Virus genome (UHGV): UHGV-0020642
Direction: 5' to 3' (one strand)
DNA length: 62,536 nucleotides
Source: a virus
Part shown: in pieces, positions 1 to 62,536 of the stretch
Layout: every line of letters starts with the position of its first letter
Position numbering within the stretch: the first letter of the stretch is position 1
The notes under the pieces: model-generated
Seen by the model: the letters and a program-made list of their open reading frames with translations, nothing else
Database searches by the model: none
What the model was told of the DNA's origin: nothing
Program-made: the position numbers and the translations under genes

Positions 1-251
1 AAGTCTTCCTCCTTTCCTATAATCGTAACACTTTGGTTGATTTTTACCGATTTATCGGTGTATCCCATCATTTGATTAAGCTCTTTCACTGCGTCTTTTA
101 TTGCTGTAACACGAGTCAACGTCAAAAACGAGCTCTTTCCCTCGTTGCGTGCGTTTTCCACCTCTTCCATCGCTGTGTCTATTAAAAATTTTAGAGAATT
201 GACAGAGTCTCGGAACTGCCATTGTAACTGCCTTTCCGTCTGTCTCACCAT
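1..251 (-). CDS. hypothetical protein, 3' end runs off the window (partial)
   Basis: Minus-strand reading frame stays open from an ATG at 251..249 to the window edge. Translation MVRQTERQLQWQFRDSVNSLKF... The true start could lie further upstream at a TTG. Not in the ORF track because it is truncated. Confidence 0.25.
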   Translation of the reverse strand, partial: MVRQTERQLQWQFRDSVNSLKFLIDTAMEEVENARNEGKSSFLTLTRVTAIKDAVKELNQMMGYTDKSVKINQSVTIIGKEED

Positions 252-729
252 CCGTTCCCTTAATAATCCTAGTAAATCAGCGACGTCAGGACGTCGTTTC
301 AAGTCTCTACATCTTGTTTCAATATATTCTTTAGATAGATTCGTACAGTCGTAAGATTGTTTATATGCTATTATATTATTATTATATTTAATTATGTTTA
401 TTATAAATTTTAACTCATTTTCGCCAATATTCTTATATTTTTCCCCGGCCCCTTCTAAATTTAATAGCTTTGGCAACCATTCCTCATCCACACTAACTAA
501 TCCATCTGTATCCAAATTCCTATTCTGTCCAGGTGCTGTTTTTGCATATACTTTTCCGTCTTCTTTTGTTATAGATGATAAAGTTGTGGCTTTTCTTATA
601 TTATCTAGATTGGTATTATCATTTATTAGTTCAGATTTTACTATTTCAGTCTGAACTTGTTCATTTTCTTTTTCCGCCCCACCTAAAATTTTTTCAGATG
701 TTTTTGAATGTTCCACTTCTTTTTTCTTT

Positions 730-1032
730 CTAGCCATTATTAACACCGCCTTTTTGCATTTGTTCATATTTTTTAATCATCTTTTGTTCAGATTCTTTAT
801 CTTTCTGTATAGCCTCATATAATGCAACACAAGCCTCTAATCTACTTTTCTTACTAAAAGAATAACATAATAAACTACCTATTTCTACTTCAGGAGATAA
901 TTTAATTCTACAGCTACATTCATATCTCCAATAATCATCATAAACACAATTTGTCGGAAAGAACTTTACTCTTAGTTCGCCATAATTTTTTATTATTGCT
1001 TCTTCTAAATCTGAAATAATATCAATTGCCAT
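730..1032 (-). CDS. hypothetical protein
   Basis: 100-aa ORF, tightly packed with neighbours on the same strand. Confidence 0.35.
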   Translation of the reverse strand: MAIDIISDLEEAIIKNYGELRVKFFPTNCVYDDYWRYECSCRIKLSPEVEIGSLLCYSFSKKSRLEACVALYEAIQKDKESEQKMIKKYEQMQKGGVNNG

Positions 1033-1213
1033 ATCTTTCTCCTCTACACATTCTCTCCATTACCTTTATAATATATTTGTCATGTAAATCTGATGAAATT
1101 TCTTGTTTTATTGCTTGTTCCATACTCAACTCTTTTAATTTAAACATAAAATAAGTTTGAATTATTATACATATTGTTATAAGAACAAGACATAAAGTTA
1201 TTATTAATTGCAT
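1022..1213 (-). CDS. hypothetical small membrane protein
   Basis: 63 aa with a hydrophobic N-terminal stretch LIITLCLVLITICIII. Confidence 0.3.
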   Translation of the reverse strand: MQLIITLCLVLITICIIIQTYFMFKLKELSMEQAIKQEISSDLHDKYIIKVMERMCRGERYGN

Positions 1214-1443
1214 TACATTCTCCTTATATATTCGTTTATTTTACTACATATATTATAACATAATTCTACGCCTTTTAGTGGCTTTTCTAAAGTTATTTTA
1301 CAATTAGTTAAACCATCATACTCATGGGCATATAGAACCCAATTTAATGCTTTTGTTTCACCCCTTAACCATAAAAATATTACAGCAATTACAAAAGGCA
1401 TATGAACATTATGTCCCTTATTAAATGTTATTTCTACTACCAT
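1213..1443 (-). CDS. hypothetical protein
   Basis: 76-aa ORF, stop/start abuts its neighbour. Confidence 0.3.
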   Translation of the reverse strand: MVVEITFNKGHNVHMPFVIAVIFLWLRGETKALNWVLYAHEYDGLTNCKITLEKPLKGVELCYNICSKINEYIRRM

Positions 1444-1576
1444 CGTAACCTCCCATTAATCTATATCTCCTATCTGCTTGTAAATAATTTTCGTAGTTTG
1501 GCGAGTCTTCCGGTGCATCTTCTGTGGCAAGCATAATACATTCTAAACTATCCAATATATGTTCAACAATATCCAC

Positions 1577-1798
1577 TTATAATTCCTCCCAAATTATATA
1601 AAGTAATAAAAATGGCGCTAATGCAATATTTTTCCAATTTATTTCTCTAACATACCACATAAACTTTCTATAATGAATACATTGTGCCGTTTTAACTACT
1701 GTGATAATTAATACTGACAAACATATAGCCAAGTATATTTGAACTATTTTAATTAATATTTCCATTATTAACCTCTTTCTTGAACTGTTCATATTCAA
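1577..1798 (-). CDS. hypothetical small membrane protein
   Basis: 73 aa with two hydrophobic segments. Confidence 0.25.
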   Translation of the reverse strand: MNMNSSRKRLIMEILIKIVQIYLAICLSVLIITVVKTAQCIHYRKFMWYVREINWKNIALAPFLLLYIIWEEL

Positions 1799-2078
1799 TT
1801 CTTAATTTTATTAAAGCCCTATCCCTTAATTTTATTTCTTGTTTAAGGTAGACTATATAATGTATCATATCTATAATATCTTTATCCATCAAATTAGCTG
1901 GCATTATTTTTTCTCAACTTAACATATCATCTATCGTATCACTTACTTTTTCCAATAAATCTCCAGTCTTTTCCGGAATATCGTCAAAAATAACTTTAGG
2001 TATTTTATCAAATAATAATTTTGATGTATCTTCAAACAATAATTTTCCAGTAAATTCAAGTATATCCATTATTCCTCC

Positions 2079-2555
2079 TTATAAAAAGCTTCGTAAATGG
2101 TCTAGAATCTGTCTCTCAAAAGGTTTCCGGTAATCAGATTCACTCCATAACCATATTGTTATTGCCCAAAAAGATAAATCATTAGCAATAGGTCTTAAGA
2201 ATTTATCAAAATACATAGTATCACTAACTGAAAAACATAATTTATTAAAATCCTCAATCTCTATGGGTAATTTTTGCCTTAACCTTTTATCTAATTGATT
2301 ATACTGCATTCTTTGACATCTGTGTAATACATCAAACATCTCATCAGATAATTTTCTTATGTCTTCATGTGTAAAATCAAGTTCGTGGTCTTGGTATTGT
2401 ATATATTTTCTTCCTTGCCTAATTACATTATTTGCAACATCTTGAAACAAATAAATATTTTGTTTTATCTTTAATATGTCGCCACTCTCTAAAATATCTA
2501 ATGCTTTACATATTTTATCCAATAAATTTGTTACATTTTTCTTTGCTGTTTTCAT
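2079..2555 (-). CDS. hypothetical protein
   Basis: 158-aa ORF with no recognisable motif. Confidence 0.4.
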   Translation of the reverse strand: MKTAKKNVTNLLDKICKALDILESGDILKIKQNIYLFQDVANNVIRQGRKYIQYQDHELDFTHEDIRKLSDEMFDVLHRCQRMQYNQLDKRLRQKLPIEIEDFNKLCFSVSDTMYFDKFLRPIANDLSFWAITIWLWSESDYRKPFERQILDHLRSFL

Positions 2556-2730
2556 CTTACCAATCCTTTAATAGTCCCATTAAAAAACCTGCAACTACAC
2601 AAATTAAACATTTAATCATTTTCTTCTCCTTCTGTTTCTTCTAAATCATCTGCACACATTCCCTGACCGTCAACTACTATCCATTTAGAACAGTAAAAAC
2701 ATCTTTCGGAATATTCTTCTTTGCATTCGC

Positions 2731-2997
2731 TCATTTTAAATACCTTTCCTCTGCTCTTAAGAGTTTATACCTTTTTATATATGCAATTCTTGAATCTTGA
2801 TTGACTATTGCTTTTAATTGTTCTAGCATTATTTCACAATCTGCGATTTCTTGTAATAAATCATCAGTAACAGGCTTTTCTCTTAATAGCTTACAGATTT
2901 CTTTTTGTAATTCCGAAAATTCTTCAATAGCTATCATAAGTTGATGCCTTTTTCCAAATTTATTTAATAAACCTTTATATACTTCACTTTTTAGCAT
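2731..2997 (-). CDS. MazG-like nucleotide pyrophosphohydrolase (all-alpha NTP-PPase)
   Basis: 88 aa with a paired acidic motif (IAIEEFSELQKE ... EIADCEIMLEQL) typical of the small MazG/HisE-like fold; such proteins are common in phages. Confidence 0.45.
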   Translation of the reverse strand: MLKSEVYKGLLNKFGKRHQLMIAIEEFSELQKEICKLLREKPVTDDLLQEIADCEIMLEQLKAIVNQDSRIAYIKRYKLLRAEERYLK

Positions 2998-3056
2998 TTT
3001 ACCGCCTGTTCATCTTTATTACAAATTGTTCAATTTAATTTTTGGTGTATTTATAC

Positions 3057-3548
3057 CTAAATTATTTTATTTGGGTTATCTTTGTCCATAACACGCATAA
3101 CCTTATAACCCATCTGCTCAAACATATTACAATTATCTAAATCATCATCAATAATTAATTTTATGTCAGCCATTGTTTGTAATTCTTCTATTGCTTGCTT
3201 TTTAAGTTCGTGAGGTGGTACACCTTCCATTTTAGAATTTCTAGTTATAAGCATAGCAATATTATCCAAACAAACTTTTCCTAAACTTAGGAATGTATAA
3301 GTTTCCGGACCTATCTTCCTTGCCCTTGCTGTCATAAGTATAATTTTAAAGCCTGCACGATTTAAGGCATTTAACATATCAAACATTACCTTATTTTTTG
3401 ACACATAATTAGAATTATTTGCATTTTCATTAAAATATTCTAATCTTTCATCTTCAGGCAACTCTTCTAAAATTTTATATAGCTTTGACACATCTAGCAA
3501 TACACCATCTATATCGCATACTATTACATTTTCATATAAATATTTCAA
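3057..3548 (-). CDS. HAD-superfamily phosphatase / 5'-nucleotidase-like
   Basis: N-terminal VIVCDIDGVLLD is the HAD motif I (DxDG/T); 163 aa. Confidence 0.5.
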   Translation of the reverse strand: MKYLYENVIVCDIDGVLLDVSKLYKILEELPEDERLEYFNENANNSNYVSKNKVMFDMLNALNRAGFKIILMTARARKIGPETYTFLSLGKVCLDNIAMLITRNSKMEGVPPHELKKQAIEELQTMADIKLIIDDDLDNCNMFEQMGYKVMRVMDKDNPNKII

Positions 3549-3765
3549 TTGTTACCGTTCCTCATTTCATTTATTGCTATAATAGACTTTGTGCAAATAT
3601 CCTCTATCATACGCAATTTAAAATCTACAATATCTTTCGTATTTAAGGGATTAAGCCTTATGTCTTTAGCAATACTTTCTATCTGTTTAAAAGTGTTAAT
3701 CATAATAAAAATCCTTATAATTCGCTGATTAACTATATTATAGCAAAATAAATTTAATTTTACAA

Positions 3766-4074
3766 TTATTTATAAAGCATTTGTTTTATTTCTTGTTCCA
3801 TTTCTAATTTCTTAGCAATCTCTTCTACTGATAAAATTAAAGCATGATGTCTTTTCCTATATAGTCGCATACTTATTTCCATATCATCTTTAAATTCTTT
3901 GAAATCTCTAAGTTGTGCATCATGTCGATTAATAGTTAAATCATAATCATAAAATTGTTGCATATCCGCCTTAATTAGATTTATTTTAGCAATACAATTA
4001 TAAATATCAGGAAATAAAAATTTACATAAAGCGGTTCTAATTTTATTTTTAATCTTCATAATCATCTTCCTCAT
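3766..4074 (-). CDS. hypothetical protein
   Basis: 102-aa ORF. Confidence 0.35.
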   Translation of the reverse strand: MRKMIMKIKNKIRTALCKFLFPDIYNCIAKINLIKADMQQFYDYDLTINRHDAQLRDFKEFKDDMEISMRLYRKRHHALILSVEEIAKKLEMEQEIKQMLYK

Positions 4075-4276
4075 CAGTTAAACTTAATTTTTCGTTACAA
4101 TTATCTATCATTTCCATTGATAAACATAGTAACATATCATAATCTCCAGAAGTAGCCTTCTTTCTATATTCTGCAATATCTGAAGGATTATATCCTACTT
4201 TTTTCATTGCATTTGAAACATACGCCATAACACAAAAAGCATTCCCATTTACACCTACTAAACTAAATACTTTCAT
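4049..4276 (-). CDS. hypothetical protein
   Basis: 75-aa ORF with an acidic C-terminus. Confidence 0.3.
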   Translation of the reverse strand: MKVFSLVGVNGNAFCVMAYVSNAMKKVGYNPSDIAEYRKKATSGDYDMLLCLSMEMIDNCNEKLSLTDEEDDYED

Positions 4277-4405
4277 CTTTTAACCTTTCTTCCAAATTAT
4301 TTGGACATTTACTACAATCTCTATTGGTATATTCATATACCGGGCACATTAAACATAATTCTCTTTGAACCATATTCATTATAATATGTATAGATATTTT
4401 TGATT

Positions 4406-4903
4406 CTAAAATATATTTATGCACAATTCAGATTCCTCAAATTTAACTTTAAATTCTTTTACGTGTAATTGCTTTAATTGATTTGAAAATAACTTAAATA
4501 CTTGTATATTCTTATGTAATACAGTTGGTTCTCCGCCACTTAACGCAATATCTCTTTTAAGAATTGATTCTTTTACTTTGTGTTGTTTTATTAAATTTTC
4601 ATCTGTTATATAAGGCATATATTCTTCAATCAATGCTTTATACGGCTTTGGACATTTTGTAGTATTCTTGTCTTTTAAATACGCATACACCAAACCTCTG
4701 TACCTACTCTTATTTTTTTTATTCATTTTTGAATCCGGAATATTTTCCGGATTAAACCAATTTTTAAGGATATCTCTCATTTTTTCAATTTTACAACGAG
4801 GTCCTTTTTTAATTTCTTGACCTATAGTTTTATTTTGCCTAAAAGCTCTTTCCATACTTGTTCCTGAAATATTTGTTACTCCGGGTATCATTATTCCTGA
4901 CAT
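4406..4903 (-). CDS. hypothetical protein
   Basis: 165-aa basic protein with no clear motif. Confidence 0.35.
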   Translation of the reverse strand: MSGIMIPGVTNISGTSMERAFRQNKTIGQEIKKGPRCKIEKMRDILKNWFNPENIPDSKMNKKNKSRYRGLVYAYLKDKNTTKCPKPYKALIEEYMPYITDENLIKQHKVKESILKRDIALSGGEPTVLHKNIQVFKLFSNQLKQLHVKEFKVKFEESELCINIF

Positions 4904-4913
4904 TTTTGTTCTC

Positions 4914-5210
4914 CTATAATCTTATTCGTATGCCTACACTCTTATTTAATTTATCTATCAATTTATAACATACTTTTATTAGAGCTTTCTTTTGTTTTGT
5001 TGTACCTTGAACCATAACTTGTTCTGCTAATTTCTCTATACCCACTTTATTGAAGTTGAAATCGTACTCTATTTCTTCAATATTTTGTTCAACTTCATCT
5101 TTAGCACAATCTTCACATAATCTAGGAAATCCAGGTGTATCTCCGTCAATAATACCTCCACATCTTTCACATAATGTTCCATCTAACATCATTTCTGCAA
5201 CTTCGCCCAT
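4914..5210 (-). CDS. zinc-ribbon protein
   Basis: CERCGG...CEDC gives a CxxC...CxxC pair. Confidence 0.35.
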   Translation of the reverse strand: MGEVAEMMLDGTLCERCGGIIDGDTPGFPRLCEDCAKDEVEQNIEEIEYDFNFNKVGIEKLAEQVMVQGTTKQKKALIKVCYKLIDKLNKSVGIRIRL

Positions 5211-5575
5211 TCAGCAACCTCCCAAATTTTTTCAATTTCTTCAACATTAGACCATTTACTAAAACTCTTAGATTGGCACAATACACTCTTTTCATTGATA
5301 TGTACATCTAACTCAGGAAGTTCTTTTACATTTTCAGTAGTACAAGCCATTAATAGTGGAATAGATTTATCTTCAGGTCTATATAAATAATCTGCTTTTC
5401 CTACAAAGTTACCAGGATTAATAAAAATATCTTCTAATATTAAATTATTTAATTCTATACAAAATTTACTATATAGTCTTAGATATTTCGGTGCCAAATT
5501 TCTTGACACCGCCACAGTTCCTAAAGATATTTCAACAGTACCTTCGTCTAATATACTTATTTTATCTTCAGCCAT
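5189..5575 (-). CDS. hypothetical protein
   Basis: 128-aa ORF. Confidence 0.35.
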   Translation of the reverse strand: MAEDKISILDEGTVEISLGTVAVSRNLAPKYLRLYSKFCIELNNLILEDIFINPGNFVGKADYLYRPEDKSIPLLMACTTENVKELPELDVHINEKSVLCQSKSFSKWSNVEEIEKIWEVAEWAKLQK

Positions 5576-5838
5576 TATATGTCTCCTTTTTTAATCATCA
5601 TGCCCACCAAACCTTTTGGGCTTATATTTTCCATAAAACTTACAGAAATCATATCACGTAAAACAGAAATTGGTATTTCTTTAATACCCTTATTTTCGTA
5701 TTCTTGCATAAGTTTCATCAATTTATTTTGAAACTCCATAGCTGTTCCAACCATCATGCCTATTTGTAAATCTGTAATTCCATTTTTTTTGTCTTCAGTT
5801 TTAAACATTTCATTTCTCCTTCTAATAAAATAATTCAT
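5575..5838 (-). CDS. hypothetical protein
   Basis: 87-aa ORF. Confidence 0.3.
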   Translation of the reverse strand: MNYFIRRRNEMFKTEDKKNGITDLQIGMMVGTAMEFQNKLMKLMQEYENKGIKEIPISVLRDMISVSFMENISPKGLVGMMIKKGDI

Positions 5839-5948
5839 TTATAATGTCTGCTGGGTCTAAATCTGTATTATCCTCTACAAATTCAAATACCTCAACTTGG
5901 TCTGCACCATTGTCAATTAACTCTTGACATTCTTCAATACATTCTTCT

Positions 5949-6131
5949 CTAGTCATTTTTCACCACCTTAACTGTAAAATAATTAGCATTCTTTAATTCT
6001 ATGACATATACATCATAATCAGGTCTTTCATAAATTCTTTTCATACCAACATAATCTGTAAAATGTCTAAATCTTAATAATTGTAAATGATTAATACATT
6101 TATTATTAAATTTTAATATCTGTTTAATCAT
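5949..6131 (-). CDS. hypothetical protein
   Basis: 60-aa ORF. Confidence 0.25.
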   Translation of the reverse strand: MIKQILKFNNKCINHLQLLRFRHFTDYVGMKRIYERPDYDVYVIELKNANYFTVKVVKND

Positions 6132-6417
6132 CTAGTCCTCCTAAATCCAAACCTAAATCAAATATCTTGGTTCCATTTTCATATATTTCACAAATGGCAT
6201 CTGTATAATCTGAAACATCATAATTAGAATCGTATTCCTGCATAAATTTTTCAAAATTTGTAATTCCTTCATCTTCAAATAAATAAGAATCTTGAATATT
6301 AAAATTTTTTATAAGATGTGCCAATAAACTATCTCTAGTTCCAGTATGCCAATATTCACGCAATCTGCCATCTTTATCTCTGTCCCTGCCTATCCACATT
6401 GTAACTAAATATTTCAT
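6124..6417 (-). CDS. hypothetical protein
   Basis: 97-aa acidic ORF. Confidence 0.35.
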   Translation of the reverse strand: MKYLVTMWIGRDRDKDGRLREYWHTGTRDSLLAHLIKNFNIQDSYLFEDEGITNFEKFMQEYDSNYDVSDYTDAICEIYENGTKIFDLGLDLGGLDD

Positions 6418-6526
6418 TTAATTCTCCTTTGTTTGTTTGCTGTACTGTTTACATTATTTATACTAAAATAATGGCCTGATAATAATAGTATTTCAGCAAA
6501 ACAATTTACGAACCTTAAACTTCTTT

Positions 6527-6856
6527 CTAATTATTTTTATCTAGCTCTTCGAAACACTTTAAAATAAAATCTAATATTTTATCTAAATATACATATTTAC
6601 ATTTTATTTCTGCTTCTTTTGCCGAGATTATTGGCTTTTCCACGTCCTGCGAAAAACTTAAATGAACGTAATCATTATTTAACCATAAGTCAAATATACC
6701 TACACACTTATAATCCAATGTATAGACATAAATCATACGTTGGTTATTTGTGTGGTCTACTGCCACTATTGTAAAATCAAAAGTGTCTGCTTCACTATTT
6801 ATTTTATGATTTATTAAACTTTTAAATTGATTATGCTTCATTTGTGCCTCCTTCAT
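6527..6856 (-). CDS. hypothetical protein
   Basis: 109-aa ORF. Confidence 0.35.
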   Translation of the reverse strand: MKEAQMKHNQFKSLINHKINSEADTFDFTIVAVDHTNNQRMIYVYTLDYKCVGIFDLWLNNDYVHLSFSQDVEKPIISAKEAEIKCKYVYLDKILDFILKCFEELDKNN

Positions 6857-7400
6857 AATAGTGGGATTTAAAATAATCTAATTTCATAATTTTCTGTTTC
6901 TTATTTTCAAAATCATAAAAAATTATAGGAAATTTTCTACTAGATATTTCTATCCCATCCCATCTAATTTTAACACCTTTTAATGCTTTGTTTTCGTATA
7001 TTGTACCTATTTTAGAACTATCAAGCCCTAACTTTTTACATTTTTCCAATTCTTTATATTTAAGTTTTTCTCTCTCTTGTGCTTGTTCCTCCTCAGTCAA
7101 TTGTTGTCTAACAATTGAGCCAAAAACTCCCTTACGCCAGTCATAATAATAGCACCAACCGTCTCTCTTGTAATTGCCAAATTCAATAGTTCTTCCTTTT
7201 ATTCTATACTCAAGAGGACAGTCAAACATCCAAGCCCTAACGATATCAGTAAATGGTTTGATGGAAGATTTATTAGAATAATTTTCATATTTGTGCTTTA
7301 AACAACTCCAGAATAACGAATCCTGTCTTATAAATTCACTATACTTCTTCCTTTTATCAACTTTCTGCTCTTCAGTTAAATTACAAATATCTACAGCCAT
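6831..7400 (-). CDS. hypothetical protein
   Basis: 189-aa ORF. Confidence 0.4.
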   Translation of the reverse strand: MAVDICNLTEEQKVDKRKKYSEFIRQDSLFWSCLKHKYENYSNKSSIKPFTDIVRAWMFDCPLEYRIKGRTIEFGNYKRDGWCYYYDWRKGVFGSIVRQQLTEEEQAQEREKLKYKELEKCKKLGLDSSKIGTIYENKALKGVKIRWDGIEISSRKFPIIFYDFENKKQKIMKLDYFKSHYYEGGTNEA

Positions 7401-7603
7401 TACTTCTCCTCCTTCATTTCGCCTGCTCTGTTTTTACCACACGCACGACAATGAAAGGAAAGTAATACTTTTGTAAAATAATAGTTGTCGGCATATCCTG
7501 TAAATTTTTGAACATTTCCACAATGCTCACAATAAATAGTACCAAATATATCATTACCTAATTGACTTGTAATTTCTTTAATCTGCATTATCACGTTCCT
7601 CAC
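7400..7603 (-). CDS. zinc-ribbon protein
   Basis: CEHCGN ... CRACGK. Confidence 0.35.
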   Translation of the reverse strand: MRNVIMQIKEITSQLGNDIFGTIYCEHCGNVQKFTGYADNYYFTKVLLSFHCRACGKNRAGEMKEEK

Positions 7604-8942
7604 AAAATTCTAATACTTGTTGCACAGTCATTTCTTCCTTTGAATCCTTATGCCTAAAACATAAAAATACAGGAAATCTCAAACTAGGTTTGCCATCCGC
7701 ATCTTTTGTCTCTTCAAAATACTGTACCTTTACATCAAAAGCTACTGAAAATCTATTACTTAGAAATAGTTCTCTGTTCTCCCATATTAAATCTCTATCA
7801 AAATCACTGAATCCTGAACCTACGCCTACTAAATTACCTTTATATCTAATATACATAGTTCCTAATCTATTTTCATTCCTGCCTGTACCAATTTGTAAGC
7901 CTTCCAAAGTAAACTCAGAATCTTTCATAGCTTTAATTTTCAATAAATTTTTAGTACGTTTGAATTCATAAGTTGCTATGGCATTTCTATACATTAAACC
8001 TTCCCAGCCATACAAATTTCTTAAATAATCTAACATACTTTTATCTTCTTCTTGTCTTGCTATTAAAATATTAGGATATTTTGTTTCTAATACAGAATAT
8101 CCAAATTTTTCCGAATCTCTAGCTTCTAATTGTAAACATAATGACTCATACACTAGAAAGAAAGGCAATTTACATTTTTTATCTTTAAACTGTTCTGTAC
8201 GCATACTATCAAAAATTACATAATATAAATTATCACATTCTAAAGTGCTTTCATCACTAGCTGTCAATGAAATGCCTTTTTGAAAATCTTCATTACCATC
8301 CTTATCGAAATATAGTATTTCCCCATCAAAAGTAATATCTTTATATTCGTTTTCTAACTGGTCTAAAATATGTTGAATAGGCGCTACTTTACAAGGTTTG
8401 TTAGAGCGAGAATATGCAACACCATCCATAACATACATTCTTTTTCCATCAAATTTTCGACTATACAAACCTCGTTCAAAATCTACACCAGCATAATTTT
8501 CAGCTAACTGTACCTGAGGTTTATCTAAAAATATACCACAAGCTGTTTGGAGTTTAGCTATGCCAATATTAAGCCGTAAGTCTTTAAATAATACCATACA
8601 TAAAAATGACTGAATATCTTTATCAACAAAATCTGTAATAAAAAATTTAACATTCTTAACCTCACCGTCAGTTACCGCTCTTTTTTCAACTAATTTATCT
8701 AAAATTTGTGTGAATTTAATCCAGTCATCAACAGTAAATTCTTGTTTCCTTTTCCTAGGAATTAGACCTTTATGTAATTGTATTCTTTCATATTTACCCT
8801 CATCAATTTTATATGTTCTATCTGGGTCATATGTATATAGTAACACCTCACGCAACATATCATCACATACGGATTTAAGATAATCTAATTGAGCATTACC
8901 GGATAATTCCCTTAACTTATTTAATTTTTCTAAAAGTTGCAC
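7578..8942 (-). CDS. ATP-dependent DNA ligase
   Basis: SRKFDGKRMYV matches the ligase adenylation motif I (KxDGxR); 454 aa, inside the replication module. Confidence 0.7.
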   Translation of the reverse strand: MQLLEKLNKLRELSGNAQLDYLKSVCDDMLREVLLYTYDPDRTYKIDEGKYERIQLHKGLIPRKRKQEFTVDDWIKFTQILDKLVEKRAVTDGEVKNVKFFITDFVDKDIQSFLCMVLFKDLRLNIGIAKLQTACGIFLDKPQVQLAENYAGVDFERGLYSRKFDGKRMYVMDGVAYSRSNKPCKVAPIQHILDQLENEYKDITFDGEILYFDKDGNEDFQKGISLTASDESTLECDNLYYVIFDSMRTEQFKDKKCKLPFFLVYESLCLQLEARDSEKFGYSVLETKYPNILIARQEEDKSMLDYLRNLYGWEGLMYRNAIATYEFKRTKNLLKIKAMKDSEFTLEGLQIGTGRNENRLGTMYIRYKGNLVGVGSGFSDFDRDLIWENRELFLSNRFSVAFDVKVQYFEETKDADGKPSLRFPVFLCFRHKDSKEEMTVQQVLEFCEERDNAD

Positions 8943-9035
8943 AATAATCTCCTTAACTTTACCTTCCTAAAAAGAAAAGGGCGGAATTAAATGCAAACAA
9001 ACAAAACTGTCCGCCCTAAATAGCATATTATGCAA

Positions 9036-9551
9036 TTAGCATAATTTTTTAATTACTTGTTCTCGTTCTTCAATAGTCATCTTTTTCAAATTTTTGACAA
9101 CTCTTATTTCATTTTCTAAAATTTCTTTTGAATTTTGTAATTCTATATCTTTCATAAAACAATGTTGTTCTAATGAAGCCACTGCAACTTTGGCATATCT
9201 AGACTGTAAGTAAGATGAAATAATGTCTAGCTCGTCATCGTCAAACGTATGTTCAACTAATTCGCATTCTTCTTCAGGTACGTGAACAGTAAAACCAACA
9301 CGCAACATATCATTTAATTCTTCAAACTGTGTAAATTTTACAGGATTAGGTACTCTGTATTTTTCAGCCCATTTAAGGTTTTCATCAACAGACATATCAA
9401 TTAAACCAAGTCTTGCTAATCTACATTTACAAGCAAACCAAGTTCTTTCCAATTCTTTACCCATTTCATAGAATGTTTTGTGGCTATAAAATAGTCTCTT
9501 CAAAGCCTTATCTTCTTCATTTGTCCATTGGTTTCCGTGTCTTTTTTCCAT
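9036..9551 (-). CDS. hypothetical protein
   Basis: 171-aa ORF. Confidence 0.4.
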   Translation of the reverse strand: MEKRHGNQWTNEEDKALKRLFYSHKTFYEMGKELERTWFACKCRLARLGLIDMSVDENLKWAEKYRVPNPVKFTQFEELNDMLRVGFTVHVPEEECELVEHTFDDDELDIISSYLQSRYAKVAVASLEQHCFMKDIELQNSKEILENEIRVVKNLKKMTIEEREQVIKKLC

Positions 9552-9742
9552 TACAATTCTCCTTCTAATTTTAATACTAAACTTTTTAAGTGCTTAATTC
9601 TACTCTTGTCAAAAATAATACGTTCACCGTTGATATTAACAACTGCGAAATCAACAGATGGACTATAATCTAATTTTGCTTCAAATAAAATAATTTTTAA
9701 ATAGCTTGAAATAACTCTGCTTTCTTCTAATTCTAATTGCAT
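9551..9742 (-). CDS. hypothetical protein
   Basis: 63-aa ORF. Confidence 0.3.
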   Translation of the reverse strand: MQLELEESRVISSYLKIILFEAKLDYSPSVDFAVVNINGERIIFDKSRIKHLKSLVLKLEGEL

Positions 9743-9870
9743 TTGTTCTCCTTTTAATTCGTTTGCATTATAGTTTACTACTATTATTATTTTACAACAA
9801 ATTAATAATTTTAACTGACTTTATAGTAATTATTTTACGATAATACACCATCTATCTAGGCTTTATAGAT

Positions 9871-9900
9871 AATAAAAAAAGAGGACATTTCTGCCCTCAC
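9871..9900 (-). terminator. rho-independent terminator candidate (minus strand)
   Basis: Minus-strand RNA reads GAGGG-CAGAAAUG-UCCUC followed by UUUUUUU, directly downstream of the 9918..10634 gene. Confidence 0.5.
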
Positions 9901-9917
9901 AACTAAATATTTAGATT

Positions 9918-10634
9918 TTATTTTTCAGTTTCTTTTTCATTATCAGCTTTAATTCCAAGAACTTCTCTCTTGTAAGCTAATGTGTTCTTACCGTCAATTT
10001 TTCCAGTTCCTCTTTTTGCACCACCTGGATGTACTTTTGGTTTATAATTCTTTTCATAAACAATAACGGCATCAATAATTGCGTAAATATCAGCAATATT
10101 TGAAGAATTATTAAATCTATAAACATGGTCAAGTGTATAGAAGTGAGTAGGTGGTACTGTCTTACCTAATTCATAAAGTTGTTTATTACCAATAATAGCT
10201 TCACTTCTAACAACTACTTTGACACCTTTAAGACGTTTGCCCCACCAAACTTCCATAATATTTCTTTTAAAACCTTCAAGTCTTACCCTTGTATATGAGC
10301 AAGTCTTTTTGGTCAAACAACCATTTTTCTCTAAATAAGAAATAATTTTTGTAGCTAACTTTAAACAATCTTCTTTAGGTGGTTCATCTCCATTTGGCTT
10401 ATTTGGGTTTGATACCATTTTGTTTAATTTGTCAACTCTCTCTGCTTGTTCGTTCTCTACTTGCACATCTGCTTCTTCAATAATACCACAAGGTTTGTAC
10501 CATCTTTTTAAATTAGACATCTTAATTGTTTTTTCCTGTCCATCAATGTTTAATACAACCTCTGTTTCTGATTTTGAAACTACTGTACCAATTTTCCCGT
10601 TTCTTAAGGATTCGTATCTTTCAATTTCTGCCAT
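9918..10634 (-). CDS. hypothetical protein
   Basis: 238-aa ORF; ATG preceded by an AAAGGAGA RBS and by the conserved promoter-like motif. Confidence 0.45.
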   Translation of the reverse strand: MAEIERYESLRNGKIGTVVSKSETEVVLNIDGQEKTIKMSNLKRWYKPCGIIEEADVQVENEQAERVDKLNKMVSNPNKPNGDEPPKEDCLKLATKIISYLEKNGCLTKKTCSYTRVRLEGFKRNIMEVWWGKRLKGVKVVVRSEAIIGNKQLYELGKTVPPTHFYTLDHVYRFNNSSNIADIYAIIDAVIVYEKNYKPKVHPGGAKRGTGKIDGKNTLAYKREVLGIKADNEKETEK

Positions 10635-10676
10635 GCAATTCTCCTTTCTTTTCGTTGCATTTTAACGTCTACTTAA

Positions 10677-10692
10677 TTATTGTATAACAAAA
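10677..10692 (-). promoter_or_regulatory. conserved promoter-like motif TTATTGTATAACAAAA (minus-strand TTTTGTTATACAATAA)
   Basis: One of at least five intergenic copies. About 40 nt upstream of the RBS and ATG at 10634. A TTCGTTG element sits between motif and RBS, as at the queC copy. Confidence 0.45.
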
Positions 10693-10743
10693 TAATGAAT
10701 TTACAATATGTACATGACACATTTTACAAATTTTTACAATATA

Positions 10744-11067
10744 TCAATCTTTTGGAAAAGTACCATATTGTTGGTGCCAGAGTACCTTATACTGTAACTT
10801 TTTCATATACAAAATTACATTAAAATAAGTTATAAACAAATCTATATCTCCAATAAAAGTATTATCGAAAAATTGTCTACACGCATCTTTTAAAGTTGTA
10901 GTTGATTTCTTCAAATAAAGTGCGTTTGCATGATTTTCAATCTCTGCTAACTTATTCAAAGTATATGTATAATTGAAGGATGTCCAAAATTTTCTACTAT
11001 ATATTGAGTCTTTTATAATTTGTATATCTTCAAGAATACTATTTTCTAAAGTATAGTTTAATGGCAT
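10744..11067 (-). CDS. hypothetical protein
   Basis: 107-aa ORF. Confidence 0.35.
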   Translation of the reverse strand: MPLNYTLENSILEDIQIIKDSIYSRKFWTSFNYTYTLNKLAEIENHANALYLKKSTTTLKDACRQFFDNTFIGDIDLFITYFNVILYMKKLQYKVLWHQQYGTFPKD

Positions 11068-11389
11068 TCATTACCCACCTTTCGTTTAACATTCCCTTCC
11101 TAGTTGGACCAATACAAAATTTTACACCTCCCTTCAAATATGCTTCTATATTTGGTGCATGATTACTATATCTAATTTTTAACATTTTATTATTCTTGAT
11201 GAGAGTTAAATATACAGAATTTGTATTTTGTGATAAATATAACATAACCGTAAACTTATCATCTAATAATTTCTCTATAAATAATACCCACTTAGGTTTT
11301 TCATTTTGGTAGAACCGTTGCAAATAAGGTTTATCAACTATTATGTTCTTGCCCTTTACTATTTCTAAACTTTGCAAATAAACCTCCAC
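11039..11389 (-). CDS. hypothetical protein
   Basis: 116-aa ORF. Confidence 0.35.
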   Translation of the reverse strand: MEVYLQSLEIVKGKNIIVDKPYLQRFYQNEKPKWVLFIEKLLDDKFTVMLYLSQNTNSVYLTLIKNNKMLKIRYSNHAPNIEAYLKGGVKFCIGPTRKGMLNERWVMNAIKLYFRK

Positions 11390-11503
11390 CTCGCATAGCT
11401 TGAAGATATTTCTTATAACAAGTTAAGCCAAATCCTCTTTCTATGCTTTCCTTACTTTTTAACAACCTACCACAATATCTACAGTATTTCGTTGAAACTT
11501 CCT

Positions 11504-12436
11504 TCATAAAATCTCCGATAATAAATAATTTAATGCTACACTAATATCTAATCCTCCTGTTTTTAGTTTAACTTCTGTTTCTTGTAAAAACAAGAGTATT
11601 TTTTCACATTCTTCAGTATTATAATATTTTTCAGTTTCAATTGCACATTTAACCTGCCAACCAGTTAAACCTGTTCTAGCACAAACACCCTGTCCACCAC
11701 CATCATTTTTAAGTAGCACAAGGTTCTTAAATGATGCCCTTAATAAACCTATTAAATATAATTCACAAGATTTTGACTTGGCATAACTTAAATCTTTATA
11801 GCAAGCATATATATTTCTAGTCAATATACTGTTCGCATAATTTAACACATCAAATTCTTGCTCTTTAAATATACCATTATCCTTTTCTAATTTTGCAATA
11901 CTGTCATCTTCTGTACATTTGCATTTTAAAGACAATGTTCTTATTTTATCAAGTTCATTCATATATCTTAAATAAGAATTACCACACCAGTCGCATAATT
12001 TATCTAGATTCTCTTTAGACAAGTTTGGACATTTTCTTTTTCCGTACTGCATAAGCATTTCTTTAGATAATTTTTCAAACTTAACCATATTATCCTCAAA
12101 ATACTTATAAAATCTTAATTTTTTATCCAAATTAGGTTCTATTAAAATAATGTAATTTCCTACAATTTTATTCTTGAGAAAATCCCATAACTTTTCATCA
12201 GTTTTAATACCTTTATCCTGCCTAACTAAATACAAATATTTTACCTTAACTAATGATTTTAAATTTAAAGATTTACTTACTTCCTGTATTGAATCAACCC
12301 ATTTAATTGCTAGATTTAATTTCTTTGCAATCTGTTTTATATAAATATCCATTATGCCTTCTTCAACACCTGTAAATATATAAAAATTATCAATATTGCC
12401 TGCTACAATATTATTTTTTAATTCACTTATTAACAT
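11504..12436 (-). CDS. clamp-loader delta-like subunit (HolA-like), putative
   Basis: N-terminal FYIFTGVEEGIMDIY resembles the HolA N-terminus; adjacent to the other two clamp-loader genes. Confidence 0.4.
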   Translation of the reverse strand: MLISELKNNIVAGNIDNFYIFTGVEEGIMDIYIKQIAKKLNLAIKWVDSIQEVSKSLNLKSLVKVKYLYLVRQDKGIKTDEKLWDFLKNKIVGNYIILIEPNLDKKLRFYKYFEDNMVKFEKLSKEMLMQYGKRKCPNLSKENLDKLCDWCGNSYLRYMNELDKIRTLSLKCKCTEDDSIAKLEKDNGIFKEQEFDVLNYANSILTRNIYACYKDLSYAKSKSCELYLIGLLRASFKNLVLLKNDGGGQGVCARTGLTGWQVKCAIETEKYYNTEECEKILLFLQETEVKLKTGGLDISVALNYLLSEIL

Positions 12437-13248
12437 AATTCATCAATACCTTTCATAATGTCAAGAATCCACTTATACATTATAGCCTGCTTACTAAATG
12501 TATCATTTCTTAAAAAAGATAATGCTGTATGCGTATTATTAACTATTACACCACCAAACTCTACAACACCTTCTCTTTTAATATACTCATTTAAAAGTAT
12601 TGTCAAGAAAAATACTGGCTCAATTCCTTCATCAGTATCTTTAAAAGCTAAACTATTTAAAATCTTAAAAGCATTGACTTTACTAACTTCACCAATATAA
12701 TCTAATACCTTACAAGCTAATTCATGAGCTTGTTTAAATTTTCCTGTTTTAACATAGTATTCAAAATCTGCTAAAGAATTACAACTTGACATCAATACCT
12801 CTGCATTTTCTGGAATTTCTATATTATTTAATTCACAATACTCTTTATAATTTTCAAAAGAATAGGGCTCTAGCTCAAAAACCTGAGCCCTAGAATTAAG
12901 TGTCGCCAAAGGTGTTCCTACGCAATGAAGAACTACATAGGCATATTTCGGCGTCTCCTCCGTAACCTTTAGCAAGCTATTACTCGCTTCAGGTCTCATC
13001 TTGTCTAAATCCTCACACCAATAAATACAAGGCTCCTTGATGTTATAGATTGTTGAAATTACTTGTCTAACTTGTTCTGCAGACTTGTCAAATTCACATT
13101 TTATACAATTTAATTTTTCTGCTATCATTTGCGTCAACAAAGTTCTACCAGAACGTCTGCCACCTTTAAGTATTATGAAATGTGGACAATTTTCTAAAGT
13201 TAATTGACTTATCCATTCTTTAATTTTTTCTTGACCTACTAATTGCAT
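12430..13248 (-). CDS. clamp-loader delta'-like AAA+ subunit, putative
   Basis: Degenerate P-loop ILKGGRRSGRT; directly downstream of the gamma/tau homologue. Confidence 0.45.
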   Translation of the reverse strand: MQLVGQEKIKEWISQLTLENCPHFIILKGGRRSGRTLLTQMIAEKLNCIKCEFDKSAEQVRQVISTIYNIKEPCIYWCEDLDKMRPEASNSLLKVTEETPKYAYVVLHCVGTPLATLNSRAQVFELEPYSFENYKEYCELNNIEIPENAEVLMSSCNSLADFEYYVKTGKFKQAHELACKVLDYIGEVSKVNAFKILNSLAFKDTDEGIEPVFFLTILLNEYIKREGVVEFGGVIVNNTHTALSFLRNDTFSKQAIMYKWILDIMKGIDELC

Positions 13249-14321
13249 AATACCACCATCGTACTTTCTACTAATAGTTTAGGATTAGTTTCAAATCTTA
13301 ATTTTGCGTCTAACTCAACTAAATCTTTTAATAGTTGTTTAGGTGCTGATGTGCAATTATCAGTTATGAAATTTAATTTATCTTCAAATTCTTCTGGAAT
13401 ACTTACATACTTAAAGTTTCTTAAATTGCTATAAGTACACAAATCAAGAACGAATGCTAATAACTGTTTAATGAGGAATTTCATCTCCACTCCAGACATA
13501 TACACATCCTCTAATTGTGTTATTAATTCCGCAACATCTTTATTCTTTAAAGCTAAAACAATATTATATAAGATGTCATAATCAATAAAACCTAATGCTT
13601 GAATAACTGTCTCAATATCAATCTCAGGTGCGTAATCTATACATTTTTCCAATAATGAAATAGCATCACGCATTCCTCCATTGGCCATTCTTGCTATAAA
13701 TTCTACTGCTTCTTTTTTGTATGTTTTAATATTTTCTTTTTCCAAAATATATTCTAACCTACTAATAATTGTGGGTAGTGTAATTCTTTGGAAATCAAAT
13801 CTTTGAACTCTACTCAAAATAGTTGCTGGAACTTTTTGGGGGTCTGTTGTACAAAATATAAATATAGTATTTTTAGGCGGTTCTTCTAATATCTTTAACA
13901 TAGCATTCCACCCCTCTGTTGTAATCATATGACATTCGTCTATGATAAATATTTTATACTGACTGTCTAAACTTTGAAATCCTGCCTCATCCATAATAAG
14001 TCTAATTTTATCAACACCATTATTTCTGGCCGCGTCTTTTTCAATGGGCGAACCCTTACCTTTATTAAGTGCATTTGCTAAAATACGGGCTGATGTTGTT
14101 TTTCCACAACCTGCAGGTCCTGTAAACAAATAAGCATTTTTTGGGCAATCATTTTCAACTTGATATTCTAAAATATTTACAATTGATTTCTGTTCGCAAA
14201 GGTCAGAAAATTCTTTAGGTCTATAATCTGTTGCAAGTGTCATTTTTGTTTCTCCTTCAATATTATTGCTACAATTAAAGATATTATAATTCCGGGTGAC
14301 ATAAATATTATGAGCATCCAA
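13239..14321 (-). CDS. DNA polymerase III gamma/tau-like clamp-loader ATPase
   Basis: GPAGCGKTT Walker A, IIDECHMIT, LKILEEPP, FIFCTTDPQKVPATILSRVQRF and GGMRDAISLLEK together are the DnaX/RFC signature. The start is a TTG. Confidence 0.85.
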   Translation of the reverse strand: MDAHNIYVTRNYNIFNCSNNIEGETKMTLATDYRPKEFSDLCEQKSIVNILEYQVENDCPKNAYLFTGPAGCGKTTSARILANALNKGKGSPIEKDAARNNGVDKIRLIMDEAGFQSLDSQYKIFIIDECHMITTEGWNAMLKILEEPPKNTIFIFCTTDPQKVPATILSRVQRFDFQRITLPTIISRLEYILEKENIKTYKKEAVEFIARMANGGMRDAISLLEKCIDYAPEIDIETVIQALGFIDYDILYNIVLALKNKDVAELITQLEDVYMSGVEMKFLIKQLLAFVLDLCTYSNLRNFKYVSIPEEFEDKLNFITDNCTSAPKQLLKDLVELDAKLRFETNPKLLVESTMVVLCN

Positions 14322-14431
14322 TCAATAAAATCTGGCTGTTCCTTTTGTACTATAAAAGATAATAATACTAATATCATACAAAAAAGGTGAATAGACAAAT
14401 ATGAGTGAATAGCCATTGAAAAATAGTCCAT
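14240..14431 (-). CDS. hypothetical small membrane protein
   Basis: 63 aa with two transmembrane-like segments. Confidence 0.25.
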   Translation of the reverse strand: MDYFSMAIHSYLSIHLFCMILVLLSFIVQKEQPDFIDWMLIIFMSPGIIISLIVAIILKEKQK

Positions 14432-14751
14432 TAATCCTCTCCTATTAAAGCATCTACAGCCGGTTTTACTTTTTCGTGCATTTTACGTCTTAATTCAGGA
14501 CTCTGTATATACAACAGAGCCGCCGATTTCATTTGTGTTTTGACTGCACCTAATACTATATCATCTAAATTTTCTGCAATTACTTGATTTACCGCATCTT
14601 CTAATTTTTCTCTTACTAAATTCTCTATCTTTTGAACAATATCATCATTTAACTGTACACTAACATTCATAATATTTCTCCTTGTATGCTTGTAATAACT
14701 CTTTAAAATGTCTTTCAGGTATAGCAAAATAATTAGGCTTATTTGGACCAA
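14431..14751 (-). CDS. hypothetical protein
   Basis: 106-aa ORF; its 5' end overlaps the next gene, so the true start is probably internal. Confidence 0.3.
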   Translation of the reverse strand: MVQISLIILLYLKDILKSYYKHTRRNIMNVSVQLNDDIVQKIENLVREKLEDAVNQVIAENLDDIVLGAVKTQMKSAALLYIQSPELRRKMHEKVKPAVDALIGED

Positions 14752-14998
14752 AATTAAATGCTATACAAGACATTTCTTTATTCATGGCAAAAGCTTCATA
14801 TTTTATTTTATCAAACCATTTTTCTTGAATACTAACACTCTTTTTATCTGTTGTTACAGTCTTAGCATCTATAAGCATAAAATCTGTGGCCACATCACCA
14901 GCTACAAAATTGGCCGCCCCACTATTTGGTTGAACTTTACCTTTTAAAGATTTTGCTATTTGTTTTTCCTGTAAACTTGAAAATTTTCGAGTATTCAT
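14660..14998 (-). CDS. Hjc-like Holliday-junction resolvase (PD-(D/E)XK), putative
   Basis: GAANFVAGDVATDFMLIDAKT resembles the archaeal/phage Hjc core (G...D...E/D.K). Confidence 0.4.
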   Translation of the reverse strand: MNTRKFSSLQEKQIAKSLKGKVQPNSGAANFVAGDVATDFMLIDAKTVTTDKKSVSIQEKWFDKIKYEAFAMNKEMSCIAFNFGPNKPNYFAIPERHFKELLQAYKEKYYEC

Positions 14999-15570
14999 TA
15001 AAACTCCATATCAATATATTTTCTACTAGCTAAATAATCACATAAGTGAATAAATTTTTCGTAACTTGTTTCAGGTTTTTCCATAATTACCTGTTTTGTT
15101 TTAAAATCTGTATTCCATTGTCCCATATGTGTTGCGATACCTGAAGCTAATCTCTCATAAATTAAATTAGTTTCTTTATCTCTAGCTTCTCTTTCCGCCG
15201 ATTTAAGAATAAAATTGGACATTAATACAGGATGGTCTGCTCTTGTGTATCTCTCTTCAGTTTCACCATGCTTTAAACCATCATGTAACAATAAAGCACC
15301 TAAAATTAAATCTCCTGCTCTTTCATTTAATTCCTGAAACATTTCTAACTGCAATAAATCTAATGCTATACGAATGGCTCCTTTTGTATGTCTAACTAAA
15401 CCACCTTCGCCTAAACTCATTTTAGGGTGATATTTTCCTGTGCTACTTGCCGCCACTTTGAAGAAATAATCAGGCAAGTTACTTAATATATCTATAACTA
15501 CTGATTTAACAGGTTCTTTAATATGTTCTAATTCCTGTTCAAATATTTTAATTTTTTCTTCTGCTAACAT
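14998..15570 (-). CDS. HD-domain phosphohydrolase
   Basis: STGKYHP ... LLHDGLKHGE gives the H...HD...H metal-binding pattern. Confidence 0.55.
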   Translation of the reverse strand: MLAEEKIKIFEQELEHIKEPVKSVVIDILSNLPDYFFKVAASSTGKYHPKMSLGEGGLVRHTKGAIRIALDLLQLEMFQELNERAGDLILGALLLHDGLKHGETEERYTRADHPVLMSNFILKSAEREARDKETNLIYERLASGIATHMGQWNTDFKTKQVIMEKPETSYEKFIHLCDYLASRKYIDMEF

Positions 15571-15776
15571 TTTTCCTCCTTAACTTCAACTGTACCTACA
15601 TATTTGCAACCTAAAACAGATATTTGACGGTTACAAATCATTTGAACTCTTAAATCAACTCTCTGGCGTAATGACTTATCTGACTCTTTGAATATAAACC
15701 ACTTACTGCGTCTTTTTAGTCCTAATTTTAAAGCTATTGCATCTAATTCTTTGCCACTAGCTAATTCTATATTCAT
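15564..15776 (-). CDS. hypothetical protein
   Basis: 70-aa ORF. Confidence 0.3.
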   Translation of the reverse strand: MNIELASGKELDAIALKLGLKRRSKWFIFKESDKSLRQRVDLRVQMICNRQISVLGCKYVGTVEVKEEKC

Positions 15777-15979
15777 TATGCCTCCTGTTCTTGTACTATA
15801 TTAACAAACTGTGAAATTGTTTCCATACATTGGCCATGACTTTCACAACACCTATTAAACTTAAATAGTAAAGTTTCTATTTGAGGTTCTCTATGTGCTT
15901 TCATTAGCTCATGTATAGCTTCACCTAAAGTAATATAAATATTTTGATAATAATCGTGAATAACTATTACTGGTTTCAT
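15776..15979 (-). CDS. hypothetical protein
   Basis: 67 aa; ATG preceded by a GAAGAGG RBS and a variant of the promoter-like motif. Confidence 0.3.
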   Translation of the reverse strand: MKPVIVIHDYYQNIYITLGEAIHELMKAHREPQIETLLFKFNRCCESHGQCMETISQFVNIVQEQEA

Positions 15980-16002
15980 TTTTACCTCTTCTTCGTTGCA
16001 TA

Positions 16003-16020
16003 ACTATTATATAACAAATA
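16003..16020 (-). promoter_or_regulatory. variant of the conserved promoter-like motif (TTATATAACAAATA) with upstream TTCGTTG
   Basis: Minus strand reads TTTGTTATATAATAGTTATGCAACGAAGAAGAGG..ATG, the same architecture as the queC and 10677 copies. Confidence 0.35.
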
Positions 16021-16045
16021 CAATGATAATAAAAGCATTTGTTAA

Positions 16046-17200
16046 TTACACTACACATTCTGTCAAATAGTTGTATATCATTTCTTCGCTTTCTATAAAT
16101 TCGTGTAATGTGTTTTTACCTTGAAATGATAATTCCTTCCCCTCTTCATCAGTTAATGTAGACTCAAAAGAATTTTCACTATCCATAATGTTATAATAAG
16201 CACCACGCCTTAATATAACACCTTTTAAGATACATACATCAATTAAATCTTGAATACGGTCAACACCAATTTCATAATTTAAAGTATAAAAACCTTCTTT
16301 TCTATTTGGTGCGAACTTTTTAGTCTTTTCAATATGTACCTTAACTATATTACCAGCGGGTTCTTCACAACCACTAGCCAATTCTGCATTTTTCTCATCT
16401 AAATACTTACCTTTTGAGAACATTATACGCAAGGCACAATGGTGTTTAAATGTTTTTCCTCCGGGTGTTTTAAATTGCACGTACTGAGAATCAATAACTT
16501 CTCTTACTTGGTTAATCATTATAACAGCCATTTTATATTTGGCCGCAAATCTTGTCATTTTCTTAGAAAATCTAGTTAATGCACCTGCGATACCACAATA
16601 TACTTTTTCATTTAATGTTTTTTCTACTTCTTGCTCACTGTATAATGCTCCAATACTATCCAATATTAGAAAACCTACTTCACCAGTCTCGGACATATCC
16701 AAAGCTATTTGTAATATATCTTCACCTGATTGATTTTCTGGTGTTAATATATACAAACTTTCAACATCTACACCTAACTTTTCAGCCCATTCTGGGTCAA
16801 AGGAAGTTTCAGCATCTAAAAACAAACACTTTTGAGGCCCTCTTTCTTTTAAATACGCATACCTCTTTTTCTGTTCTGCATTTGGATTTTTAATAGCTTC
16901 CAATTCTTCAATTTCTTGTTCATACTCTTGTTTAAATAATTTTTGAGCATTACCTAATAAATCTAATGCTGTTGTGGTTTTTCCTCCATTACCATCACCA
17001 TAAAATTCAGCCATGTAACCTCTAGGAAATCCACCATAAGTCATGTGATTCAATCTACAACTTGTAAATGGTATTCTAGGAATATCTTCATAAGTGCAAC
17101 CTTTACGCAATAATTCCGCACCCATTTTCTTATTCAAATTTGCACAAATAACATCTAATTGTCCCATATTAGTCCTTTCTAAATCTACCAGAATCAACAT
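16046..17200 (-). CDS. RecA-family recombinase (Sak4/RadA-like ATPase)
   Basis: FYGDGNGGKTTTALDL is a Walker A in RecA-like context; 384 aa. Confidence 0.55.
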   Translation of the reverse strand: MLILVDLERTNMGQLDVICANLNKKMGAELLRKGCTYEDIPRIPFTSCRLNHMTYGGFPRGYMAEFYGDGNGGKTTTALDLLGNAQKLFKQEYEQEIEELEAIKNPNAEQKKRYAYLKERGPQKCLFLDAETSFDPEWAEKLGVDVESLYILTPENQSGEDILQIALDMSETGEVGFLILDSIGALYSEQEVEKTLNEKVYCGIAGALTRFSKKMTRFAAKYKMAVIMINQVREVIDSQYVQFKTPGGKTFKHHCALRIMFSKGKYLDEKNAELASGCEEPAGNIVKVHIEKTKKFAPNRKEGFYTLNYEIGVDRIQDLIDVCILKGVILRRGAYYNIMDSENSFESTLTDEEGKELSFQGKNTLHEFIESEEMIYNYLTECVV

Positions 17201-17783
17201 TTGCTAAATCTTGTTCGCCCATTCTACGTGAAATAACTTTCTTTATTGAAGATAACAATTCGTAGGCCGCTTCAAGTTTTTGTTTAATACGTTTATAAGC
17301 TCTTTGGTATGCCCTATAAACAATATCTTCTTCTATTGTACCTGCTTCACTGGCCGCCTGTTTATCTGCTATCGTACCACGTGTTCTTTGATGTATTTGG
17401 TTATATAATTCCATTTTAACACTTTTAGAAATATCTTCTTTAATACCAAACTTTTCTTGAGCTTCACCCATAAAATACAAATAAGAGGGTAACTTTAAAC
17501 AAACATCATCAAGTTCCCATTCAGTTACTGGATTTTCTTTATCCATTAAACAATCTCTGAATTTACCAATAAGAATATCTAATTTATCGCAATATGGTTG
17601 AATTAACTCATCAACAATTTTTTCCACTTTCGCTGAATTATCCTCAACTCTTCCTATAATATTATGTATTAACTCGTCTTGCGAGATTTCGGTTTGTTGT
17701 GGTTCATCAGCTTGCTGTATAGTTTGGTCTACTGTTGTTTTTTCCACCTCTTCTTGTGGCGATGATTTTGTCTTATTTACCAT
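17169..17783 (-). CDS. hypothetical acidic protein
   Basis: 204 aa with an acidic N-terminus. Confidence 0.35.
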   Translation of the reverse strand: MVNKTKSSPQEEVEKTTVDQTIQQADEPQQTEISQDELIHNIIGRVEDNSAKVEKIVDELIQPYCDKLDILIGKFRDCLMDKENPVTEWELDDVCLKLPSYLYFMGEAQEKFGIKEDISKSVKMELYNQIHQRTRGTIADKQAASEAGTIEEDIVYRAYQRAYKRIKQKLEAAYELLSSIKKVISRRMGEQDLANVDSGRFRKD

Positions 17784-18282
17784 AATTCATGTACCTCTCT
17801 AAATTTTGCTTAAATACTTGCATATCATAGTCAAAAAATACTCTCTTTTTAACACCTGGTATTTCAAAACATTTATGATATCTACCTTTCTGAAATTCTT
17901 CAGATTTGAGTCTTAAATCTCTAATATGTAAAGATTTAAACATACCTTCATTTTTTATATGTTGTAAACAATCAGCACTTACAAAAAATGTTTTATCATG
18001 TTCTAAAAACCATACGATAATTCCTGCACCTGCTCCTTCAATTTTTTCCTTTTCTAATAAACCTGCCCATTGATTTTTGCTTATATTAGAAAATGGTAAT
18101 GTGTTACCCTTAGTTGATTTTAACTCAAAGTAGAAAATATTAGGATAAACATAAGTAATGAAGTCACATATATTTCTGCCACCCATATAACCAGCAGTAT
18201 TATCACAAACACGATTGACATCAAACCCGCTAGTAACCATTTGTTTTTTAAAAGTTTCTTCAAAATCTTTACCTCTATTCAT
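17773..18282 (-). CDS. RecU-like Holliday-junction resolvase, putative
   Basis: ICDFITY ... YFELKSTKG ... NQW resembles the RecU catalytic core (D...E.K). Confidence 0.4.
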   Translation of the reverse strand: MNRGKDFEETFKKQMVTSGFDVNRVCDNTAGYMGGRNICDFITYVYPNIFYFELKSTKGNTLPFSNISKNQWAGLLEKEKIEGAGAGIIVWFLEHDKTFFVSADCLQHIKNEGMFKSLHIRDLRLKSEEFQKGRYHKCFEIPGVKKRVFFDYDMQVFKQNLERYMNYGK

Positions 18283-19067
18283 TATTTCTCCTTCTTACAT
18301 AATTCTATATAAGGACAATAGGCACAAACTCTTTTATTATCAGTTTTAGGCGGTGTCAAACAATCTTTAACATAGCTTTCACATTTTTCAATTTTGTTTA
18401 TTACATTCTCTTCAATTTCATGTTGAGTAGGTTTATAAACATAAGATTTTTTCATAAAACTATCTCTATTCTCGTAAACAAACAAAACTTTATCAATGCC
18501 AAAGCACAAACTATAACAACAAGCCTGTGGCTTATGTTTGTCATCAACACCTATTCTTTTTGACCATTTAAAAGAGCCTTCTGTTTTAATTTCTAAAATA
18601 TAGTAAACACCTTTATATTTAATAATTCCATCACACAAGAAATTCATATTGTATTTACTATTATGGCACTTAAATTCAAATCCAGATTTCTTTACAACTT
18701 CTGTGCCCAAATCTAAACAATGCTCTTTAACATACTCTTCTACATCAACCCATTCACAATCAATTCCAAATTCTTTCATTTTTGATACGTGACTTTGTAG
18801 AAATTCATGTCTATGTGTACCTGTATCTGCCATACCAATTAAGCATTCATCAGCTGGCTCATTTGTAGGCTCTGCACCCATTATTTGATAATACATATTT
18901 CTTAAACAAATTAAAGACGACGGCTTATATGTTTGTGAAACTTGTCTTCTACTATCACATTTACAGATAACAGACACGAGGTCATTAAGAAATGCCTCGT
19001 GTGCCGGAATCTGCTCGCTAGCCGCCTTTATAAGATTATGTATGTTCTTTAAAGACTTGCTTACCAT
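18282..19067 (-). CDS. PD-(D/E)XK nuclease, Cas4/RecB-like with a C-terminal Cys cluster
   Basis: YYILEIKTEG (E.K) together with a C-terminal CAYCPYIELC, a possible Fe-S or zinc cluster. Confidence 0.5.
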   Translation of the reverse strand: MVSKSLKNIHNLIKAASEQIPAHEAFLNDLVSVICKCDSRRQVSQTYKPSSLICLRNMYYQIMGAEPTNEPADECLIGMADTGTHRHEFLQSHVSKMKEFGIDCEWVDVEEYVKEHCLDLGTEVVKKSGFEFKCHNSKYNMNFLCDGIIKYKGVYYILEIKTEGSFKWSKRIGVDDKHKPQACCYSLCFGIDKVLFVYENRDSFMKKSYVYKPTQHEIEENVINKIEKCESYVKDCLTPPKTDNKRVCAYCPYIELCKKEK

Positions 19068-19069
19068 TT

Positions 19070-20155
19070 TTAACCCTCATCTGCTAATACTGTCAACAAG
19101 TGATGACGTTTCTCTTTACCAAATTTCAAATAACCTTCATTACCATATTGTATATAGCACTTATCATCACATACGGAATTAATAAGGTCTTTAAATACAT
19201 CTAATTGAAGTTTTTCTTCAAAGTTTACAAATTTTTTGCTTTCTACATAAGGTAATAATTCGTTAATTGACTGTTCTTTGTTATAGAATTGAATGCCGTC
19301 TTTTGTAAACATTACACGAACACCTTCTTCTTTTGTCTTAACAAATAACAAAATACGGTCTAAAATACCAAGTAATTGAGCCTTATCAACTACACAAGAC
19401 GCAGGCTGTTCAGTTGAAAATAATTCGTTAATAGGTTCCAAAGTATTTTCTTCAAATTCTTCTTTGCCTTCATTACAATAACCTACAATAAGTGTTTTTG
19501 GTGTTTCAAAAGCAATACGGTCGCCTAATACATAAACATGAATGTCTTCATTTTCCATAGTTGCTACAAGATTTACCAAATCCGCTTTTAATAGCATTGG
19601 TTGTCCAAATACATTGATTTCGGACATTGAACCTGTTGTCATATTAGTTGTTAATACAGAATCACCAAAGTAATAAGACATTAAATAAGGAATTTCTGGT
19701 GTTTTGGCTAAACTTAATTTGTTGCCTTCTAATGCCCATACAATAGCAGACAATTTAATTTTTAGTTTCTGTGCCTTAGCTGTATCAAAAGTTAATTCAG
19801 GGTAATTATCTAATTCACCTTCATCGTCAACTGGCAATTCTAATTTATAATCACCATTACCTTTAATTTTTAAGTAATTGTCTTTCAATTCCATGGTAAC
19901 ATTTTCACAAGTTGTTTTTGAGATAAGTTGTGCGAATTTATCTGCTGTAACTGTAACTTTAAAATCATCACACATTACCTTATCTTCTATAACTTGTAAA
20001 TAATTTTCACCGTCCCAAGTTGTCATGCTCAATTCGTTGTTAGCACATTTAATACCAATCCAACAAGTTCTCATCATAGAATCATTGTTACCTACGCCTT
20101 TCATGGCTCTTGTAACTAAATTCTTCAACAGTTTGGTCTCTAATTTAACTTTCAT
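19070..20155 (-). CDS. DNA sliding clamp (DnaN/beta-like), putative
   Basis: 361 aa, the length of a beta clamp. The N-terminus MKVKLETKLLKNLVTRAMKGV resembles DnaN starts. It sits in the replication module with three clamp-loader genes. Confidence 0.45.
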   Translation of the reverse strand: MKVKLETKLLKNLVTRAMKGVGNNDSMMRTCWIGIKCANNELSMTTWDGENYLQVIEDKVMCDDFKVTVTADKFAQLISKTTCENVTMELKDNYLKIKGNGDYKLELPVDDEGELDNYPELTFDTAKAQKLKIKLSAIVWALEGNKLSLAKTPEIPYLMSYYFGDSVLTTNMTTGSMSEINVFGQPMLLKADLVNLVATMENEDIHVYVLGDRIAFETPKTLIVGYCNEGKEEFEENTLEPINELFSTEQPASCVVDKAQLLGILDRILLFVKTKEEGVRVMFTKDGIQFYNKEQSINELLPYVESKKFVNFEEKLQLDVFKDLINSVCDDKCYIQYGNEGYLKFGKEKRHHLLTVLADEG

Positions 20156-20165
20156 TTTCTCTCCT

Positions 20166-20729
20166 TTACTTTATACTGTTTAAAACTTCATTCTTAAGTG
20201 GCAAATCATATTCAAATCTACCTCTCAAGCAATTAGTTCTTGTTACTGTGTGTGGCTGTTTAATACCTCTAGCATTTACACAAGCATGACGGCCATCAAT
20301 TACAACCATTATATCTTCCATACCCAATTTCTGTAATACTTCGCAAATATCCATTCCAATTCTTTCTTGAACTTGAAGTCTTTTACTTACCATATCACAA
20401 ATTCTAGGGAATTTAGATAATCCTAATACTTTACCATCCTTAGGAATATAAGCAATATTTATATTGAGTTCCATCAATGCACAATGATGTTCACAATGTG
20501 AAAAACAATGAATACCATTCATAATTACAAGGTCTTTACTGCCAATTTCAAACTGTTTATCAAACATTTCAGCAATATCATCATTACTGTAATTAGCACC
20601 TTCAAAAAGCTCTTTAAAATAGCCTAACATTCTTTTTGGTGTTTCTTTAAGACCTGCTCTTTGTGGTTCTGGGTCAATTTCATTTAATATTGTTTTAAAA
20701 GCTTCTATAAGTTTTTCTTCATCAAACAT
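20166..20729 (-). CDS. folE: GTP cyclohydrolase I
   Basis: CEHHCALMELNI matches the FolE zinc site CEHH; 187 aa. Confidence 0.8.
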   Translation of the reverse strand: MFDEEKLIEAFKTILNEIDPEPQRAGLKETPKRMLGYFKELFEGANYSNDDIAEMFDKQFEIGSKDLVIMNGIHCFSHCEHHCALMELNINIAYIPKDGKVLGLSKFPRICDMVSKRLQVQERIGMDICEVLQKLGMEDIMVVIDGRHACVNARGIKQPHTVTRTNCLRGRFEYDLPLKNEVLNSIK

Positions 20730-21412
20730 TATACACCTCTCTTATCTGGACTCCATACTATTTTATGAAGTTGTACCTGAAATCTAATATCAAATTTTGG
20801 AAATTTTTGTTTTAATATTTTAACTTCTTCTACCAAATCCTCTAAATTAATAGCATTAAAACAAGGACTTATAAATATTGTACTTTTAAAAGTAGGATGA
20901 TTTAACAGAAACCTACGAATAGAACTTAAATCTTCTTGATTTGCTACTACAAATTTAAGAACATCATTTTCGTCCATAATAGAAAAGTTTTCATGTACCA
21001 TTTTTTCTTCCATACCAGAACAAGGACATTTATAATCTACTGTAAAAAATCCCCTGCCTGCTCTTACTGCAAATATATATGGTAATAATTCAACACTTCC
21101 ATTGGTTTCAATATTTATATAATGACCTGTTTTCTGTAATAAATCAATAAGTTCAATAACTGGTCCTTGGTGTAATAATGGTTCTCCACCTGTTATTGTT
21201 ACAGCTTTATATGTAACTTTTTTAACAATATCTTCTAAACTCATTAAATCACCTTGAGTTGCTTCTTGTGCGTACCAAGTATCACAATATTTACATCTTA
21301 AATTACAACCTGCTAATCTAATAAAGGTTACGGGCATACCTGTTCGTATGCCTTCCCCTTCAATACTATCAAAAATCTCTACTACATTTAAACTTGTCAT
21401 TACACACTCCAT
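20729..21412 (-). CDS. queE: 7-carboxy-7-deazaguanine synthase (radical SAM)
   Basis: CNLRCKYCDTWY is the CxxxCxxC radical-SAM cluster motif; GGEP present. Confidence 0.8.
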   Translation of the reverse strand: MECVMTSLNVVEIFDSIEGEGIRTGMPVTFIRLAGCNLRCKYCDTWYAQEATQGDLMSLEDIVKKVTYKAVTITGGEPLLHQGPVIELIDLLQKTGHYINIETNGSVELLPYIFAVRAGRGFFTVDYKCPCSGMEEKMVHENFSIMDENDVLKFVVANQEDLSSIRRFLLNHPTFKSTIFISPCFNAINLEDLVEEVKILKQKFPKFDIRFQVQLHKIVWSPDKRGV

Positions 21413-21795
21413 TCTGCTATATTATATTGACTTTCCTGTACAATTACCTTTGAGCAATATGGAACAAATACATCTCTTTCGTCATTTTGTACTTTATAAT
21501 CATTTTTATTATTATCTAAATACTGATTAACTCTATCCTTAACCCAAGTTGCTATATTTTCAGCTGTTGGATTAAAATCAAATACTTGATTCAAATCATT
21601 ATGGTCCATTTCTTGATGTATCAATTCCTTAATTCTTTTGAAATCTAATAACATACCATGCTGGTTTAATCTATGTCCACTTACTTCAATACTAATTATC
21701 CAATTATGCCCATGATTATTTATACAAGGACTTTGATAATCTAAATTAAGATGGTGCATAGCCGAAATTTCCATTGTTTTTCTAACTTTATACAT
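21400..21795 (-). CDS. queD: 6-carboxy-5,6,7,8-tetrahydropterin synthase
   Basis: CINNHGHNW is the QueD CxxxHGH motif; 131 aa. Confidence 0.8.
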
Positions 21796-22447
21796 TACTA
21801 GCCTCTTTCTCTTGCATATATTCTTTATAACCTTGTTCTCTTAGTTTACAAGCCGGACATTCGTGACAACCACCTTCAACACCATTGTAACAAGTATGGG
21901 TATTATTATAAACATAGTCTAAATAACCTAATTCATCGGCCAATGCCCAAGTTTGTTTTTTGTTTAAATACATTAATGGCGTTACAATATTAAACTGGTA
22001 ATCCATAGCCAATGAAAGTGTTTGCTGTAAAGAATCAATAAATACTCTACGACAATCAGGATATCCACTAAAATCAGTTTCACAACAACCAGTAATAATA
22101 TCGTGAGCTCCTAGTTGTTTAGCATAAATGGCCGCAATTGATAAAAATATATGATTTCTACCATCTACAAAAGTATTAGGATATTTTTCGCCTTTTTCAA
22201 TATCCATTTCAGGATGAGTTAATGCACAACCAGACAAACATTCAAAAATTGGTGTAACTTGTACTAACTTATGAGAAACATTAAAGTCATTACAAATTTT
22301 CTTAGCTTTTTCTAACTCTCCCCAATGATTTTGACCGTAAAAGAATGAAATAGTATGTACTTCATCATATTCCTTTAAAGCCTTTAATAAACAAGTGGTA
22401 CTATCTTGTCCACCACTAAATACAACAACTGCAATTTTCTTATCCAT
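21788..22447 (-). CDS. queC: 7-cyano-7-deazaguanine (preQ0) synthase
   Basis: [12 protein letters not shown] is the PP-loop SGGxDS motif; C-terminal [10 protein letters not shown] zinc motif. Confidence 0.85.
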
Positions 22448-22471
22448 ATTTGTCTCCTTTCGTTGTTAAAA

Positions 22472-22487
22472 TTATTGTATAACAAAA
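22472..22487 (-). promoter_or_regulatory. conserved promoter-like motif TTATTGTATAACAAAA upstream of queC
   Basis: Minus strand reads TTTTGTTATACAATAATTTTAACAACGAAAGGAGACAAATATG. The motif, TTCGTTG element and RBS are arranged as at the 10677 copy. Confidence 0.45.
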
Positions 22488-22555
22488 CCAGTTAAAAAGT
22501 AAAGCCTAATGTTACCGATTCTTTACAAATATCGGCAACACTAGGCAGAAAAAGG

Positions 22556-24127
22556 TTATACCCCAAATCCTCCTTTTAACTCATCTAATTGTCTTGATTT
22601 TTCAATTTCATTAAATTTTTCCTCACCATTACTATAAGTTGCGAATGGGTGTATTGCAATTCCACCACGAGGTGTGAATAAACCCTTGACTTCTAAATAT
22701 TTTGGTTCTAATAATTTAACTAAATCTTTCATTATAATATTAACACAATCTTCATGAAAATCTCCATGGTTTCTAAAACTGAATAGATATAATTTTAGTG
22801 ACTTGCTTTCCACCATTTTCTTATCTGGAATATATTTAATGTGAATTGTTGCAAAATCAGGTTGACCTGTTTTTGGACATAAGCTAGTAAACTCATAAGC
22901 ATTAAATTTTACTACATAATCATTACCTGGATGTTTGTTTTCAAAATACTCTAATTGTGAAGGGTCATAATCATATAAGTATTTTGTATTTTTAGCACCT
23001 AGACCTTTAACAGTACCAAACTCCTCGCCTGAACGTCCTGCGTTGGTTTCTTCACTTACGTTTTCTGGCACCTCTGCACTAGCTTTTACATCGCTTAAAG
23101 ATAATTTTGATTCTTTTGCTTTTGTTTCCATTAATTTTTGGTCTTCTTGTCTTTGTTGTTCCATTAACTCCGCCTTTCTTATAAGTTCTTTATGTTGCTC
23201 AATTGTTTTTGGTTTTAATCTAATAAGTGTACGTTTTTTAATTTCTGTGCCCCTATATTCATAATTTTTAGCCCAATCTAACAAATAAGCTATATTAAAT
23301 TTACATCTTTCTTGATAGCTTGTAGACAAATCCTCAAACTTAAATTTATATTTCTTACATAAATCTTTAACCTGCTGTATTTCTGCAGATGTTTGATGTG
23401 AAATATGCTGTGGATTATCAGTTTGTTTATCACTAATTACAACAGTTCCATTTGGTGTCATTATCCCGCCATTTGCACCTGTCATAATCCAACTAGTTGA
23501 ATCTGCACTTGTAAATGGATATCTTTCTAATACAGGTAAAGATGTCATTCCGAATGCGTGTGTCATAACATTTGGATTACTACTTTGACCAATTATTCTA
23601 AATACAGTTTCAAACCATTCATTTTTTTCTTTTGTTGACCTATCGTTAGCAGGAGAAACTCCAATATATGGAATATGCTTACCATCAAAAGTAGTTTCTA
23701 GCATAGTTACAAGCCAGTCAAAGTCTTCGTTTTGGTGAAATACGGGTAGTATTTTATCTGGACTTTTAACTCTTTCACGCATATACAAATAATTTTCCCA
23801 GCCAATTAAAGGAGCTTCTAAACATTCCTTTCTTGTTTTAGGCTTTCCAAACTTACCAGGAATCTTATCTAATTCGGCCGCAATATAAATAAACTCATCT
23901 CTTTCGTTTAAGAACTCAATATACTTATCGATATCAACTTCTTTACCTACTGTATGTGCAGAAAAAGCACCCGAGTCAATAAATAATTTACCCTTAGCTT
24001 TATTTTCAATCCAAGCTTCTATAACATTTCTATCATTTATCCAACTGGCAAGTCTATTTGCTTTTTTACTAATTAAATATTCTCGCCATGCTGGGTTATC
24101 GCTACCAGCGAAGTACAAATTAAACAT
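22556..24127 (-). CDS. queF: bifunctional protein: N-terminal DpdA-like 7-deazaguanine DNA transglycosylase (inferred) fused to C-terminal preQ0 reductase QueF
   Basis: The C-terminal ~130 aa ([58 protein letters not shown]...[10 protein letters not shown]) is an unambiguous unimodular QueF. The N-terminal ~380 aa has no motif I can name; the DpdA assignment rests only on context (a que cluster with no other transglycosylase) and carries about 0.4 confidence. Confidence 0.7.
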
Positions 24128-26408
24128 CTAATTTTATCTCCTCTCCGTACCATCTTTTACAAATTACCATATCACATCTCCAAGGTAGTTTAATTTTAGC
24201 TTGCGGAGATGTTTCCATAGTTTCTTGGTACAATTTTGCTAGTTTCTTTAAGTTACTTTCAGGACCTGTAATACCCAATTCATCGTGAATTTGTAATACA
24301 ATTTTTCCACCTAATTTTTTAAATTCTGGATTATACCATAAATTTACCATTGACAACTTAATCATGTCTGAAGCTGTTCCTTGAATAGGAGTATTAATTG
24401 CCTGTCTTTCTGCCGCCGATATTTTAGAAGTATTATCCACAATCTTAATATTTTCTTCTAGAGCTTGTTGAATAATTTTTTGTTTATCTTTCCATTTGTA
24501 GCAATTATCTAAAGCATCTTCATATTCCTGTTGTATATCTAGAGGAACTTCCTGTACTGCTGTCTCACTATCAAAATCTAATAAATCAAAATTATTACCC
24601 ACACCGTCGTTCCAAGAAAATTCATATGGTTCTAACTGCATATCTGGCAGATGTCTCCTTCTGCCCCATACAGTTTTCACATAACCATTTTTATAAGCGA
24701 ATTTATATGTACTTTCTGTAAATTCTTTAATACGTGGGAACCTAGCAAAGAATTTATGTTGAATTTCTTGAGCCTCTTTTAACTTTTTGCCCAAACTTTT
24801 TGCCAATGAATAAGCTTCTTGTCCATACGTCATAGCAAGCTGAATAATTTTTGCTTGACTTCTTCTTTCCTTTCCTTCTTTGTTAGTTGTGCCATCCGGT
24901 CTAAATTCTCTACACTCGTCAGCAGGAACACCAAAAGCTGTACTAGCTACTTCCGGATATAAATCTGCATTCCTATCAGTTTTATAAATTTCCAACATAT
25001 TCTCATCTTGACTTAACCAAGCTGTTGCCTTTGGTTCTTGTTGAGAATAGTCGGCAAATATTAAAACTTGGTCCTCACCATCTTCAGTTTTACCCGCTAT
25101 AAACATTTGTCTAATGTCATCGTTATGTGAAGGTATATTCTGCAAATTAGGGTCGCTACTTGAAAATCTACCTGTATCTGTGCCATTCTGGTTGAAACTT
25201 GCATGAATTTTACCTGTTACTGGATTTATAACTTTTGGCATTTTATCAATATATGTAGAAAGTAATTTATTTATTCCTCTATATTTTAAAATTACTTCAA
25301 CAACAGGCTCCTCCATAGCACTTAAAATTTCATCACCTGTTCCTCTAGGTTTACGTTTATCATTACTTGTTAAACCTAAAACATCATAAATAAGTTGTGC
25401 AACTTGTTTCGGACTGTTTGGATTAAGTGGCAACTTAAACATATCTCTAGGATTTCGCTTATTGTATTCAGCAATTTCCTTTGAATATAATTTACAAACA
25501 TTGTCTACTTCTGTTTCACATTCTTCTAGTTGTTTATGATACTTAACAGACAATTCACTTGCATATTCGGTATCAATAGAAATACCTGTACGTTGCATAT
25601 CTGCCACTACTTGCACCAGCGGAATTTCAATTGAAGCTAATAACTCTTTCAACTCTAAATTTTCCGGACGGTTATATTGTGTCAACTGGTATTGATACAC
25701 TTCATATGTTATTTGTGCGTCCTTAGCCCCATATAAATAAGCAATATTAATTGGTATATACGCAAAATTTACACCTTCAAACAACGAAGAGTAATCATTT
25801 ACTTTACCATCTTTTGCAACATATTTAGAATACAAATATTTCAAACCAGCATCTTCCAACTCATTAAGTATTTTAGAAGCTACCATTGTATCCCAAACTA
25901 ACGTATCAAAACACCAATTAAATCTAAAATATCCAACATTAATATCAAATTTGCCGTTGTGCATAATTGAAGGAATACTTTGTAATCTTTTTAATTGTCT
26001 TTCAACTACATCTAAACTTAATTGATTTTGCTTAATTAAATTATCTACGAAACTTCTATGACTTACTGGTACATAACAAGCCTTCATGCCTGGTGTATAT
26101 AAACTAAAACCAACTAATTCACAAGTTATAAAATCTAAACTTGTGGTCTCTGTATCGAATGCGAATATATTATTCTCTATACATTTATCAATATAGCTTG
26201 CTAATTCTTCTTCTGTTTGTATTAGCAAAAACTCGTCTTTTAAATGTCCTAACTCTGCTTCAACTTTTGCTCTAATTAGTTGTATTCTATCCCCTATTGT
26301 GCTTCCAGTTGATTTTCTTGTTGTAACCTTTTTCTTTGAATTTTGTATTTTAGAAGCAACCTGTGAGGTATTTACTCCCACAGGTGCTTTAATATTAAAT
26401 AATGCCAT
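24120..26408 (-). CDS. polA: DNA polymerase I (family A) with 3'-5' exonuclease domain
   Basis: FDTETTSLD is exo motif [17 protein letters not shown] is pol motif B (R...K...YG), and VLQIHDEL is motif C; 762 aa. Confidence 0.9.
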
Positions 26409-26410
26409 AA

Positions 26411-27094
26411 TTAAAACCTACTTGCTGTTCTTCTAGTTGCTCTACTCTCTGTTTGTTGTTCTTCAGGTTGACTTGCTCTTGATGTACGTCTTGGCAAGTT
26501 TTCTTCCTGCTTACTAACACCAGCAACTTTTCCAGATTGCAAGTATTCATTCATTTCCTCAAAAGTCATATCTAAAACATAAGAGCCTAATAAATCATCA
26601 AATTCTGGCAGGTCTTTAATCATAGTATTGTCTTTTTCTTGAGCCAATGGATATACTTTATAAGTTGTATTTGTATCGCCTTTAGCACCACATCTTTCAA
26701 TTTCACAAGGATAATTAACTAATGGTGCATTTCTTCTAATATGACCCATAATTTCATCTTTAAATGTCCTGCCCCTTTCAAACAACTTAACTTGATTATC
26801 GCTTAAATCTAAAACAGGCAAGAACATTTTTACAGTTGTTTTTAAATCTTTATTTTGTAATGCTTGAGCACATAATGGACAATCATCAATTGGTTGGTCA
26901 TATGTTCTTATACAATTAACATATCTCTTTTTACCATTTACTTCAATTTCGTGAACAACATAAAATTTCAAATCGCTCATACTCTCAATGTAAAATCTAA
27001 CTTTTGCAATATCTCCATCTTCTTTTAATTGCAAATAGTTAAAATCCCCACCCGAACGATAATTGTCAACGTCATCAATTCCAATTACTGGCAT
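26411..27094 (-). CDS. putative ssDNA-binding protein (gp32-like?) / hypothetical
   Basis: The track starts this ORF at a TTG (27136). An ATG at 27094 with a strong GAAGGAG RBS is the more likely start (MPVIGIDD...). A CPLC...C...C cluster is present. The SSB call is based on position only. Confidence 0.3.
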   Translation of the reverse strand: MPVIGIDDVDNYRSGGDFNYLQLKEDGDIAKVRFYIESMSDLKFYVVHEIEVNGKKRYVNCIRTYDQPIDDCPLCAQALQNKDLKTTVKMFLPVLDLSDNQVKLFERGRTFKDEIMGHIRRNAPLVNYPCEIERCGAKGDTNTTYKVYPLAQEKDNTMIKDLPEFDDLLGSYVLDMTFEEMNEYLQSGKVAGVSKQEENLPRRTSRASQPEEQQTESRATRRTASRF

Positions 27095-27151
27095 AATTTT
27101 CTCCTTCTTTTTTTGTGTACTTCTTAGCTTATGCAAGCTGTATGTATAAAA

Positions 27152-27164
27152 TTATTGTATAACA
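27152..27164 (-). promoter_or_regulatory. conserved promoter-like motif TTATTGTATAACA
   Basis: Intergenic between the primase and the 26411 gene, about 55 nt upstream of the ATG at 27094. Confidence 0.4.
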
Positions 27165-27205
27165 TAATTTTTAAAATGCAATACTTTATTAAATCTTATT
27201 TACAA

Positions 27206-28159
27206 TTAGTAAAGTACCTTATTGAGTGCATTTAGAAACTCTTCATACTCTAAATCGTTTACATCTTTACCCTCTGGAATTTGTAAACATTTTATCAATT
27301 TACCCTTAACATTTTTAATAAATCTCTGTTGACCTTTAGCACCTGCGTCATCTGGGTCTAGTGCCAAATAAAATTTTCTAATATGACTATTTTCTAATAT
27401 AGGATATTGTTCATAACTACCTGTACCAATTAAAGCCACAGCAGGTATTCCCCAAGTCCAACAAGTCAACGCATTTATTATGGATTCACAAACAACTACT
27501 GAATCTGTTTTAGAGTCTATAAAATTTAATGCGTATATTGGTTTATTTACTTCTCTAGGATAGTTAAAGAATTTTGTTTTTACACTTCTTCTAGCTACAA
27601 AAACACATCTGCCTTTTTCGTCCCATACTGGAAATGTTAAGCATTGAGTTTCTTTATCATAACCTACATCAAATTTCTCAATAATATCGTCAGTTAATTT
27701 TCTTTTGTACATATAAGGATGAATAAATCTATAAGAATCTAATTCTTGTTCTGTGATATATTGTGTTTTAGCTTTAACTCTACTTAAATTAAGTGTAAAA
27801 GAACTTCTTTTTTCAATTGCTACTGAAACAAAATTTTCTAATAACCATTTCTTGCCATATTTACCGCCATCATTATATCCAAAACAGTCACTAACGAATT
27901 CCGGAAAGGAAGCAATATAGCCACAAGTAAAGCAATGAACAGTACCAGGTGCTGTGCCTTTGCTACCATCTAAATTTATACCGCATGATGGTTTTCTCTC
28001 TAACCCATCCTTATGAATAGGGCAACAAACCTGAATATTACCATGAGATTTTTTAATCACTGCTAACTTATTTATTCCTCTATTATGTAACTCTGTTCTT
28101 AAAGTTTCTATAATAGTCATTTCATTTTCTAACAAAGGTATATCATCAACCATTAACAT
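27206..28159 (-). CDS. DNA primase (DnaG-like, zinc-binding + TOPRIM)
   Basis: CPIHKDG...C...HCFTCG is a CHC2-type zinc finger; sits between the DnaB and PolA genes. Confidence 0.7.
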   Translation of the reverse strand: MLMVDDIPLLENEMTIIETLRTELHNRGINKLAVIKKSHGNIQVCCPIHKDGLERKPSCGINLDGSKGTAPGTVHCFTCGYIASFPEFVSDCFGYNDGGKYGKKWLLENFVSVAIEKRSSFTLNLSRVKAKTQYITEQELDSYRFIHPYMYKRKLTDDIIEKFDVGYDKETQCLTFPVWDEKGRCVFVARRSVKTKFFNYPREVNKPIYALNFIDSKTDSVVVCESIINALTCWTWGIPAVALIGTGSYEQYPILENSHIRKFYLALDPDDAGAKGQQRFIKNVKGKLIKCLQIPEGKDVNDLEYEEFLNALNKVLY

Positions 28160-29532
28160 TAGAATACCTCACTTCCAGATTTTTTAGCACCGCCACGTCT
28201 TCTGCTTGCAGGTACTTTTTTAGGTCCTTCATTACTATCTTCAGAATCTAGACCATCCGGATTAAATTCAAATAATCCCTTATCTATATTCCATAAATAA
28301 GCAACTTTATCACCCAATGCTAAATTTCTATTTTTAGCCATTCTTAATAATAAATTTCCTTCATTTTGGCACATAGAAATTACCCTTGTAGCAATTTGAC
28401 CTATACTATCTGATTCTGCAATATGCTCCAGTCTTGGTAATTTATCTTTTTCTGCGTCCTCACCAACTGTTTTTCTACTTGCTTGGCAGGTATAGACAAT
28501 AGGCACACCTAAACGCATAGTAATATCTAAAGATTCTTGCATAACTTCCTCAAATTGCAATCTCCTATCTCTAGATTTTGTTGTAGGTTGTACGGAATAC
28601 AATTGGTCAACAAATAAAATATCTAATTTTTCTTTTTCTATAAATGCTTGTAATTTTGCTGTTGTAGGTCTGCCATTAAAATCTTTTTGAGTTGTTACGA
28701 ATATTGGTGTTTCTTGCTTTTGTAAAAACTCTATGTAATCTTTATAATTACCGTGAACTGCCTTATTACCTCTCTGTAAACAAGTATTTGAAATATGACT
28801 ATCCAATGTATCTAAACGATAGCCTACATCTGTCTTACTCATCTCACCACTATAAATACCAACTCGCTTGCCTTGATGCCAAGCTTCTAATGCAAATTTA
28901 TCTACAATCCAAGACTTACCTTGGTTAGGTCTTGCTAACAATATAACCAAATCTTCCTTTTTAAAGCCACCCATAATATTATCAAACTCAGGAAAACCTG
29001 TGTTAATAAAATACTCATCTTGTTTATCTAGCATTTCTTCATATTCTTGTAAACGAACAGGAGCCTTTTCTACTAAATCAAAAGAGTTTAAAGGTGTTAT
29101 ATTTGCGAGTTTAGGAATTTCTTGTTGCAAAAATTCTACGGCTTTTTGTGCGTTATCTTGCAACATTGGTTCCAATTTCTTCAATGTTATACAACTCATC
29201 CTAAAAACGTGTTGCTCATACATAGTATCTACAAGATATTGGTCACTTTCTTGTACATCAAAAATTGTAAAGTCAGGAAACTCTATCGCCACCGTAGAAA
29301 TATCAGGTACTTGTCCGTACTTTGAAACGTGCTCTACAATAAAATCGTATAAAGGTCTATACTTTACAAAAAAGCTACCATCAATATTATTTGAATTAAG
29401 AATCATCATAGATTTTGTTGTTAGGACCTTACACAAGATACTACATTCTGGTCCTTTATCTTCCATTAAATCTATAAACTCTTCCTTTACAGAGCCTGAT
29501 TTATCCAATATTTCATTTTCTATATTAGTCAT
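28159..29532 (-). CDS. replicative DNA helicase (DnaB-like)
   Basis: ILLARPNQGKSWIVDKFALEA Walker A in DnaB context; 457 aa. Confidence 0.85.
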   Translation of the reverse strand: MTNIENEILDKSGSVKEEFIDLMEDKGPECSILCKVLTTKSMMILNSNNIDGSFFVKYRPLYDFIVEHVSKYGQVPDISTVAIEFPDFTIFDVQESDQYLVDTMYEQHVFRMSCITLKKLEPMLQDNAQKAVEFLQQEIPKLANITPLNSFDLVEKAPVRLQEYEEMLDKQDEYFINTGFPEFDNIMGGFKKEDLVILLARPNQGKSWIVDKFALEAWHQGKRVGIYSGEMSKTDVGYRLDTLDSHISNTCLQRGNKAVHGNYKDYIEFLQKQETPIFVTTQKDFNGRPTTAKLQAFIEKEKLDILFVDQLYSVQPTTKSRDRRLQFEEVMQESLDITMRLGVPIVYTCQASRKTVGEDAEKDKLPRLEHIAESDSIGQIATRVISMCQNEGNLLLRMAKNRNLALGDKVAYLWNIDKGLFEFNPDGLDSEDSNEGPKKVPASRRRGGAKKSGSEVF

Positions 29533-30229
29533 TTATACCCCTCATACTGTTACCTTTAAAGGTTATTACTGTACTTAAACGGTTTATTCTATCAAATAAA
29601 CGGTCACCTAAATTTATTTTTAAAACATCATTTTCACAATTTGTAGTAAATATGCTACTTAATTGTCTGTTTATTCTTGTTTCTATAATTGTACTTAAAA
29701 TCAATAAGTCATAATCTTTGAGTGGAATACCTGCCACTTCATCAAATAAAACAAGAGGACAAGTTTGTAACATATTTTGTAAAAATTCAAACGTATTATT
29801 TCTGTTATTTATGCTTTTTCTTGCTTCTAACAATAAAGACGGCACATAAACGAAATAAGCTGGCACTAATGATTGTTTACAATTAAGTTCAATTTGCTTT
29901 TGTAATAGTTTTATACCCCAACTTGTCTTACCATTTCCGCATTTTGCAGACTGTAACAATACATTTCTTCCACCTGCTACAAATTCACGCAAATTATTTC
30001 TTATAGACATAACTTGCTGTACTGCGTCCTTATCTATGCTAACTTGTTTTAAATTAAAAGGATACCAAAATTTTTCTTCTAAATTACTATTTGTGAAGGC
30101 CGCCTTCATATTCTTATAAATCGGACAATGTATATCGCACCATTCAATATTATTTCCTTTTAAACATTTATTTTCACCGTCTTTAGTTTCTGTCATGTAG
30201 CAATACCAACAATCTGTATTCATTACCAA
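29525..30229 (-). CDS. helicase loader (DnaC/IstB-like ATPase) with N-terminal Cys-rich zinc finger
   Basis: LLQSAKCGNGKTSWG Walker A; N-terminal CWYC...C...C..HC cluster. Confidence 0.6.
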   Translation of the reverse strand: MVMNTDCWYCYMTETKDGENKCLKGNNIEWCDIHCPIYKNMKAAFTNSNLEEKFWYPFNLKQVSIDKDAVQQVMSIRNNLREFVAGGRNVLLQSAKCGNGKTSWGIKLLQKQIELNCKQSLVPAYFVYVPSLLLEARKSINNRNNTFEFLQNMLQTCPLVLFDEVAGIPLKDYDLLILSTIIETRINRQLSSIFTTNCENDVLKINLGDRLFDRINRLSTVITFKGNSMRGIND

Positions 30230-31185
30230 ACCTCCTCAATATTACCATTCTCGTCTCTAACAAAATCGTCTTCAGTTGCTTGCTCGCTTATTGCTACTTG
30301 CTGTGCGACTGTACTAGACAAATCATAAGGTAAATACAAATTCTTATAATTACGGTCTATGTTGTAGTTACATATTGCTTGTATTGCAGATGTACAGTTA
30401 CGACCTTTAATACAAATATCGTCTATTCTTTTGCATAATGCGGTATCTTTAAAACTATAAGAATCCATTAAATACAAGCAATATTCCGTAATAGCTTTAA
30501 TACAAGCAGGCTCTAATTTTAAGTCTAAAAGTTTTGCCTTGACTTTGTTTGGAAGCTGAGCCCCCGCCGGCAGGTTAGGTGCAACCACCCTTGGCTTTGA
30601 TACTACCCTTTTTTCCTCTAAAATTTTAGTAGTATCATTTTTGTTCGAGATTGCCCCCGCTTGGGTATTATCTGTATTGTTATATGTATTATTATTTTTA
30701 TTATTATATATAGTTCCCCAGTTTTTTGGGAGCTTGTTCCCCAGTTTTTTGGGAGCTTGTTCCCCAGTTTTTTGGGAGCTTGTTCCCCAGTTTTTTGGGA
30801 ACTGGACAAGTTCGCTAGTAGTAAGTATTTCCAGTAATTTTTGGTCGTCAAAAGTAAAATATCTTTTTCTAGGCATACCCATAAGTTTTTGCCTTAACAC
30901 TCCTATTTCGCACAATTTATCTATTGTTTGTTGTTGTTTATGTTCAGATAAGCCTGTATTACTTTTTACTTTTTCTGCTGTTGCATAAAACCAACCATCC
31001 TCTAAAGTATTTTTATTTTCATTATATGTGTATATAGAAACTAATTCACCTAATAGAACTGCTTCTTCTAACCCTAATAACTGGATTATATGTTTATTTA
31101 CACAAATAAATCCATCATTAGCTAATAAATGTAATAAATTCATATGTCTCCTTTTAGAAGAAAGAAAGGCCAGTTTCCTGGCCAT
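30223..31185 (-). CDS. replication initiator / replisome organiser (DnaD-like N-terminal domain) with iterons in the middle of the gene
   Basis: The N-terminal domain resembles DnaD/phage replisome-organiser winged helices. The 23-bp direct repeats lie inside the coding sequence and encode the repeated peptide PKNWGTSSQKTGEQAPKKLGNKL. Confidence 0.5.
   Translation of the reverse strand: MARKLAFLSSKRRHMNLLHLLANDGFICVNKHIIQLLGLEEAVLLGELVSIYTYNENKNTLEDGWFYATAEKVKSNTGLSEHKQQQTIDKLCEIGVLRQKLMGMPRKRYFTFDDQKLLEILTTSELVQFPKNWGTSSQKTGEQAPKKLGNKLPKNWGTIYNNKNNNTYNNTDNTQAGAISNKNDTTKILEEKRVVSKPRVVAPNLPAGAQLPNKVKAKLLDLKLEPACIKAITEYCLYLMDSYSFKDTALCKRIDDICIKGRNCTSAIQAICNYNIDRNYKNLYLPYDLSSTVAQQVAISEQATEDDFVRDENGNIEEVW
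30713..30805. repeat. four tandem 23-bp iterons (GTTCCCCAGTTTTTTGGGAGCTT), putative origin of replication
   Basis: Three perfect 23-bp copies (30713-30781) plus a fourth degenerate copy, immediately next to a 50-bp pure-AT stretch (30661-30712) that looks like a DNA-unwinding element. All inside the initiator gene, as with lambda O. Confidence 0.6.
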
Positions 31186-31199
31186 GAAAAAGATATGGT

Positions 31200-31430
31200 T
31201 TAACCTTTATATAATTTTTGACTTTCTTCAATTTTATTTTCTACTTCTGAAATAACCTTTTCCCATACTTCTGTATTTACTTTATTCATATCTGCACCTT
31301 CTTTAATTTTTACAGATAAAGAATGCTCAAAAGAATTCCACAGATTGTCGCTAATAGCATAGCTTAATTTCATAGAATATGTAGCATTTGTTATTTCGTA
31401 ATCTTTTTCTTCTTTGTTTAGTTTACTCAT
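31200..31430 (-). CDS. hypothetical protein
   Basis: 76-aa ORF. Confidence 0.3.
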   Translation of the reverse strand: MSKLNKEEKDYEITNATYSMKLSYAISDNLWNSFEHSLSVKIKEGADMNKVNTEVWEKVISEVENKIEESQKLYKG

Positions 31431-31839
31431 CTTTAGATTCCTTTTTCTTTACTGCTATAACTTTTAGAGTTGTGACGATAGTTTCGGATTGAGCTGGTTC
31501 TAATTTTTCGGCCGCAATTCCGCCATTGTAAATTAAAGATTCAAGAGCTTCATAGTCTATGTATTCTTTAGTCTTAATAACATTTATAAGGTCTTTCTTT
31601 TTACAATTTTCTTTTAAAATTTCAATACACTTTTCATCGTGCATTGAAGTTCTATGTTGATATAAAATTGTTGCTTTTGCAACATTTGTTTCATAAATAT
31701 CTTCACCTAATTCTGCTAATTTACCCTTGATAAACGCATTTTTATTTTTTAATTCTTTTTCTAAAGATTTTTTCTTTTGGTCTTCCTCAAAATATTGGTC
31801 AATTACTTTCTCTAAATCGTGTTTCTCTCTAGTGTCCAT
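31423..31839 (-). CDS. hypothetical protein
   Basis: 138-aa charged helical protein. Confidence 0.35.
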   Translation of the reverse strand: MDTREKHDLEKVIDQYFEEDQKKKSLEKELKNKNAFIKGKLAELGEDIYETNVAKATILYQHRTSMHDEKCIEILKENCKKKDLINVIKTKEYIDYEALESLIYNGGIAAEKLEPAQSETIVTTLKVIAVKKKESKDE

Positions 31840-32125
31840 TGGATTCTCCTTTCTTCTTGCTCCAATAATATTTCGAATTGAAGTCGGACATCTGACCCCA
31901 TTTTAAATTTTTCTTAAAGTTAATTAATTGATTAACTTGTTCTCTATTAAAATACCAAGTTCCTCTATTATCTTTACTGTATATGGGCAAACCAACCTCA
32001 TCCCATAGTTGATTTTCTTTTGAAGCCCATTTGTACCACCTTTTAATAGTTGCAGGACTACAACCTAAAATAATAGAAACTCGTGTAATAGAATATTTAT
32101 CGTTATGAATGTCTAGTTCTTCCAT
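31829..32125 (-). CDS. HTH DNA-binding protein (excisionase/MerR-like)
   Basis: ITRVSIILGCSPATIKRWYKW helix-turn-helix. Confidence 0.4.
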   Translation of the reverse strand: MEELDIHNDKYSITRVSIILGCSPATIKRWYKWASKENQLWDEVGLPIYSKDNRGTWYFNREQVNQLINFKKNLKWGQMSDFNSKYYWSKKKGESNGH

Positions 32126-33843
32126 TATTCACCTAAAACTCTATTAAGTAATTCATTTATAAATTGTCTATTTGTAGTTTGACCATCTATAAAATAACTT
32201 GCGAGTTCTCCTTTCTTTAATACTATCTCGTTTACTACTTCATCAATTGTATCTTGACACATTAAGGTATATACATTTACAGTTTTTGTGGTACCAATTC
32301 TATGACATCTATCCATAGCTTGGTTTTTGTTAGCTTCATTCCAAGGTTCGTCTAAGAAGATAACATTATTACCTGCTGTTAATGTGATACCTGTGCCCAT
32401 AGCCTGTCTTGTGCCTAAGATAACTTTACAATCTTCATTATTTTGAAATTTTTGTACTTCAATATCTCTTTGCTCAATTTTTACATCACCTGTAATGAGA
32501 GCTGGGTTGTATTTTTTACATCTTTTGTATGCTTCATAAATAACTTGTGAAAATTCACTAAATACAACAACTTTTTCTTCGTTTGCAACTGCGTCTTCTA
32601 TAAGTTGCATCATCATATCTAATTTTGTTGTATGTGTAGCCGTTGAACTTAATAAACTACTGTAACCAGTAACTTGTCTTAACCTTGTTAATTGTGCTAG
32701 TGGGTTAGGACTTAATTTTATTAAATCAATTTGTTCTCTTAAAGCTGTTCTAACTTCGTCATATAATTTCCACTCCTCTTTTGACATATCTAAATAAATA
32801 GGTATGTTATTTTTAGGTGGTAAATCTAAAACATCTTCTTTTCTTCTTCTTAACATACAATTATTTAATTTTTGCACAATTTCATTTTTATTTTTATATG
32901 CAATAATTTGATGGTCGCCAAACCCTCCAAATATACAATAATGATTTTTAAATTGTGTGAATGTGTGAGTTTCTTGGTCTAACCATTTTAAAATAATGTA
33001 TAAATCTTCAATAGAATTCATTAAAGGTGTTCCACTTACTGCAATTCTTTCTTTTGCTAATAATCTTTGAAATCCTTTGCCTTGCTGAGAATTCGGGTTT
33101 TTACATTTATGTATTTCATCAGCAATAACCATTCCTATTTCGCCTCTAACACACATTCTCTGCAATCTTGTAGTTATTTCAGGGTTTCTCAAAGTTTCCA
33201 CATTTGTAATAATAAAGAAATTATCTATACCATTCTCTAAATCTTCAATTTTTTCTTTGGTATCTTTAAAAGTTAATTTTCCTTTATTTAAACCTCTCTG
33301 TATAACACGTTGGCCCAAAATATATGGTTTCTCGTTTGTATGTTTTATAATCTCATGCCACCAATTAAGTTTTAAATTATTTACACCGACAACTATTAGA
33401 CAATGTTTGAACCAGTGTTGCTGTCTTTTAGCAAGTGCGATATTTAAAGTTTGGAATGTTTTTCCTAAACCCTGGTCATCTGCTAATAACCATTTTTGAC
33501 TATTCATTCCATAATTAAAGCCTTCTATTTGATGTTTTCTAGGTTGTGTTTTGTATTCGTATTCTACACCACAATCTTTTATTTTGTCTTTATCGCCTTG
33601 ATTATAACTTACAATAGTTAATTGGTCATAAATATCAAAATCTTCTTTTATTTGTGCTAATTGTTGTTTAAGTGCTTCCAAACAATTAAAAGGTAGCTCC
33701 CATTGTTTACGTGAAGGGTGCCAAAATTTACGTTCGAAACCACGCATAATATTTACTATTTTCGCATCATAAGGAAATGATACTAATAGTGCTTTCTCTG
33801 TTTTTAAGTTAATAGGTATATCTATAATTATTTTAACTGCCAT
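32125..33843 (-). CDS. SNF2-family helicase
   Basis: LADDQGLGKT (motif I), VIADEIHKCKN (DExH), QAMDRCHRIGTTK (motif VI). The track start (TTG, 33861) falls inside the promoter-like motif, so I used the ATG at 33843. Confidence 0.8.
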   Translation of the reverse strand: MAVKIIIDIPINLKTEKALLVSFPYDAKIVNIMRGFERKFWHPSRKQWELPFNCLEALKQQLAQIKEDFDIYDQLTIVSYNQGDKDKIKDCGVEYEYKTQPRKHQIEGFNYGMNSQKWLLADDQGLGKTFQTLNIALAKRQQHWFKHCLIVVGVNNLKLNWWHEIIKHTNEKPYILGQRVIQRGLNKGKLTFKDTKEKIEDLENGIDNFFIITNVETLRNPEITTRLQRMCVRGEIGMVIADEIHKCKNPNSQQGKGFQRLLAKERIAVSGTPLMNSIEDLYIILKWLDQETHTFTQFKNHYCIFGGFGDHQIIAYKNKNEIVQKLNNCMLRRRKEDVLDLPPKNNIPIYLDMSKEEWKLYDEVRTALREQIDLIKLSPNPLAQLTRLRQVTGYSSLLSSTATHTTKLDMMMQLIEDAVANEEKVVVFSEFSQVIYEAYKRCKKYNPALITGDVKIEQRDIEVQKFQNNEDCKVILGTRQAMGTGITLTAGNNVIFLDEPWNEANKNQAMDRCHRIGTTKTVNVYTLMCQDTIDEVVNEIVLKKGELASYFIDGQTTNRQFINELLNRVLGE

Positions 33844-33847
33844 ACAT

Positions 33848-33863
33848 TTATTGTATAACAAAA
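33848..33863 (-). promoter_or_regulatory. conserved promoter-like motif TTATTGTATAACAAAA immediately upstream of the SNF2 helicase ATG
   Basis: Minus strand reads TTTTGTTATACAATAAATGTATG. There are only 6 nt between the TACAAT hexamer and the ATG, which may mean a leaderless mRNA. Confidence 0.4.
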
Positions 33864-33955
33864 TTAAAATTTTTGTACATTATGTAAAGTTTTGTAAAAG
33901 AAAAGTACACCCATAATTGATGAGTGTACCTTAGGAAGTATGTTAAAGAAGAGTT

Positions 33956-34429
33956 TTAGTGATGTTTTCGATAGTTAATCTTTTCCATGGCGTCATAAAA
34001 TGCTCGCTCACTAGCATCTCCTTGGTAATCTTCATCCTCTAAATCAGCTAGTGCATATTTTACATAAGTTGAAAAGTCTTGTGTAATTTCGCCGTAATCT
34101 GAATATTTCATATTCATCCAATATGCAAAATCATAACAAGTATAATCTGTATCTGTAAAATCAATATTAACTTTATTTTTAATGGCATTATACTCCCATT
34201 TTGGAGTAGGTTCACCTGTTTTATTTTCTAATGTATTTATAGCCTTATTATACAGTTCTATATCTCTAATATGAGCACCGTATCTTAAAGTTTCAATAAA
34301 ATCTGTAATATCAACTTCGTCTTGCATAGTTGCATATTGCTCTAATTTTAGAAACTTTTCTGGTTCGTTATCTATAAGGTATTTTAAATTATGTTTAATA
34401 GATTCCATAAGTCCTCCTATCTTCCACAT
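33956..34429 (-). CDS. hypothetical protein
   Basis: 157-aa acidic ORF. Confidence 0.35.
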   Translation of the reverse strand: MWKIGGLMESIKHNLKYLIDNEPEKFLKLEQYATMQDEVDITDFIETLRYGAHIRDIELYNKAINTLENKTGEPTPKWEYNAIKNKVNIDFTDTDYTCYDFAYWMNMKYSDYGEITQDFSTYVKYALADLEDEDYQGDASERAFYDAMEKINYRKHH

Positions 34430-34758
34430 TTACAATTACATTGAGGCGGTAATGTGTATGCTACAATTTGAGGTCCTGTTGAACCATAATAACCTTTAAT
34501 TTTACGTCTTTTAATAAGTTCAGAACCTAATACAGGATTTCCAGCCCTATCTAATAAATTAATAGTTGCTGTACCTACGGCAATTTTAACGGGTAATGCA
34601 GAAATACCTGAAGGTAAATCTGTTGTTATTGCGAAACAAAAAGGTTGTAAATTTTCTAATGTAGATGTTCTATCTGTTGTTAAGGTTACATCTGCACTAC
34701 CGACTGTAATAGAAGTCACTCTAAAGAAATATTTACAACAATTACATAGACAATTCAT
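34417..34758 (-). CDS. Cys-rich hypothetical protein
   Basis: N-terminal CLCNCC and C-terminal CNCKCG Cys clusters flank a beta-strand-like TVGS/AVGTAT core. Confidence 0.35.
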   Translation of the reverse strand: MNCLCNCCKYFFRVTSITVGSADVTLTTDRTSTLENLQPFCFAITTDLPSGISALPVKIAVGTATINLLDRAGNPVLGSELIKRRKIKGYYGSTGPQIVAYTLPPQCNCKCGR

Positions 34759-34814
34759 TTTAATTTCCTTTCCTTTTCAAAAGAGGGCAGGATAAATCCC
34801 ACCCTCTACAATCT

Positions 34815-35465
34815 CTAATAACCTACATAGTTTCCACAACCGCCACACATATTGGCACTTGTATAAGGTGAACAAGTAACATAAGCAGGAATTGGGAATG
34901 GTCTTACAGAATTGATAATTGTAGACGTTTGAGAAAGTGTACCCAATTGAAGTTGAGCCGCCTGCAACTGGTCTCTCAATTCTTGTATTGTATTTTGAGT
35001 CATTAGAGCTCTTGTTGCTTCACCATCTGCATGAATAGCATTGACGATATCGCAAGTATTTTTAGCATTTTCATAACGAACTGCGTCAATATTGCGATTA
35101 GTTGTGCAACAACATGAATCTTGGCTATGTTGCAAATTAGACAACGCCATTTGAACACCTCCGAAGCCTTGACATAAGTCTTTTTGAGTGTTAAATTGGT
35201 TATTGGCAATTTGTGTAAAGCCTTGACCCAAAGTGTTTTCTATACGGTCTTGTCCTCTACCTAATTGATTTGACAAGTTTGTGTATAGAAAGTCATTGTT
35301 GATTTGGTTGGTATAACCATTGTTACCAAATCCGAATCCTCCGCCTCCCCAAGCAAGTAGGAAGAACAAGAAGAATACCCAAGCATCATTACCGCCGCCA
35401 AACATACCATTGTTGTTTTCACGGCCAAGCAAAAGAGCTTCGGTTGAAGATAAACCTGAATCCAT
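34815..35465 (-). CDS. Gly-rich membrane-associated hypothetical protein
   Basis: Hydrophobic segment VFFLFFLLAW, then GGGGFGFGNNG, Q/N-rich, with CCC and CGGCG clusters. Confidence 0.35.
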   Translation of the reverse strand: MDSGLSSTEALLLGRENNNGMFGGGNDAWVFFLFFLLAWGGGGFGFGNNGYTNQINNDFLYTNLSNQLGRGQDRIENTLGQGFTQIANNQFNTQKDLCQGFGGVQMALSNLQHSQDSCCCTTNRNIDAVRYENAKNTCDIVNAIHADGEATRALMTQNTIQELRDQLQAAQLQLGTLSQTSTIINSVRPFPIPAYVTCSPYTSANMCGGCGNYVGY

Positions 35466-35533
35466 AGTTTAACCTCGCCTTTCTTTACTTAAATGTACCT
35501 ACTCACATAGTTTTCACTATGGAATCATCAGGA

Positions 35534-35773
35534 TTACATCTTTAATCCGAATTGTGATGCCCACTGAGTTAATTGTTGTGGGTCAATATTTCTTTCTTTT
35601 GCGACATTTTGAATTATTGATTTTATTGTATTAGAATCTTTACCCTGTGCCATTTGCATAGCTTGACTAAATAGCGGATTATTTCCAAACATCATTTTTG
35701 CGGCCTGTATAGGGTTGGGGTTATTTTTAAGCTGTGCGAACATTTGGAACAGTTGCATTGGATTTTGGTTCAT
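35534..35773 (-). CDS. hypothetical Q-rich small protein
   Basis: 79 aa. Confidence 0.25.
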   Translation of the reverse strand: MNQNPMQLFQMFAQLKNNPNPIQAAKMMFGNNPLFSQAMQMAQGKDSNTIKSIIQNVAKERNIDPQQLTQWASQFGLKM

Positions 35774-36167
35774 GTTTTAATTCCTTTAATTGTTGCTCTA
35801 ACATCTCAACTTTACTTTGTAATTCTTCTATAATTTTGTTGTTGAGAGGTTGTTCATTTAATGAAGAAGAAGTGTTTTGGGGTATTGGTTGCTCTACATA
35901 ACATTTTAAAGGACAACTGCCATCATTTAAAAGCTGTTTGGTATAAATTCTTTTATTAGCTATATCCGGAAATATGTTTAGACTACCATCGAAATCTATA
36001 GCAATTCCTTGAGCTTCCTCAAAGCAAGTAACAGGGCGACCTTTCAAAAATCTTTGAACTTGGCCGCTCTGTACGGAAGAAGGTTGCACACCTGCATTAA
36101 AAGGTTGCATTCTTTCGAATAATTGAGGAGACTGGATATAGTTGGGGTAATTGTAATTTGAGACCAT
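35727..36167 (-). CDS. hypothetical protein
   Basis: 146 aa with a coiled-coil C-terminus. Confidence 0.3.
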   Translation of the reverse strand: MVSNYNYPNYIQSPQLFERMQPFNAGVQPSSVQSGQVQRFLKGRPVTCFEEAQGIAIDFDGSLNIFPDIANKRIYTKQLLNDGSCPLKCYVEQPIPQNTSSSLNEQPLNNKIIEELQSKVEMLEQQLKELKHEPKSNATVPNVRTA

Positions 36168-36189
36168 TAGTAAAATTTCCTTTCCACAA

Positions 36190-36240
36190 TTTAATTATAT
36201 AAAAATACGCCCTCATTAGCAATTAAATGAAGGCGTATTA
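36190..36240 (-). terminator. rho-independent terminator candidate downstream of the endolysin
   Basis: 8-bp stem AATACGCC/GGCGTATT (36204-36239) with an A-run on the plus strand (a U-run on the minus-strand RNA). Confidence 0.45.
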
Positions 36241-36271
36241 TTAAATCTATCGAAATGTTTTTACTTTCTAT

Positions 36272-36790
36272 CTAAACATTGAATATTTCCAATTCGTTGT
36301 TTACCGTTCTCAAAGCATCTACATGAACCCAACCATTTGTAGATTTTAAATTCTCTACACGTTTAAAGGCTTTAAGTTCTTTTTTCCTAATTAAATTACA
36401 GATAAATTCGTGTAATTTTGCATTTTGACCTCTAGAATCGTGCAAATCAAAGCCTTTTGCTAAATTATGACCGCCTAGATATGGCGTTGTTTTAGCTTTT
36501 ACAATAGGGTCTATATTACACCTTAAGCCACATTGAGAAAGGTTTCCACCTCTTGACCAGTTGTTGATTATAATTTCCCTACCCCATTTTTCTCTAATAT
36601 AATCTAAATCTTTTAAAACTTGTTCATCAAAAAATTTCCACATAAACATTTCACCATATTTTGGTTTGTAGAAATTATAGACTGTTTTACTGACTAATTC
36701 TTTAATATTAAAATGAATACAGATATACATATATTTCCTCTTAGGTTGTCCTACTTCCATCATAATTTTTAAAAGTTTTGGGTTTATCAT
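36272..36790 (-). CDS. endolysin, peptidase M15 family (L-alanyl-D-glutamate peptidase-like)
   Basis: GHNLAKGFD (H-x6-D) together with a later WVHVD histidine fits the M15 zinc triad; sits beside the holin candidate. Confidence 0.5.
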   Translation of the reverse strand: MINPKLLKIMMEVGQPKRKYMYICIHFNIKELVSKTVYNFYKPKYGEMFMWKFFDEQVLKDLDYIREKWGREIIINNWSRGGNLSQCGLRCNIDPIVKAKTTPYLGGHNLAKGFDLHDSRGQNAKLHEFICNLIRKKELKAFKRVENLKSTNGWVHVDALRTVNNELEIFNV

Positions 36791-37029
36791 TTCGTAAAAT
36801 CCAATTTTTCTAATACAAGGTCCATTTTTGTATTAAGTTCTCTTAGTAAATCATGGTCAATAGCAACACTTTTATAGATTTCTGCTCTACAATGCTCACA
36901 TTTTTTATGAGTAACATATTTCAGACTAATAAACCAATCTAGCAATTTTAATGCTCCTATTATAGCTCCAATTCCTAATAAAACAAAGAAGCCTATTGTG
37001 TATATAGCTATTTGATTTGTATCAAGCAT
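36787..37029 (-). CDS. putative holin
   Basis: 80 aa, a single transmembrane segment IAIYTIGFFVLLGIGAIIGAL and a charged C-terminus, immediately upstream of the endolysin. Confidence 0.3.
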   Translation of the reverse strand: MLDTNQIAIYTIGFFVLLGIGAIIGALKLLDWFISLKYVTHKKCEHCRAEIYKSVAIDHDLLRELNTKMDLVLEKLDFTK

Positions 37030-37516
37030 TCCAACCTCCTGCTATTTTTTGATAGTTATCAACAGAATGCTTTATAGCCCATCTTCTTAAAGGCCCTGTT
37101 CCACCTTGTTTACAAAGTTTTTCTAGTACAATAGTTGACAAGTATCTGTTATTGTCCACATAATTATGATTTTCGCATAATACATCATGTATCATAGAAG
37201 CAATCATAAATTTTGGGTCAGTTTTTGACCCTATTAATCTCCAAAATATACGAGGTATAGATGCACCATCCCACGTGTAATATTGAGGAACTGTAAAGCA
37301 ATATTGACAAGTTTCACCATGTTTATTTTTATAAATAATTTTGACATCTAAATTATCCATATTCATAAATGGTTTTGCCAATTTATCCTCTTGTTGTTCT
37401 TCAGTATCGCCTGGACAAGGATATCTAAAATCAACATGAGGATTACTAGAAAATAGAATTGCGAGCTCATCATCTTTATAATAAGGTATAGGATTGGTTA
37501 ACATATACTCCTCCAT
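37022..37516 (-). CDS. hypothetical protein
   Basis: 164-aa ORF. Confidence 0.35.
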   Translation of the reverse strand: MEEYMLTNPIPYYKDDELAILFSSNPHVDFRYPCPGDTEEQQEDKLAKPFMNMDNLDVKIIYKNKHGETCQYCFTVPQYYTWDGASIPRIFWRLIGSKTDPKFMIASMIHDVLCENHNYVDNNRYLSTIVLEKLCKQGGTGPLRRWAIKHSVDNYQKIAGGWNA

Positions 37517-37525
37517 TTACAATTC

Positions 37526-37768
37526 TTATTTCAAAGGTAAATCTTCTTTTACTTTACCATTTATTTGAATAATTACGCATAAACCTGATTTTGATACATT
37601 AACTGTTTGTGTAGATTTTCCAGACATTGGTTGTTTTTGTATTTTAAATACAGCACCCGATTTTTCTACATTTACAGATTGTACAGCTTCTGTCGTATCT
37701 TCTGCATAACATACAGAGCTGAATAATAGTACACAAAAAATTCCTAAAATTGACAATAAATTTTTCAT
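37526..37768 (-). CDS. small secreted protein
   Basis: Signal peptide MKNLLSILGIFCVLLFSSVCYA. Confidence 0.3.
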   Translation of the reverse strand: MKNLLSILGIFCVLLFSSVCYAEDTTEAVQSVNVEKSGAVFKIQKQPMSGKSTQTVNVSKSGLCVIIQINGKVKEDLPLK

Positions 37769-37774
37769 AATTAC

Positions 37775-38068
37775 CTACTTTCTTAATTGTTTTGAAATAG
37801 CTGGATTTATTTTATTTATGCCTTTTTCTACAATAGAATCAGCTATAACATTTATCTTTTCGCTATCTAGGGGACAGGTCCCAAGAAAATAAGTGAGACC
37901 TGCTTGCACCCCGGCAGAAATTAATTTCTTTTCAACTTTATCTACAGGTTCACATTCTTGAACTTTATCTAAAACATCTGCAATCCTATCCTCAATAAAT
38001 TCTCTTGCACCATTTAATGTTTTAAATAGAAAAATAATAGGTGATAATAAAGTTTTAATAATATTCAT
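37775..38068 (-). CDS. hypothetical protein
   Basis: 97-aa ORF. Confidence 0.3.
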   Translation of the reverse strand: MNIIKTLLSPIIFLFKTLNGAREFIEDRIADVLDKVQECEPVDKVEKKLISAGVQAGLTYFLGTCPLDSEKINVIADSIVEKGINKINPAISKQLRK

Positions 38069-38096
38069 TTCTACCTCCGACAGTTTTGTTTGTTTG

Positions 38097-38603
38097 CTAA
38101 CTTATTTGAGTCATTTGACCTGTAAAATCTTTCATTTTAACTTGCATACATTCATTTATAAATTGTGGTGTAATTTGTTGATTTAAAATTTGTAAAGATT
38201 TCATATAATCTTCTGTTAATTCTTTACTAAAATCTGGTAATTTATAAGCTACTGGCAATACAACAGGCGTACCTGAAGATAATGCAATAGCAAATAAAGG
38301 TAAATTATTATTTAAGAAATTATCAACTGTGCCATCTGCTAGTGTTGGTTCACGTCTTATCCAACCTAAAGAAGTTTCAAAAAATTGTTGTTTAAAACCT
38401 TTTTCTCTTGTAATTTTTAGTTCCTCTAAAAATTCTTCATCTACAACAATTTTACCATTTTCAACTTTATATTTTTCAGGATAAGCCATATAATCATAAT
38501 AGACTTGTTCTTCAACTGCGTAACTTGTAATCTTACTAGAATTCATTTGTTGATTACTACAATTAATAATTTTATTGTTCTCTACATTTAAGTAAAATCC
38601 CAT
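38097..38603 (-). CDS. hypothetical protein (possibly a tail-fibre accessory protein)
   Basis: 168 aa, located after the tail fibre and DGR RT and before the lysis genes. Confidence 0.3.
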   Translation of the reverse strand: MGFYLNVENNKIINCSNQQMNSSKITSYAVEEQVYYDYMAYPEKYKVENGKIVVDEEFLEELKITREKGFKQQFFETSLGWIRREPTLADGTVDNFLNNNLPLFAIALSSGTPVVLPVAYKLPDFSKELTEDYMKSLQILNQQITPQFINECMQVKMKDFTGQMTQIS

Positions 38604-38612
38604 AATTCCTCC

Positions 38613-39908
38613 TTATTCTAAATAAAATGAGTTGCCATTTCTTTTTATTGCTACACTAAAAGGAAAATCTTCAATATTTATCCTTTTTAATTGATTTTCA
38701 ATAACTTTACTTCTTGTGAATGTAATGTGTAATTGTGTATCTTTTTCATCATTCACATACACAAATTGAATTTTATTAGAATCTTCGCCTTTAACTTTAC
38801 AATGCTTCCAAGCGGTTATTATTATTTGCTTGTCTATTAATGTCAATATTGAAACTTTTGTGCCTGTCATTGGAAATTCAGGTTTTGGACCTATATTTTT
38901 AAATTCTTTTATTGACATATCTTTTATTAAATTATCCAAATTTAGGCTCCTTATTAAGTTATATGTGTAACAATGTTTAGCATAACCTCTATATGAATTT
39001 AATGTGCATAGTTGTTTTAGAAATGGTCTTTTATCTCTATTTTTAACTATGTCTAAAACTGCTCTTTTAAGTTTTTTGGCGGTTCTTTTTCTTAAAAGTG
39101 TATAGCCTGTAAAGTGTCTATAACCTAAGAAATCTATACCTTGTTTGCAAGGAAAAACTTCACTGTAACTCATTTTCTGTTTCAATTCTAATTCTACAAA
39201 TTGATGAATTTGTTTTTGGATATCCAAAAGTTGTTCCTTACTATTAGATAGTATAACACAATCATCGCAATATCTACAATAGTTTTTCACTTTTATTTTA
39301 TGTTTTAATAATTTATCAAGTTTATTTAAGTATATATTACCAAATAGTTGGCTGGTAAGATTGCCGATTGGACAATTTTTACCGCCAGGAAAAGAAAATA
39401 CTATATCTTTAATAATTCTTAATAAATATTTATCTTTTATTTTCTTTTGTATCTCTGTAAATAAAATTTGTTGGTCAACAGTAGGATAAAATTTTTTAAT
39501 ATCAGTCTTTAAACAATATTTATTTTTCATTATTAGCTTTCGTACTCTATAACTTCCAGCTATTGGTCCTCTGCCTTTTATACAACCAAAAGTATGAGAA
39601 ATAAAGCCTTTAACAAATATATCTTCTATGATATTATTTATTGCGTGATGTACAATTCTATCTCTTAAAGGTAATATGTAAATAAGTCTGTGTTTACCAT
39701 TTTCAAATATTTGTTTTGTACTGTATTTTGATGTTGTAAATCTATTATTTATCACGTCTTGTCTTAAATTTTCTAAATTAGTTGCAAGATTCTTTTCAAA
39801 TTGTTGCACATCTTTTCTATCTCTTCTACCTCTTGTTGTTTTTAACCAAGCTTCAAAGAAATTTTCTTTAGTTATAAATTTATTCCATAATTTACCAGTT
39901 CTCTTCAA
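38613..39908 (-). CDS. diversity-generating retroelement (DGR) reverse transcriptase
   Basis: NCPIGNLTSQLFGNIYLNKLD carries the DGR-specific I/LGxxxSQ motif in place of the QG of other RTs. YCDDCVIL is RT motif C (YxDD). LPLRDRIVHHAIN is RT motif 2. TTG start with an AAAGGAG RBS. The TR lies about 135 nt upstream. Confidence 0.9.
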   Translation of the reverse strand: MKRTGKLWNKFITKENFFEAWLKTTRGRRDRKDVQQFEKNLATNLENLRQDVINNRFTTSKYSTKQIFENGKHRLIYILPLRDRIVHHAINNIIEDIFVKGFISHTFGCIKGRGPIAGSYRVRKLIMKNKYCLKTDIKKFYPTVDQQILFTEIQKKIKDKYLLRIIKDIVFSFPGGKNCPIGNLTSQLFGNIYLNKLDKLLKHKIKVKNYCRYCDDCVILSNSKEQLLDIQKQIHQFVELELKQKMSYSEVFPCKQGIDFLGYRHFTGYTLLRKRTAKKLKRAVLDIVKNRDKRPFLKQLCTLNSYRGYAKHCYTYNLIRSLNLDNLIKDMSIKEFKNIGPKPEFPMTGTKVSILTLIDKQIIITAWKHCKVKGEDSNKIQFVYVNDEKDTQLHITFTRSKVIENQLKRINIEDFPFSVAIKRNGNSFYLE

Positions 39909-40043
39909 TTTTCTCCTTTAAAATGAAAGGCCCGAATTTTCGCATATTGCTACTCAAACTGACCTTTCCCCGTATTGTTTTTTCGCCGAAACGAAGGATT
40001 TAGGCCCCAGCTTGCACCTTAGGAATCTTCCCAGATACAATAA

Positions 40044-40153
40044 CACGCCCCGGCAACCATTATTCACATTCGAGTTCAACAGGTTATTATTCGAATTAAC
40101 AGACCACGAACCACAGTTCGAAGAGTTGTCGTATTTACCACCTAGTTTCACCA
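40044..40153 (-). repeat. DGR template repeat (TR)
   Basis: 110-bp intergenic copy of the VR, GC-richer than its surroundings. On the minus strand it is Asn-codon rich (translates ..YDNSSNCGSWSVNSNNNLLNSNVNNGCRGV). It differs from the VR only at its adenines. Confidence 0.85.
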
Positions 40154-40268
40154 GGAAGGGCCTTAACCCTATAAGTTTGTTTCACGTTCTAAGCTCTAAG
40201 ATTTTAGGACTTAGGATTTTGTGTTACGGCCCTTCCTCGCAAGCTCGGAAGAGCAGGTTTTGGTTTGG

Positions 40269-42320
40269 TTATGCGTGTACACGTTCTAGGTGCAAGCTCA
40301 CGCCCCGGCAACCATCAGCCACATTCGAGTTCAACAGGTTAATATTCGAACTAACAGACCACGAACCACAGTTCGAAGAGTAGTCGTAACCACCACCTAG
40401 TATCACCACATAAGGAACACCATAAGTACCGCCACGTCTAGCATCTGCAAAGGCATTCCAGTTTTGTGAACCAGTTGCCGCGATTTGTCTAGATACTTGC
40501 CATAAGTAACCGCAACAGCATTCTATAAAGTAACCAGAAATCATACGTTTTCCAGCTGTATCTAAATATCCACCACATTTTTTATCAGTTGGGATATTTG
40601 AACCTTGAATATTCGTTTTCTGGTTAGAACCTTCTGCGAATGTCATAAATTCATCTCTACTTGCTGGCATTTTACCTACCTGTTTTAAATCCCAGAAGAA
40701 GTTTTGATATTGTCTGTTATTAGAAATTGTACCTGCATAGCTAGAAGCAGAAGCTGAACCTGTTCCACTTAACAAGTAAATATCTACCCAAACTCTAACA
40801 TCATTTCTATCTACAAACGCCATGCCTTTATTTCCTGTTTTGGCCGCTGAACGAAAAGCAGGAGTCCAAGAAGAGTTAGGAATAAAGTAACCTGCATTAT
40901 AACCTTTTGCTGGGTGGTTCATCCAAAAACTATCAGCAGGAAGGTCTGGTGCATTACTTTCTGTAACACCCACGCATAAAGTGTGAGCTCCACCTATTTG
41001 AACTGCGTTTGTAATACCTGTAGGTAATTGTTCGTTTAAACTAGCAACTAAATTACCTTGATTATCTAAATAGAAATAATAATCTTTACCATTACTTACT
41101 GTACCGGTATCTAAAATTTCTGAAATTGGTTTAAGCAAATCATTTTCTGTATAGAATGTATCACCGTTTGCTTTTCTAATTGCTGTGCCACCTTTAATAG
41201 TTACATATTGCTTATCTGCAAAAATAAAATTTGGTTGTTTATATTCAAATTCTCTATTTGCATACCAAATAATATTTGCTTTTTTAGGTAATTCTGCAAG
41301 ACATTGAGTTGTATTAGTTAAAGAAGTTTCATCTGCTCCTGTTGCTAATTGTACCATTGGTCTTAATTTAATTGAATTTGGTTGTACTTTTGCATTGTCT
41401 TGGTAAACAGTATTGCCTATTGAAGCATCAATTTCGGCATCGCCCGTGTTATCAGTAGCGCCTGTGGTATTCCAATTAAATACACCTTTACTACTATTAG
41501 AGATACGAACTTGTCTGTTCGAAAGATTATCACCTATAAATGTTCTACCGACATAACCCGCAACATTTGGTAAACTTTCAGAAACAAATTGTCCTACTTT
41601 ACTAACTTCATCAGCTTGCACATAAATTTCTTTAATTTTAGGCACTTTAAATTTTTGATTTGTAGTATCTAAACCAAAGTATGTACAAACACCAGTAGAT
41701 TCAACTTGAGACGCATAAGTTTCATAATCTACACTCGGTATAGAACCTGCAACCAATAAATCATATGGGTTTGTATCACCTGTAAAGTCAGATTTATTAA
41801 ATTCTTGGGCATTACATTCATAAGCCCCATTTAAAGAATTATCTTTTCTAAACGTCCAGAAAAAATCACCTATGTTTCTACCTACTGCTCCTTTATTTTC
41901 TAAAATATAGAAACAATCTTGAGTAGAGTCATATCTTAATGTTACAAGCCAACCTTGTGGAATAGAGCCTGCTGTTAATGCTTGATTTTTAAGTGTTTTA
42001 ATTTGTTTTGCACCAAGACTATTTACATTTACATAACAATCTCCTGTATTAGAAGTTGAGGATTTAAAGACAACTTCCATACCGTTGAAATAACTTGTGG
42101 GTGCTACGTTTTGAGAATCATCTGAAAAAGTTACCGGAGCTAATACATAAGTATTAGAACTATAACTTGTATTCTCATAAAAAGAACCATTACTTGCATA
42201 AACTGGCATTAGGTTGGCTAAATTATTGATACCTTCGCCTATATTATTCATATGAATAGGTCTTACAGTATCATTGTCAACCCAATTAGTTTTTTGGTCC
42301 GCTACTAAATTGTTAGACAT
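40269..42320 (-). CDS. tail fibre protein, DGR target (variable C-terminal domain)
   Basis: 683 aa, last gene of the tail/baseplate cluster. Its C-terminus ...GGGYDYSSNCGSWSVSSNINLLNSNVADGCRGVSLHL carries the VR; the variable residues correspond to AAY/AAA codons in the TR. Confidence 0.75.
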   Translation of the reverse strand: MSNNLVADQKTNWVDNDTVRPIHMNNIGEGINNLANLMPVYASNGSFYENTSYSSNTYVLAPVTFSDDSQNVAPTSYFNGMEVVFKSSTSNTGDCYVNVNSLGAKQIKTLKNQALTAGSIPQGWLVTLRYDSTQDCFYILENKGAVGRNIGDFFWTFRKDNSLNGAYECNAQEFNKSDFTGDTNPYDLLVAGSIPSVDYETYASQVESTGVCTYFGLDTTNQKFKVPKIKEIYVQADEVSKVGQFVSESLPNVAGYVGRTFIGDNLSNRQVRISNSSKGVFNWNTTGATDNTGDAEIDASIGNTVYQDNAKVQPNSIKLRPMVQLATGADETSLTNTTQCLAELPKKANIIWYANREFEYKQPNFIFADKQYVTIKGGTAIRKANGDTFYTENDLLKPISEILDTGTVSNGKDYYFYLDNQGNLVASLNEQLPTGITNAVQIGGAHTLCVGVTESNAPDLPADSFWMNHPAKGYNAGYFIPNSSWTPAFRSAAKTGNKGMAFVDRNDVRVWVDIYLLSGTGSASASSYAGTISNNRQYQNFFWDLKQVGKMPASRDEFMTFAEGSNQKTNIQGSNIPTDKKCGGYLDTAGKRMISGYFIECCCGYLWQVSRQIAATGSQNWNAFADARRGGTYGVPYVVILGGGYDYSSNCGSWSVSSNINLLNSNVADGCRGVSLHLERVHA
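40299..40408 (-). repeat. DGR variable repeat (VR) inside the 3' end of the tail-fibre gene
   Basis: Aligns to the TR at an offset of 255 bp. In my hand alignment there are 10 substitutions, all at minus-strand TR adenines (10 of about 29 As) and none at the other ~81 positions. The VR ends 28 nt before the stop codon. Confidence 0.85.
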
Positions 42321-43282
42321 TATGCTTCCTCCTGTAATTTTAATGTGTGTACTAATTGAACAGTATCTGGAACTGGAATATATACATTAGCATTCTCAAG
42401 TACATTATCCTCAGTATCCAGTAGTTTTATATTTGTTATATTCTCAATTTGACTTCTTTCTACAGAATATTCTAATCTAATAGTATCCGGGCCAATTGTT
42501 TTATGAGAATCTTGAATAACAATTTCTAAAGTATCATTTAATTTTGCTTTATAGAATTTTGGTTTATATTTTTCTAAAGTATAATCAAATAAAGGCTGTT
42601 GTAAACTTTTAATATTTGGCATTTTTACGATTTCTCCTTGCTGTCTTGTAAACGAATCAATTCCTAATTTCCAATCACCATTAAGTCTGTAATTATAAAT
42701 AGTTTCGCCGTCAACACTATAAAAAGGACTAGCTCCTAAAGACCATCTGCCGTCTAGTTTATAGTTCCAAATTAATTTTTGAGCATATATAGTCTCATTT
42801 ATATTTAAAACTTTACTAACTCGTGGCACATTGATAAAAATCATATTACAAGGCTTAACTGCTGTAATAGATACTTGTATTTCGTGATACCATAAACTAT
42901 CTTCAACAGCACTTTCTAATAATATTGTAAAATTATCATTATCCACATCTAATTTATAGCGACCTTTGCCGAAAAATCCATCCAACATAATTCTTAAATA
43001 GTAATATGTGTATGGAGGAGTTAGCATTTTCATTCTAGATAAAATACGTTCTCTTCTAAATTGTACTGATTCTGTTTCAGGATTAGCTACAATATTAAAT
43101 ATATTTTCATAATAAGGTAATACTTTTAAACTTGCAAATTGTACAAACTGGTCCATTAATGCTTGTTCGTAAGTATTATTCATCTTATTTATTTCAATAG
43201 AAAGAGAGTCTTGCTGAGTTTCTGACTCAACAACACCCTCGTACACTATAGGCAAGTATTGTTTTAAATCTACATTATTCAT
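42320..43282 (-). CDS. baseplate/tail protein (XkdU/DUF2313-like), putative
   Basis: 320 aa; position between baseplate J and the tail fibre matches the PBSX-like order. Confidence 0.4.
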   Translation of the reverse strand: MNNVDLKQYLPIVYEGVVESETQQDSLSIEINKMNNTYEQALMDQFVQFASLKVLPYYENIFNIVANPETESVQFRRERILSRMKMLTPPYTYYYLRIMLDGFFGKGRYKLDVDNDNFTILLESAVEDSLWYHEIQVSITAVKPCNMIFINVPRVSKVLNINETIYAQKLIWNYKLDGRWSLGASPFYSVDGETIYNYRLNGDWKLGIDSFTRQQGEIVKMPNIKSLQQPLFDYTLEKYKPKFYKAKLNDTLEIVIQDSHKTIGPDTIRLEYSVERSQIENITNIKLLDTEDNVLENANVYIPVPDTVQLVHTLKLQEEA

Positions 43283-44450
43283 TTATAGTAATTTCTCCAA
43301 CTATTGGTACCTGTTGAAGAGTTTCATTTTCTGTTAATGTTATATCGTCTAAGGCACCATTTAATTTACAAGATGTAATATTCTCAACACCTGTGGTATT
43401 TAATATAGCACTTCTAACTCTTGCTATAATTACCTTTAAGCTATAATTGTTTAAATCATCAGCTTGGTCCCACTCTTTGCGTAAACTTAGAAAATAATTT
43501 TCTATATTAGTTTTAATATTTGGGTCTACTGCTTGAGAAGAATATGATTTTTTATATTCTACAGTAGCTTCAATATTTACTTTTAAAGCTGTTCCGCCTA
43601 CAACTGTAACAACGTGACCAATTGGTGCTTTGCCAAGACCCTTACCTGCATATTCATCATTATAATGTGGGTCAACAGCTTTTTGAATATTTGCTATAAG
43701 TGTTGAGCTGGGAATACTAAAAGAAGAATCAATAAAAGAAATTTTTACAGTTCCTCCTCCATCCCAAGCTGGATATATTTGACAAATACCTACACCGTCT
43801 AAAGATTCAACATATTGTCTATAATCAGTTATATTGCCCCCGAAAGGTTTTTCATTTACTACTTCAAAATATTTGTTTCTTAAATCTTCAATATCTTGGT
43901 CATCTTCACCAGGAACTAGAATATCCGTTAGAGTTGCTGTTGCTAATCCAGATAAATTCAATACTGGTACTATTTCTCCAAAATATTCATTACCTATGGT
44001 ACCAGTTTCTGTACACTCTAAAATGTAAGAACCTGGAACTGTTTCATCATTTTTAGTGTAAACTGAAATTACTTTAAAATTTACTAAATTGGTTTCACTA
44101 ACTGTTGAAAATTCTGTACCTATTGTGATAGGATAAGGTTGTCCTGCTCCATCTGTAAATGTTCCAAGTCTTTTTGCATAGGTAGCCGGTTCTCTTTCAA
44201 TTCCCTGTTCTGCACATCTATATTCAAGAAATGGAGATTGAGCTGTGGCCGCAAACGCATTTAAAATCATAGCTTGCAAATACAAATAAGCCTTAGCTAT
44301 CTCTATACAACAAGGAGCTCCAGCATCCCAAATAATAGAGCCTTCACGTTTGTCCACATCATCTCTAACATTACCAAGATAACTTGCTAAAATATATTCA
44401 TAATCTTGCTCATCTACATAATCTGGAACTTCAGGTATATTACTAGCCAT
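43275..44450 (-). CDS. baseplate J-like protein
   Basis: 391 aa; position and size match XkdT/gpJ in this gene order. Confidence 0.55.
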   Translation of the reverse strand: MASNIPEVPDYVDEQDYEYILASYLGNVRDDVDKREGSIIWDAGAPCCIEIAKAYLYLQAMILNAFAATAQSPFLEYRCAEQGIEREPATYAKRLGTFTDGAGQPYPITIGTEFSTVSETNLVNFKVISVYTKNDETVPGSYILECTETGTIGNEYFGEIVPVLNLSGLATATLTDILVPGEDDQDIEDLRNKYFEVVNEKPFGGNITDYRQYVESLDGVGICQIYPAWDGGGTVKISFIDSSFSIPSSTLIANIQKAVDPHYNDEYAGKGLGKAPIGHVVTVVGGTALKVNIEATVEYKKSYSSQAVDPNIKTNIENYFLSLRKEWDQADDLNNYSLKVIIARVRSAILNTTGVENITSCKLNGALDDITLTENETLQQVPIVGEITINE

Positions 44451-44808
44451 AATTTAACTCCTTTGTTATTCCTTCTATATAACCTTCTGTAGAAATTACA
44501 TCAAAAGTTATTAAACAACTGTCAATAGTTTGTTGTTCAACTGTAAAATTTTGAATACTTTCTACTCTATCATCTTGTAATAAACAATCTTCAACGTAAG
44601 ACTGTAAATTTGTCTGTATATAGTCTAAATCTTGTCCTATAAAAGGTTCCATATCTAAACCATATAACCAGCCGTAAATTAAGTATCCAAATTTTTCAGT
44701 GTCTAAGGCCTTATAAATGGATTGAACCAATGCTTGCTTATTGTCAATCATTGATGAAATACGTCCTGTGGCGGAATTTATATAATATGTAAGTCCTGGT
44801 TCTGCCAT
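44443..44808 (-). CDS. baseplate wedge protein (XkdS/gp25-like), putative
   Basis: 121 aa, immediately upstream of the baseplate J-like gene. Confidence 0.4.
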   Translation of the reverse strand: MAEPGLTYYINSATGRISSMIDNKQALVQSIYKALDTEKFGYLIYGWLYGLDMEPFIGQDLDYIQTNLQSYVEDCLLQDDRVESIQNFTVEQQTIDSCLITFDVISTEGYIEGITKELNYG

Positions 44809-44853
44809 TTACTCCTCCTGAATTATTATAACACGAATTTGATAATTTGTGTA

Positions 44854-45912
44854 CTAATTTGTCATATTTTGCTTTAATAAATCAGCCATCTGTTTACTTG
44901 CTTTTGTAAAACTTAATTTCTTTAAAGAATTTGATACGGCCGCTGTGTCTTTACTTGTGATTTTTGAAACACCTAAAATATTATTTACAATTCCAAATCT
45001 GCCTCCCAAATCTTGTAAAGAACCCTTAATCTTCCAAACTTTTATAGTAGTGTCAAAAATTAAATTTCTAACACCGTTGTAAGTAGAAAATGCCCAAATT
45101 AATTTTTTAGACACTACTGGATAATATTTTTTACAAAAATTATAACAATCGCTAATTGTTTTAATAATTTTACTTTTAGTTTTATTTTCAGGGTTACTAG
45201 ACTTACCGTCATCATTTATAGCAGAACCTTTACTATTTAATTTTTTGGGCTTAATATCAGTCCATTCTATTAATGATAAATCATAGGTATAGTCACCGTT
45301 ACTTTCTGGATTTGACCTAAATGTATCTAAAGTATATTTTTTAGCAGGCATATTACCACCATCGTAAAAAGTCATAGATACTGTAAATGGTTGTTCCGAT
45401 GATGATAAAATTTTAAATAATTTAATGTACATATCTGGAGTAGGTTCTTTCTCAGTTAAACCTTTAATATCCTTTACTGTGTTGTCATATAAATTAGTGA
45501 TTCTATTACCCATATTTTGCAAACCTGACCAAGATAAATTTCTAGTAGTCGTATTCAAGTAGGGTGCAGATGTGTCATAAGGAAAGAAACTTGACCATCT
45601 AATTTGTGTGGCTTTTTTATATTTAGGTAATACAACCTCACCTATTCGAGCAACATTTTCAGAATCTTTTGAATTACCAAAGTCTAGTTGAATAGTTGGC
45701 GGAGTTACTGGTATTTCAAAAGCTATGGTGCCTGTGGGCTTATTATTTTCCATATATGCTTTGACAGTAAAACCTCGATATCCGTTACAAAAAGATAATT
45801 GTTCTGAGTAGTTTAGGGTCACAAAGATATGAGCAGGTCCTGGCGCTTTTTTAAGACCTGCGAATACACCTATAGGAAGTTTTTTAGATTTTAATGAGTC
45901 TAGTATTGCCAT
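44854..45912 (-). CDS. tail/baseplate protein
   Basis: 352 aa inside the tail module. Confidence 0.4.
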   Translation of the reverse strand: MAILDSLKSKKLPIGVFAGLKKAPGPAHIFVTLNYSEQLSFCNGYRGFTVKAYMENNKPTGTIAFEIPVTPPTIQLDFGNSKDSENVARIGEVVLPKYKKATQIRWSSFFPYDTSAPYLNTTTRNLSWSGLQNMGNRITNLYDNTVKDIKGLTEKEPTPDMYIKLFKILSSSEQPFTVSMTFYDGGNMPAKKYTLDTFRSNPESNGDYTYDLSLIEWTDIKPKKLNSKGSAINDDGKSSNPENKTKSKIIKTISDCYNFCKKYYPVVSKKLIWAFSTYNGVRNLIFDTTIKVWKIKGSLQDLGGRFGIVNNILGVSKITSKDTAAVSNSLKKLSFTKASKQMADLLKQNMTN

Positions 45913-46409
45913 TATTCCTCCTCTTGCGGAGTTTCATTTGTAATCATTTCTTCTCTTTCTAATACAAAATAAAACTGACCATCTTGTACTTTTAGTAATC
46001 TAACAACATCACCAACAATTAAACCTCTCCATAATCTAATTTTAGGTAATGCGTATTTTGTATAAATATCTATTGCGTGTTTATGTGATTGAGCCCCTTG
46101 CCCACCGTCGTTAGCTTCTTCAGTTTCACCAACAATGTGATGTCTGTGCATAAACACACCATCAGTCCCACCGTCTTCACTTGCTTCTGCTCCTGTCGTA
46201 GTAGGGATATCAACCCAAGTTTCTTTTACAGTTGCGGATAGTAAGAGTGAATTTTCATCCAATATTAATCTATCACTTATTTTTATTTGTAAGGGATTTA
46301 TATTAATCACTTCACCTGTCATAAAAAGCATTTGGTCTTCTTGCTCTTGTCTAACTACTGACATGACATGGTCTGTTATACCGTTTAAAAAATTAGTTAA
46401 ATCTATCAT
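45912..46409 (-). CDS. tail/baseplate protein (XkdR-like?)
   Basis: 165 aa inside the tail module. Confidence 0.35.
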   Translation of the reverse strand: MIDLTNFLNGITDHVMSVVRQEQEDQMLFMTGEVININPLQIKISDRLILDENSLLLSATVKETWVDIPTTTGAEASEDGGTDGVFMHRHHIVGETEEANDGGQGAQSHKHAIDIYTKYALPKIRLWRGLIVGDVVRLLKVQDGQFYFVLEREEMITNETPQEEE

Positions 46410-47713
46410 AAATCATATTCTCCATACGCACCAGAACTTATTGTAACATTCATTTTAAGAGGATGTTCTATAATAAATTCACATTGTTGAACTGTTCTAT
46501 ATACAGGTAAAAAATCTTGAGTGCCATCTTTGTTAGTTCTTGTCACTCCTACAGATGTATTTCCTATATCTTTTATTCCCACACCTACTAATTGTCCAGC
46601 TCGTAAACCTATAATACCATAACAACTCAATTGCAATGAATGAGTTTCTCTCCCTAAAATGTTTTGTAGTTGATTAGCTACATTCTGCATTTGAGCTTCT
46701 GTATAACTATCAGGACATTTATGGTAATACGGTAAATATCCCCATTTACCCTTTAATAAATTCCATTTATTTTTATCAGGGCCATTATTTGAAGATTTTA
46801 CAAGTCTTGTTCCAGTCTTTTTGCCATTTTTTAAAGTTTTGCCTTTTTTAGATAAATAAGTTTTTTGGTCTTTATAAAGAACAACTTCATTATAAGATTG
46901 TTTATCTATACTAGATTCATAATTATATTTTATAAGTAGTTCATCAGTAATAGGTACGTCTACCGTTAAATTATTTCTTAATTGAAATTGTACTTCGCCA
47001 CTTGTTTTAAATAATTGAGTATCCAAATAATTTTCAACATCTTTGTCTGCATCAAAATTAGATTCATGGTAAAATGTAAAATATTTTCTATTATCTTCTG
47101 ATGAATTTAATAAAGTTTGTGTTATAGCAAATTCCATTATATTAAAACCAGTTTTTCTATCGTAATTTTGAGCAGGTACTGGTGTTGTTGAATTAGTTAT
47201 AACAGAATAAGGTATTGCTAAATCTGTACATAATTTTTTAAATGTTTCACTGGCTGTTAGTCCTTTTGTGCCGTCTTGTGTCATCAATTGAGTTTTCATA
47301 TACATTAAAGGTGTTTTAAAATAACGCAAAAAATCAAATACTGTTACTTGCATATCATTTTTACCTGCGTATTGCATATTAAATATAAATCCACAAAACC
47401 AACAACGACCGTCGAGGTATAAACGTACTCGGTCACCATTTGAAAATGTTCTCTGGCAATCTTCGTGGAGTAATTTAAAAGTTAATGTGCCACAATTGTC
47501 TTTAAGCGAAGAACGCATTCTAATATTAGTACAACAATCGCTAACATCATAAATATTAGCATAAGTTCTAAATATTCCTTTTTCAGCAGAATATCCATAT
47601 TCAGTAGCTTGGTCTATAAATACTTCAATTTTTGGATATAGGTTAAAATAGTCAGAGAGAATAACCTTTGCAGGTGTATCTCCCCAAACTATGCCTGATT
47701 GTAATATTGTCAT
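46406..47713 (-). CDS. tail protein downstream of the tape measure (distal tail/hub-like)
   Basis: 435 aa; follows the tape measure as XkdP/Q do. Confidence 0.4.
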   Translation of the reverse strand: MTILQSGIVWGDTPAKVILSDYFNLYPKIEVFIDQATEYGYSAEKGIFRTYANIYDVSDCCTNIRMRSSLKDNCGTLTFKLLHEDCQRTFSNGDRVRLYLDGRCWFCGFIFNMQYAGKNDMQVTVFDFLRYFKTPLMYMKTQLMTQDGTKGLTASETFKKLCTDLAIPYSVITNSTTPVPAQNYDRKTGFNIMEFAITQTLLNSSEDNRKYFTFYHESNFDADKDVENYLDTQLFKTSGEVQFQLRNNLTVDVPITDELLIKYNYESSIDKQSYNEVVLYKDQKTYLSKKGKTLKNGKKTGTRLVKSSNNGPDKNKWNLLKGKWGYLPYYHKCPDSYTEAQMQNVANQLQNILGRETHSLQLSCYGIIGLRAGQLVGVGIKDIGNTSVGVTRTNKDGTQDFLPVYRTVQQCEFIIEHPLKMNVTISSGAYGEYDL

Positions 47714-49941
47714 GCTACCGCCTCCCCTCGCATAGAAGAAGCGATTGCAAGTTGCATTCCAGTATTTAATACCTCAGCGATTGAATTAGGGTCCATATTA
47801 GTTGATTTATCTACATTCATTTCAACTTTTTGAGGAACCATAACTTCGTTTTGTACTATCCATTGACGTTCTGCAATAGCTTTCATCATTTGGATACTAT
47901 CTGTATTAAGGTTAATATCTTCATCAATTCTACCAACACTATCCAATTTACCTTTTTTAGATTCAACTGGCATTGGTTTATTTTCCATAGAATTCATTTT
48001 ACCGTAAAAGGCTGATGTTGCCTTATTAACGTCTCTTAGAGCTTTTTGTTCAGGTGTAAGCATATCTTCTTTTGAAAATTTTCTTAATACACCTTGTTTA
48101 GCATCTAAATCCCATTGGTTCATTATTTGTTGTTTTTGTCTTTGAGATTCTAGATATTTTTTATTCCAATCATCTACCTGTCTTTGTTCTTGTGCTGTTA
48201 GTTTAACTTCATGACCGGCCGCTGACATAAATGTAGGTTTTGTGCCAATTCTTTGTCTTATTGCGTCATCTAGATTTCTTTCGTATTGGTATCTTGCGTC
48301 TTTTTGCTGACGAGATAATCTAATTTTTTCAGGGTCTAACTCATCTTTAATGTGTTTAAATGCAAGCATGGCCCCTACAATAGTAATAATGCCGGCCGCC
48401 ACAGCACCTAATTGACCAACAGTTAAACCTAATATACCTGCAAAAGAAGTGAATCCTGTTATTGCAGTGGTAATAAATACTTCTACATTAGCTACTAAAC
48501 CTATCATTCCCCAAGCTAGAGTTTGAATAAGAGTGCTTATAGTTTTTATAACAATGGGAATTTTAGTCCATACCCATAAACCACCTATTATAGCTATAAT
48601 TTTATAAATTTCTTTTAAGTGGTTTACTAGAAATACTATAACAGGAGCTATTCTTCTCATAAATGAAGTAGTAACAGTTAATAGATAATTTATACTATCC
48701 ACAATATTATAGATAAATTTTTCACCATTAGCTGTATTTAGCCAATTAACAAAATCTTTGACTAAATCTCGTAGTTTAATATAGCCTGTTATATTTTGTG
48801 TGATTACTTTTTGCCATTTATCTTGCATAATAATCAATAGCTGTCCAATAGTCCAAGGTGCGTGTTTGAAGATATCATCAATCTGACCTTGTACTTTTTC
48901 CATAGCTTGCATAATAGCTTCTGCGGTTAATTTACCATCAGCTCCCATTTGTTTTAATGCACCAGGATTAACGCCCATACCTCTTGCTAACATATATTTA
49001 AACATAGGAGCTTGTTCGGCAATTGACCTAAATTCATCTCCGCCTAATCTATTAGAGCCCATACCTTGAGCTAATTGTAACATTACCGCCCTATTTTCTT
49101 GTGCGGTTGTACCTGATATAGCCATTGTTTTGTTAAAAGTTTCTACAAATCTTAATATTCTATCGTTAGAAGCCTTAACACCTGACATAGCAATACGGTT
49201 ATATAACGAAATGGTACCTTCAGAATCTGCTCTGGTTCTAATAGCTGTGTCATATAATCTTGACATCATTTCAGTTGGTTGATATTTTTTATCAGAAGTT
49301 AATGCAACTCTTGTGATTCCGCCAATAAACTCATCGCCTGATTTTATAATAATATCGTGCATAAAATCCGTAAAACTTTTAAAACTAGCAATGACTGAAG
49401 GTATAGTGGCCGCTAATTGCATAAACTTATTACCTAAATCTGACATACCATAAGTGGTTTTAAAATAATCTGCACTTCTATCTCTTAGTACCTGCCACTT
49501 TGAAGGTGCGTGCAATCTTGCAAGTCTTTCATCAAAAGATAGACCATTAACATAACGACCTGTATTATATAGCATACGATTTCTTCTTAATTGTGCATTC
49601 TGTAAATATTGACCGTATCTAATTAAGTCGGCATCTTTAATATATTGTTTTTGACCATACATGGTGTGATGTTGAATACCACCATATCTTGCATTCCAAG
49701 ATAAAATACCTTCTCTTTCACCAACTCTTACAGCTTGTTTTAATGCTCTTTCAGTTTGTTTAGCTTGGTTTTCTACAGACTTTAATTCTCTACGCATATA
49801 AGACAAAGACATAGGTTTCTCTAAGGCCTTTATATTAGACCTTAGAGTTAGCATACGTTTATTTAATTTTTCTGCTTCTTGATATATACGTCTTAATGAA
49901 GGTGACATATTATCAATAAGATTTAATTGCTCTTCTGCCAT
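47710..49941 (-). CDS. tail tape measure protein
   Basis: 743 aa, a coiled-coil N-terminus, a central stretch of several hydrophobic helices (IAIIGGLWVW... GIITIVGAMLAF), downstream of the tail chaperone. Confidence 0.8.
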   Translation of the reverse strand: MAEEQLNLIDNMSPSLRRIYQEAEKLNKRMLTLRSNIKALEKPMSLSYMRRELKSVENQAKQTERALKQAVRVGEREGILSWNARYGGIQHHTMYGQKQYIKDADLIRYGQYLQNAQLRRNRMLYNTGRYVNGLSFDERLARLHAPSKWQVLRDRSADYFKTTYGMSDLGNKFMQLAATIPSVIASFKSFTDFMHDIIIKSGDEFIGGITRVALTSDKKYQPTEMMSRLYDTAIRTRADSEGTISLYNRIAMSGVKASNDRILRFVETFNKTMAISGTTAQENRAVMLQLAQGMGSNRLGGDEFRSIAEQAPMFKYMLARGMGVNPGALKQMGADGKLTAEAIMQAMEKVQGQIDDIFKHAPWTIGQLLIIMQDKWQKVITQNITGYIKLRDLVKDFVNWLNTANGEKFIYNIVDSINYLLTVTTSFMRRIAPVIVFLVNHLKEIYKIIAIIGGLWVWTKIPIVIKTISTLIQTLAWGMIGLVANVEVFITTAITGFTSFAGILGLTVGQLGAVAAGIITIVGAMLAFKHIKDELDPEKIRLSRQQKDARYQYERNLDDAIRQRIGTKPTFMSAAGHEVKLTAQEQRQVDDWNKKYLESQRQKQQIMNQWDLDAKQGVLRKFSKEDMLTPEQKALRDVNKATSAFYGKMNSMENKPMPVESKKGKLDSVGRIDEDINLNTDSIQMMKAIAERQWIVQNEVMVPQKVEMNVDKSTNMDPNSIAEVLNTGMQLAIASSMRGEAVA

Positions 49942-50116
49942 TATTTTTTAGCCCTTGCTTTGTCCATCTCAATTTTTTCTTTTTTAACTTTTTCGTCTAT
50001 AAAAGCAATTACAACTGATTTTTCTCTTCTGGACATTAGTGCGAATTTGGAGGGTTCCCAGTGGAAACGATGTAGGCAATAATATGCGTATATCGTCTCC
50101 GGGTCATCCTCCTCTA

Positions 50117-50527
50117 TTAGTTTTTTACTTCGTCAACCAATTCATCCAAAGAATCAGCGAAACCACTAATTTCACGAATTTGTTCAGACAATACTTGAAT
50201 TTCGCCAGCTAACAAAAATTTATTAAGTAATTGTTCTGGTGTTGTGCAACCTGCCTGTTGAATTAACTCTGCATTTCTAAAATTAGGTTCAACTGTATGG
50301 TTTAAGATTACAAGTTGATTAAATCTTTTAGCATTAAAATCAATTTTTCCTGCTTTTTTAGGTACTAAACATTGATTTTGGTATTCAAGGTATTGCTCAT
50401 TTAACATAGGTTTTACCTTAAATTTTAAAAGATTTCCTTCTGCATCTTTAATTCTTTTAGACACGATTACCTCTTTTTCAATTGTGTTTACTGGGTTAGC
50501 AAGTAAAAAATCTGTTAGTGCTGTCAT
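50117..50527 (-). CDS. tail assembly chaperone (XkdN-like)
   Basis: 136 aa between the tube and tape-measure genes. Confidence 0.5.
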   Translation of the reverse strand: MTALTDFLLANPVNTIEKEVIVSKRIKDAEGNLLKFKVKPMLNEQYLEYQNQCLVPKKAGKIDFNAKRFNQLVILNHTVEPNFRNAELIQQAGCTTPEQLLNKFLLAGEIQVLSEQIREISGFADSLDELVDEVKN

Positions 50528-50542
50528 CTTTTTCTCCTTTCA

Positions 50543-51004
50543 TTATCTAAGATTTTCTGGAATCTCAAACGATTCAAGGACCTCAGCACCCGTGAATGAG
50601 AAATTCATATTCTCGTCCATTACCTGCGACTCAGTATCAAATTTTGCAAGAATGGTTGAATCTAGGTTTACATCATAAAGGACTATCGTTTGTGACCCGA
50701 TTGTACTTGTCTTATCATTATTTGTAATAACTAAATCAAAGAACAAATCTTTACCTGTTTTAATATATTCAACAGCAAGCTCTCTAAATATAGAGGAGCA
50801 ATAGTAAACTGACATTGAGCCGGTTCCTTCCCAGCCAACTGTTTTCTTTTGCTTAACTCTATTACCTAAAGTTCTTACATCTATTTTTTCTTTGTTGAAT
50901 GTTGCTTCAACTGACTTAGCGAAAAACAAATCTACAACTGTACCATTTACATTCATGGTAGCTGTTGCTTCTTGTCCGCTAATAACATCCATAGCCTTAA
51001 GCAT
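50543..51004 (-). CDS. tail tube protein (XkdM-like)
   Basis: 153 aa immediately downstream of the sheath gene. Confidence 0.6.
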   Translation of the reverse strand: MLKAMDVISGQEATATMNVNGTVVDLFFAKSVEATFNKEKIDVRTLGNRVKQKKTVGWEGTGSMSVYYCSSIFRELAVEYIKTGKDLFFDLVITNNDKTSTIGSQTIVLYDVNLDSTILAKFDTESQVMDENMNFSFTGAEVLESFEIPENLR

Positions 51005-51022
51005 TTTAAAATCCTCCTATTA

Positions 51023-52387
51023 TTAAGTATCTTTTCTACCAACAGTAAATGTCATGTATAGTTTTTCCATAGAATCTACTGGTTGTACTGGCCAATTAAC
51101 TACAACGGCGTCAACGGCATCACCCATCAATACCTCAATATCATCAGCACCTAAGAAATTAGTAATAGCATGAATGCCTTGTAAAATATTACCATAGGCG
51201 ATTAAATCTGCTTTGTATATATTTCTACCGTCGCTATCATTGTCTAATTTACCACAATAGCTTTCGTCCCAAGTGCTTTCACAAGTATTACCCATTTCGT
51301 CCAAAACACGAATAACTCTGTTTTTAGAGAAATCATAACTTCTTTTTGTTGTGAATGTATGTAAAGTATTGATATCTTTTTCTACTCTAATTGTGCCTTT
51401 ACGAGATTTAGAAATAACAAATTTTCCTGCATTCAAAGCATCAATTATCTGTGTATTGGTTAATTCACCTATAATTTCTACGGCATCTTGTATTGTTTTG
51501 TGAGTGTTAGATTCGTTGATTTCAGCACCTGCACAAGCACCAGTTACCCAAGCTACAAAATTAACCTTAGAAATTTCTTCAGCTTCTGTTTTATAACCTT
51601 GGTTACTAGATACAATACCTTCGTAGTCGTAAGTTGCTTTATCATATACACAACCTTGAACCTTAACACCTTCATTTTCTCTAAGGTCTTTAATGTATTC
51701 GCAGAAAGCAGTTTTAACAGTTGCGTCTTCACTTAATAGACCCATCGTATTCCAGGTTTCTGTTTTCATCTTAGCCCAGTAATCTGTATAAGCAGTATTT
51801 TCAGTTACCGTTCCATTTGTGCCACCTGTGAAAGTTGCACCAGCTGAAGCTGTGAATACTGTTTGTTCTGTAACATTCCAATCTACAAAATCGTTATCTT
51901 GTAGCTCGGAAGGTGCTGTTAATTTAGATTGAATATCTTTTCTTAAACCATCATATAAAGTTTCTACTGTATATGTTGAGCCTGCTTCGTCGTCTTTAAC
52001 AACTACAACCTTAATTTTATTACCACAAATACCAGGATATTTTGCAGTAGGTTTTAAAGCTGTTTCAGATGTCCCGATAGTTACTTTTGCTTTTTCACCG
52101 CCTTTGTCAGTTCTCCAAGCTTTCAATCTATAACAGTTTTGTAAACAAATTCTGAAAATTAAAGATTCAACATCTGTTGCTGAATAACCAATTTTTGCAA
52201 TACTAGAACCGTCTGTTAAATCTGAACTTAAAATATCAATTATTTCTCCTTCAGGTCCCCAAGACATAGGTAAAGCAAGTGTGGCTATACCTCTATCACT
52301 TACGTTCATTAGAGATTGAGGCTTTGCGACAAAATTGATGTAGGCACCAGGTCTTACCTTATTTTGTACTAAAAAAGTTCCACCCAT
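51023..52387 (-). CDS. contractile tail sheath protein
   Basis: 454 aa; N-terminal ...VRPGAYINF resembles the sheath-protein N-terminus; gene order sheath-tube-chaperone-tape measure. Confidence 0.75.
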   Translation of the reverse strand: MGGTFLVQNKVRPGAYINFVAKPQSLMNVSDRGIATLALPMSWGPEGEIIDILSSDLTDGSSIAKIGYSATDVESLIFRICLQNCYRLKAWRTDKGGEKAKVTIGTSETALKPTAKYPGICGNKIKVVVVKDDEAGSTYTVETLYDGLRKDIQSKLTAPSELQDNDFVDWNVTEQTVFTASAGATFTGGTNGTVTENTAYTDYWAKMKTETWNTMGLLSEDATVKTAFCEYIKDLRENEGVKVQGCVYDKATYDYEGIVSSNQGYKTEAEEISKVNFVAWVTGACAGAEINESNTHKTIQDAVEIIGELTNTQIIDALNAGKFVISKSRKGTIRVEKDINTLHTFTTKRSYDFSKNRVIRVLDEMGNTCESTWDESYCGKLDNDSDGRNIYKADLIAYGNILQGIHAITNFLGADDIEVLMGDAVDAVVVNWPVQPVDSMEKLYMTFTVGRKDT

Positions 52388-52398
52388 ATTGTTTCTCC

Positions 52399-52854
52399 TT
52401 ATTTTTTGTAAACATTGACTTTATTTGTCATTTGTTTTGGTACTAATTCTTTTTCTCTTGCGACCTTGATATTATAATTGATATAAAATTCAAGTTTTTG
52501 ATTATCTGGATACCAGTTTATATTAGTCCCTCTTAACAAATCTCCATTTGGCAAAGTTATAAGTTCTAAAATATTTGAAAGTTTATAACCTATTTCATTT
52601 GAATCTGTATAGGAAGTTTCTGGTAATTCCTTATACTGATATAATACACTAATAATGAAAGATTGTAAATAGTTCCCTCTCATTAGTTTCTTTTGTGAAA
52701 AATCCTCGCATAATACCATAAAATATGGATAATCGCAACCTTGATTTATAAGTTCACTATAAATGTCAATATTAGGAAATGCACCGTGAATCTTACGAAT
52801 CACGGAATTTAAAATTGTATTCCCTTCCATTGTTAATTTTTGTGACATTACCAA
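52399..52854 (-). CDS. tail completion / head-tail joining protein, putative
   Basis: 151 aa between the head and tail modules. Confidence 0.35.
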   Translation of the reverse strand: MVMSQKLTMEGNTILNSVIRKIHGAFPNIDIYSELINQGCDYPYFMVLCEDFSQKKLMRGNYLQSFIISVLYQYKELPETSYTDSNEIGYKLSNILELITLPNGDLLRGTNINWYPDNQKLEFYINYNIKVAREKELVPKQMTNKVNVYKK

Positions 52855-53387
52855 TGAGCCTCCATAACACTTGACATTTCTTTTTCTGTTGCCAATTCTG
52901 GCCTTAATTGATATAAATGATATAATTGTTCATATATAACTTGTTTGTATATAGGGTTTATTTTATTTCTAATAATTCTAAGCTGTTTCGTATAGAATTT
53001 CGTGCGTTTATCTACAAAAGGCATATATCTTTTAAGATTGTGGCGTCCAACCCTCTTCTTCTTGCGATGAACACGCCCCTCTTTGACATCTTTAAGCCTT
53101 GCTTGTTCGCCTACTGTTGCTGTATTGTTTAGATATACCGACCAAACTCTACCTGTATGCGTATTTAAGTAAAGTTTAGGTAATACCCAACTTTTCTTCA
53201 ATAGACCGGTATCCTTTGGGTGTGTAGGTAAAGATTCAAGTCTTTGTTTTAATTCTTTATCTAGCCTAATAGTTACTTCTCTCATGATATACTTAGATAC
53301 AAATTGCTCATTTGACAAGACTCTATATCTTGCCACCATTCCTTGTAATGTTTCATTTGGTATATTAATTTTATTTACCATTAGCAA
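52848..53387 (-). CDS. head-tail joining protein, putative
   Basis: 179-aa basic protein located between the capsid and sheath genes. Confidence 0.35.
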   Translation of the reverse strand: MLMVNKINIPNETLQGMVARYRVLSNEQFVSKYIMREVTIRLDKELKQRLESLPTHPKDTGLLKKSWVLPKLYLNTHTGRVWSVYLNNTATVGEQARLKDVKEGRVHRKKKRVGRHNLKRYMPFVDKRTKFYTKQLRIIRNKINPIYKQVIYEQLYHLYQLRPELATEKEMSSVMEAHW

Positions 53388-53779
53388 TTACCTCTAGTAT
53401 CTAAAAGTATTTCTTGGTGTGATAAACAAACTTGAGGAAGTCCGCATTGGCCTTTATACTCAGCAATTACTTCTTTTGTTACATCATCAAATCTTCTAAC
53501 TTCGAAATAATAACCAGGCTTAATTTTATACTCAACTTCTATAAAAATTTTAGGTTGTTTTTCATAAGGTGTAACATCAACCATTTTATGTGAAAAGGTA
53601 TCCCAAGTTCTCAAAGAAAAAGATACTTTACAAGGCACATCTAAATACTTAGGAACTTTTTGCTTCTTAGTTTTAGTTGCACCATTGTCATCTACTTCTT
53701 TTTTAAATTCATAAATATCGCATTTGTCTTTATACATTAACTTTTTATGAATTTTTTGTACTGTTTTAAAATTTACCAT
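53381..53779 (-). CDS. head-tail adaptor, putative
   Basis: 132 aa, same position argument. Confidence 0.35.
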   Translation of the reverse strand: MVNFKTVQKIHKKLMYKDKCDIYEFKKEVDDNGATKTKKQKVPKYLDVPCKVSFSLRTWDTFSHKMVDVTPYEKQPKIFIEVEYKIKPGYYFEVRRFDDVTKEVIAEYKGQCGLPQVCLSHQEILLDTRGNC

Positions 53780-54189
53780 TTCAATAACCTATATTTATCA
53801 AGTTGTATCTTATAGTTATATAACAAAGAATCTACATCTGCTGTATGAGCCCCTGTTACTGTTTTAGTTGTAGCAAATTTTATTTGAGTATCACCATCAG
53901 TAATAGAAGCAACTGCCCCAATGCCTGTATCTGCTAGTTGGTCATTATCTATATTTCCATTCATTGCCTGTGATTTCAATAAATCCATACACATATTGAC
54001 AAACACAAATTTTAATGGCATTGGAACATAACTTCTATTTATATAATTCGTGATAACTGATTCTGTTTCGTCTATAAAGCTGTTCAACAAAGCACTACCT
54101 ATAGGTTTATCGCCAAGTCTATTTTGAATTGTTTCATAAACCCATGATTTATCCACTTCGTCATATACAGGACGTCTACCATCTCGCAT
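53773..54189 (-). CDS. head-tail connector / head completion protein, putative
   Basis: 138 aa, same position argument. Confidence 0.4.
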   Translation of the reverse strand: MRDGRRPVYDEVDKSWVYETIQNRLGDKPIGSALLNSFIDETESVITNYINRSYVPMPLKFVFVNMCMDLLKSQAMNGNIDNDQLADTGIGAVASITDGDTQIKFATTKTVTGAHTADVDSLLYNYKIQLDKYRLLKW

Positions 54190-54386
54190 TATACATCCTC
54201 ATTCTTTTTTGACTTAGTTTTTTCAGTGTTAAACGCCCAGGCTCCAAGAGATTGAAATCTCTTGAAGTCGGACGAGTCGCAATTGAATTTCGTGTGTGCT
54301 TTCTTTATTTCACCTTTATATTTTACATCTACTGGTACGATTATTAACATAATTTCTCCTTTATTATAAAAGAAGAGAGGCAACAT
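54189..54386 (-). CDS. hypothetical small protein
   Basis: 65 aa immediately downstream of the major capsid gene. Confidence 0.25.
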   Translation of the reverse strand: MLPLFFYNKGEIMLIIVPVDVKYKGEIKKAHTKFNCDSSDFKRFQSLGAWAFNTEKTKSKKNEDV

Positions 54387-54399
54387 AAAGCTACCTCTC
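54361..54399 (-). terminator. terminator-like hairpin downstream of the major capsid gene
   Basis: Minus-strand RNA reads GGAGAGG-loop-CCUCUC followed by UUCUUUUAU. This would be a partial terminator after the highly expressed capsid gene. Confidence 0.4.
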
Positions 54400-54415
54400 C
54401 CAAGAATAGCTGAAA

Positions 54416-55483
54416 CTATTTTACAACTTTTAGAACAAATACATCGCCCATTCTTTCAAAAGAAGGAAGAACGATTTGAGAAACAGATGTAATAATGTTT
54501 ACTGGCAATGATTCTTTTTTATTAAGAATTGCAACGCCTGTATTAACAATTTCAACATCTGCATCTTTATTACCTGCCATCAAATCAGCTTCTTCAGGTG
54601 TTGTACCATACCAAGTATTACCTAAAGTACCGTCTGGCAAGAATGTTACATAGTTGTCAGGATAGAATTGATGGTCAGCTTGAGCTTCATCTTTGTACAT
54701 CTTATCGTATGTAACAAAAGTAATACCCAATTTTTCAACCATATATTTCTTAACATCTGCGTCACTAATAATGATATTTTGATAACCAACTGGATTCATA
54801 TCTTTTTTAATTGCTTCGTTTTTGCAAATATAATTCCAAGTTTTAGTCGTACAGATTGCACGAGTTAGAGTAATACCTCTAGCTTGAGCATCTTTTTTAA
54901 TTACTAAAATATCACCATAGATGTCAGCGGTAGGGTCAGACCAGTTAGTTGCTACTGTATCTGTATTAGATTCTACCCATTCGCCTTCTGGGTCATAATT
55001 GTATTTATAATTTACAACAATACCAGATTTATCAGGTGCAGAAATATCAATTGTACCATCAACCAACAAAGACATTCTCATTCTTTCTGATTGTACTAAT
55101 GCACCTGCTACCAAGTTAGCTCTATCATCAAAGATGTTAGTCATCAACTGTTTAGCATAGGTATTATTTGACATTTCTTGGAACATCAACAACTGTTGTC
55201 TATCTTCTTCGTTCAATGACATTGATTCTCTGAAGAATGGCATTTTAGTTGAGAAGTCTTTAACACCAATTCTACCTCTTACAGTAGGTTTTGTATCGAA
55301 AGCTGATGGCATCAATGCAATCGGCAATGAACGATAACCTTTTAAGAACTCTAATTTAAGTCCTAATTTTTTTCTATCCGGAAACAAAGCTGTACCAAGA
55401 TATGGAATGGAGTTTGAATAAATTTCATTCCAATACAAAGCCATTGCTTTTGAATCCACTAAATCGTAAATATTTTTAAACAT
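54416..55483 (-). CDS. major capsid protein (lambda gpE-like fold, inferred)
   Basis: 355 aa, downstream of the scaffold and decoration genes; N-terminal MFKNIYDLVDSKAMALYWNE resembles the Phage_cap_E family. Confidence 0.6.
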   Translation of the reverse strand: MFKNIYDLVDSKAMALYWNEIYSNSIPYLGTALFPDRKKLGLKLEFLKGYRSLPIALMPSAFDTKPTVRGRIGVKDFSTKMPFFRESMSLNEEDRQQLLMFQEMSNNTYAKQLMTNIFDDRANLVAGALVQSERMRMSLLVDGTIDISAPDKSGIVVNYKYNYDPEGEWVESNTDTVATNWSDPTADIYGDILVIKKDAQARGITLTRAICTTKTWNYICKNEAIKKDMNPVGYQNIIISDADVKKYMVEKLGITFVTYDKMYKDEAQADHQFYPDNYVTFLPDGTLGNTWYGTTPEEADLMAGNKDADVEIVNTGVAILNKKESLPVNIITSVSQIVLPSFERMGDVFVLKVVK

Positions 55484-55495
55484 TTCTATCTCCTT

Positions 55496-56158
55496 CTAGT
55501 CACCAGCAACTGTAATCGTAATTTCATTTGATTCTACACCATTAACAACTGCGGCCGCCTTGGCTTTGATTTTAAGAGGTCCTGCTACCGCTGTACCTGT
55601 GAATGCCATTTTAACAGTTTTGTCATCAACTCTTGTGATTGTGCCAACTGTTAGAGCTGTTGTACCTGGTGTAATTACATAATTAGCAGGTTTTTGAGAA
55701 GCTTGTTTAGGAGCAAAATCTGTTCCTTCAAGATTCAACATAACAACAGGGTCTTTATCACCTACTGCGATAGTAGCATCAGTTTTAATTGTAGTAGTAT
55801 CTGCAATAGTTCCACCTAATGGATAGAAGAAAATACCACCTTTTACAGCATTTTTACAAGCCTGAGAATAAGTGATGCCTGTATTTTCTTCCGCTTTTGC
55901 TGTATTAATATGACCTCTAACTAATACAGCACCATTTTGGTCACCGTTTGTTACGTCTAAGTCATTCAATACAATACCTGTACAGTTTCCATCATTAGAA
56001 GGGAATGGAGTTCCTGCTTTAATGATGTAACGTCCATTTTCTTTCTTTGCCAAGGAAGATTGTTCATCAAAAAACTGAGGTCTAGCTACATAGTCATCAG
56101 GAAATTGAAGAATTACTTTCTTTGACGCATAAGTATTGGTAACTGATTCCATTGTCAT
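55496..56158 (-). CDS. capsid decoration / Ig-like domain protein
   Basis: 220 aa, T/G/V-rich beta repeats ending ...NGVESNEITITVAGD (BIG-like), between the scaffold and major capsid genes. Confidence 0.4.
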   Translation of the reverse strand: MTMESVTNTYASKKVILQFPDDYVARPQFFDEQSSLAKKENGRYIIKAGTPFPSNDGNCTGIVLNDLDVTNGDQNGAVLVRGHINTAKAEENTGITYSQACKNAVKGGIFFYPLGGTIADTTTIKTDATIAVGDKDPVVMLNLEGTDFAPKQASQKPANYVITPGTTALTVGTITRVDDKTVKMAFTGTAVAGPLKIKAKAAAVVNGVESNEITITVAGD

Positions 56159-56172
56159 AAGTTTTTCTCCTT

Positions 56173-56823
56173 TTATTTTGTACCAAAGTAGTAATCACTT
56201 GCGTTTTTTGTACTTTCAGAAATTGCTTTATTATCTGCTAAAAGAGAATTTACAAAGTTTTCTGAAATTGATTTTGAATTTTGGTTTTGGCTGTCTTTAG
56301 GGTCGCCACCCTTAAAGTTCCAGCCATCTTGTTTCTTACCGTTATCACTATCTCCATTGTCAGCAACAAATAATAAAGCCTTATCTTTTTTAATCTTTTC
56401 AATTTGTTCGTCCAATCCGGAAACAGTACCATCATCTTTGAGGATAATTAGTTGCTTGTCGATTAAACCTCTAACAATATCATTGTAACCTTCTTGTACT
56501 TTACCATTTAAAGCAAAATCAACAGCATTATCAATTTTTAGTTGTTTAATTGCTTTTTGGTTTTCTTCGTCTTTTTCTTTGTTAGCTTTTTCCAATTCTT
56601 CAATTTTTGTTTTTAATGAAGCATTGTCACCTTCAAATTTAGAAAGTTCTTTGATTTGTTTGTCCCTTGCAGAAATATCATCTGTAAGTTGTTTGTTCTT
56701 TTCGTTTACTTCATCAAATCTAAATTTTGGGATGAATTTATCGTTGATACCTTCTTTAACGACTTTATCAACTTGCTCATCTGTCAAACCTAATTCTTTG
56801 AGAAGCTTTTTCAAGTTTTCCAT
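56173..56823 (-). CDS. scaffolding protein
   Basis: 216 aa, K/E-rich coiled coil, between the portal and capsid genes. Confidence 0.6.
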   Translation of the reverse strand: MENLKKLLKELGLTDEQVDKVVKEGINDKFIPKFRFDEVNEKNKQLTDDISARDKQIKELSKFEGDNASLKTKIEELEKANKEKDEENQKAIKQLKIDNAVDFALNGKVQEGYNDIVRGLIDKQLIILKDDGTVSGLDEQIEKIKKDKALLFVADNGDSDNGKKQDGWNFKGGDPKDSQNQNSKSISENFVNSLLADNKAISESTKNASDYYFGTK

Positions 56824-56912
56824 TTTTCCTCCTCGCTTTTTTACATGATGCGTCCATGATTAACTACACTAATTATTATATATTATTATATGAATAATTG
56901 CAATACGATTGA

Positions 56913-58424
56913 TTAAGATTTATTACTCGAATTATTAGTTGAATACTTTTTAGTGATTTGAGCTGTCTTGTCAGCAATTATCAAATCCTGTTCCATTTTC
57001 TTTTTAGTATCAGCATCAATATTTCTAATTTCTTGTTCAGTATTTTTAACCCAAGGATGATTTTCAAGTAAAGTTTTTTGACTTATCATATCCTTAGATA
57101 CTGCTAAATTATTAATAAGCTCTGTTTCGTTAAGAATTACAGCTGTATTAAATAAGAAATTACTATTTTCATCATTATAGCTTTCACCTTGACGTTCTAA
57201 ATCTCTATTTATAAACCACTGTAATTGACGTAGAGAATATTTATATTGTCTAGCCATTTCAGAACAGTCCATATCCAAGTCAGCATATTGAAAACGAAGT
57301 GCAACACCTGAAACATCTCTCAACTCTTTATTTACAGTATCAACACCGCCACCGAATTCAAATATATCTTTTCTTAATCTAGTTAAGTGAACATCAACTT
57401 CATCAACATTGGTGGGTGTTTCTAATGTAGATACATCTCCACCTTCTCCTACAAATATTGAGCGGAAGAAGTTTAAGTTCTTTGTGAATTCTTCTTTATC
57501 ATTGTCTTCGTAACCCTTAACTACCTTTATGGCATTTGGAATGTCTTGTAAGTTATTAGATACATCGCTAGTATTTGTATCGTAATCATCAATTAGAGGT
57601 TTAATCCAATTTATTAAACTAACTTCGTCTCTATTATATTTAAAAGCTATAAAAGGAACTCTATCCCAAATTGCCCAAGTTTCATTTCCATCTGCATCAA
57701 CTACTTTAAAATGACCTTCGCCCTCAGTATCAGTTAATGGATAAATTTGTCCGCCTGCTTTAAGACGTTTATATTTCCATACGCCTTCTTTGGTATAATA
57801 TTCTATAAACTCGTAAATTTTCTTTTCAGGGGCTTTTGTTGAATATTCTTCAATATCATAAATTCTAATAACAGCATCCAATTCTTTATGTTCGCTGTCA
57901 TGCCAGAATGGTATTATTTCCTGAGATGGAATATGTTTAAATTTTAGCTTGCCTTCTTCGTTATAATAAGCCTGCATCCAAGCAATACCCTTAATTACAG
58001 AAGAACTACCTACATTGATGAGACTTAATCTAAAACTATCATTAAAATATCTAGATAATTGTTGAACATATTTTTCATCGCCTTGTATAGTAAATTCTTT
58101 AGAAAGAAGATAATTGATTTTTTGATTTACTAATTTACGCATGAATGGGTGAGGTAATCTATTATTTGTTAATAAACTACACATAACAGGTTGACCTTGC
58201 CTATCAATATAATATCTTTGTCTTTCACAAATATCATTATTGTTAAAGAAATATTTTTCCCCAATTTTCATATTCTTGAAAACTAAGCTATCGCGGTATT
58301 CTTTAATACATTGAATAAGAAAATCTTCTTGTGGTTTTCCATAATTTGAAACAAGAGCTACTCTTAAATCTATTGGTAAATTTGGTTCACACATTCCTTC
58401 AGGAACTTTAAATAAAACTGACAT
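56913..58424 (-). CDS. portal protein
   Basis: About 500 aa, immediately downstream of TerL. The track start (TTG, 58427) is replaced by the ATG at 58424, which has an AAGGAGA RBS. Confidence 0.75.
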   Translation of the reverse strand: MSVLFKVPEGMCEPNLPIDLRVALVSNYGKPQEDFLIQCIKEYRDSLVFKNMKIGEKYFFNNNDICERQRYYIDRQGQPVMCSLLTNNRLPHPFMRKLVNQKINYLLSKEFTIQGDEKYVQQLSRYFNDSFRLSLINVGSSSVIKGIAWMQAYYNEEGKLKFKHIPSQEIIPFWHDSEHKELDAVIRIYDIEEYSTKAPEKKIYEFIEYYTKEGVWKYKRLKAGGQIYPLTDTEGEGHFKVVDADGNETWAIWDRVPFIAFKYNRDEVSLINWIKPLIDDYDTNTSDVSNNLQDIPNAIKVVKGYEDNDKEEFTKNLNFFRSIFVGEGGDVSTLETPTNVDEVDVHLTRLRKDIFEFGGGVDTVNKELRDVSGVALRFQYADLDMDCSEMARQYKYSLRQLQWFINRDLERQGESYNDENSNFLFNTAVILNETELINNLAVSKDMISQKTLLENHPWVKNTEQEIRNIDADTKKKMEQDLIIADKTAQITKKYSTNNSSNKS

Positions 58425-58483
58425 CAATAATCTCCTTTATTTTATTATATATAATTATTGAATAAATAGCAAGTAATTTGAAA

Positions 58484-59731
58484 TTACCAGCTAAATTTCT
58501 TAATCGTCATCTCTTCTGAGCCATATCTCATAGCGTCCATTAAGTGGTTATAATCGTCAATTGGTTTATTAGTTATCAATCCGTCCTTAACGTCCCAAGC
58601 ATAGTTATTTAATTCTATAATAGTATTGGTGCAAGTTGGATGAACAATTAATTGGTAATCTTGTAGCCTGCGAATGCCTGCTTTTAAAGAATCAGCTCCT
58701 TTTTTGCAAGGATAAATTCTAGAAATACCATAATCTCTAAGTTCTTTAATGGATTTTGGCTCTGCACAATCTGCTTTTATTTTAGCATTTGCCCAACCTT
58801 TGTATTTAATTTGTTCAGCAAGCTCTGAATTTGTTAAATGTAATTTATAAATTTCATCATAAATATATAATACCTGCTGGTCGCGATTTCCTAGCATGGC
58901 CATCACAGCCGTAGGGTCATTACTAAATCCAAAGTCAAGTCCAAATAGGCGTCTATAAACACGTTGACCGTTGGCATCAGTCATGTGCATAATTTTAGCG
59001 ATATCAAAGTCTTCCAAAGTCCAATTTTCGTAAATAAGCCCTTCAGAAATACCCCATTCTCCAAGTCCTTCGATTTTATAGCGACGAGGATTTCTAATTT
59101 TCATGTTTTCAAATAGTTGCCTATCGTCATCGCCTAAAAATTCGTTTTGCATATAAGTGGTGGTTATTGCAAAAACATTATCATCTGGAGTATCAAAAAA
59201 TCTTCTCTTTATCCAAGTTTTATCACTCCAGGGGTTGAAAGTCATTGTAATTTGTTTAAAATAACCTTCTGGCATATCGCCTCTAATAGATAAGTCCAGT
59301 TTGTTAAAGGCAGTTTCATCAGTAACCTGAAAAGCTTCCTCTATCCACACCCAGCAAAGAAAGCCAGTTTCAACTGTAATAGATGTGATAGATTCTGCGT
59401 CATCAAAGCCACGGAATAAAATCTTTTGGCCTGTTGGCAGGTAGGTAAGTTCCATAGGTGAGTTAGTGACTTTCCACTTGTCCTTAACGCCCCATTTATT
59501 AATGGCCCATTTTAGCTGAGCAAAGGTAGAATCTTTGTGGGTATTAAAATATCTACGCATTACCAAAGTATTAGCAAGTGGCATGGCCATCATTCTATAA
59601 ATAATATTAAGAGCTGTGGTGCAGGATTTTTTAGAGCCACGTGAGCCTTTACAAATTCGATACCTTTTCTTGCAACGCCAGAAACTACCGTAGCCTCCAC
59701 CAACTGTTTTTAATAAATCGATTTTTGTCAT
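58484..59731 (-). CDS. terminase large subunit
   Basis: 415 aa; an N-terminal ATPase with Walker A (GSRGSKKS) and a C-terminal nuclease-like domain; first gene of the structural operon. Confidence 0.85.
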   Translation of the reverse strand: MTKIDLLKTVGGGYGSFWRCKKRYRICKGSRGSKKSCTTALNIIYRMMAMPLANTLVMRRYFNTHKDSTFAQLKWAINKWGVKDKWKVTNSPMELTYLPTGQKILFRGFDDAESITSITVETGFLCWVWIEEAFQVTDETAFNKLDLSIRGDMPEGYFKQITMTFNPWSDKTWIKRRFFDTPDDNVFAITTTYMQNEFLGDDDRQLFENMKIRNPRRYKIEGLGEWGISEGLIYENWTLEDFDIAKIMHMTDANGQRVYRRLFGLDFGFSNDPTAVMAMLGNRDQQVLYIYDEIYKLHLTNSELAEQIKYKGWANAKIKADCAEPKSIKELRDYGISRIYPCKKGADSLKAGIRRLQDYQLIVHPTCTNTIIELNNYAWDVKDGLITNKPIDDYNHLMDAMRYGSEEMTIKKFSW

Positions 59732-60239
59732 ATTGCGTACTCCGTACTAATATAATAAGATAGAATCTAAAAAATAGCAATAAAAAGCACCAGGGTTGGC
59801 ACTGATGCTTGATTAAACATAAATCAGAGAGTATCTATATTATATTATAGCACTGAAAAACAAGAAGCCGGGTTTCTGTAACATTTGTTTACAATAGAAT
59901 ACTAAAACAAAAAGGTAGAAAGGGATTTTACGCCGAGAAAAATTTCAACTTTCGATTTTATGATTGATTGACTACCACACGTTCAGAAATGAAGATATTC
60001 AGACCGAGAGAAGTTCGAACAGGAGGAATTCGAAAAGAGATTCGGAATGAGAACATCACGATTTGGGGATTTTGGGACCGATTCGGGTATTTTGGGAGAA
60101 AATCGCGTGTGGTACCAAGAATGGCGGATACAGCCATGAGAGGGGCTATCCCGGGTGTTTATATGGAATGACTTTTAACAAATTGGAGTGAATAGTTCGT
60201 ATAATAAGTATGTAAGCAAACAAACAAAGGAAATAAATT

Positions 60240-60455
60240 ATGCAAATTAAATCACTTTATAAAATAGCAATTTTTAACACTAATTTACCAGATTATAAAA
60301 TTAATAAATATTTATTAAGTAATGCTACAACAATCATACCTTCAAATAATAATGCTCAAGCATACAAACTATTTGAAAAATTAAGTTCTCAAAATAATGT
60401 AGTTGTATTATTTAAAAATAATAAATTAGCAATAGCAACAAATAAAAACAAATAA
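60240..60455 (+). CDS. hypothetical protein
   Basis: 71 aa with an AAAGGAAA RBS, divergent from the structural operon. Confidence 0.35.
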   Translation: MQIKSLYKIAIFNTNLPDYKINKYLLSNATTIIPSNNNAQAYKLFEKLSSQNNVVVLFKNNKLAIATNKNK

Positions 60456-60492
60456 CAGTAGTAATCACTAAACAAAGAAAGGACGGCATATT

Positions 60493-60918
60493 ATGCAAAA
60501 ACAAACTACTACAACAAAAACAAACAAACAAGAACAAAAAGTAACTTTGGTAGACAAGATACTTGAACAAGTTGCAAAGGTTGCAGAAAAGGACAAAAAT
60601 GTTAGGAAGCAACAGGTTACTGGTTACATTAGTATTAAATATGGTAACAAAGTTTTATTTGAATTGCACGCAAAAAAGAAAAGTATTAGTCATTTAACTT
60701 TTAGTAACAAACAAAAAGCATATGATATTTTAAAAGCTAATAAACTAATACATAGAGTAGTTCCAGCAAGCTACGGTTGGAAATATAATACTGAATGTTT
60801 CTTAGACGACAACTTTATTAAGTTCTTCCCCGAAATTCTTAAAAGTGTAGTTGCAGAAGCTATTGAAGAACGTAACTTAAAAACTAAAAAAGAAGAAAAG
60901 AAAGTTGCAAAGGCATAG
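60493..60918 (+). CDS. hypothetical Lys-rich protein
   Basis: 141 aa with an RBS. Confidence 0.4.
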   Translation: MQKQTTTTKTNKQEQKVTLVDKILEQVAKVAEKDKNVRKQQVTGYISIKYGNKVLFELHAKKKSISHLTFSNKQKAYDILKANKLIHRVVPASYGWKYNTECFLDDNFIKFFPEILKSVVAEAIEERNLKTKKEEKKVAKA

Positions 60919-60974
60919 GTTACAATTATAGGGCAGGCTTCTGCTTGCCCTATATTTAAAAGGAGAAGTTTATA

Positions 60975-61208
60975 ATGAATAAAATAACTATAAATAATAT
61001 TACATTTAATTTTACTGATATGGACGAAGATGCTTGTATGCTAATGGTTATTTTAAAAGACGGCATATTTGTGACTTGTTTGGAATACTATGTAGGCGGA
61101 GACAAGCATTATTGGTATAATACACTTTTAAATGGCGATAATATTAATGATGCAATTATACAAGAATTATTAGACAAATTTACAGAAATGGTGGTGAGCA
61201 AATGCTAA
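60975..61208 (+). CDS. hypothetical protein
   Basis: 77 aa with a strong AAAGGAGAAG RBS. Confidence 0.4.
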   Translation: MNKITINNITFNFTDMDEDACMLMVILKDGIFVTCLEYYVGGDKHYWYNTLLNGDNINDAIIQELLDKFTEMVVSKC

Positions 61209-61287
61209 AATTTATTGAATATGTTTGGGCAATTATATTAATAGGTGTTTTAGCTACTTTATTTGGCTGGCACTAAAAGGAGAAATA

Positions 61288-61431
61288 ATGAACAAGCTAT
61301 TAGAACAATTAGAGGCTAAAATACGTCTAGCGAAATATTATAGAGGTATTTGTAATAATGAAATTACAGAAGACTATATTAAAGAAGCACAACAAATATT
61401 TAAGCAAATAATAGGAGAATTGAAGCAGTGA
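61288..61431 (+). CDS. hypothetical small protein
   Basis: ATG at 61288 behind an AAAGGAGAAATA RBS (MNKLLEQLEAK...); the longer track ORF starting at 61225 lacks an RBS. Confidence 0.3.
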   Translation: MNKLLEQLEAKIRLAKYYRGICNNEITEDYIKEAQQIFKQIIGELKQ

Positions 61432-61576
61432 CTAAATATTTAAAATATAAGCAAATATTAAGCCAAATACAATTTATTACAACTTTTAATCCCTTAAATG
61501 AAGCAGGTTGTGAAATGGCATTTGAATTAATTGAAAAGAAACTTAAAGAAGCTAAAGAAATAAAGGCAGGTAACTA

Positions 61577-61729
61577 ATGGAATTTATATTTGTAAAGACT
61601 AAAGAATTAGAAGAATTTGAAGAACAAATAAAAGATAGCATTTCTTCAATAAAAAAGAATGGCATACAACTAATATTAGGTAGTTTATTATTTTATATTG
61701 TTCTCTGTGCGATGATTATATTATTATAA
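61577..61729 (+). CDS. small membrane protein (50 aa)
   Basis: MEFIFVKTKELEE... with a C-terminal hydrophobic stretch LILGSLLFYIVLCAMIILL; below the ORF-track size cutoff. Confidence 0.25.
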   Translation: MEFIFVKTKELEEFEEQIKDSISSIKKNGIQLILGSLLFYIVLCAMIILL

Positions 61730-62536
61730 ACTTTCTCCGCCTACATTTAAAATATGTGGGCTTTATTTTATTAAATCCACTATCAGTCTTTCTAAAATAT
61801 ACAAATCTTCTTATCTTTTATTCTCGTGGCTCTCGCTGTATTTTAATATTTTGGTATATTTATACCTATTTATTATTTTACCCGCCTAGAATAGCAATCT
61901 CACTTGTCCGATTTTACTATCTTATACCTATTTTGACTTAACCTACACTTGCTTAGATGTTTATATAGAAATAAAGAAGGACTGACAATATACTTGTATA
62001 TTCTTCCATCAATCCTTCTATAATGCCTTCGTTCCGGTTTATCTGTTTTGAAATTCTCCGAATTAAAAACGATAAACTGATTTTAACATATTTTAACCCT
62101 AGAATGCAAGATTTATCACAAAATCGTTACATCTACCCTTCTTTGCTTCCATCAATCCTTAAATCCTGCAAATTACCTTAAAAAAGTCTCAATATTATAA
62201 CACACATCTTATCTAATTGTCAAGTTTTACCTAAAATATATACAATGTATATACAAATTGTCTTGTTTTTGTTCAGATAGCCCGATTTTTCCTTAAAAGT
62301 TGATTCCTCGCTGGGGTCAAATCGCATGGTATTAAGAAATATTAAGTTCAAGTATATACTTTTCTGTCTATTTTTCCGTCAAATTTTCTATAAAATTGTT
62401 ACAATTCTTAAAGAAAAGGCTAGGAATCTGTCTATAAATCCTAGCCACAACGAATTTTTAAGGAGTATCCGTCAATCCATCTCTATTAACCTGTATGAGG
62501 TAGATAGACGGCCTAATTGAAAAGTTTTAGTCTGGC

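Follow-up and report, generated by a model that had tools for sequence, protein, structure and literature searches.

The window analysed here, a 62,536-nt stretch of viral DNA, probably carries a phage 7-deazaguanine DNA-modification module within the replication operon, with dPreQ1 as the product in DNA. The module genes, all with intact ORFs, lie on the minus strand at 20166–24127 and encode FolE, QueE, QueD, QueC and a DpdA-QueF fusion. The 7-deazaguanine pathway itself is established in phages as a means of countering restriction; the fused form, a single polypeptide in which the reductase is physically tied to the DNA transglycosylase, is previously undescribed. The phage is Dp-1-like and uncultivated.

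A first-pass annotation of the DNA had placed five Que-pathway genes between a DNA polymerase and a sliding clamp, and the flanking genes bear this out (Table 1). On the polymerase side, the polA stop codon overlaps the start codon of the fusion gene (ATGTTTAA), and the two genes are translationally coupled. On the other side, the clamp match is at threshold (PF00712 2.5e-05, 24.8 bits vs. a cutoff of 24.4), and the gene occupies the same position as DnaN (Gp10) of Dp-1.

Table 1. Features of the module and its flanks (coordinates in the window)
Feature	Coordinates	Strand	Basis or remarks
DnaN-like sliding clamp	19070–20155	-	context, directly downstream of folE
FolE, GTP cyclohydrolase I (GTP to H2NTP), 187 aa	20166–20729	-	PF01227 2.2e-54; NF006826 184 bits
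QueE, radical-SAM 7-carboxy-7-deazaguanine synthase, 227 aa	20729–21412	-	PF04055 radical SAM 3.2e-12
QueD, 6-carboxytetrahydropterin synthase, 131 aa	21400–21795	-	PF01242 (PTPS) 6.2e-23; TIGR03367 3.9e-23
QueC, preQ0 synthase, 219 aa	21788–22447	-	PF06508 6.5e-76; TIGR00364 249 bits vs. 150 cutoff
108-nt spacer	22448–22555	-	hairpin, T-rich run, promoter-like sequence, Shine-Dalgarno sequence
QueF domain, aa ~372–523 + stop codon, predicted unimodular NADPH-dependent preQ0 to preQ1 nitrile reductase	22556–23014	-	PF14489, TIGR03139
Linker, aa ~306–371	23015–23212	-	conserved helix 309–339, then variable disordered segment
DpdA domain, aa 1–305, predicted DpdA1-type DNA guanine transglycosylase, SPAND loop	23213–24127	-	PHROG 887, homology, fold
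PolA, family A DNA polymerase with 3'-5' exonuclease	24120–26408	-	PF00476 1.8e-95; PF01612 3e-17

Profile matching of the ORFs, which the same annotation had proposed as a check, assigned FolE, QueE, QueD, QueC and QueF all to Pfam/NCBIfam families, and the motifs it had cited were found: CEHH in FolE, CxxxCxxC in QueE (as CNLRCKYC), CxxxHGH in QueD (as CINNHGH) and SGGQDS in QueC. FolE also has a C-terminal Cys, and QueC a C-terminal Cys cluster. The NF006826 score of FolE is above the family cutoff. The best NCBIfam match of QueE is TIGR03963 (Clostridial-type QueE, 2.9e-65), whose 220 bits fall short of the curated cutoff of 260, and QueD reaches 81.7 bits with TIGR03367, slightly under the 89-bit cutoff. 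Identification of QueD as DpdL was rejected, its motif being CxxxHGH and not the DpdL variant LxxxHRHxF (PMC10516641), as was identification of QueC as Gat-QueC, since it has no glutamine amidotransferase domain.

The spacer that separates queC from the fusion gene contains a 16-bp hairpin (22504–22546; fold −32 kcal/mol, z −5.8) and a T-rich run, after which come the promoter-like TTTACT-18-TACAAT (22474–22503) and the Shine-Dalgarno sequence. In relatives L002 and L014–L018, the hairpin is maintained via compensatory changes and TTTTGT(T/A)ATACAATAA is conserved. No Rfam family, the preQ1-I, -II and -III riboswitches included, matched the window at the gathering threshold, and a search of 22380–22640 at E 10 gave nothing relevant, with no riboswitch upstream of queC.

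Domains of the fusion protein

The ORF that had been annotated as QueF encodes 523 aa, whereas a unimodular QueF is about a third as long. The QueF domain is indeed present (aa ~372–523), but residues 1–305, overlooked at first, are DpdA.

The QueF domain matched PF14489 (9.2e-35) and TIGR03139 (3.6e-50, 168.6 bits vs. a cutoff of 86.9) and, by profile, residues 3–154 of B. subtilis QueF (4F8B, E 7e-71). It is 62% identical to the B. subtilis enzyme, 64% to Dp-1 Gp1 and 64–72% to QueF genes in genome assemblies of Clostridiales, Lachnospiraceae and Bacteroidetes. Unimodular (YkvM-type) QueF was recognised by a catalytic Cys, the NADPH motif E(S/L)K(S/A)hK(L/Y)(Y/F/W) and a single T-fold domain; the catalytic Cys (CPKTGQPD), the NADPH motif and HED were all found. 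By these sequence features the domain is a complete unimodular NADPH-type QueF, with activity predicted, and a free-base pocket is expected because of the 62% identity to B. subtilis QueF and the presence of all active-site motifs. QueF-L, the archaeosine amidinotransferase, has the QueF fold without the NADPH motif and acts on nucleic-acid-bound preQ0. Assignment to QueF-L was rejected, the NADPH motif being present and the match to QueF-L (5JYX) having an E of 0.17.

The DpdA domain matched PHROG 887 (8.4e-58) and is 51.5% identical to Dp-1 Gp7 and 29% to 9g DpdA (BLASTP, E 4e-33). Its H190 (THAFGMT) aligns with H196 of 9g (KVHGFGIT), a conserved His that is absent from DpdA2 and serves as a criterion for DpdA1 (PMC6884629). 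Judging from the similarity to 9g DpdA and the aligned His, the domain belongs to the DpdA1 subfamily and not to DpdA2, DpdA3 or DpdA4. Its AlphaFold2 (AF2) model (pLDDT 91.4) gave archaeosine TGT (arcTGT) and bacterial TGT as the best PDB matches by Foldseek (probability 1.0), and phage DpdAs as structure matches in BFVD. D51, D87, H131, H190 and D209 are invariant across 70 homologues, and the three Asp also among 16 diverse phage DpdAs; in the model these Asp sit at the ends of strands β3, β4 and β8. By hhalign, D51 (FIDSGAF) was aligned to E. coli Tgt D89 (LTDSGGF), a weak match. The TGT/DpdA catalytic core of three invariant Asp on a TIM barrel is thus present, with individual roles assigned by analogy with the enzyme in PMC10164549.

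Sequence profiles separate this domain from tRNA-guanine transglycosylases proper, an assignment that was rejected. The Pfam TGT model PF01702 did not match at E 0.01, no PDB TGT sequence matched at E 1, and the TGT zinc site CxCxxC...H is missing, with no invariant Cys in the domain. Since neither PF01702 nor a PDB sequence matched, the relationship to TGT rests on the predicted fold and the phage homologues.

In the full-length AF2 model, helix 309–339 of the linker has a pLDDT of ~80–90 and residues 341–402 are below 50. The QueF domain was poorly modelled, so the model is uninformative on domain contacts.

Predicted product and order of the steps

By itself, the biosynthetic gene set fits the supply of a tRNA-queuosine precursor equally well. 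The DpdA-type domain (PHROG 887, Dp-1 Gp7, 9g DpdA, TGT fold) supplies the enzyme needed for DNA modification and supports the earlier proposal that the module serves DNA rather than tRNA queuosine. 9g DpdA was shown experimentally to place preQ0 into DNA, and Dp-1 DNA contains 3389 dPreQ1 per 10^6 nt and is free of dG+ (PMC6884629); from homology to these two phages, we infer that the phage DNA is modified at all. The extent of modification, hence of protection, may be small, since Dp-1 replaces only ~1.7% of G.

The proposal of preQ1 rather than preQ0 also held up: the QueF is of the true NADPH-type unimodular kind and not QueF-L, Dp-1, the closest characterised phage, has the same gene set and contains dPreQ1 without dG+ (PMC6884629), and no DpdM, DpdN, ArcS or Gat-QueC was found that could process the base further. 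No DpdM- or DpdN-like gene (DUF3109/YkgJ-type CxxxCxxCC/CxxCxxCC protein; formyltransferase) was detected by Pfam in the non-structural ORFs (1–40151 and 59968–61729, on either side of the virion-gene block 40269–59731), and when the DpdM-like proteins from relatives L013 and L021 were run by tblastn against the whole window, only chance-level matches appeared. The predicted end product is therefore dPreQ1.

In the proposed pathway, GTP would be converted to the free base preQ0 by FolE, QueD, QueE and QueC, and preQ0 would be reduced to preQ1, prior to insertion, by the C-terminal QueF domain with NADPH. The N-terminal DpdA domain would then swap guanine for preQ1 in double-stranded phage DNA after replication, by a TGT-like double displacement with D209 as the putative nucleophile and D51 as the putative general acid/base, and the dPreQ1-containing DNA would resist host restriction. 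Tethering QueF to DpdA may deliver preQ1 at the insertion site, biasing the product to dPreQ1 over dPreQ0. In practice, such phages would be resistant to restriction digestion, and their sequencing and cloning behaviour may be odd.

The substrate loop bears on the order of the steps. In TGT, the β6-α6 loop binds the 7-substituent (PMC10164549). It reads (V/I)SP(A/R)ND without exception in the QueF-linked DpdAs compared (10/10) and in the IMG/VR loci that contain QueF (12/12), and the TGT-like GGxVG in the six QueF-less phages compared (6/6), with QueF in none of 34 IMG/VR loci carrying a GGxVG-type loop, although this correlation is not phylogenetically independent. Twelve SPxND loci have no QueF within 10 kb. 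In every case examined, SP(A/R)ND marks the QueF-/DpdM-linked DpdAs and GGxVG those of preQ0 type. The signature points to adaptation of SPxND-type DpdA to a substrate other than preQ0, and SP(A/R)ND would favour direct insertion of free preQ1. The DpdA1 of phiSM, also of SPAND type, was inactive in E. coli (PMC10516641). If the loop reflects specificity, the modified base would be predictable from sequence in metagenomic phages, and attention would turn to the further loop types AATTD, SPHTE and SSTND.

It is unlikely that the steps run in reverse, with DpdA inserting preQ0 and the tethered QueF reducing DNA-bound dPreQ0 to dPreQ1 in situ, much as archaeal QueF-L works on tRNA-bound preQ0, the fusion keeping the reductase on DNA. 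Fusion to a DNA-binding enzyme would be expected if QueF must act on DNA, every DpdA characterised before 2023 inserts preQ0, and the order for Dp-1 was explicitly left open (PMC6884629). However, the QueF domain resembles the free-base B. subtilis enzyme, its similarity to QueF-L being marginal; phage QueFs reduce free preQ0, and the QueF-linked DpdA2 of VH7D inserts preQ1 (PMC10516641). A preQ0-inserting DpdA also gives no reason for the QueF-linked swap of GGxVG for SPxND. With the fusion, it becomes directly testable whether preQ1 synthesis precedes or follows the insertion step, an issue brought up in 2019 and answered only in part in 2023.

A much fainter prospect is a tRNA target, in which the phage would raise the preQ1 supply and a TGT-like enzyme would modify host tRNA to tune translation. 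Dp-1 was originally annotated as 'tRNA modification', homologues are named 'queuine tRNA-ribosyltransferase' in databases, and the N-domain has the tRNA-guanine transglycosylase fold. Against this, the Pfam TGT model does not match the N-domain, which has neither the zinc-binding Cys/His nor a PUA or other tRNA-binding extension and groups with phage DpdAs including the DNA-modifying 9g enzyme (PMC6884629), while dPreQ1 was found in Dp-1 virion DNA. In addition, the phage encodes no tRNA genes, and no QueA, QueG or QueH was found in the window.

Returning to preQ1 synthesis followed by insertion into DNA, the architecture of the fusion leaves room for a more elaborate, less likely picture. Unimodular QueF is a homodecamer, so a QueF core could display up to ten DpdA domains. 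We can tentatively picture, with some doubt, a functional machine, as opposed to an accident of the genome, with flexibly tethered DpdA domains (at most ten) each carrying a preQ1-specific SPAND pocket, in which NADPH-dependent preQ1 synthesis would be channelled directly into base exchange, dPreQ1 would be much denser or purer than in Dp-1 (~1.7% of G), and the SPxND vs. GGxVG loop would be a general code for the inserted 7-deazaguanine.

Spread and origin of the fused gene

The fused reading frame occurs in 134 sequences (52–99% identity) that form 24 clusters at the 90% identity level; the sources are assemblies in ENA, Logan, JGI and NCBI, together with six IMG/VR contigs (~62 kb). The fusion is real, and a clade of uncultivated phages of ~60 kb has conserved it. 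It was not found in 50,697 deposited phage records, and no description was found in the published literature searched. Among 24 fused homologues the linker varies in sequence and length, and is nearly absent in P0024. In relatives L013 and L021, a CxxCxxCC (YkgJ-like) gene lies directly after the fusion.

In L020, dpdA and queF are unfused and adjacent, 12 nt apart, which is a precursor arrangement. In L003, a second fused form that arose through simple loss of the stop codon, the former Shine-Dalgarno sequence and ATG are still present in frame. That a sequencing or assembly error joined two distinct genes, dpdA and queF, by erasing a stop codon in the window can be dismissed almost with certainty: close unfused relatives such as L020 do exist, but the identical fused frame recurs in 24 independent clusters from varied assemblies, nothing in the unfused arrangement corresponds to the 65–100 aa linker, and the window shows no start codon at the boundary of the QueF domain.

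Comparison with known systems

The bacterial queuosine pathway (FolE-QueD-QueE-QueC-QueF plus tRNA-guanine transglycosylase) shares identical chemistry up to preQ1. Its acceptor is tRNA, whereas the acceptor here would be DNA. The window enzyme has no TGT zinc site and is not matched by the Pfam TGT model, and there is no QueA, QueG, QueH or preQ1 riboswitch. Bacterial Dpd restriction-modification (DpdA/DpdB/DpdC, Salmonella Montevideo, PMC10164549) likewise uses base exchange by a TGT-fold DNA transglycosylase, and three invariant Asp and the His of Salmonella Montevideo DpdA map by spacing to D51, D87, D209 and H131. However, that system lies in a defence island, needs the DpdB ATPase, and inserts preQ0, which DpdC converts to ADG; the window has neither DpdB nor DpdC.

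Among phages, the Queuovirinae (Enterobacteria phage 9g, Escherichia phage CAjan) share the DpdA1 type with the conserved His and catalytic Asp residues, and their FolE, QueD, QueE and QueC genes adjoin polymerase and clamp genes. In contrast, they lack QueF, 9g has Gat-QueC, the DpdA loop is TGT-like (LGGLVGAS or IGGMVGRS, vs. SPAND in the window), and dPreQ0 or dG+ is formed in place of dPreQ1. Vibrio phage VH7D and Cellulophaga phage phiSM use QueF, DpdA and DpdM to make dPreQ1 and mdPreQ1 (Hutinet et al. 2023, PMC10516641). They resemble the window in a QueF-linked DpdA, with dpdA near queF and a SPAND loop in phiSM-like DpdA1, and differ in that both have the DpdM methyltransferase, missing from the window, that dpdA and queF are unfused, and that the VH7D enzyme is of the DpdA2 subfamily.

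Streptococcus phage Dp-1 carries QueF, QueC, QueD, QueE, FolE, QueT and DpdA as Gp1–Gp7, and measurements on its DNA revealed dPreQ1 (Hutinet et al. 2019, PMC6884629). Six enzymatic functions are in common with the window, QueF is unimodular (64% identity), DpdA has the SPAND loop (51.5%), and the module lies beside DnaN, a Cas4-like nuclease, RecU and RecA within the replication module. Dp-1 has a QueT-like transporter gene, which the window lacks. The window module, in contrast, directly follows polA and is translationally coupled to it, and whereas dpdA and queF are separate in Dp-1, at opposite ends of the operon, in the window dpdA is on the 5' side of queF, and a ~65-aa linker joins the two in one fusion.

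Gene module and domain content of the fusion protein

The phage has a genome of about 62.5 kb with 30% GC and carries almost all its genes on a single strand. The five ORFs at 20166-24127 are intact and tightly packed on the minus strand. The first-pass annotation had placed five preQ1-pathway genes between polymerase and clamp, and this was correct, since family matches, motifs and flanks were all found. The best NCBIfam match of QueE is TIGR03963, the Clostridial-type QueE (2.9e-65). Beyond the clamp lie genes for a Cas4-like nuclease, RecU, RecA/UvsX and the clamp loader, and the replication module shares synteny with its counterpart in Streptococcus phage Dp-1.

Features of the window and of two groups of genes in related loci
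Feature	Coordinates	Strand	Remarks
DnaN-like clamp	19070-20155		downstream of module
FolE	20166-20729	-	187 aa; PF01227 2.2e-54; CEHH
QueE	20729-21412	-	227 aa; radical SAM 3.2e-12; CNLRCKYC
QueD	21400-21795	-	131 aa; PTPS 6.2e-23; TIGR03367; CINNHGH
QueC	21788-22447	-	219 aa; PF06508 6.5e-76; TIGR00364 exceeds cutoff; SGGQDS
C-terminal QueF domain	within 22556-24127	-	PF14489 9.2e-35; TIGR03139 3.6e-50
Family A DNA polymerase	24120-26408		upstream of module
Early-region nucleic-acid enzymes	3057-3548; 7578-8942; 14998-15570
Reverse transcriptase	38613-39908	-	431 aa; PF00078 5.6e-18; IGNLTSQ motif
Template repeat	~40033-40153
Variable repeat	~40288-40408		3' end of 683-aa gene 40269-42320
CxxCxxCC gene (related loci L013; L021)	7584-8366; 8168-8911		directly after fusion gene, in fusion-queC slot
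PF09924 gene (related locus L003)	9417-10349		310 aa; E 2.9e-12; between fusion gene and queC

At 24120-24127 the fusion gene starts within an overlap of its start codon with the polA stop codon (ATGTTTAA), and further overlaps were found between queC and queD (8 nt), queD and queE (13 nt) and queE and folE (1 nt). These overlapping reading frames suggest that the modification genes are translationally coupled to the replicase. The GC content and the type of QueE allow a guess at a low-GC anaerobic Firmicute as host. In a search of 185,579 prokaryotic species, one genome per species, all matches were cellular QueF genes, with neither a prophage nor a fusion among them.

The early-region enzymes include an ATP-dependent DNA ligase (PF01068 and PF14743), a HAD/PNKP-phosphatase-like protein (PF25109 at E 5e-4, under its cutoff) and an HD-domain protein of PHROG 5889, a function-unknown family. 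Elsewhere, a diversity-generating retroelement occupies 38613-42320 on the minus strand; the mismatches in its repeat core are all at template adenines.

The ORF first read as QueF does contain a complete QueF domain, but it is 523 aa long and its N-terminal DpdA had been missed. Residues 1-305 match PHROG 887 at 8.4e-58 and are 51.5% identical to Dp-1 Gp7, 49.5% to the Bacillus phage Flasso homologue and 29% (E 4e-33) to DpdA of phage 9g, which was experimentally demonstrated to put preQ0 into DNA (PMC6884629). Since H190 is aligned to 9g H196, a histidine missing from DpdA2, the domain is assigned by alignment to the DpdA1 type. Neither the Pfam TGT model nor a PDB sequence profile search gave a match, and hhalign against E. 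coli Tgt gave a low-probability alignment of just 19 residues at the DSGxF motif. Therefore, the link to TGTs was made through phage homologues and the predicted fold. The AF2 model of the domain, built on 70 homologues, had a pLDDT of 91.4; its best PDB structural matches were archaeosine TGT (E 2.5e-8) and bacterial TGT, with probability 1.0 throughout, and its best viral matches were phage DpdA homologues.

The invariant residues are D51, D87, H131, H190 and D209, with FIDSGAF at D51 and SADSTS at D209. D51 appears to be the counterpart of the general acid/base in TGT DSGGF, and by spacing D51, D87, H131 and D209 correspond to the catalytic set D95, D130, H181 and D256 of the Salmonella DpdA structure (PMC10164549). 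No conserved cysteine was found in the DpdA domain of the homologues, which means that the domain lacks the zinc site of TGTs.

Residues ~372-523 match residues 3-154 of B. subtilis QueF 4F8B at E 7e-71, with 62% identity (64% to Dp-1 Gp1), and carry the catalytic Cys, the NADPH motif and HED. Unimodular QueF has about 160 aa. Judged by its sequence, the C-terminal domain is a complete QueF; QueF-L matched it only at E 0.17. In the full-length AF2 model, a helix at 309-339 was predicted with confidence in the linker, followed by a disordered, variable stretch. Confidence was low for the QueF domain and for much the greater part of the linker, and the model is uninformative for packing or oligomer state. 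As for a possible internal start that would yield a free QueF, the window has no ATG at the boundary of that domain, and M317 is preceded by a weak Shine-Dalgarno-like sequence and is not kept in every fused homologue.

In some fused relatives (P0008, P0011 and P0017), and not in the window protein, the linker holds a Cys-rich insert (e.g. ICEECQGGPDGDCKPCE), possibly a small zinc knuckle. Two QueF homologues, P0182 (503 aa) and P0239 (335 aa), have an intein-like insertion exactly at the catalytic cysteine, reading EFTS(K/L)C, then an insert ending in HN, then CPKTGQPD. A QueC-QueF fusion protein (P0209, 393 aa), as read from its sequence, shows that QueF is also fused to other enzymes of the preQ1 pathway.

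Range and origin of the fusion

Full-length fusion homologues of 468-548 aa and 52-99% identity were found as 134 sequences in 24 clusters (90% identity). Contigs of 60-64 kb carry many of these sequences, which were drawn from ENA, Logan, JGI and NCBI assemblies; related contigs stem from ENA ERZ27287243 and ERZ4201038, Logan SRR7614708 and IMG 3300045988. The fusion is also present on 6 IMG/VR contigs, and the order PolA-fusion-QueC-QueD-QueE-FolE-DnaN is kept as a whole among relatives. The DpdA-QueF fusion is real, the breadth of conservation excluding an assembly artefact as the origin of the ORF. No match covering at least 80% of the protein was found in 50,697 deposited phage records. 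Since the best 150 representatives of a HMMER search over 1.84 billion representatives included no full-length fusion, the fused clade is narrow, and unfused sequences stand for it at 50% clustering. The fusion is not described in PMC6884629, PMC10516641 or the other literature searched.

In Dp-1 and phages closer to it the order is PolA-QueF-QueC-QueD-QueE-FolE-(QueT)-DpdA-DnaN, with dpdA and queF at opposite operon ends. The nearest unfused relative of the window DpdA (P0025, 65% identical) lies in a locus ordered PolA-DpdA-QueF-QueC (L020), where a 12-nt spacer with a Shine-Dalgarno sequence parts dpdA from queF. In L003, a 112-kb contig encoding P0024, the dpdA stop codon is gone and the former spacer and QueF start codon are translated in frame ('...KLF QQGEPQ MVRED...'). 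The window clade has a linker of 65-100 aa between the domains and lacks a start codon where the QueF part begins. A neighbour-joining tree, built without support values, placed fused and adjacent-unfused forms in one clade, and dpdA and queF are adjacent and unfused, in either order, in three further loci (L039, L050 and L100).

Pathway and order of steps

In the proposed pathway, FolE would convert GTP to H2NTP, QueD would form CPH4, QueE CDG and QueC preQ0, which the QueF domain would reduce to preQ1 for insertion into DNA through base exchange by the DpdA domain. The fusion may channel preQ1, and a decameric assembly may form. In Dp-1 DNA, dPreQ1 amounts to 3389 per 10^6 nt and dG+ is absent (PMC6884629). 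Since this homologous system gives dPreQ1 DNA, the DNA of the window phage is probably modified too. DNA modification, as proposed in the first-pass annotation, thus gains support, and the case is stronger now that the transglycosylase has been found.

Direct insertion of preQ1 is favored over reduction of inserted dPreQ0 on DNA, because the QueF domain is closely related to the free-base enzyme, and because phage QueFs reduce free preQ0 and VH7D DpdA2 inserts preQ1 (PMC10516641). The β6-α6 substrate loop also argues for direct insertion, since it varies with DpdA type. In TGTs the equivalent Gly-rich loop binds the 7-substituent (PMC10164549). Among 16 phage DpdA1 sequences, the loop reads (V/I)SP(A/R)ND in 10/10 encoded with QueF (window, Dp-1, Flasso, three metagenomic relatives, Pan1, R5C, phi38:2 (phiSM-like) and Mufasa8), which share only 25-33% identity across lineages, whereas it reads (L/I)GG(L/M)V(G/P) in 6/6 encoded without it (9g, CAjan, Ssp-JY38, Vibrio 2.117.O, RHEph04 and PaMx25).

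Within 10-kb flanks of 80 IMG/VR loci, QueF was found at 12, all with the SPAND loop, and at 0/34 of the GGxVG-type loci, most of which have QueC, QueE and FolE nearby. Fisher's exact test gave p = 4.5e-8, in which independence is overstated because the loci are related. At another 12 SPxND loci neither QueF nor the other pathway genes were found nearby; the pathway may be encoded elsewhere, or host preQ1 may be used. Other loop types (AATTD, SSTND, SPAID, SSSKD, SPKLD and SPHTE) occur in DpdA homologues of the IMG/VR loci (L032-L111), with no QueF near them.

A preQ0-inserting DpdA would have no evident reason to exchange this loop, and reduction on DNA after preQ0 insertion is considered improbable. 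SPxND, as against GGxVG, is a candidate sequence signature of preQ1-specific DpdAs. A putative partner for the protonated aminomethyl group of preQ1 is the acidic residue D162.

A role of the module in tRNA is unlikely, since the domain has neither the TGT zinc site nor a TGT profile match, the phage encodes neither tRNAs nor the late steps of the Q pathway, and homologous systems act on DNA. Formation of dG+ through a QueF-L-type route is ruled out, both by the NADPH motif and by the Dp-1 data.

Spacer, end product and known systems

What lies between the fusion gene and queC differs among relatives: a 108-nt spacer in the window, a CxxCxxCC gene in L013 and L021 and a PF09924 gene in L003. 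The spacer (22448-22555) splits the module in two, with the fusion gene, transcribed together with polA, on one side and queC-queD-queE-folE on the other. It contains a conserved 16-bp hairpin (-32 kcal/mol, z -5.8) followed by promoter-like TTTTGTTATACAATAA. Hairpin and promoter-like TTTTGT(T/A)ATACAATAA are conserved in six relatives (L002 and L014-L018), whose stem changes are compensatory. This element is a candidate terminator, processing site or timing switch. An intrinsic terminator scan made no call there because the 11-nt loop exceeds its limit. A preQ1 riboswitch was rejected, with no Rfam match at the gathering threshold, nor at E 10 when the short region was searched by itself.

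A Pfam scan of the non-structural window ORFs (outside the virion-gene block 40269-59731) found no YkgJ/DUF3109-type protein (DpdM), formyltransferase (DpdN), ArcS, Gat-QueC or methyltransferase, and tblastn over the whole window with relatives' DpdM-like proteins found nothing. 'Serglycin' matches in the scan were an artefact of the Gly-Ser spacers joining concatenated ORFs. Since these searches found no further-modifying enzyme, plain dPreQ1 is predicted as end product.

In relatives, a CxxCxxCC cysteine-cluster protein of 247-260 aa adjoins dpdA, its gene lying just upstream in L037, L039, L040 and L096. It has a precomputed Pfam assignment to PF03692 in L021, and matches PF03692 only at E 0.019 in L013. 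As the DpdM preQ1 methylase is of this family, the carrier phages may make mdPreQ1. Among IMG/VR loci, DpdM-like genes lie beside SPAND-type DpdAs only. The PF09924 protein of L003 (LPG_synthase_C, aminoacyl-tRNA-dependent transferase-like) has homologues in three IMG/VR contigs (L054, L061 and L063), where their genes precede a SPAND-type dpdA by ~1.5 kb. It is a candidate enzyme for the acylation of preQ1 at its aminomethyl group, which, if true, would be an undescribed hypermodification.

Overall, the gene content places the system within a known kind, the 7-deazaguanine DNA modification of phages, and there with the Dp-1/dPreQ1 type. What is new is DpdA joined to QueF in one protein.

Follow-up and report, generated by a model that had tools for sequence, protein, structure and literature searches.

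An active Avd-less diversity-generating retroelement in an AT-rich myophage, with a predicted OB-like domain fused to its reverse transcriptase

Roughly a quarter of diversity-generating retroelements (DGRs) lack Avd, and how these elements work has been a question since 2018 (PMC5758913). A tail-fibre locus in the viral genome UHGV-0020642, of which the whole stretch analysed (62,536 nt) is referred to here as the window, raises the same question: does it hold a working DGR, and what might serve there in the place of Avd? The cassette is very probably an active DGR of a ~63-kb AT-rich myophage, in which the reverse transcriptase (RT) would copy an RNA of the template repeat (TR) and the adjoining spacer (Sp), and the cDNA would replace the variable repeat (VR) in the target gene.

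The phage has a GC content of 31% and a gene content that fits a PBSX/Mu-like myophage, in agreement with the sequence-only reading, an earlier annotation of the locus made from its letters and open reading frames. Megablast found no near-identical phage among GenBank phages, and the window was scanned for Rfam families and tRNAs without a match. The target gene comes after baseplate J and Mu gp48-like genes, and the cassette runs in the order target-TR-RT, all on the minus strand, with lysis genes adjoining (Table 1). The earlier annotation had described a DGR of RT, TR and VR, with a 110-bp VR at the 3' end of the tail-fibre ORF. Each element was found where it had been placed, ORF and repeat were recovered by program, and the measured gaps of 115 nt from target stop to TR and 135 nt from TR to RT start agree with the spacings it gave.

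Table 1 Features of the cassette and its surroundings, with positions in the window
Feature	Position	Strand	Description
Target, tail-fibre / receptor-binding protein	40269..42320	-	ORF, 683 aa
VR, core	40299-40408	-	codons 638-674 of the 683-codon target; 110 nt
IMH-like VR 3' end	40278..40313	-	GC-rich 15-mer GGTTGCCGGGGCGTG common to VR and TR
Candidate hairpin 3' of VR	40229..40254	-	GCTCTTCC, 10-nt loop, GGAAGGGC; weak evidence
TR-bracketing duplex, 5' arm	40157..40170	-	AGGGUUAAGGCCCU; RNAduplex with spacer nt ~36-49
TR, core	40044-40153	-	intergenic, 110 nt, 29 adenines
IMH*-like TR-side counterpart	40023-40058	-	ungapped alignment with VR side
Spacer (Sp) RNA, TR to RT	39909..40043	-	three covarying hairpins; A-rich run after hairpin 2
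TR-bracketing duplex, 3' arm	39995-40008	-	within Sp
RT, full ORF	38613-39908	-	431 aa; TTG start at 39908 after AAAGGAG
RT catalytic part, DGR type	38931..39908	-	aa 1-~326; Pfam RVT_1, PHROG 1423
mod1, RT C-terminal domain	38616..38912	-	aa ~333-431; basic, pI 9.4; predicted OB-like fold
Acidic ORF	38097..38603	-	168 aa, pI 4.77; begins 10 nt past RT

For RT residues 3-319, the best solved relative is the DGR RT of Bordetella phage (8ub7, E 2.8e-49, 171 bits), with group II and retron-type RTs scoring ~66 bits, and residues 1-326 match PHROG 1423 (E 1e-102). The IGNLTSQ and YCDD motifs that had been read as DGR-diagnostic are both present, PIGNLTSQ and RYCDD aligning with PIGSLTSQ and RYMDD of the Bordetella RT. 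Judged by these pairwise and profile scores and motifs, rather than by a tree with reference lineages, the RT is of the DGR type, and its profile affinity is to DGR RTs, not to the retron or group II RTs named beforehand as the contrary outcome.

The repeat detected by program spans 40033-40153 and 40288-40408, with a clean core of 110 nt. Alignment of the core revealed mismatches between TR and VR at 10 of 110 positions, 10/10 of them at TR adenines (hypergeometric P = 4.3e-7), so that the divergence is confined to adenines, as the sequence-only reading had required of a DGR. A TR pattern with each A replaced by N matched only the TR and VR sites in the window and gave 0 matches in 100 shuffles; no second VR or second target was found within the window. 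Read in the VR frame, the TR adenines fall in 10 AAY, 2 AAA, 1 TAC, 1 GAC and 1 CTA codons, with a coding capacity of ~4e15 protein variants of the receptor-binding face (15 residues for each AAY codon, 20 for each AAA, and 4 each for TAC and GAC). The C-terminal ~320 aa of the target protein are homologous to Mtd of Bordetella phage, bearing out the proposal of a BPP-1 Mtd-type target: residues 369-457 match Pfam mtd_2nd (37.8 bits), and residues 363-678, with the VR segment included, align with Mtd 55-378 (phmmer against 1yu4, E 7e-7). The protein also matches PHROG 11262, tail protein. Going by this homology, the VR probably sits in a C-type-lectin fold of the Mtd type.

Comparison of the window with L003, another contig of this phage, revealed 99.925% identity, with 10 differences over 13,296 nt. 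All 10 lie in the VR, every one at a TR adenine, and the TR is identical; the DGR is therefore active in nature. Among seven target protein variants, VR-encoded residues differ at 13 codons only (640, 644, 646, 647, 650, 657, 659-661, 664, 666, 668 and 669), all of which bear an A in the TR, and both comparisons thus display the VR polymorphism at TR-adenine positions alone that had been anticipated. Contigs end at the repeat, as expected if VRs are heterogeneous.

An origin of the RT in a retron, a defence system or a group II intron, with the 110-nt repeat arising separately by duplication of the 3' end of the tail-fibre gene, has next to no probability and is refuted by the adenine-only mismatches, the 8ub7 score and the L003 comparison; the NCBIfam matches are solely to a group II intron RT (122.7 bits), retron St85 and Drt3a, and some sources name relatives of the RT 'retron-type', but the three NCBIfam scores fall far under their cut-offs (300, 235 and 200 bits), group II RTs score well below 8ub7, and intron or retron RNA is absent by Rfam. 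It is also very unlikely that the DGR is a fossil, with old TR/VR differences in an element now inert. Activity is not demonstrable from a single genome and the RT start codon is TTG, but the two contigs differ at TR-A positions of the VR and nowhere else, the seven target variants have their VR-encoded differences at A-bearing codons alone, the contig breaks at the repeat fit heterogeneous VRs, and the RT ORF is unbroken, with conservation down to 40% identity.

The GC-rich 15-mer at the 3' end of the VR has two sites only in the window, one at the VR end and one at the TR end, and downstream of it the VR and TR sides diverge at non-A positions in an ungapped alignment. By analogy with BPP-1, the shared stretch would act as IMH and IMH*. 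The candidate hairpin 3' of the VR forms in a DNA fold, yet is not better than shuffles (z = +0.5); it was rejected as an intrinsic terminator because it has no T-run, and no intrinsic terminator was found between target and RT. Judged by eye, hairpins resembling it are present in L005, L012 and L013 and unclear in L007 and L014.

The spacer RNA is conserved with covariation, RNAalifold giving 35 pairs, 21 of them with compensatory changes. A covariance model of it, R1, scores 139.5 bits at 39925-40058 of the window. In 854 kb it finds 61 sites with E up to 1; ~59 of them read as directly upstream of an RT gene, and one weak match lies elsewhere (L080 11754). When pairs were counted on the covariance-model alignment, which is itself fitted to the model, 87.9% were paired compared with 59.4% in shuffled alignments, and covariation was 0.557 compared with 0.175; slid-register controls gave covariation of at most 0.122. 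Just past the TR stands a conserved hairpin, at the site where BPP-1 has its Avd-binding stem-loop. For the TR-bracketing duplex, relatives have a duplex of other sequence at the equivalent position, and in alignment A10 it is 68.8% paired (56.6% shuffled) with covariation of 0.371 (0.201 shuffled; 0/500 shuffles), slid registers giving 35-48% paired at 2-3 columns and 46.9% at -1 column. The Sp structure and the TR-bracketing duplex resemble BPP-1 elements described previously (10.1101/2023.10.23.563531).

By homology with phage BPP-1, we infer the steps of cDNA synthesis, priming and integration as follows. A transcript spanning the 5' arm, TR and structured spacer would be turned into cDNA by the RT, with misincorporation opposite template adenines, and this cDNA would then take the place of the 3'-terminal VR of the Mtd-like tail-fibre gene. 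The shared GC-rich IMH-like stretch would form the 3' boundary of the replacement.

Behind the RT lies an acidic 168-aa ORF, whose family always comes after the RT/mod cassette (the mod modules are described below). Proteins named CH1 by Wu et al., of 160-169 aa and pI 4.7 +/- 0.2, are confined to Avd-less DGRs (PMC5758913), and the size, pI and RT-adjacent position of the ORF fit this description, by which alone the two were compared, as does its constant place behind the cassette. We nevertheless consider it improbable that the DGR has a third component in this ORF, as an equivalent of CH1: the family of the ORF is tiny (26 proteins, mean pI 4.64 +/- 0.19), and the ORF has no homology to the likeliest CH1 proxy, an acidic ORF of 161 aa that follows the RT of Hankyphage (hhalign probability 0.4%). 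A high-confidence model of its fold has no significant structural neighbour, and the weak matches are to tail-fibre assembly proteins. The gene behind a tail fibre is classically a fibre chaperone, which likewise speaks against a CH1 equivalent; an assembly factor for the tail fibre is the more likely identity.

A BPP-1-type cassette has an avd gene (bAvd, PF22296 or PF05635), and none lies in this one: the gap between target stop and TR is only 115 nt, and the three ORFs past the RT are without Avd by Pfam and NCBIfam. The Pfam hits of 71 small ORFs fall in 32 families, and the 25 of these that were listed include neither bAvd nor 23S_rRNA_IVP. A search of the window with an iterated Avd HMM returned zero Avds; as a positive control, the scans detected Avd in L006 and in 42 ORFs across related loci. 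The sequence-only reading had seen no Avd between target and TR and had suggested a minimal two-gene DGR. The profile scans extend the absence of Avd to the window, and that part of the suggestion stands; a simple two-gene make-up does not, since a ~100-aa domain, mod1, is fused to the RT.

Over RT residues ~349-431, mod1 is predicted to adopt an OB fold, a barrel of five beta-strands in which a helix lies between the third and fourth strands, with structural similarity to domains of the SSB, PriB or RPA type; the best fold matches of the model are ssDNA-binding proteins. Extensions of the C terminus, their nature unknown, have been reported for ~20% of DGR RTs (PMC5758913); searches of the literature gave no description of the fused domain as an Avd substitute or of an OB-fold/SSB-like DGR accessory. 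mod1 is homologous to free-standing ~100-aa genes that abut the RT in most relatives, and modules of this type have their own RT-coupled genes in hundreds of other DGRs. The placing of mod1 varies between loci: some have it fused to the RT, in others its gene overlaps the stop of the RT or adjoins the RT start, and in others again, such as L056, it lies between target and TR, at the avd position of BPP-1. Its usual partner in relatives is mod2, a second, acidic ~100-aa module that is absent from this phage; crAss cr50_1 and Psychrobacillus phage Perkons have neither mod1 nor mod2 after the RT. In Pfam and PHROG scans, neither mod1 nor mod2 nor the 168-aa ORF could be assigned to a family, barring a weak phrog_19665 match.

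A genome scan with a single RT protein was empty, whereas an alignment-based scan did recover loci. Among 117 related loci, 79 have mod only, 31 Avd only, 6 neither and a single one, L111, avd and mod1 together (Fisher P = 3e-21), the loci not being independent observations because the alternation of mod and Avd tracks RT phylogeny. TR/VR-like repeats were detected in 51 of 96 mod-type loci by a simple rule (at least 70 nt, at least 85% of mismatches at A). When three mod1 proteins were sampled without an RT reference, both of the two informative contigs placed mod1 right after a DGR-type RT.

Whether mod1 within the RT assumes the nucleic-acid-binding scaffold role of Avd appears to us evenly balanced, and we propose with slightly more reserve that a basic OB-like module, often with acidic mod2, may functionally replace Avd in the DGRs that carry it. 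It is a real possibility, somewhat short of even, that the DGR is genuine and the RT C-terminal domain no Avd substitute: the domain might act later, for instance in coating the single-stranded cDNA or delivering it for integration, there might be no need of an RNA-scaffold protein, or a host factor might serve. The ssDNA-binding proteins among the fold matches, the coexistence of avd and mod1 in L111 and the missing mod2 companion are consistent with this. Against it, mod1 and Avd almost never co-occur, mod1 in L056 occupies the BPP-1 avd slot, and a conserved hairpin stands where Avd binds in BPP-1. The free-standing mod1 proteins (mean pI 8.1) also read as basic like Avd, for which a mean pI of 9.5 has been reported (PMC5758913).

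Tail-fibre phage DGRs are well known, and the cassette itself is therefore ordinary. The locus stands out for unusually clean natural activity, with two contigs identical save for A-templated VR changes, and it offers a concrete candidate for Avd-less DGRs in a predicted OB-like domain that alternates with Avd. If mod1 does replace Avd, such modules would amount to another major class of accessory machinery for DGRs, beside Avd, and would explain cDNA priming and processing in Avd-less DGRs, and the single-polypeptide RT-accessory fusion found here would be the simplest system for reconstitution. One polypeptide of RT and accessory with a defined covarying RNA is an attractive minimal system for mechanistic work, with possible use in DGR-based targeted mutagenesis tools, at present reliant on bRT and Avd.

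Like the BPP-1 DGR (mtd-avd-TR-brt), the element has a homologous RT, an Mtd-homologous target whose VR has the C-terminal place that it has in Mtd, target, TR and RT on one strand beside lysis genes, A-specific mutagenesis, a GC-rich IMH-like boundary, a structured spacer RNA and a TR-bracketing duplex. Unlike BPP-1, it has no avd; its RT has 431 aa rather than 328, with the extra OB-like domain; its spacer RNA has no recognisable sequence similarity, R1 not matching BPP-1; its target has a 340-aa N-terminal extension; and its phage is a myophage of 31% GC. Avd is a helical-bundle pentamer. Avd (bAvd, PF22296) and mod1 are alike in being small, basic and encoded beside TR and RT, with the same gene slot in some loci, whereas their folds are unrelated, mod1 being a predicted OB-type beta-barrel, and any equivalence would be one of analogy, not homology. 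A preprint calls Avd barrel-shaped (10.1101/2023.10.23.563531).

Hankyphage (Bacteroides phage p00) has the order target-TR-RT and an RT of 434 aa to whose C terminus this domain is fused as well (tblastn alignment over aa 1-422; HMM E 3e-18 for the fused domain). It differs from this myophage in being a transposable temperate siphophage of Bacteroides, with an RT of ~30% identity, a target of >2000 aa, a 64-aa ORF between its VR and TR and an unrelated post-RT ORF. The Hankyphage fused domain is acidic (pI 5.3), a point against an Avd-like role.

The arrangement of target, TR and RT without Avd is a known architecture, accounting for ~29% of DGRs (PMC5758913). The element resembles the Avd-less Architecture A / Lineage 3 (PMC5758913; e.g. 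crAssphage LMMB, PMC7290462) in its order target-VR-TR-RT, and the gene map and Pfam reveal here the core of Architecture A, target-TR-RT lacking genes for avd, HRDC and MSL. The closest phage-database RTs, of ~39% identity, come from crAss-like phages, of which cr50_1, unlike this phage, has no mod1 gene after the RT. The likeness to Lineage 3 is one of gene order: its reported VRs are CLec3-type, whereas the target here is Mtd-like, CLec1 in Wu et al. (PMC5758913), and the combination may therefore differ from typical Lineage 3. The element belongs to the already known class of Avd-less DGRs, as a new active example.

Alignment by program of the single long direct repeat in the window (repeat finder, 40033-40153 and 40288-40408) resolved a template repeat (TR) and a variable repeat (VR) with clean cores, the TR lying between the reverse transcriptase (RT) gene and the tail-fibre target gene and the VR inside the 3' end of the target gene; every gene in this diversity-generating retroelement (DGR) region is encoded on the minus strand. 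The two cores differ at 10 of 110 nt, and all 10 mismatches fall on an A of the TR (29 A in 110 nt; hypergeometric P = 4.3e-7). The sequence-only reading had expected such a restriction to TR adenines, and the spacings it quoted proved exact: the TR lies 115 nt beyond the target stop codon, and the RT starts 135 nt after the TR. A pattern in which every TR A was replaced by N matched only the TR and VR sites in the whole window, and had zero matches in shuffles. Both copies share a GC-rich GGTTGCCGGGGCGTG, beyond which differences fall at non-A positions; this would parallel the divergence of IMH and IMH* in BPP-1, the Bordetella phage with the reference DGR (mtd-avd-TR-brt). By arithmetic from the codon list, the VR could encode 4^29 = ~3e17 DNA variants and ~4e15 protein variants.

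Coordinates of features in the window
Feature	Position (nt)	Strand	Remarks
RecU-type Holliday-junction resolvase	17773-18282	minus	Pfam 39.5 bits
7-deazaguanine (queuosine-precursor) gene cluster	20166-24127	minus	
FolE	20166-20729	minus	
QueE-like radical SAM protein	20729-21412	minus	
QueD/PTPS	21400-21795	minus	
QueC	21788-22447	minus	
Protein with C-terminal QueF-like domain	22556-24127	minus	523 aa
Family A DNA polymerase	24120-26408		
168-aa ORF after RT	38097-38603		pI 4.77
RT ORF	38613-39908	minus	431 aa; TTG start after AAAGGAG
TR, clean core	40044-40153	minus	110 nt; program alignment
VR, clean core	40299-40408	minus	110 nt; program alignment
Target ORF	40269-42320	minus	683 aa

The best solved relative of the RT is the Bordetella phage DGR RT (8ub7; E 2.8e-49, 171 bits, aa 3-319), with PIGNLTSQ aligned to PIGSLTSQ and RYCDD to RYMDD, compared with ~66 bits for group II and retron-type RTs; PHROG 1423 covers RT aa 1-326 (E 1e-102). 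Classification as a group II, retron or Drt3a RT was rejected, every such NCBIfam model scoring far under its cut-off. Target residues 363-678 align to residues 55-378 of the BPP-1 target Mtd (1yu4; E 7e-7), spanning nearly the entire protein including the VR-encoded end, and Pfam detected the second domain of Mtd. The DGR-type RT and the Mtd-type target proposed from the sequence were thus both borne out. Genes for baseplate J, Mu gp48-like and sheath-initiator proteins lie upstream of the cassette, and those for a DUF1353 protein, a probable holin and an endolysin downstream. The window further encodes a chaperone resembling XkdN and a tube protein resembling XkdM and has a GC content of 31%, so that the description as an AT-rich PBSX-like myophage also holds.

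No Avd, the accessory protein of BPP-1, is encoded in the window, as had been read from the cassette. The 115-nt gap between target and TR is too short for any gene, neither Pfam nor NCBIfam matches any of the three ORFs that follow the RT, and the 25 Pfam families listed of 32 matched by 71 small window ORFs include neither bAvd nor 23S_rRNA_IVP. An HMM for Avd, with the BPP-1 protein and the Pfam-confirmed Avd of a related locus (L006) as seeds, detected 42 Avds in other loci and zero in the window.

Evidence of activity was obtained from a public contig of 62,584 bp encoding an identical RT protein. Its alignment with window 32613-45908 is gapless, with 10 differences in 13,296 positions; all 10 lie inside the VR where the TR has adenine, and the two TRs do not differ. 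Among seven target protein variants (a 90%-identity cluster), the VR-encoded residues 638-674 differ at just 13 codons (640, 644, 646, 647, 650, 657, 659-661, 664, 666, 668 and 669), and for all 13 the TR has A at codon position 1 or 2. The proposed search for VR polymorphism confined to TR adenines was therefore positive on both counts. Two more contigs of the phage start within the repeat; assemblers break at heterogeneous VR/TR pairs. The window carries an active, Avd-less, Mtd-targeting DGR.

Two further observations concern these sequences. One contig comes from a phage with 98% identity to the window and begins within the repeat; its positions 1-90 join VR-type bases at three TR-A positions to a TR-type spacer, probably a VR/TR assembly chimera. 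At target codons ~253-305 (window ~41406-41564), the seven otherwise near-identical tail-fibre proteins show three unrelated alleles of unequal lengths, a pattern suggestive of recombinational mosaicism of the cassette type that is independent of the DGR.

The RT extends past the region common to the BPP-1 RT by a basic, predicted OB-like module (residues ~333-431, here mod1), which is kept in the ~430-aa RT family down to 40% identity and is also present in the Hankyphage RT. In the related locus L010, the RT has only 360 aa, and a 108-aa ORF overlapping its stop is homologous to mod1 (hhalign probability 97.5%, E 6e-12). HMMs were built for mod1, a second conserved module of relatives (mod2), the 168-aa ORF and Avd, and run against 166 loci retrieved by RT alignment from viral and genome collections. 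Among the 117 loci in which both flanks of the RT reached at least 900 nt, mod1 and/or mod2 without Avd was found near the RT in 79, Avd only in 31, both in 1 and neither in 6 (Fisher's exact P = 3e-21, which overstates independence since the loci are related). An Avd-like gene and mod1 occur together only at L111 2250-4081, in the order avd-mod1-RT, a possible evolutionary intermediate or dual-accessory DGR.

Most commonly, mod1 is a ~100-aa gene with a few-base overlap with the RT stop, and mod2 comes next. RT fusions of mod1 occur in the family of the present phage, in Hankyphage and in a few others, and at some loci of Alphaproteobacteria MAGs (e.g. L103) mod1 directly adjoins the RT start. 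In another locus (L056) it lies between target and TR, exactly where avd sits in BPP-1. The gap from target stop to RT start is only 260-420 nt in most mod-type loci, leaving no room for avd. Searching 1.84 billion representative proteins with a profile returned 603 mod1 clusters, nearly all of ~95-110 aa; of three mod1 proteins picked independently of RT, both with informative contigs (2/2) directly follow a DGR-type RT. The mean pI of free-standing mod1 is 8.1, and that of the fused domain in the present phage 9.4. From homology, alternation, position and RT linkage, we infer that mod1 is an accessory module of DGRs, an analogue of Avd that shares no homology with it and is encoded here within the RT. 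No description of mod1 in this role was found in the main texts of openly accessible papers.

Many relatives carry mod2 after mod1 (e.g. L017 3490-3801, L010 6401-6694 and L176 3298-3591), and in other lineages it is fused to the RT C-terminus (L016, L061-63 and L081). This acidic module of ~100 aa has the motifs M[RK]GFPKxLNTKxDYLN and LGFTVEE, is not assigned to any family of Pfam or PHROG, and does not occur in the window.

The 135-nt spacer between TR and RT is structured: an alignment of seven relatives yields 35 consensus pairs, and compensatory changes support 21 of these. The covariance model built from this alignment scores window 39925-40058 at 139.5 bits and has 61 matches in 854 kb, ~59 of them directly upstream of an RT on the same strand. 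It matches loci outside its training set (e.g. L055, E 4e-10), and has no match in BPP-1 or Hankyphage. In the alignment produced with the model, and hence fitted to it, 87.9% of cells are paired versus 59.4% in shuffles, and the covariation score is 0.557 versus 0.175 in shuffles, with slid registers reaching no more than 0.122. A second element is a TR-bracketing duplex, formed between ~14 nt directly 5' of the TR (40157-40170) and spacer nt ~36-49 (39995-40008), which recurs in relatives with different sequence at the same position (68.8% paired versus 56.6% in shuffles; covariation 0.371 versus 0.201, with 0/500 shuffles as high). The 0 and +1 column registers score equally because of alignment offsets. 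Spacer structure and duplex resemble elements described for BPP-1 (10.1101/2023.10.23.563531), and the RNA architecture therefore looks conserved despite the different protein partner.

The 168-aa ORF could be read as a DGR component: its size and pI agree with the published description of CH1, the accessory gene of Avd-less DGRs (Wu et al. 2018, PMC5758913), and in relatives its homologues come after the RT/mod cassette. However, the family comprises no more than 26 proteins, the ORF is unrelated to the acidic ORF following the Hankyphage RT, and the structural neighbours of its high-confidence predicted model (pLDDT 91.6) are all weak and include several tail-fibre assembly proteins. A fibre chaperone is the more likely identity. 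Separately, the acidic ORFs directly after the RTs of Hankyphage (161 aa, L001 6302-6787) and the crAss-like phage cr50_1 (114 aa, L174 1572-1916) share an N-terminal motif, W.[IV]RWD[IV].E (BLASTP E 8e-6). They may belong to a further accessory family linked to the RTs of Bacteroides phages, for which CH1 of Wu et al. is a possible identity.

The phage collection contained no close relative of the window. Samples in which the phage occurs include ERZ28614049, ERR7747140 and SRR31228036. RTs 72-84% identical occur on ~63 kb contigs from IMG/VR and other metagenomes, and the nearest genomic relatives of the RT are in a Melainabacteria MAG (58%, 108-kb contig, same fused RT) and then an Oscillospiraceae MAG (54%, short contig). 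The RecU-type resolvase, of a family typical of Bacillota and their phages, is a weak hint at the host. The 7-deazaguanine cluster, which adjoins the family A DNA polymerase gene, suggests that the phage DNA contains modified guanines.

The finding is real and its sequence-only interpretation correct. What the analysis adds is direct natural evidence for A-specific VR turnover. It also identifies the C-terminal extension of the RT with a module that is widespread, coupled to RTs and predicted to be OB-like, and whose occurrence alternates with that of Avd. As a DGR, the cassette is a further case of a known type: in the survey by Wu et al., 29% of DGRs have the Avd-less Architecture A, Lineage 3 is without avd, and ~20% of DGR RTs have unexplained C-terminal extensions (PMC5758913); one described Avd-less DGR is that of crAssphage LMMB (PMC7290462).

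Follow-up and report, generated by a model that had tools for sequence, protein, structure and literature searches.

A pair of 110-nt repeats, one of them at the 3' end of a phage tail-fibre gene, raises the question of whether the two copies belong to a diversity-generating retroelement (DGR) and whether such an element is still at work. The pair lies in virus genome UHGV-0020642, and the window, that is, the whole stretch of DNA analysed, is 62,536 nt long. Taken as a whole, the locus is best explained as a functional DGR of an uncultured, myovirus-like human-gut phage of ~63 kb, a reading that we hold at a probability of about 0.93 from sequence comparison. DGRs on the tail fibres of gut phages are common and well described, and the main finding is in this sense an ordinary one: one more uncultured gut phage appears to carry a standard device for host-range diversification. 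The one part that is worth following up is an OB-fold module attached to the reverse transcriptase (RT).

Two repeats that differ only at template adenines

The template repeat (TR; 40044..40153, minus strand, 110 nt with 29 adenines) and the variable repeat (VR; 40299..40408, minus strand, 110 nt) align without gaps at an offset of +255, the minus strand being the functional one. The mismatches lie at TR positions 40061, 40063, 40064, 40087, 40096, 40127, 40134, 40135, 40136 and 40147; since each of these ten TR bases is a T on the plus strand, each is an A on the minus strand, which is the coding one. The VR therefore departs from the TR at 10 of 29 adenines and at 0 of the 81 other bases, and the hypergeometric probability that ten of ten mismatches fall on TR adenines is 4.3e-7. 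The initial annotation had arrived by hand at 110 aligned bp, an offset of 255, 10 mismatches and their confinement to minus-strand TR adenines; the computed pairwise alignment, with every mismatch tabulated, reproduced these values exactly, in the same register and with no mismatch at a non-adenine position. Its reading of the codons is likewise correct, with the Asn and Lys codons AAA, AAA, AAC, AAT, AAT, AAT and AAT of the TR appearing as I, G, Y, S, I, A and D in the VR. Two of the TR codons are AAA, which is able to mutate to a stop and is unusual for an optimised TR.

Both repeats end in the same GC-rich 3' sequence, GGTTGCCGGGGCGTG. When each A of the TR was replaced by N, the resulting pattern matched the two known sites with 0 mismatches and nothing else in the window, and a search of the window for remote targets or extra VRs, made with this pattern and also with the GC-rich repeat end, returned the same two copies only. 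Two ORFs that overlap the repeats (40012-40383 on the plus strand and 39954-40151 on the minus strand) were taken as spurious.

Phage tail-fibre regions do contain direct repeats of ~110 bp, and if the 3' end of the gene had been duplicated and the two copies had then drifted apart through random mutation or recombination, no retroelement would be needed. We consider this explanation refuted by the concentration of 10/10 mismatches on a single base in a single copy (P = 4e-7), by the DGR-type RT that adjoins the repeats, by the recurrence of the same layout and adenine bias in dozens of divergent loci, and by differences between samples that fall only at adenine positions.

An Mtd-like target gene

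The gene that contains the VR (40269..42320, minus strand) encodes a 683-aa Mtd-like tail-fibre or receptor-binding protein, as judged from its ORF and from its Pfam (mtd_2nd, 2.6e-9), PHROG (tail protein, 7.8e-33) and PDB matches. Its residues 363-678 align to residues 55-378 of Mtd in the Bordetella phage structures 1yu4, 1yu3 and 1yu2 (E 7e-7), and its gene comes after those for Baseplate_J and a Mu Gp48-like protein. Residues ~640-669 are encoded by the VR, with the stop codon at 40269-40271, and the VR thus occupies the 3' end of a gene with a predicted Mtd-type ligand-binding domain. The order of the locus is the tail-fibre gene with its 3' VR, a non-coding VR-TR gap of 145 nt, the TR, a 135-nt spacer and the DGR-type RT.

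The phage has a GC content of 30%, comes from the human gut and has a TerL that resembles those of Bacillota phages. Samples that contain it are ERZ27287243 and ERZ28614049 (ENA) and SRR31228036 (Logan). A nucleotide search with the DGR against 50,697 phage records found no match, and the whole window contained no Rfam family at the gathering threshold and no tRNA.

A DGR-clade reverse transcriptase with an OB-fold extension

The RT (38613..39908, minus strand, 431 aa, TTG start) matches RVT_1 (1.8e-18) and phrog_1423 (1.2e-102). Its best relative of solved structure is the Bordetella DGR RT (bRT; PDB 8ub7, E 2.8e-49 over residues 3-319), the whole of which corresponds to residues 1-~320 of the window RT. 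The sequence IGNLTSQ at residues 181-187 is an instance of the [I/V/L]GxxxSQ motif of DGR RTs defined in PMC7826257, and it is accompanied by a YCDD motif, an instance of YxDD, and by equivalents of the invariant R74 and of I181, which together place the enzyme by its motifs in the DGR clade. The initial annotation had read the repeats as the signature of adenine-specific mutagenic homing, and this reading holds in the company of an adenine-only repeat pair, an Mtd-like target and a DGR-clade RT beside the TR.

Beyond the part shared with bRT, residues ~322-431 (38616..38945, minus strand) form a C-terminal extension that is predicted to consist of a linker helix and an OB-fold domain with its core at ~349-431. 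The structural model and fold matches identify this domain as an OB fold of the SSB-like, nucleic-acid-binding kind: the modelled chain is a closed barrel of five beta-strands, and a helix connects strands 3 and 4. The module has a pI of 9.0, and its linkage to the RT is obligatory, two features that would indirectly favour binding of single-stranded DNA or RNA. It is fused to the RT here and is encoded in most related DGRs by a separate gene of ~100 aa that overlaps the RT stop codon. It is absent from Pfam and NCBIfam. When a profile of the module was iterated, it drew in none of the ~100-aa ORFs in the 18 OB-less loci, which carry a different small module that is missing from the window.

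Avd is typical of DGRs and not obligatory, being found in ~74% of them, and Avd proteins are so divergent that a cryptic one retains a small probability. No bAvd or 23S_rRNA_IVP match was obtained among the 59 small ORFs of the window, and neither Pfam nor PHROG revealed an Avd in the VR-TR gap or in the ORFs adjacent to the RT. The 149 ORFs of related, OB-bearing loci also gave no bAvd match, with the Avd of locus L006 scoring 3.9e-15 as a positive control; a local jackhmmer search started from that protein recovered only itself. ORFs of 121 and 129 aa between VR and TR in other loci (L011, L051 and L072; L098-L100) were considered as cryptic Avds and set aside without Pfam support. By its gene content, the window DGR belongs to an Avd-less sub-type, like that of Hankyphage. 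It is tempting to hypothesize that the OB module is an unrecognised DGR accessory factor that replaces Avd in a large lineage of gut-phage DGRs (611 sequence clusters), binding spacer RNA and/or single-stranded cDNA during self-primed synthesis and homing, a proposal to which we give slightly less than even odds.

Directly after the RT lies an acidic ORF (38097..38603, minus strand, 168 aa, pI 4.77) whose position is conserved in relatives. It has no Pfam, PHROG or NCBIfam match and shows weak similarity to the DUF4376 protein of Hankyphage (E 0.11). Possibly it is the counterpart of the 'CH1' accessory gene, to which it is likened by size and pI, and its membership in the element is uncertain.

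Natural variation points to recent activity

Evidence of activity comes from an independent metagenome contig, L093, which over 8,052 nt departs from the window at just 10 bases. All ten lie in the VR at TR-adenine positions, and the TR is identical in the two contigs. The VR therefore changed on a timescale on which no background substitution accumulated, and at the level of the assembled sequences this comparison shows a VR that turned over very recently with all else fixed. The same pattern is found when tail-fibre proteins from different samples are compared: in each of three pairs, the two proteins are the same apart from 8 residues, all of them in the VR. Of the 14 TR codons with an A at position 1 or 2, 13 vary, against 0 of the 23 other codons. 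Mismatches are dominated by adenines in every related locus that has both repeats (65+ loci). A TR that stays the same beside a VR that varies, as in the window and L093, is the mark of mutagenic retrohoming. The initial annotation had gone as far as to say that the element is or was active, and both comparisons bear this out, the window and L093 being the same bar 10 VR bases and the three protein pairs differing only in the VR.

These data bear on two further explanations. According to the first, the DGR has decayed and its adenine-only mismatches are relics of an earlier active phase. Comparing one TR with one VR gives no dates for the events, the region after the VR has no evident hairpin, and Avd is not present. 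Nevertheless, the RT is encoded by an unbroken ORF from which no catalytic or DGR motif is missing, the 8,052 nt compared between the window and L093 differ solely at 10 VR positions, this pattern recurs in two more pairs of proteins that are otherwise the same, and the Avd-less Hankyphage, which has the same RT architecture, is active in culture. Together, these observations make decay very improbable, and a functional DGR remains the preferred reading.

The second explanation concerns the assembly. What a metagenome assembly gives for a VR may be the consensus of a mixed population. Several assemblies of related phages break exactly at the TR/VR region (contig ends in L001, L002, L004 and L013), which the repeats and their hypervariability would account for, and the window VR could accordingly be a chimera or consensus of a polymorphic population whose substitutions do not all lie on one molecule. 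We regard this as unlikely, since an identical protein is found on two contigs and the frame is intact with each substitution at an adenine site; moreover, it would touch only the exact haplotype and leave the nature of the element unaffected.

Elements that may set the direction of homing

Weak homology continues for 11 nt 3' of the repeats, where the flank of the VR (AGCTTGCACCT; 40288..40298, minus strand) and that of the TR (TTATTGTATCT; 40033..40043, minus strand) have 6 of 11 bases in common. These stretches are an IMH/IMH* pair lying outside the mutagenised region. The IMH-like element directly 3' of the VR is complementary at 11/11 positions to a segment of the spacer, AGGUGCAAGCU (40009..40019, minus strand), which lies 24 nt 3' of the TR, is followed by a conserved GCUGG motif and is predicted from this complementarity to act as an RNA primer or guide. 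IMH* pairs with the same segment over just ~6 bp, including G-U pairs. Compensatory changes preserve the IMH/spacer pairing in the relatives L003 and L008, and over 57 DGR loci complementarity between flank and spacer is enriched to a level that was attained in 0 of 2000 permutations. By analogy with BPP-1 (PMC5703328), the difference between IMH and IMH* would set the directionality of homing. The spacer/VR-flank complementarity at first seemed possibly new, and the same idea had been proposed for BPP-1 in 2017 (PMC5703328).

The 135-nt TR-RT spacer (39909..40043, minus strand) is structured and conserved and contains a Shine-Dalgarno sequence, AAAGGAG, before the TTG start of the RT. A long-range stem encloses the TR, with its 5' arm AGGGUUAAGGCCCU at 40157..40170 and its 3' arm GGGGCCUAAAUCCU at 39995..40008 (both minus strand); it was found as an RNAalifold consensus with compensatory pairs and again in the single-sequence MFE fold. 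Cognate upstream/spacer duplexes are also stronger than permuted ones (0/5000). Taken alone, the TR-spacer RNA has an ordinary folding energy (z = -0.79), and support for the structure thus comes from covariation and not from energy. No terminator-like site was found between the target gene and the RT, and a promoter scan of the region gave no more matches than shuffled sequences.

A DNA hairpin or cruciform just downstream of the VR serves as a homing enhancer in BPP-1. The window has at this place a weak GCGTG/CACGC stem across the IMH, whose energy (-4.9 kcal/mol, z = +0.63) does not stand out from shuffles. The stem is partly conserved, but it lies within coding sequence.

Discussion

Our results are consistent with a mechanism in which the TR and the 135-nt spacer would be transcribed together, probably by read-through from the tail-fibre gene, into an RNA whose fold sets the TR between the arms of a 14-bp long-range stem. 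The RT would copy the TR into cDNA with misincorporation at template adenines, as we infer from the adenine-only mismatches together with the conserved DGR motif and the R74 and I181 equivalents. The cDNA may then take the place of the VR in the Mtd-like tail-fibre gene, at its 3' end, and in doing so could re-randomise as many as 14 codons for the receptor-binding tip, which corresponds to ~4e15 protein variants. That transfer runs from TR to VR and never back is most likely determined in the manner suggested for BPP-1: a segment of spacer RNA left on the cDNA would pair 11/11 with the 3' flank of the VR and over ~6 bp with that of the TR. The OB domain may supply the role of a nucleic-acid-binding cofactor, holding the spacer RNA and/or single-stranded cDNA.

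Two metagenome contigs that differ only at VR template-adenine positions provide a clean natural example of very recent activity. The locus also offers three handles on how Avd-less DGRs work, namely the OB module fused or translationally coupled to the RT, the long-range stem that brackets the TR, and the spacer segment that matches the VR flank; the same three could be useful for smaller engineered DGR mutagenesis systems.

Compared with known systems, the window has much in common with the BPP-1 DGR (mtd-avd-TR-brt). In both, an Mtd homologue is the target and carries the VR at its C-terminal tip, the RT comes directly after the TR, and the repeats share a GC-rich 3' end, next to which the VR has an IMH and the TR a degenerate IMH*. 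The window RT aligns with bRT from end to end of the latter, including IGxxxSQ and the R74 and I181 equivalents. Both also have a segment of spacer RNA with better pairing to IMH than to IMH*, as Naorem et al. 2017 proposed in their model (PMC5703328). In contrast to BPP-1, the window lacks avd both between VR and TR and elsewhere, its RT has an additional C-terminal domain of ~110 aa with a predicted OB fold, its IMH measures 11 nt instead of 21, no convincing DNA hairpin follows its VR, and its phage is a low-GC (30%) phage of the human gut.

A further parallel is Hankyphage (Bacteroides phage p00), whose DGR activity has been shown experimentally (PMC12135933). Like the window, this gut phage has a tail-fibre target with a C-terminal VR, a short VR-TR interval without bAvd and an acidic ORF of ~160 aa after the RT. 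Its 434-aa RT aligns with residues 1-422 of the window RT at ~30% identity, in an alignment that takes in the C-terminal extension (hhalign E 1e-4). The two differ in that Hankyphage is a 43-kb, Mu-like temperate phage of Bacteroides, whereas the window TerL is like those of Bacillota phages, and in that the Hankyphage post-RT ORF, annotated as 'Avd', matches DUF4376 and not bAvd, while its window counterpart has no family match.

By description, the window also resembles the Avd-less architectures A and E and RT Lineage 3 of Wu et al. 2018, which have a TR-RT core without avd, HRDC or MSL. In that study, CH1 accessory proteins of Architecture E have 160-169 aa and a pI of 4.7 (PMC5758913), a size and pI description into which the 168-aa window ORF (pI 4.77) falls. 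In about 20% of DGR RTs, the same study reported a C-terminal extension that can reach ~150 aa and in which no motif was recognised (PMC5758913). That the extension of the window RT has the predicted identity of an OB fold, and that it occurs more often as a separate gene than fused to the RT, are two points that are not part of that account (PMC5758913) and that the present analysis adds to it.

Adenine-specific divergence of the repeat pair

We found a single direct-repeat family, with a spacing of 255, near the position where the initial annotation had placed a TR/VR pair bearing a mutagenic-homing signature. Ungapped alignment of the template repeat (TR, 40044-40153) with the variable repeat (VR, 40299-40408) gives 110 bp with 10 mismatches, exactly those listed in that annotation. 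At all 10 the TR base is T on the plus strand, hence A on the minus, coding strand, and because the TR block holds 29 A and 81 other bases, the probability that 10 random mismatches would all fall on A is P = 4.3e-7. When each A of the TR is replaced by N, the resulting pattern matches the TR and VR sites alone in the window, with 0 mismatches. Both the observation of substitutions only at template adenines and its reading as a sign of mutagenic homing were right, since an Mtd-type target, a DGR reverse transcriptase (RT) and A-only turnover of the VR are all present. Two ORFs across the TR, VR and the gap between them (40012-40383, plus strand, 123 aa; 39954-40151, minus strand, 65 aa) were set aside as by-products of the repeats rather than genes.

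Gene layout

The target is a 683-aa ORF on the minus strand (42320..40269), downstream of Baseplate_J and Mu Gp48-like genes, with a match to the Pfam 'Mtd second domain'. Its residues 363-678 align with crystal structures of the Bordetella phage major tropism determinant, so that the position of the VR matches that of Mtd's own VR. The target stop codon is followed on the same strand by 115 non-coding nt, the TR, a 135-nt spacer and the 431-aa RT ORF (39908..38613), which has a TTG start preceded by the ribosome-binding site AAAGGAG; no terminator-like site was found between target gene and RT. The closest solved relative of this ORF is the Bordetella phage BPP-1 reverse transcriptase, bRT (8ub7, E 2.8e-49), whose whole 328-aa length is covered. 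The ORF carries the YCDD motif and the DGR signature IGNLTSQ, and keeps the equivalents of R74 and I181, the two bRT residues shown to promote adenine mutagenesis. It is a DGR reverse transcriptase.

Natural variation of the target

Public assemblies contain the target protein and RT of the window verbatim. In the 90%-identity cluster of the target protein (n=7 sequences), three pairs differ at 8 residues each, all within the VR, the rest of their 678-686 residues being identical. Variation among these seven affects 13 of the 14 codons where the TR has A at position 1 or 2, and none of the 23 others. Over 8,052 nt, the only differences between the window and L093, an independent metagenome contig from another sample, are 10 bases, every one of them in the VR at a TR-A position, and the TR is the same in both; the VR was therefore rewritten while no other substitution accumulated. 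Wherever a related locus has both repeats, their mismatches are A-dominated too. The 29 adenines allow ~2.9e17 DNA and ~3.7e15 protein variants.

The TR codons at 40142-40144 and 40130-40132 are AAA, not AAY, so that adenine mutagenesis can give the stops TAA, TAG and TGA at VR residues 640 and 644; both are sense codons in 7/7 natural variants. Elsewhere in the gene, a central segment of ~50 residues (window ~41400-41560; target residues ~253-305, alignment columns 253-310) exists in three unrelated versions among tail-fibre proteins whose identity is otherwise at least 92%. This is a second source of variation, independent of the DGR and most likely due to module exchange by recombination.

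RNA pairing and directionality

The 11 nt directly 3' of the VR (IMH, 40288-40298), AGCTTGCACCT, are the exact complement of a spacer segment, AGGTGCAAGCT (40009-40019), located 24 nt past the TR. The TR's own flank (IMH*, 40033-40043), TTATTGTATCT, matches the VR flank at 6/11 bases and pairs with the same segment over only ~6 bp, G-U pairs included. Compensatory changes keep the flank/spacer pairing in close relatives (one in L003, two in L008), and across 57 non-redundant DGR loci none of 2000 permuted pairings reaches the helix length of the cognate ones. A 14-bp long-range stem is also predicted by RNAalifold, in which the 14 nt that immediately precede the TR pair with spacer sequence adjoining the 3' side of the segment at 40009-40019. 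Several base pairs of this stem are compensatory, the single-sequence fold contains it too, and cognate upstream/spacer duplexes were more stable than permuted ones in 5000/5000 trials. For BPP-1, a spacer RNA primer that remains linked to the cDNA has been proposed to pair more favourably with the IMH of the VR than with the IMH* of the TR (PMC5703328). The pairing in the window follows the same logic, and thus supports a shared mechanism rather than a new idea. For a DNA hairpin 3' of the VR, of the kind that aids BPP-1 homing, we found no clear support in the window.

Avd and a possible accessory module

The VR and TR lie too close together for a gene to fit between them. No match to the usual accessory protein, bAvd, or its parent family was found among the 59 small ORFs of the window, and none to bAvd among 149 small ORFs around the RT in loci bearing the OB module described below; the positive control, the Avd of the OB-less locus L006, scored 3.9e-15. 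In some related DGRs, the usual avd position between target gene and TR is taken by an ORF of 121 or 129 aa (L011 5353-5718; L051 3851-4216; L072 3855-4220; L098 1777-2166; L099; L100) that resembles neither bAvd nor any Pfam family.

The RT is ~110 residues longer than bRT, and its C-terminal extension (residues ~322-431) is retained throughout a clade of ~430-aa RTs whose identity falls to as little as 40%. The confident model of this extension (core pLDDT >90) is an OB fold, a barrel of five strands in which a helix lies between strands 3 and 4. The module is covered by no family in Pfam or NCBIfam and by no informative one in PHROG. Searching 1.84 billion representatives with a profile of the domain recovered 611 clusters, mostly free-standing proteins 95-110 aa long. 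Of 91 loci with an RT, 19 have the module fused to the RT and 51 encode it as a separate ORF overlapping the RT stop codon. When look-ups started from stand-alone OB proteins instead of the RT, they gave the order Mtd-like gene, RVT_1 gene, OB gene in 6/6 places. From fold and gene linkage, we infer that the OB module serves DGRs as an accessory factor, one that probably binds single-stranded nucleic acid and does the job that Avd does elsewhere.

A second conserved module, ~95-110 aa long and marked by the motif (F/Y)PK(Y/W)LNTK.DY ... LGFT.EE, is also present in many related DGR loci. It lies after the OB gene or RT as a separate gene (L011 7290-7589; L015 5830-6156; L028 5809-6096; L032 5532-5840; L090 5829-6110) or is fused to the RT C-terminus (L017, L067-L070, L073, L075, L076); it has no Pfam match and is absent from the window.

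The phage and its relatives

The window is a phage genome of ~30% GC that reads almost entirely on one strand. Its terminase shares ~50% identity with terminases from Bacillus and Streptococcus phages, its closest relatives are human-gut metagenome contigs of ~63 kb, and no DNA-level match was found among deposited phages. Several independent assemblies of related phages (L001, L002, L004, L013) stop inside or beside the TR/VR region, the 62,962-nt contig L002 beginning 226 nt upstream of the RT; such ends are expected where one copy of a repeat is hypervariable, a combination that breaks the assembly graph. A minus-strand 7-deazaguanine (queuosine-precursor) cluster (20166-24127), adjacent to a family-A DNA polymerase, encodes GTP cyclohydrolase I (20166-20729), a radical-SAM QueE-like protein (20729-21412), PTPS/QueD (21400-21795), QueC (21788-22447) and a 523-aa protein with a C-terminal QueF-like domain (22556-24127). 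This gene content suggests modified guanines in the phage DNA.

Comparison with known systems

The element is an Avd-less DGR with an extended RT, acting on a gut phage tail fibre, and as such is ordinary and of a known kind. The part that could repay experiments is the recognisable OB-fold module, mostly a separate coupled gene; in the literature searched we found no paper connecting DGRs with an OB fold. Wu et al. 2018 reported 29% of DGRs without accessory genes, one RT lineage without avd, and unexplained C-terminal extensions in ~20% of RTs. They also described an acidic 'CH1' gene of 160-169 aa flanking some Avd-less DGRs, and the ORF after the RT in the window (168 aa, pI 4.77) fits that description in size and acidity. 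In the Bacteroides phage jmh72_hp (Hankyphage; L092, PV107408.1), the gene labelled 'Avd' (5302-5787) encodes a DUF4376 protein (Pfam DUF4376, 1.3e-5), not bAvd, and the label in Hankyphage records appears to be based on size and charge alone. The Hankyphage RT aligns with that of the window right through the extension, and the Hankyphage DGR is active in culture.
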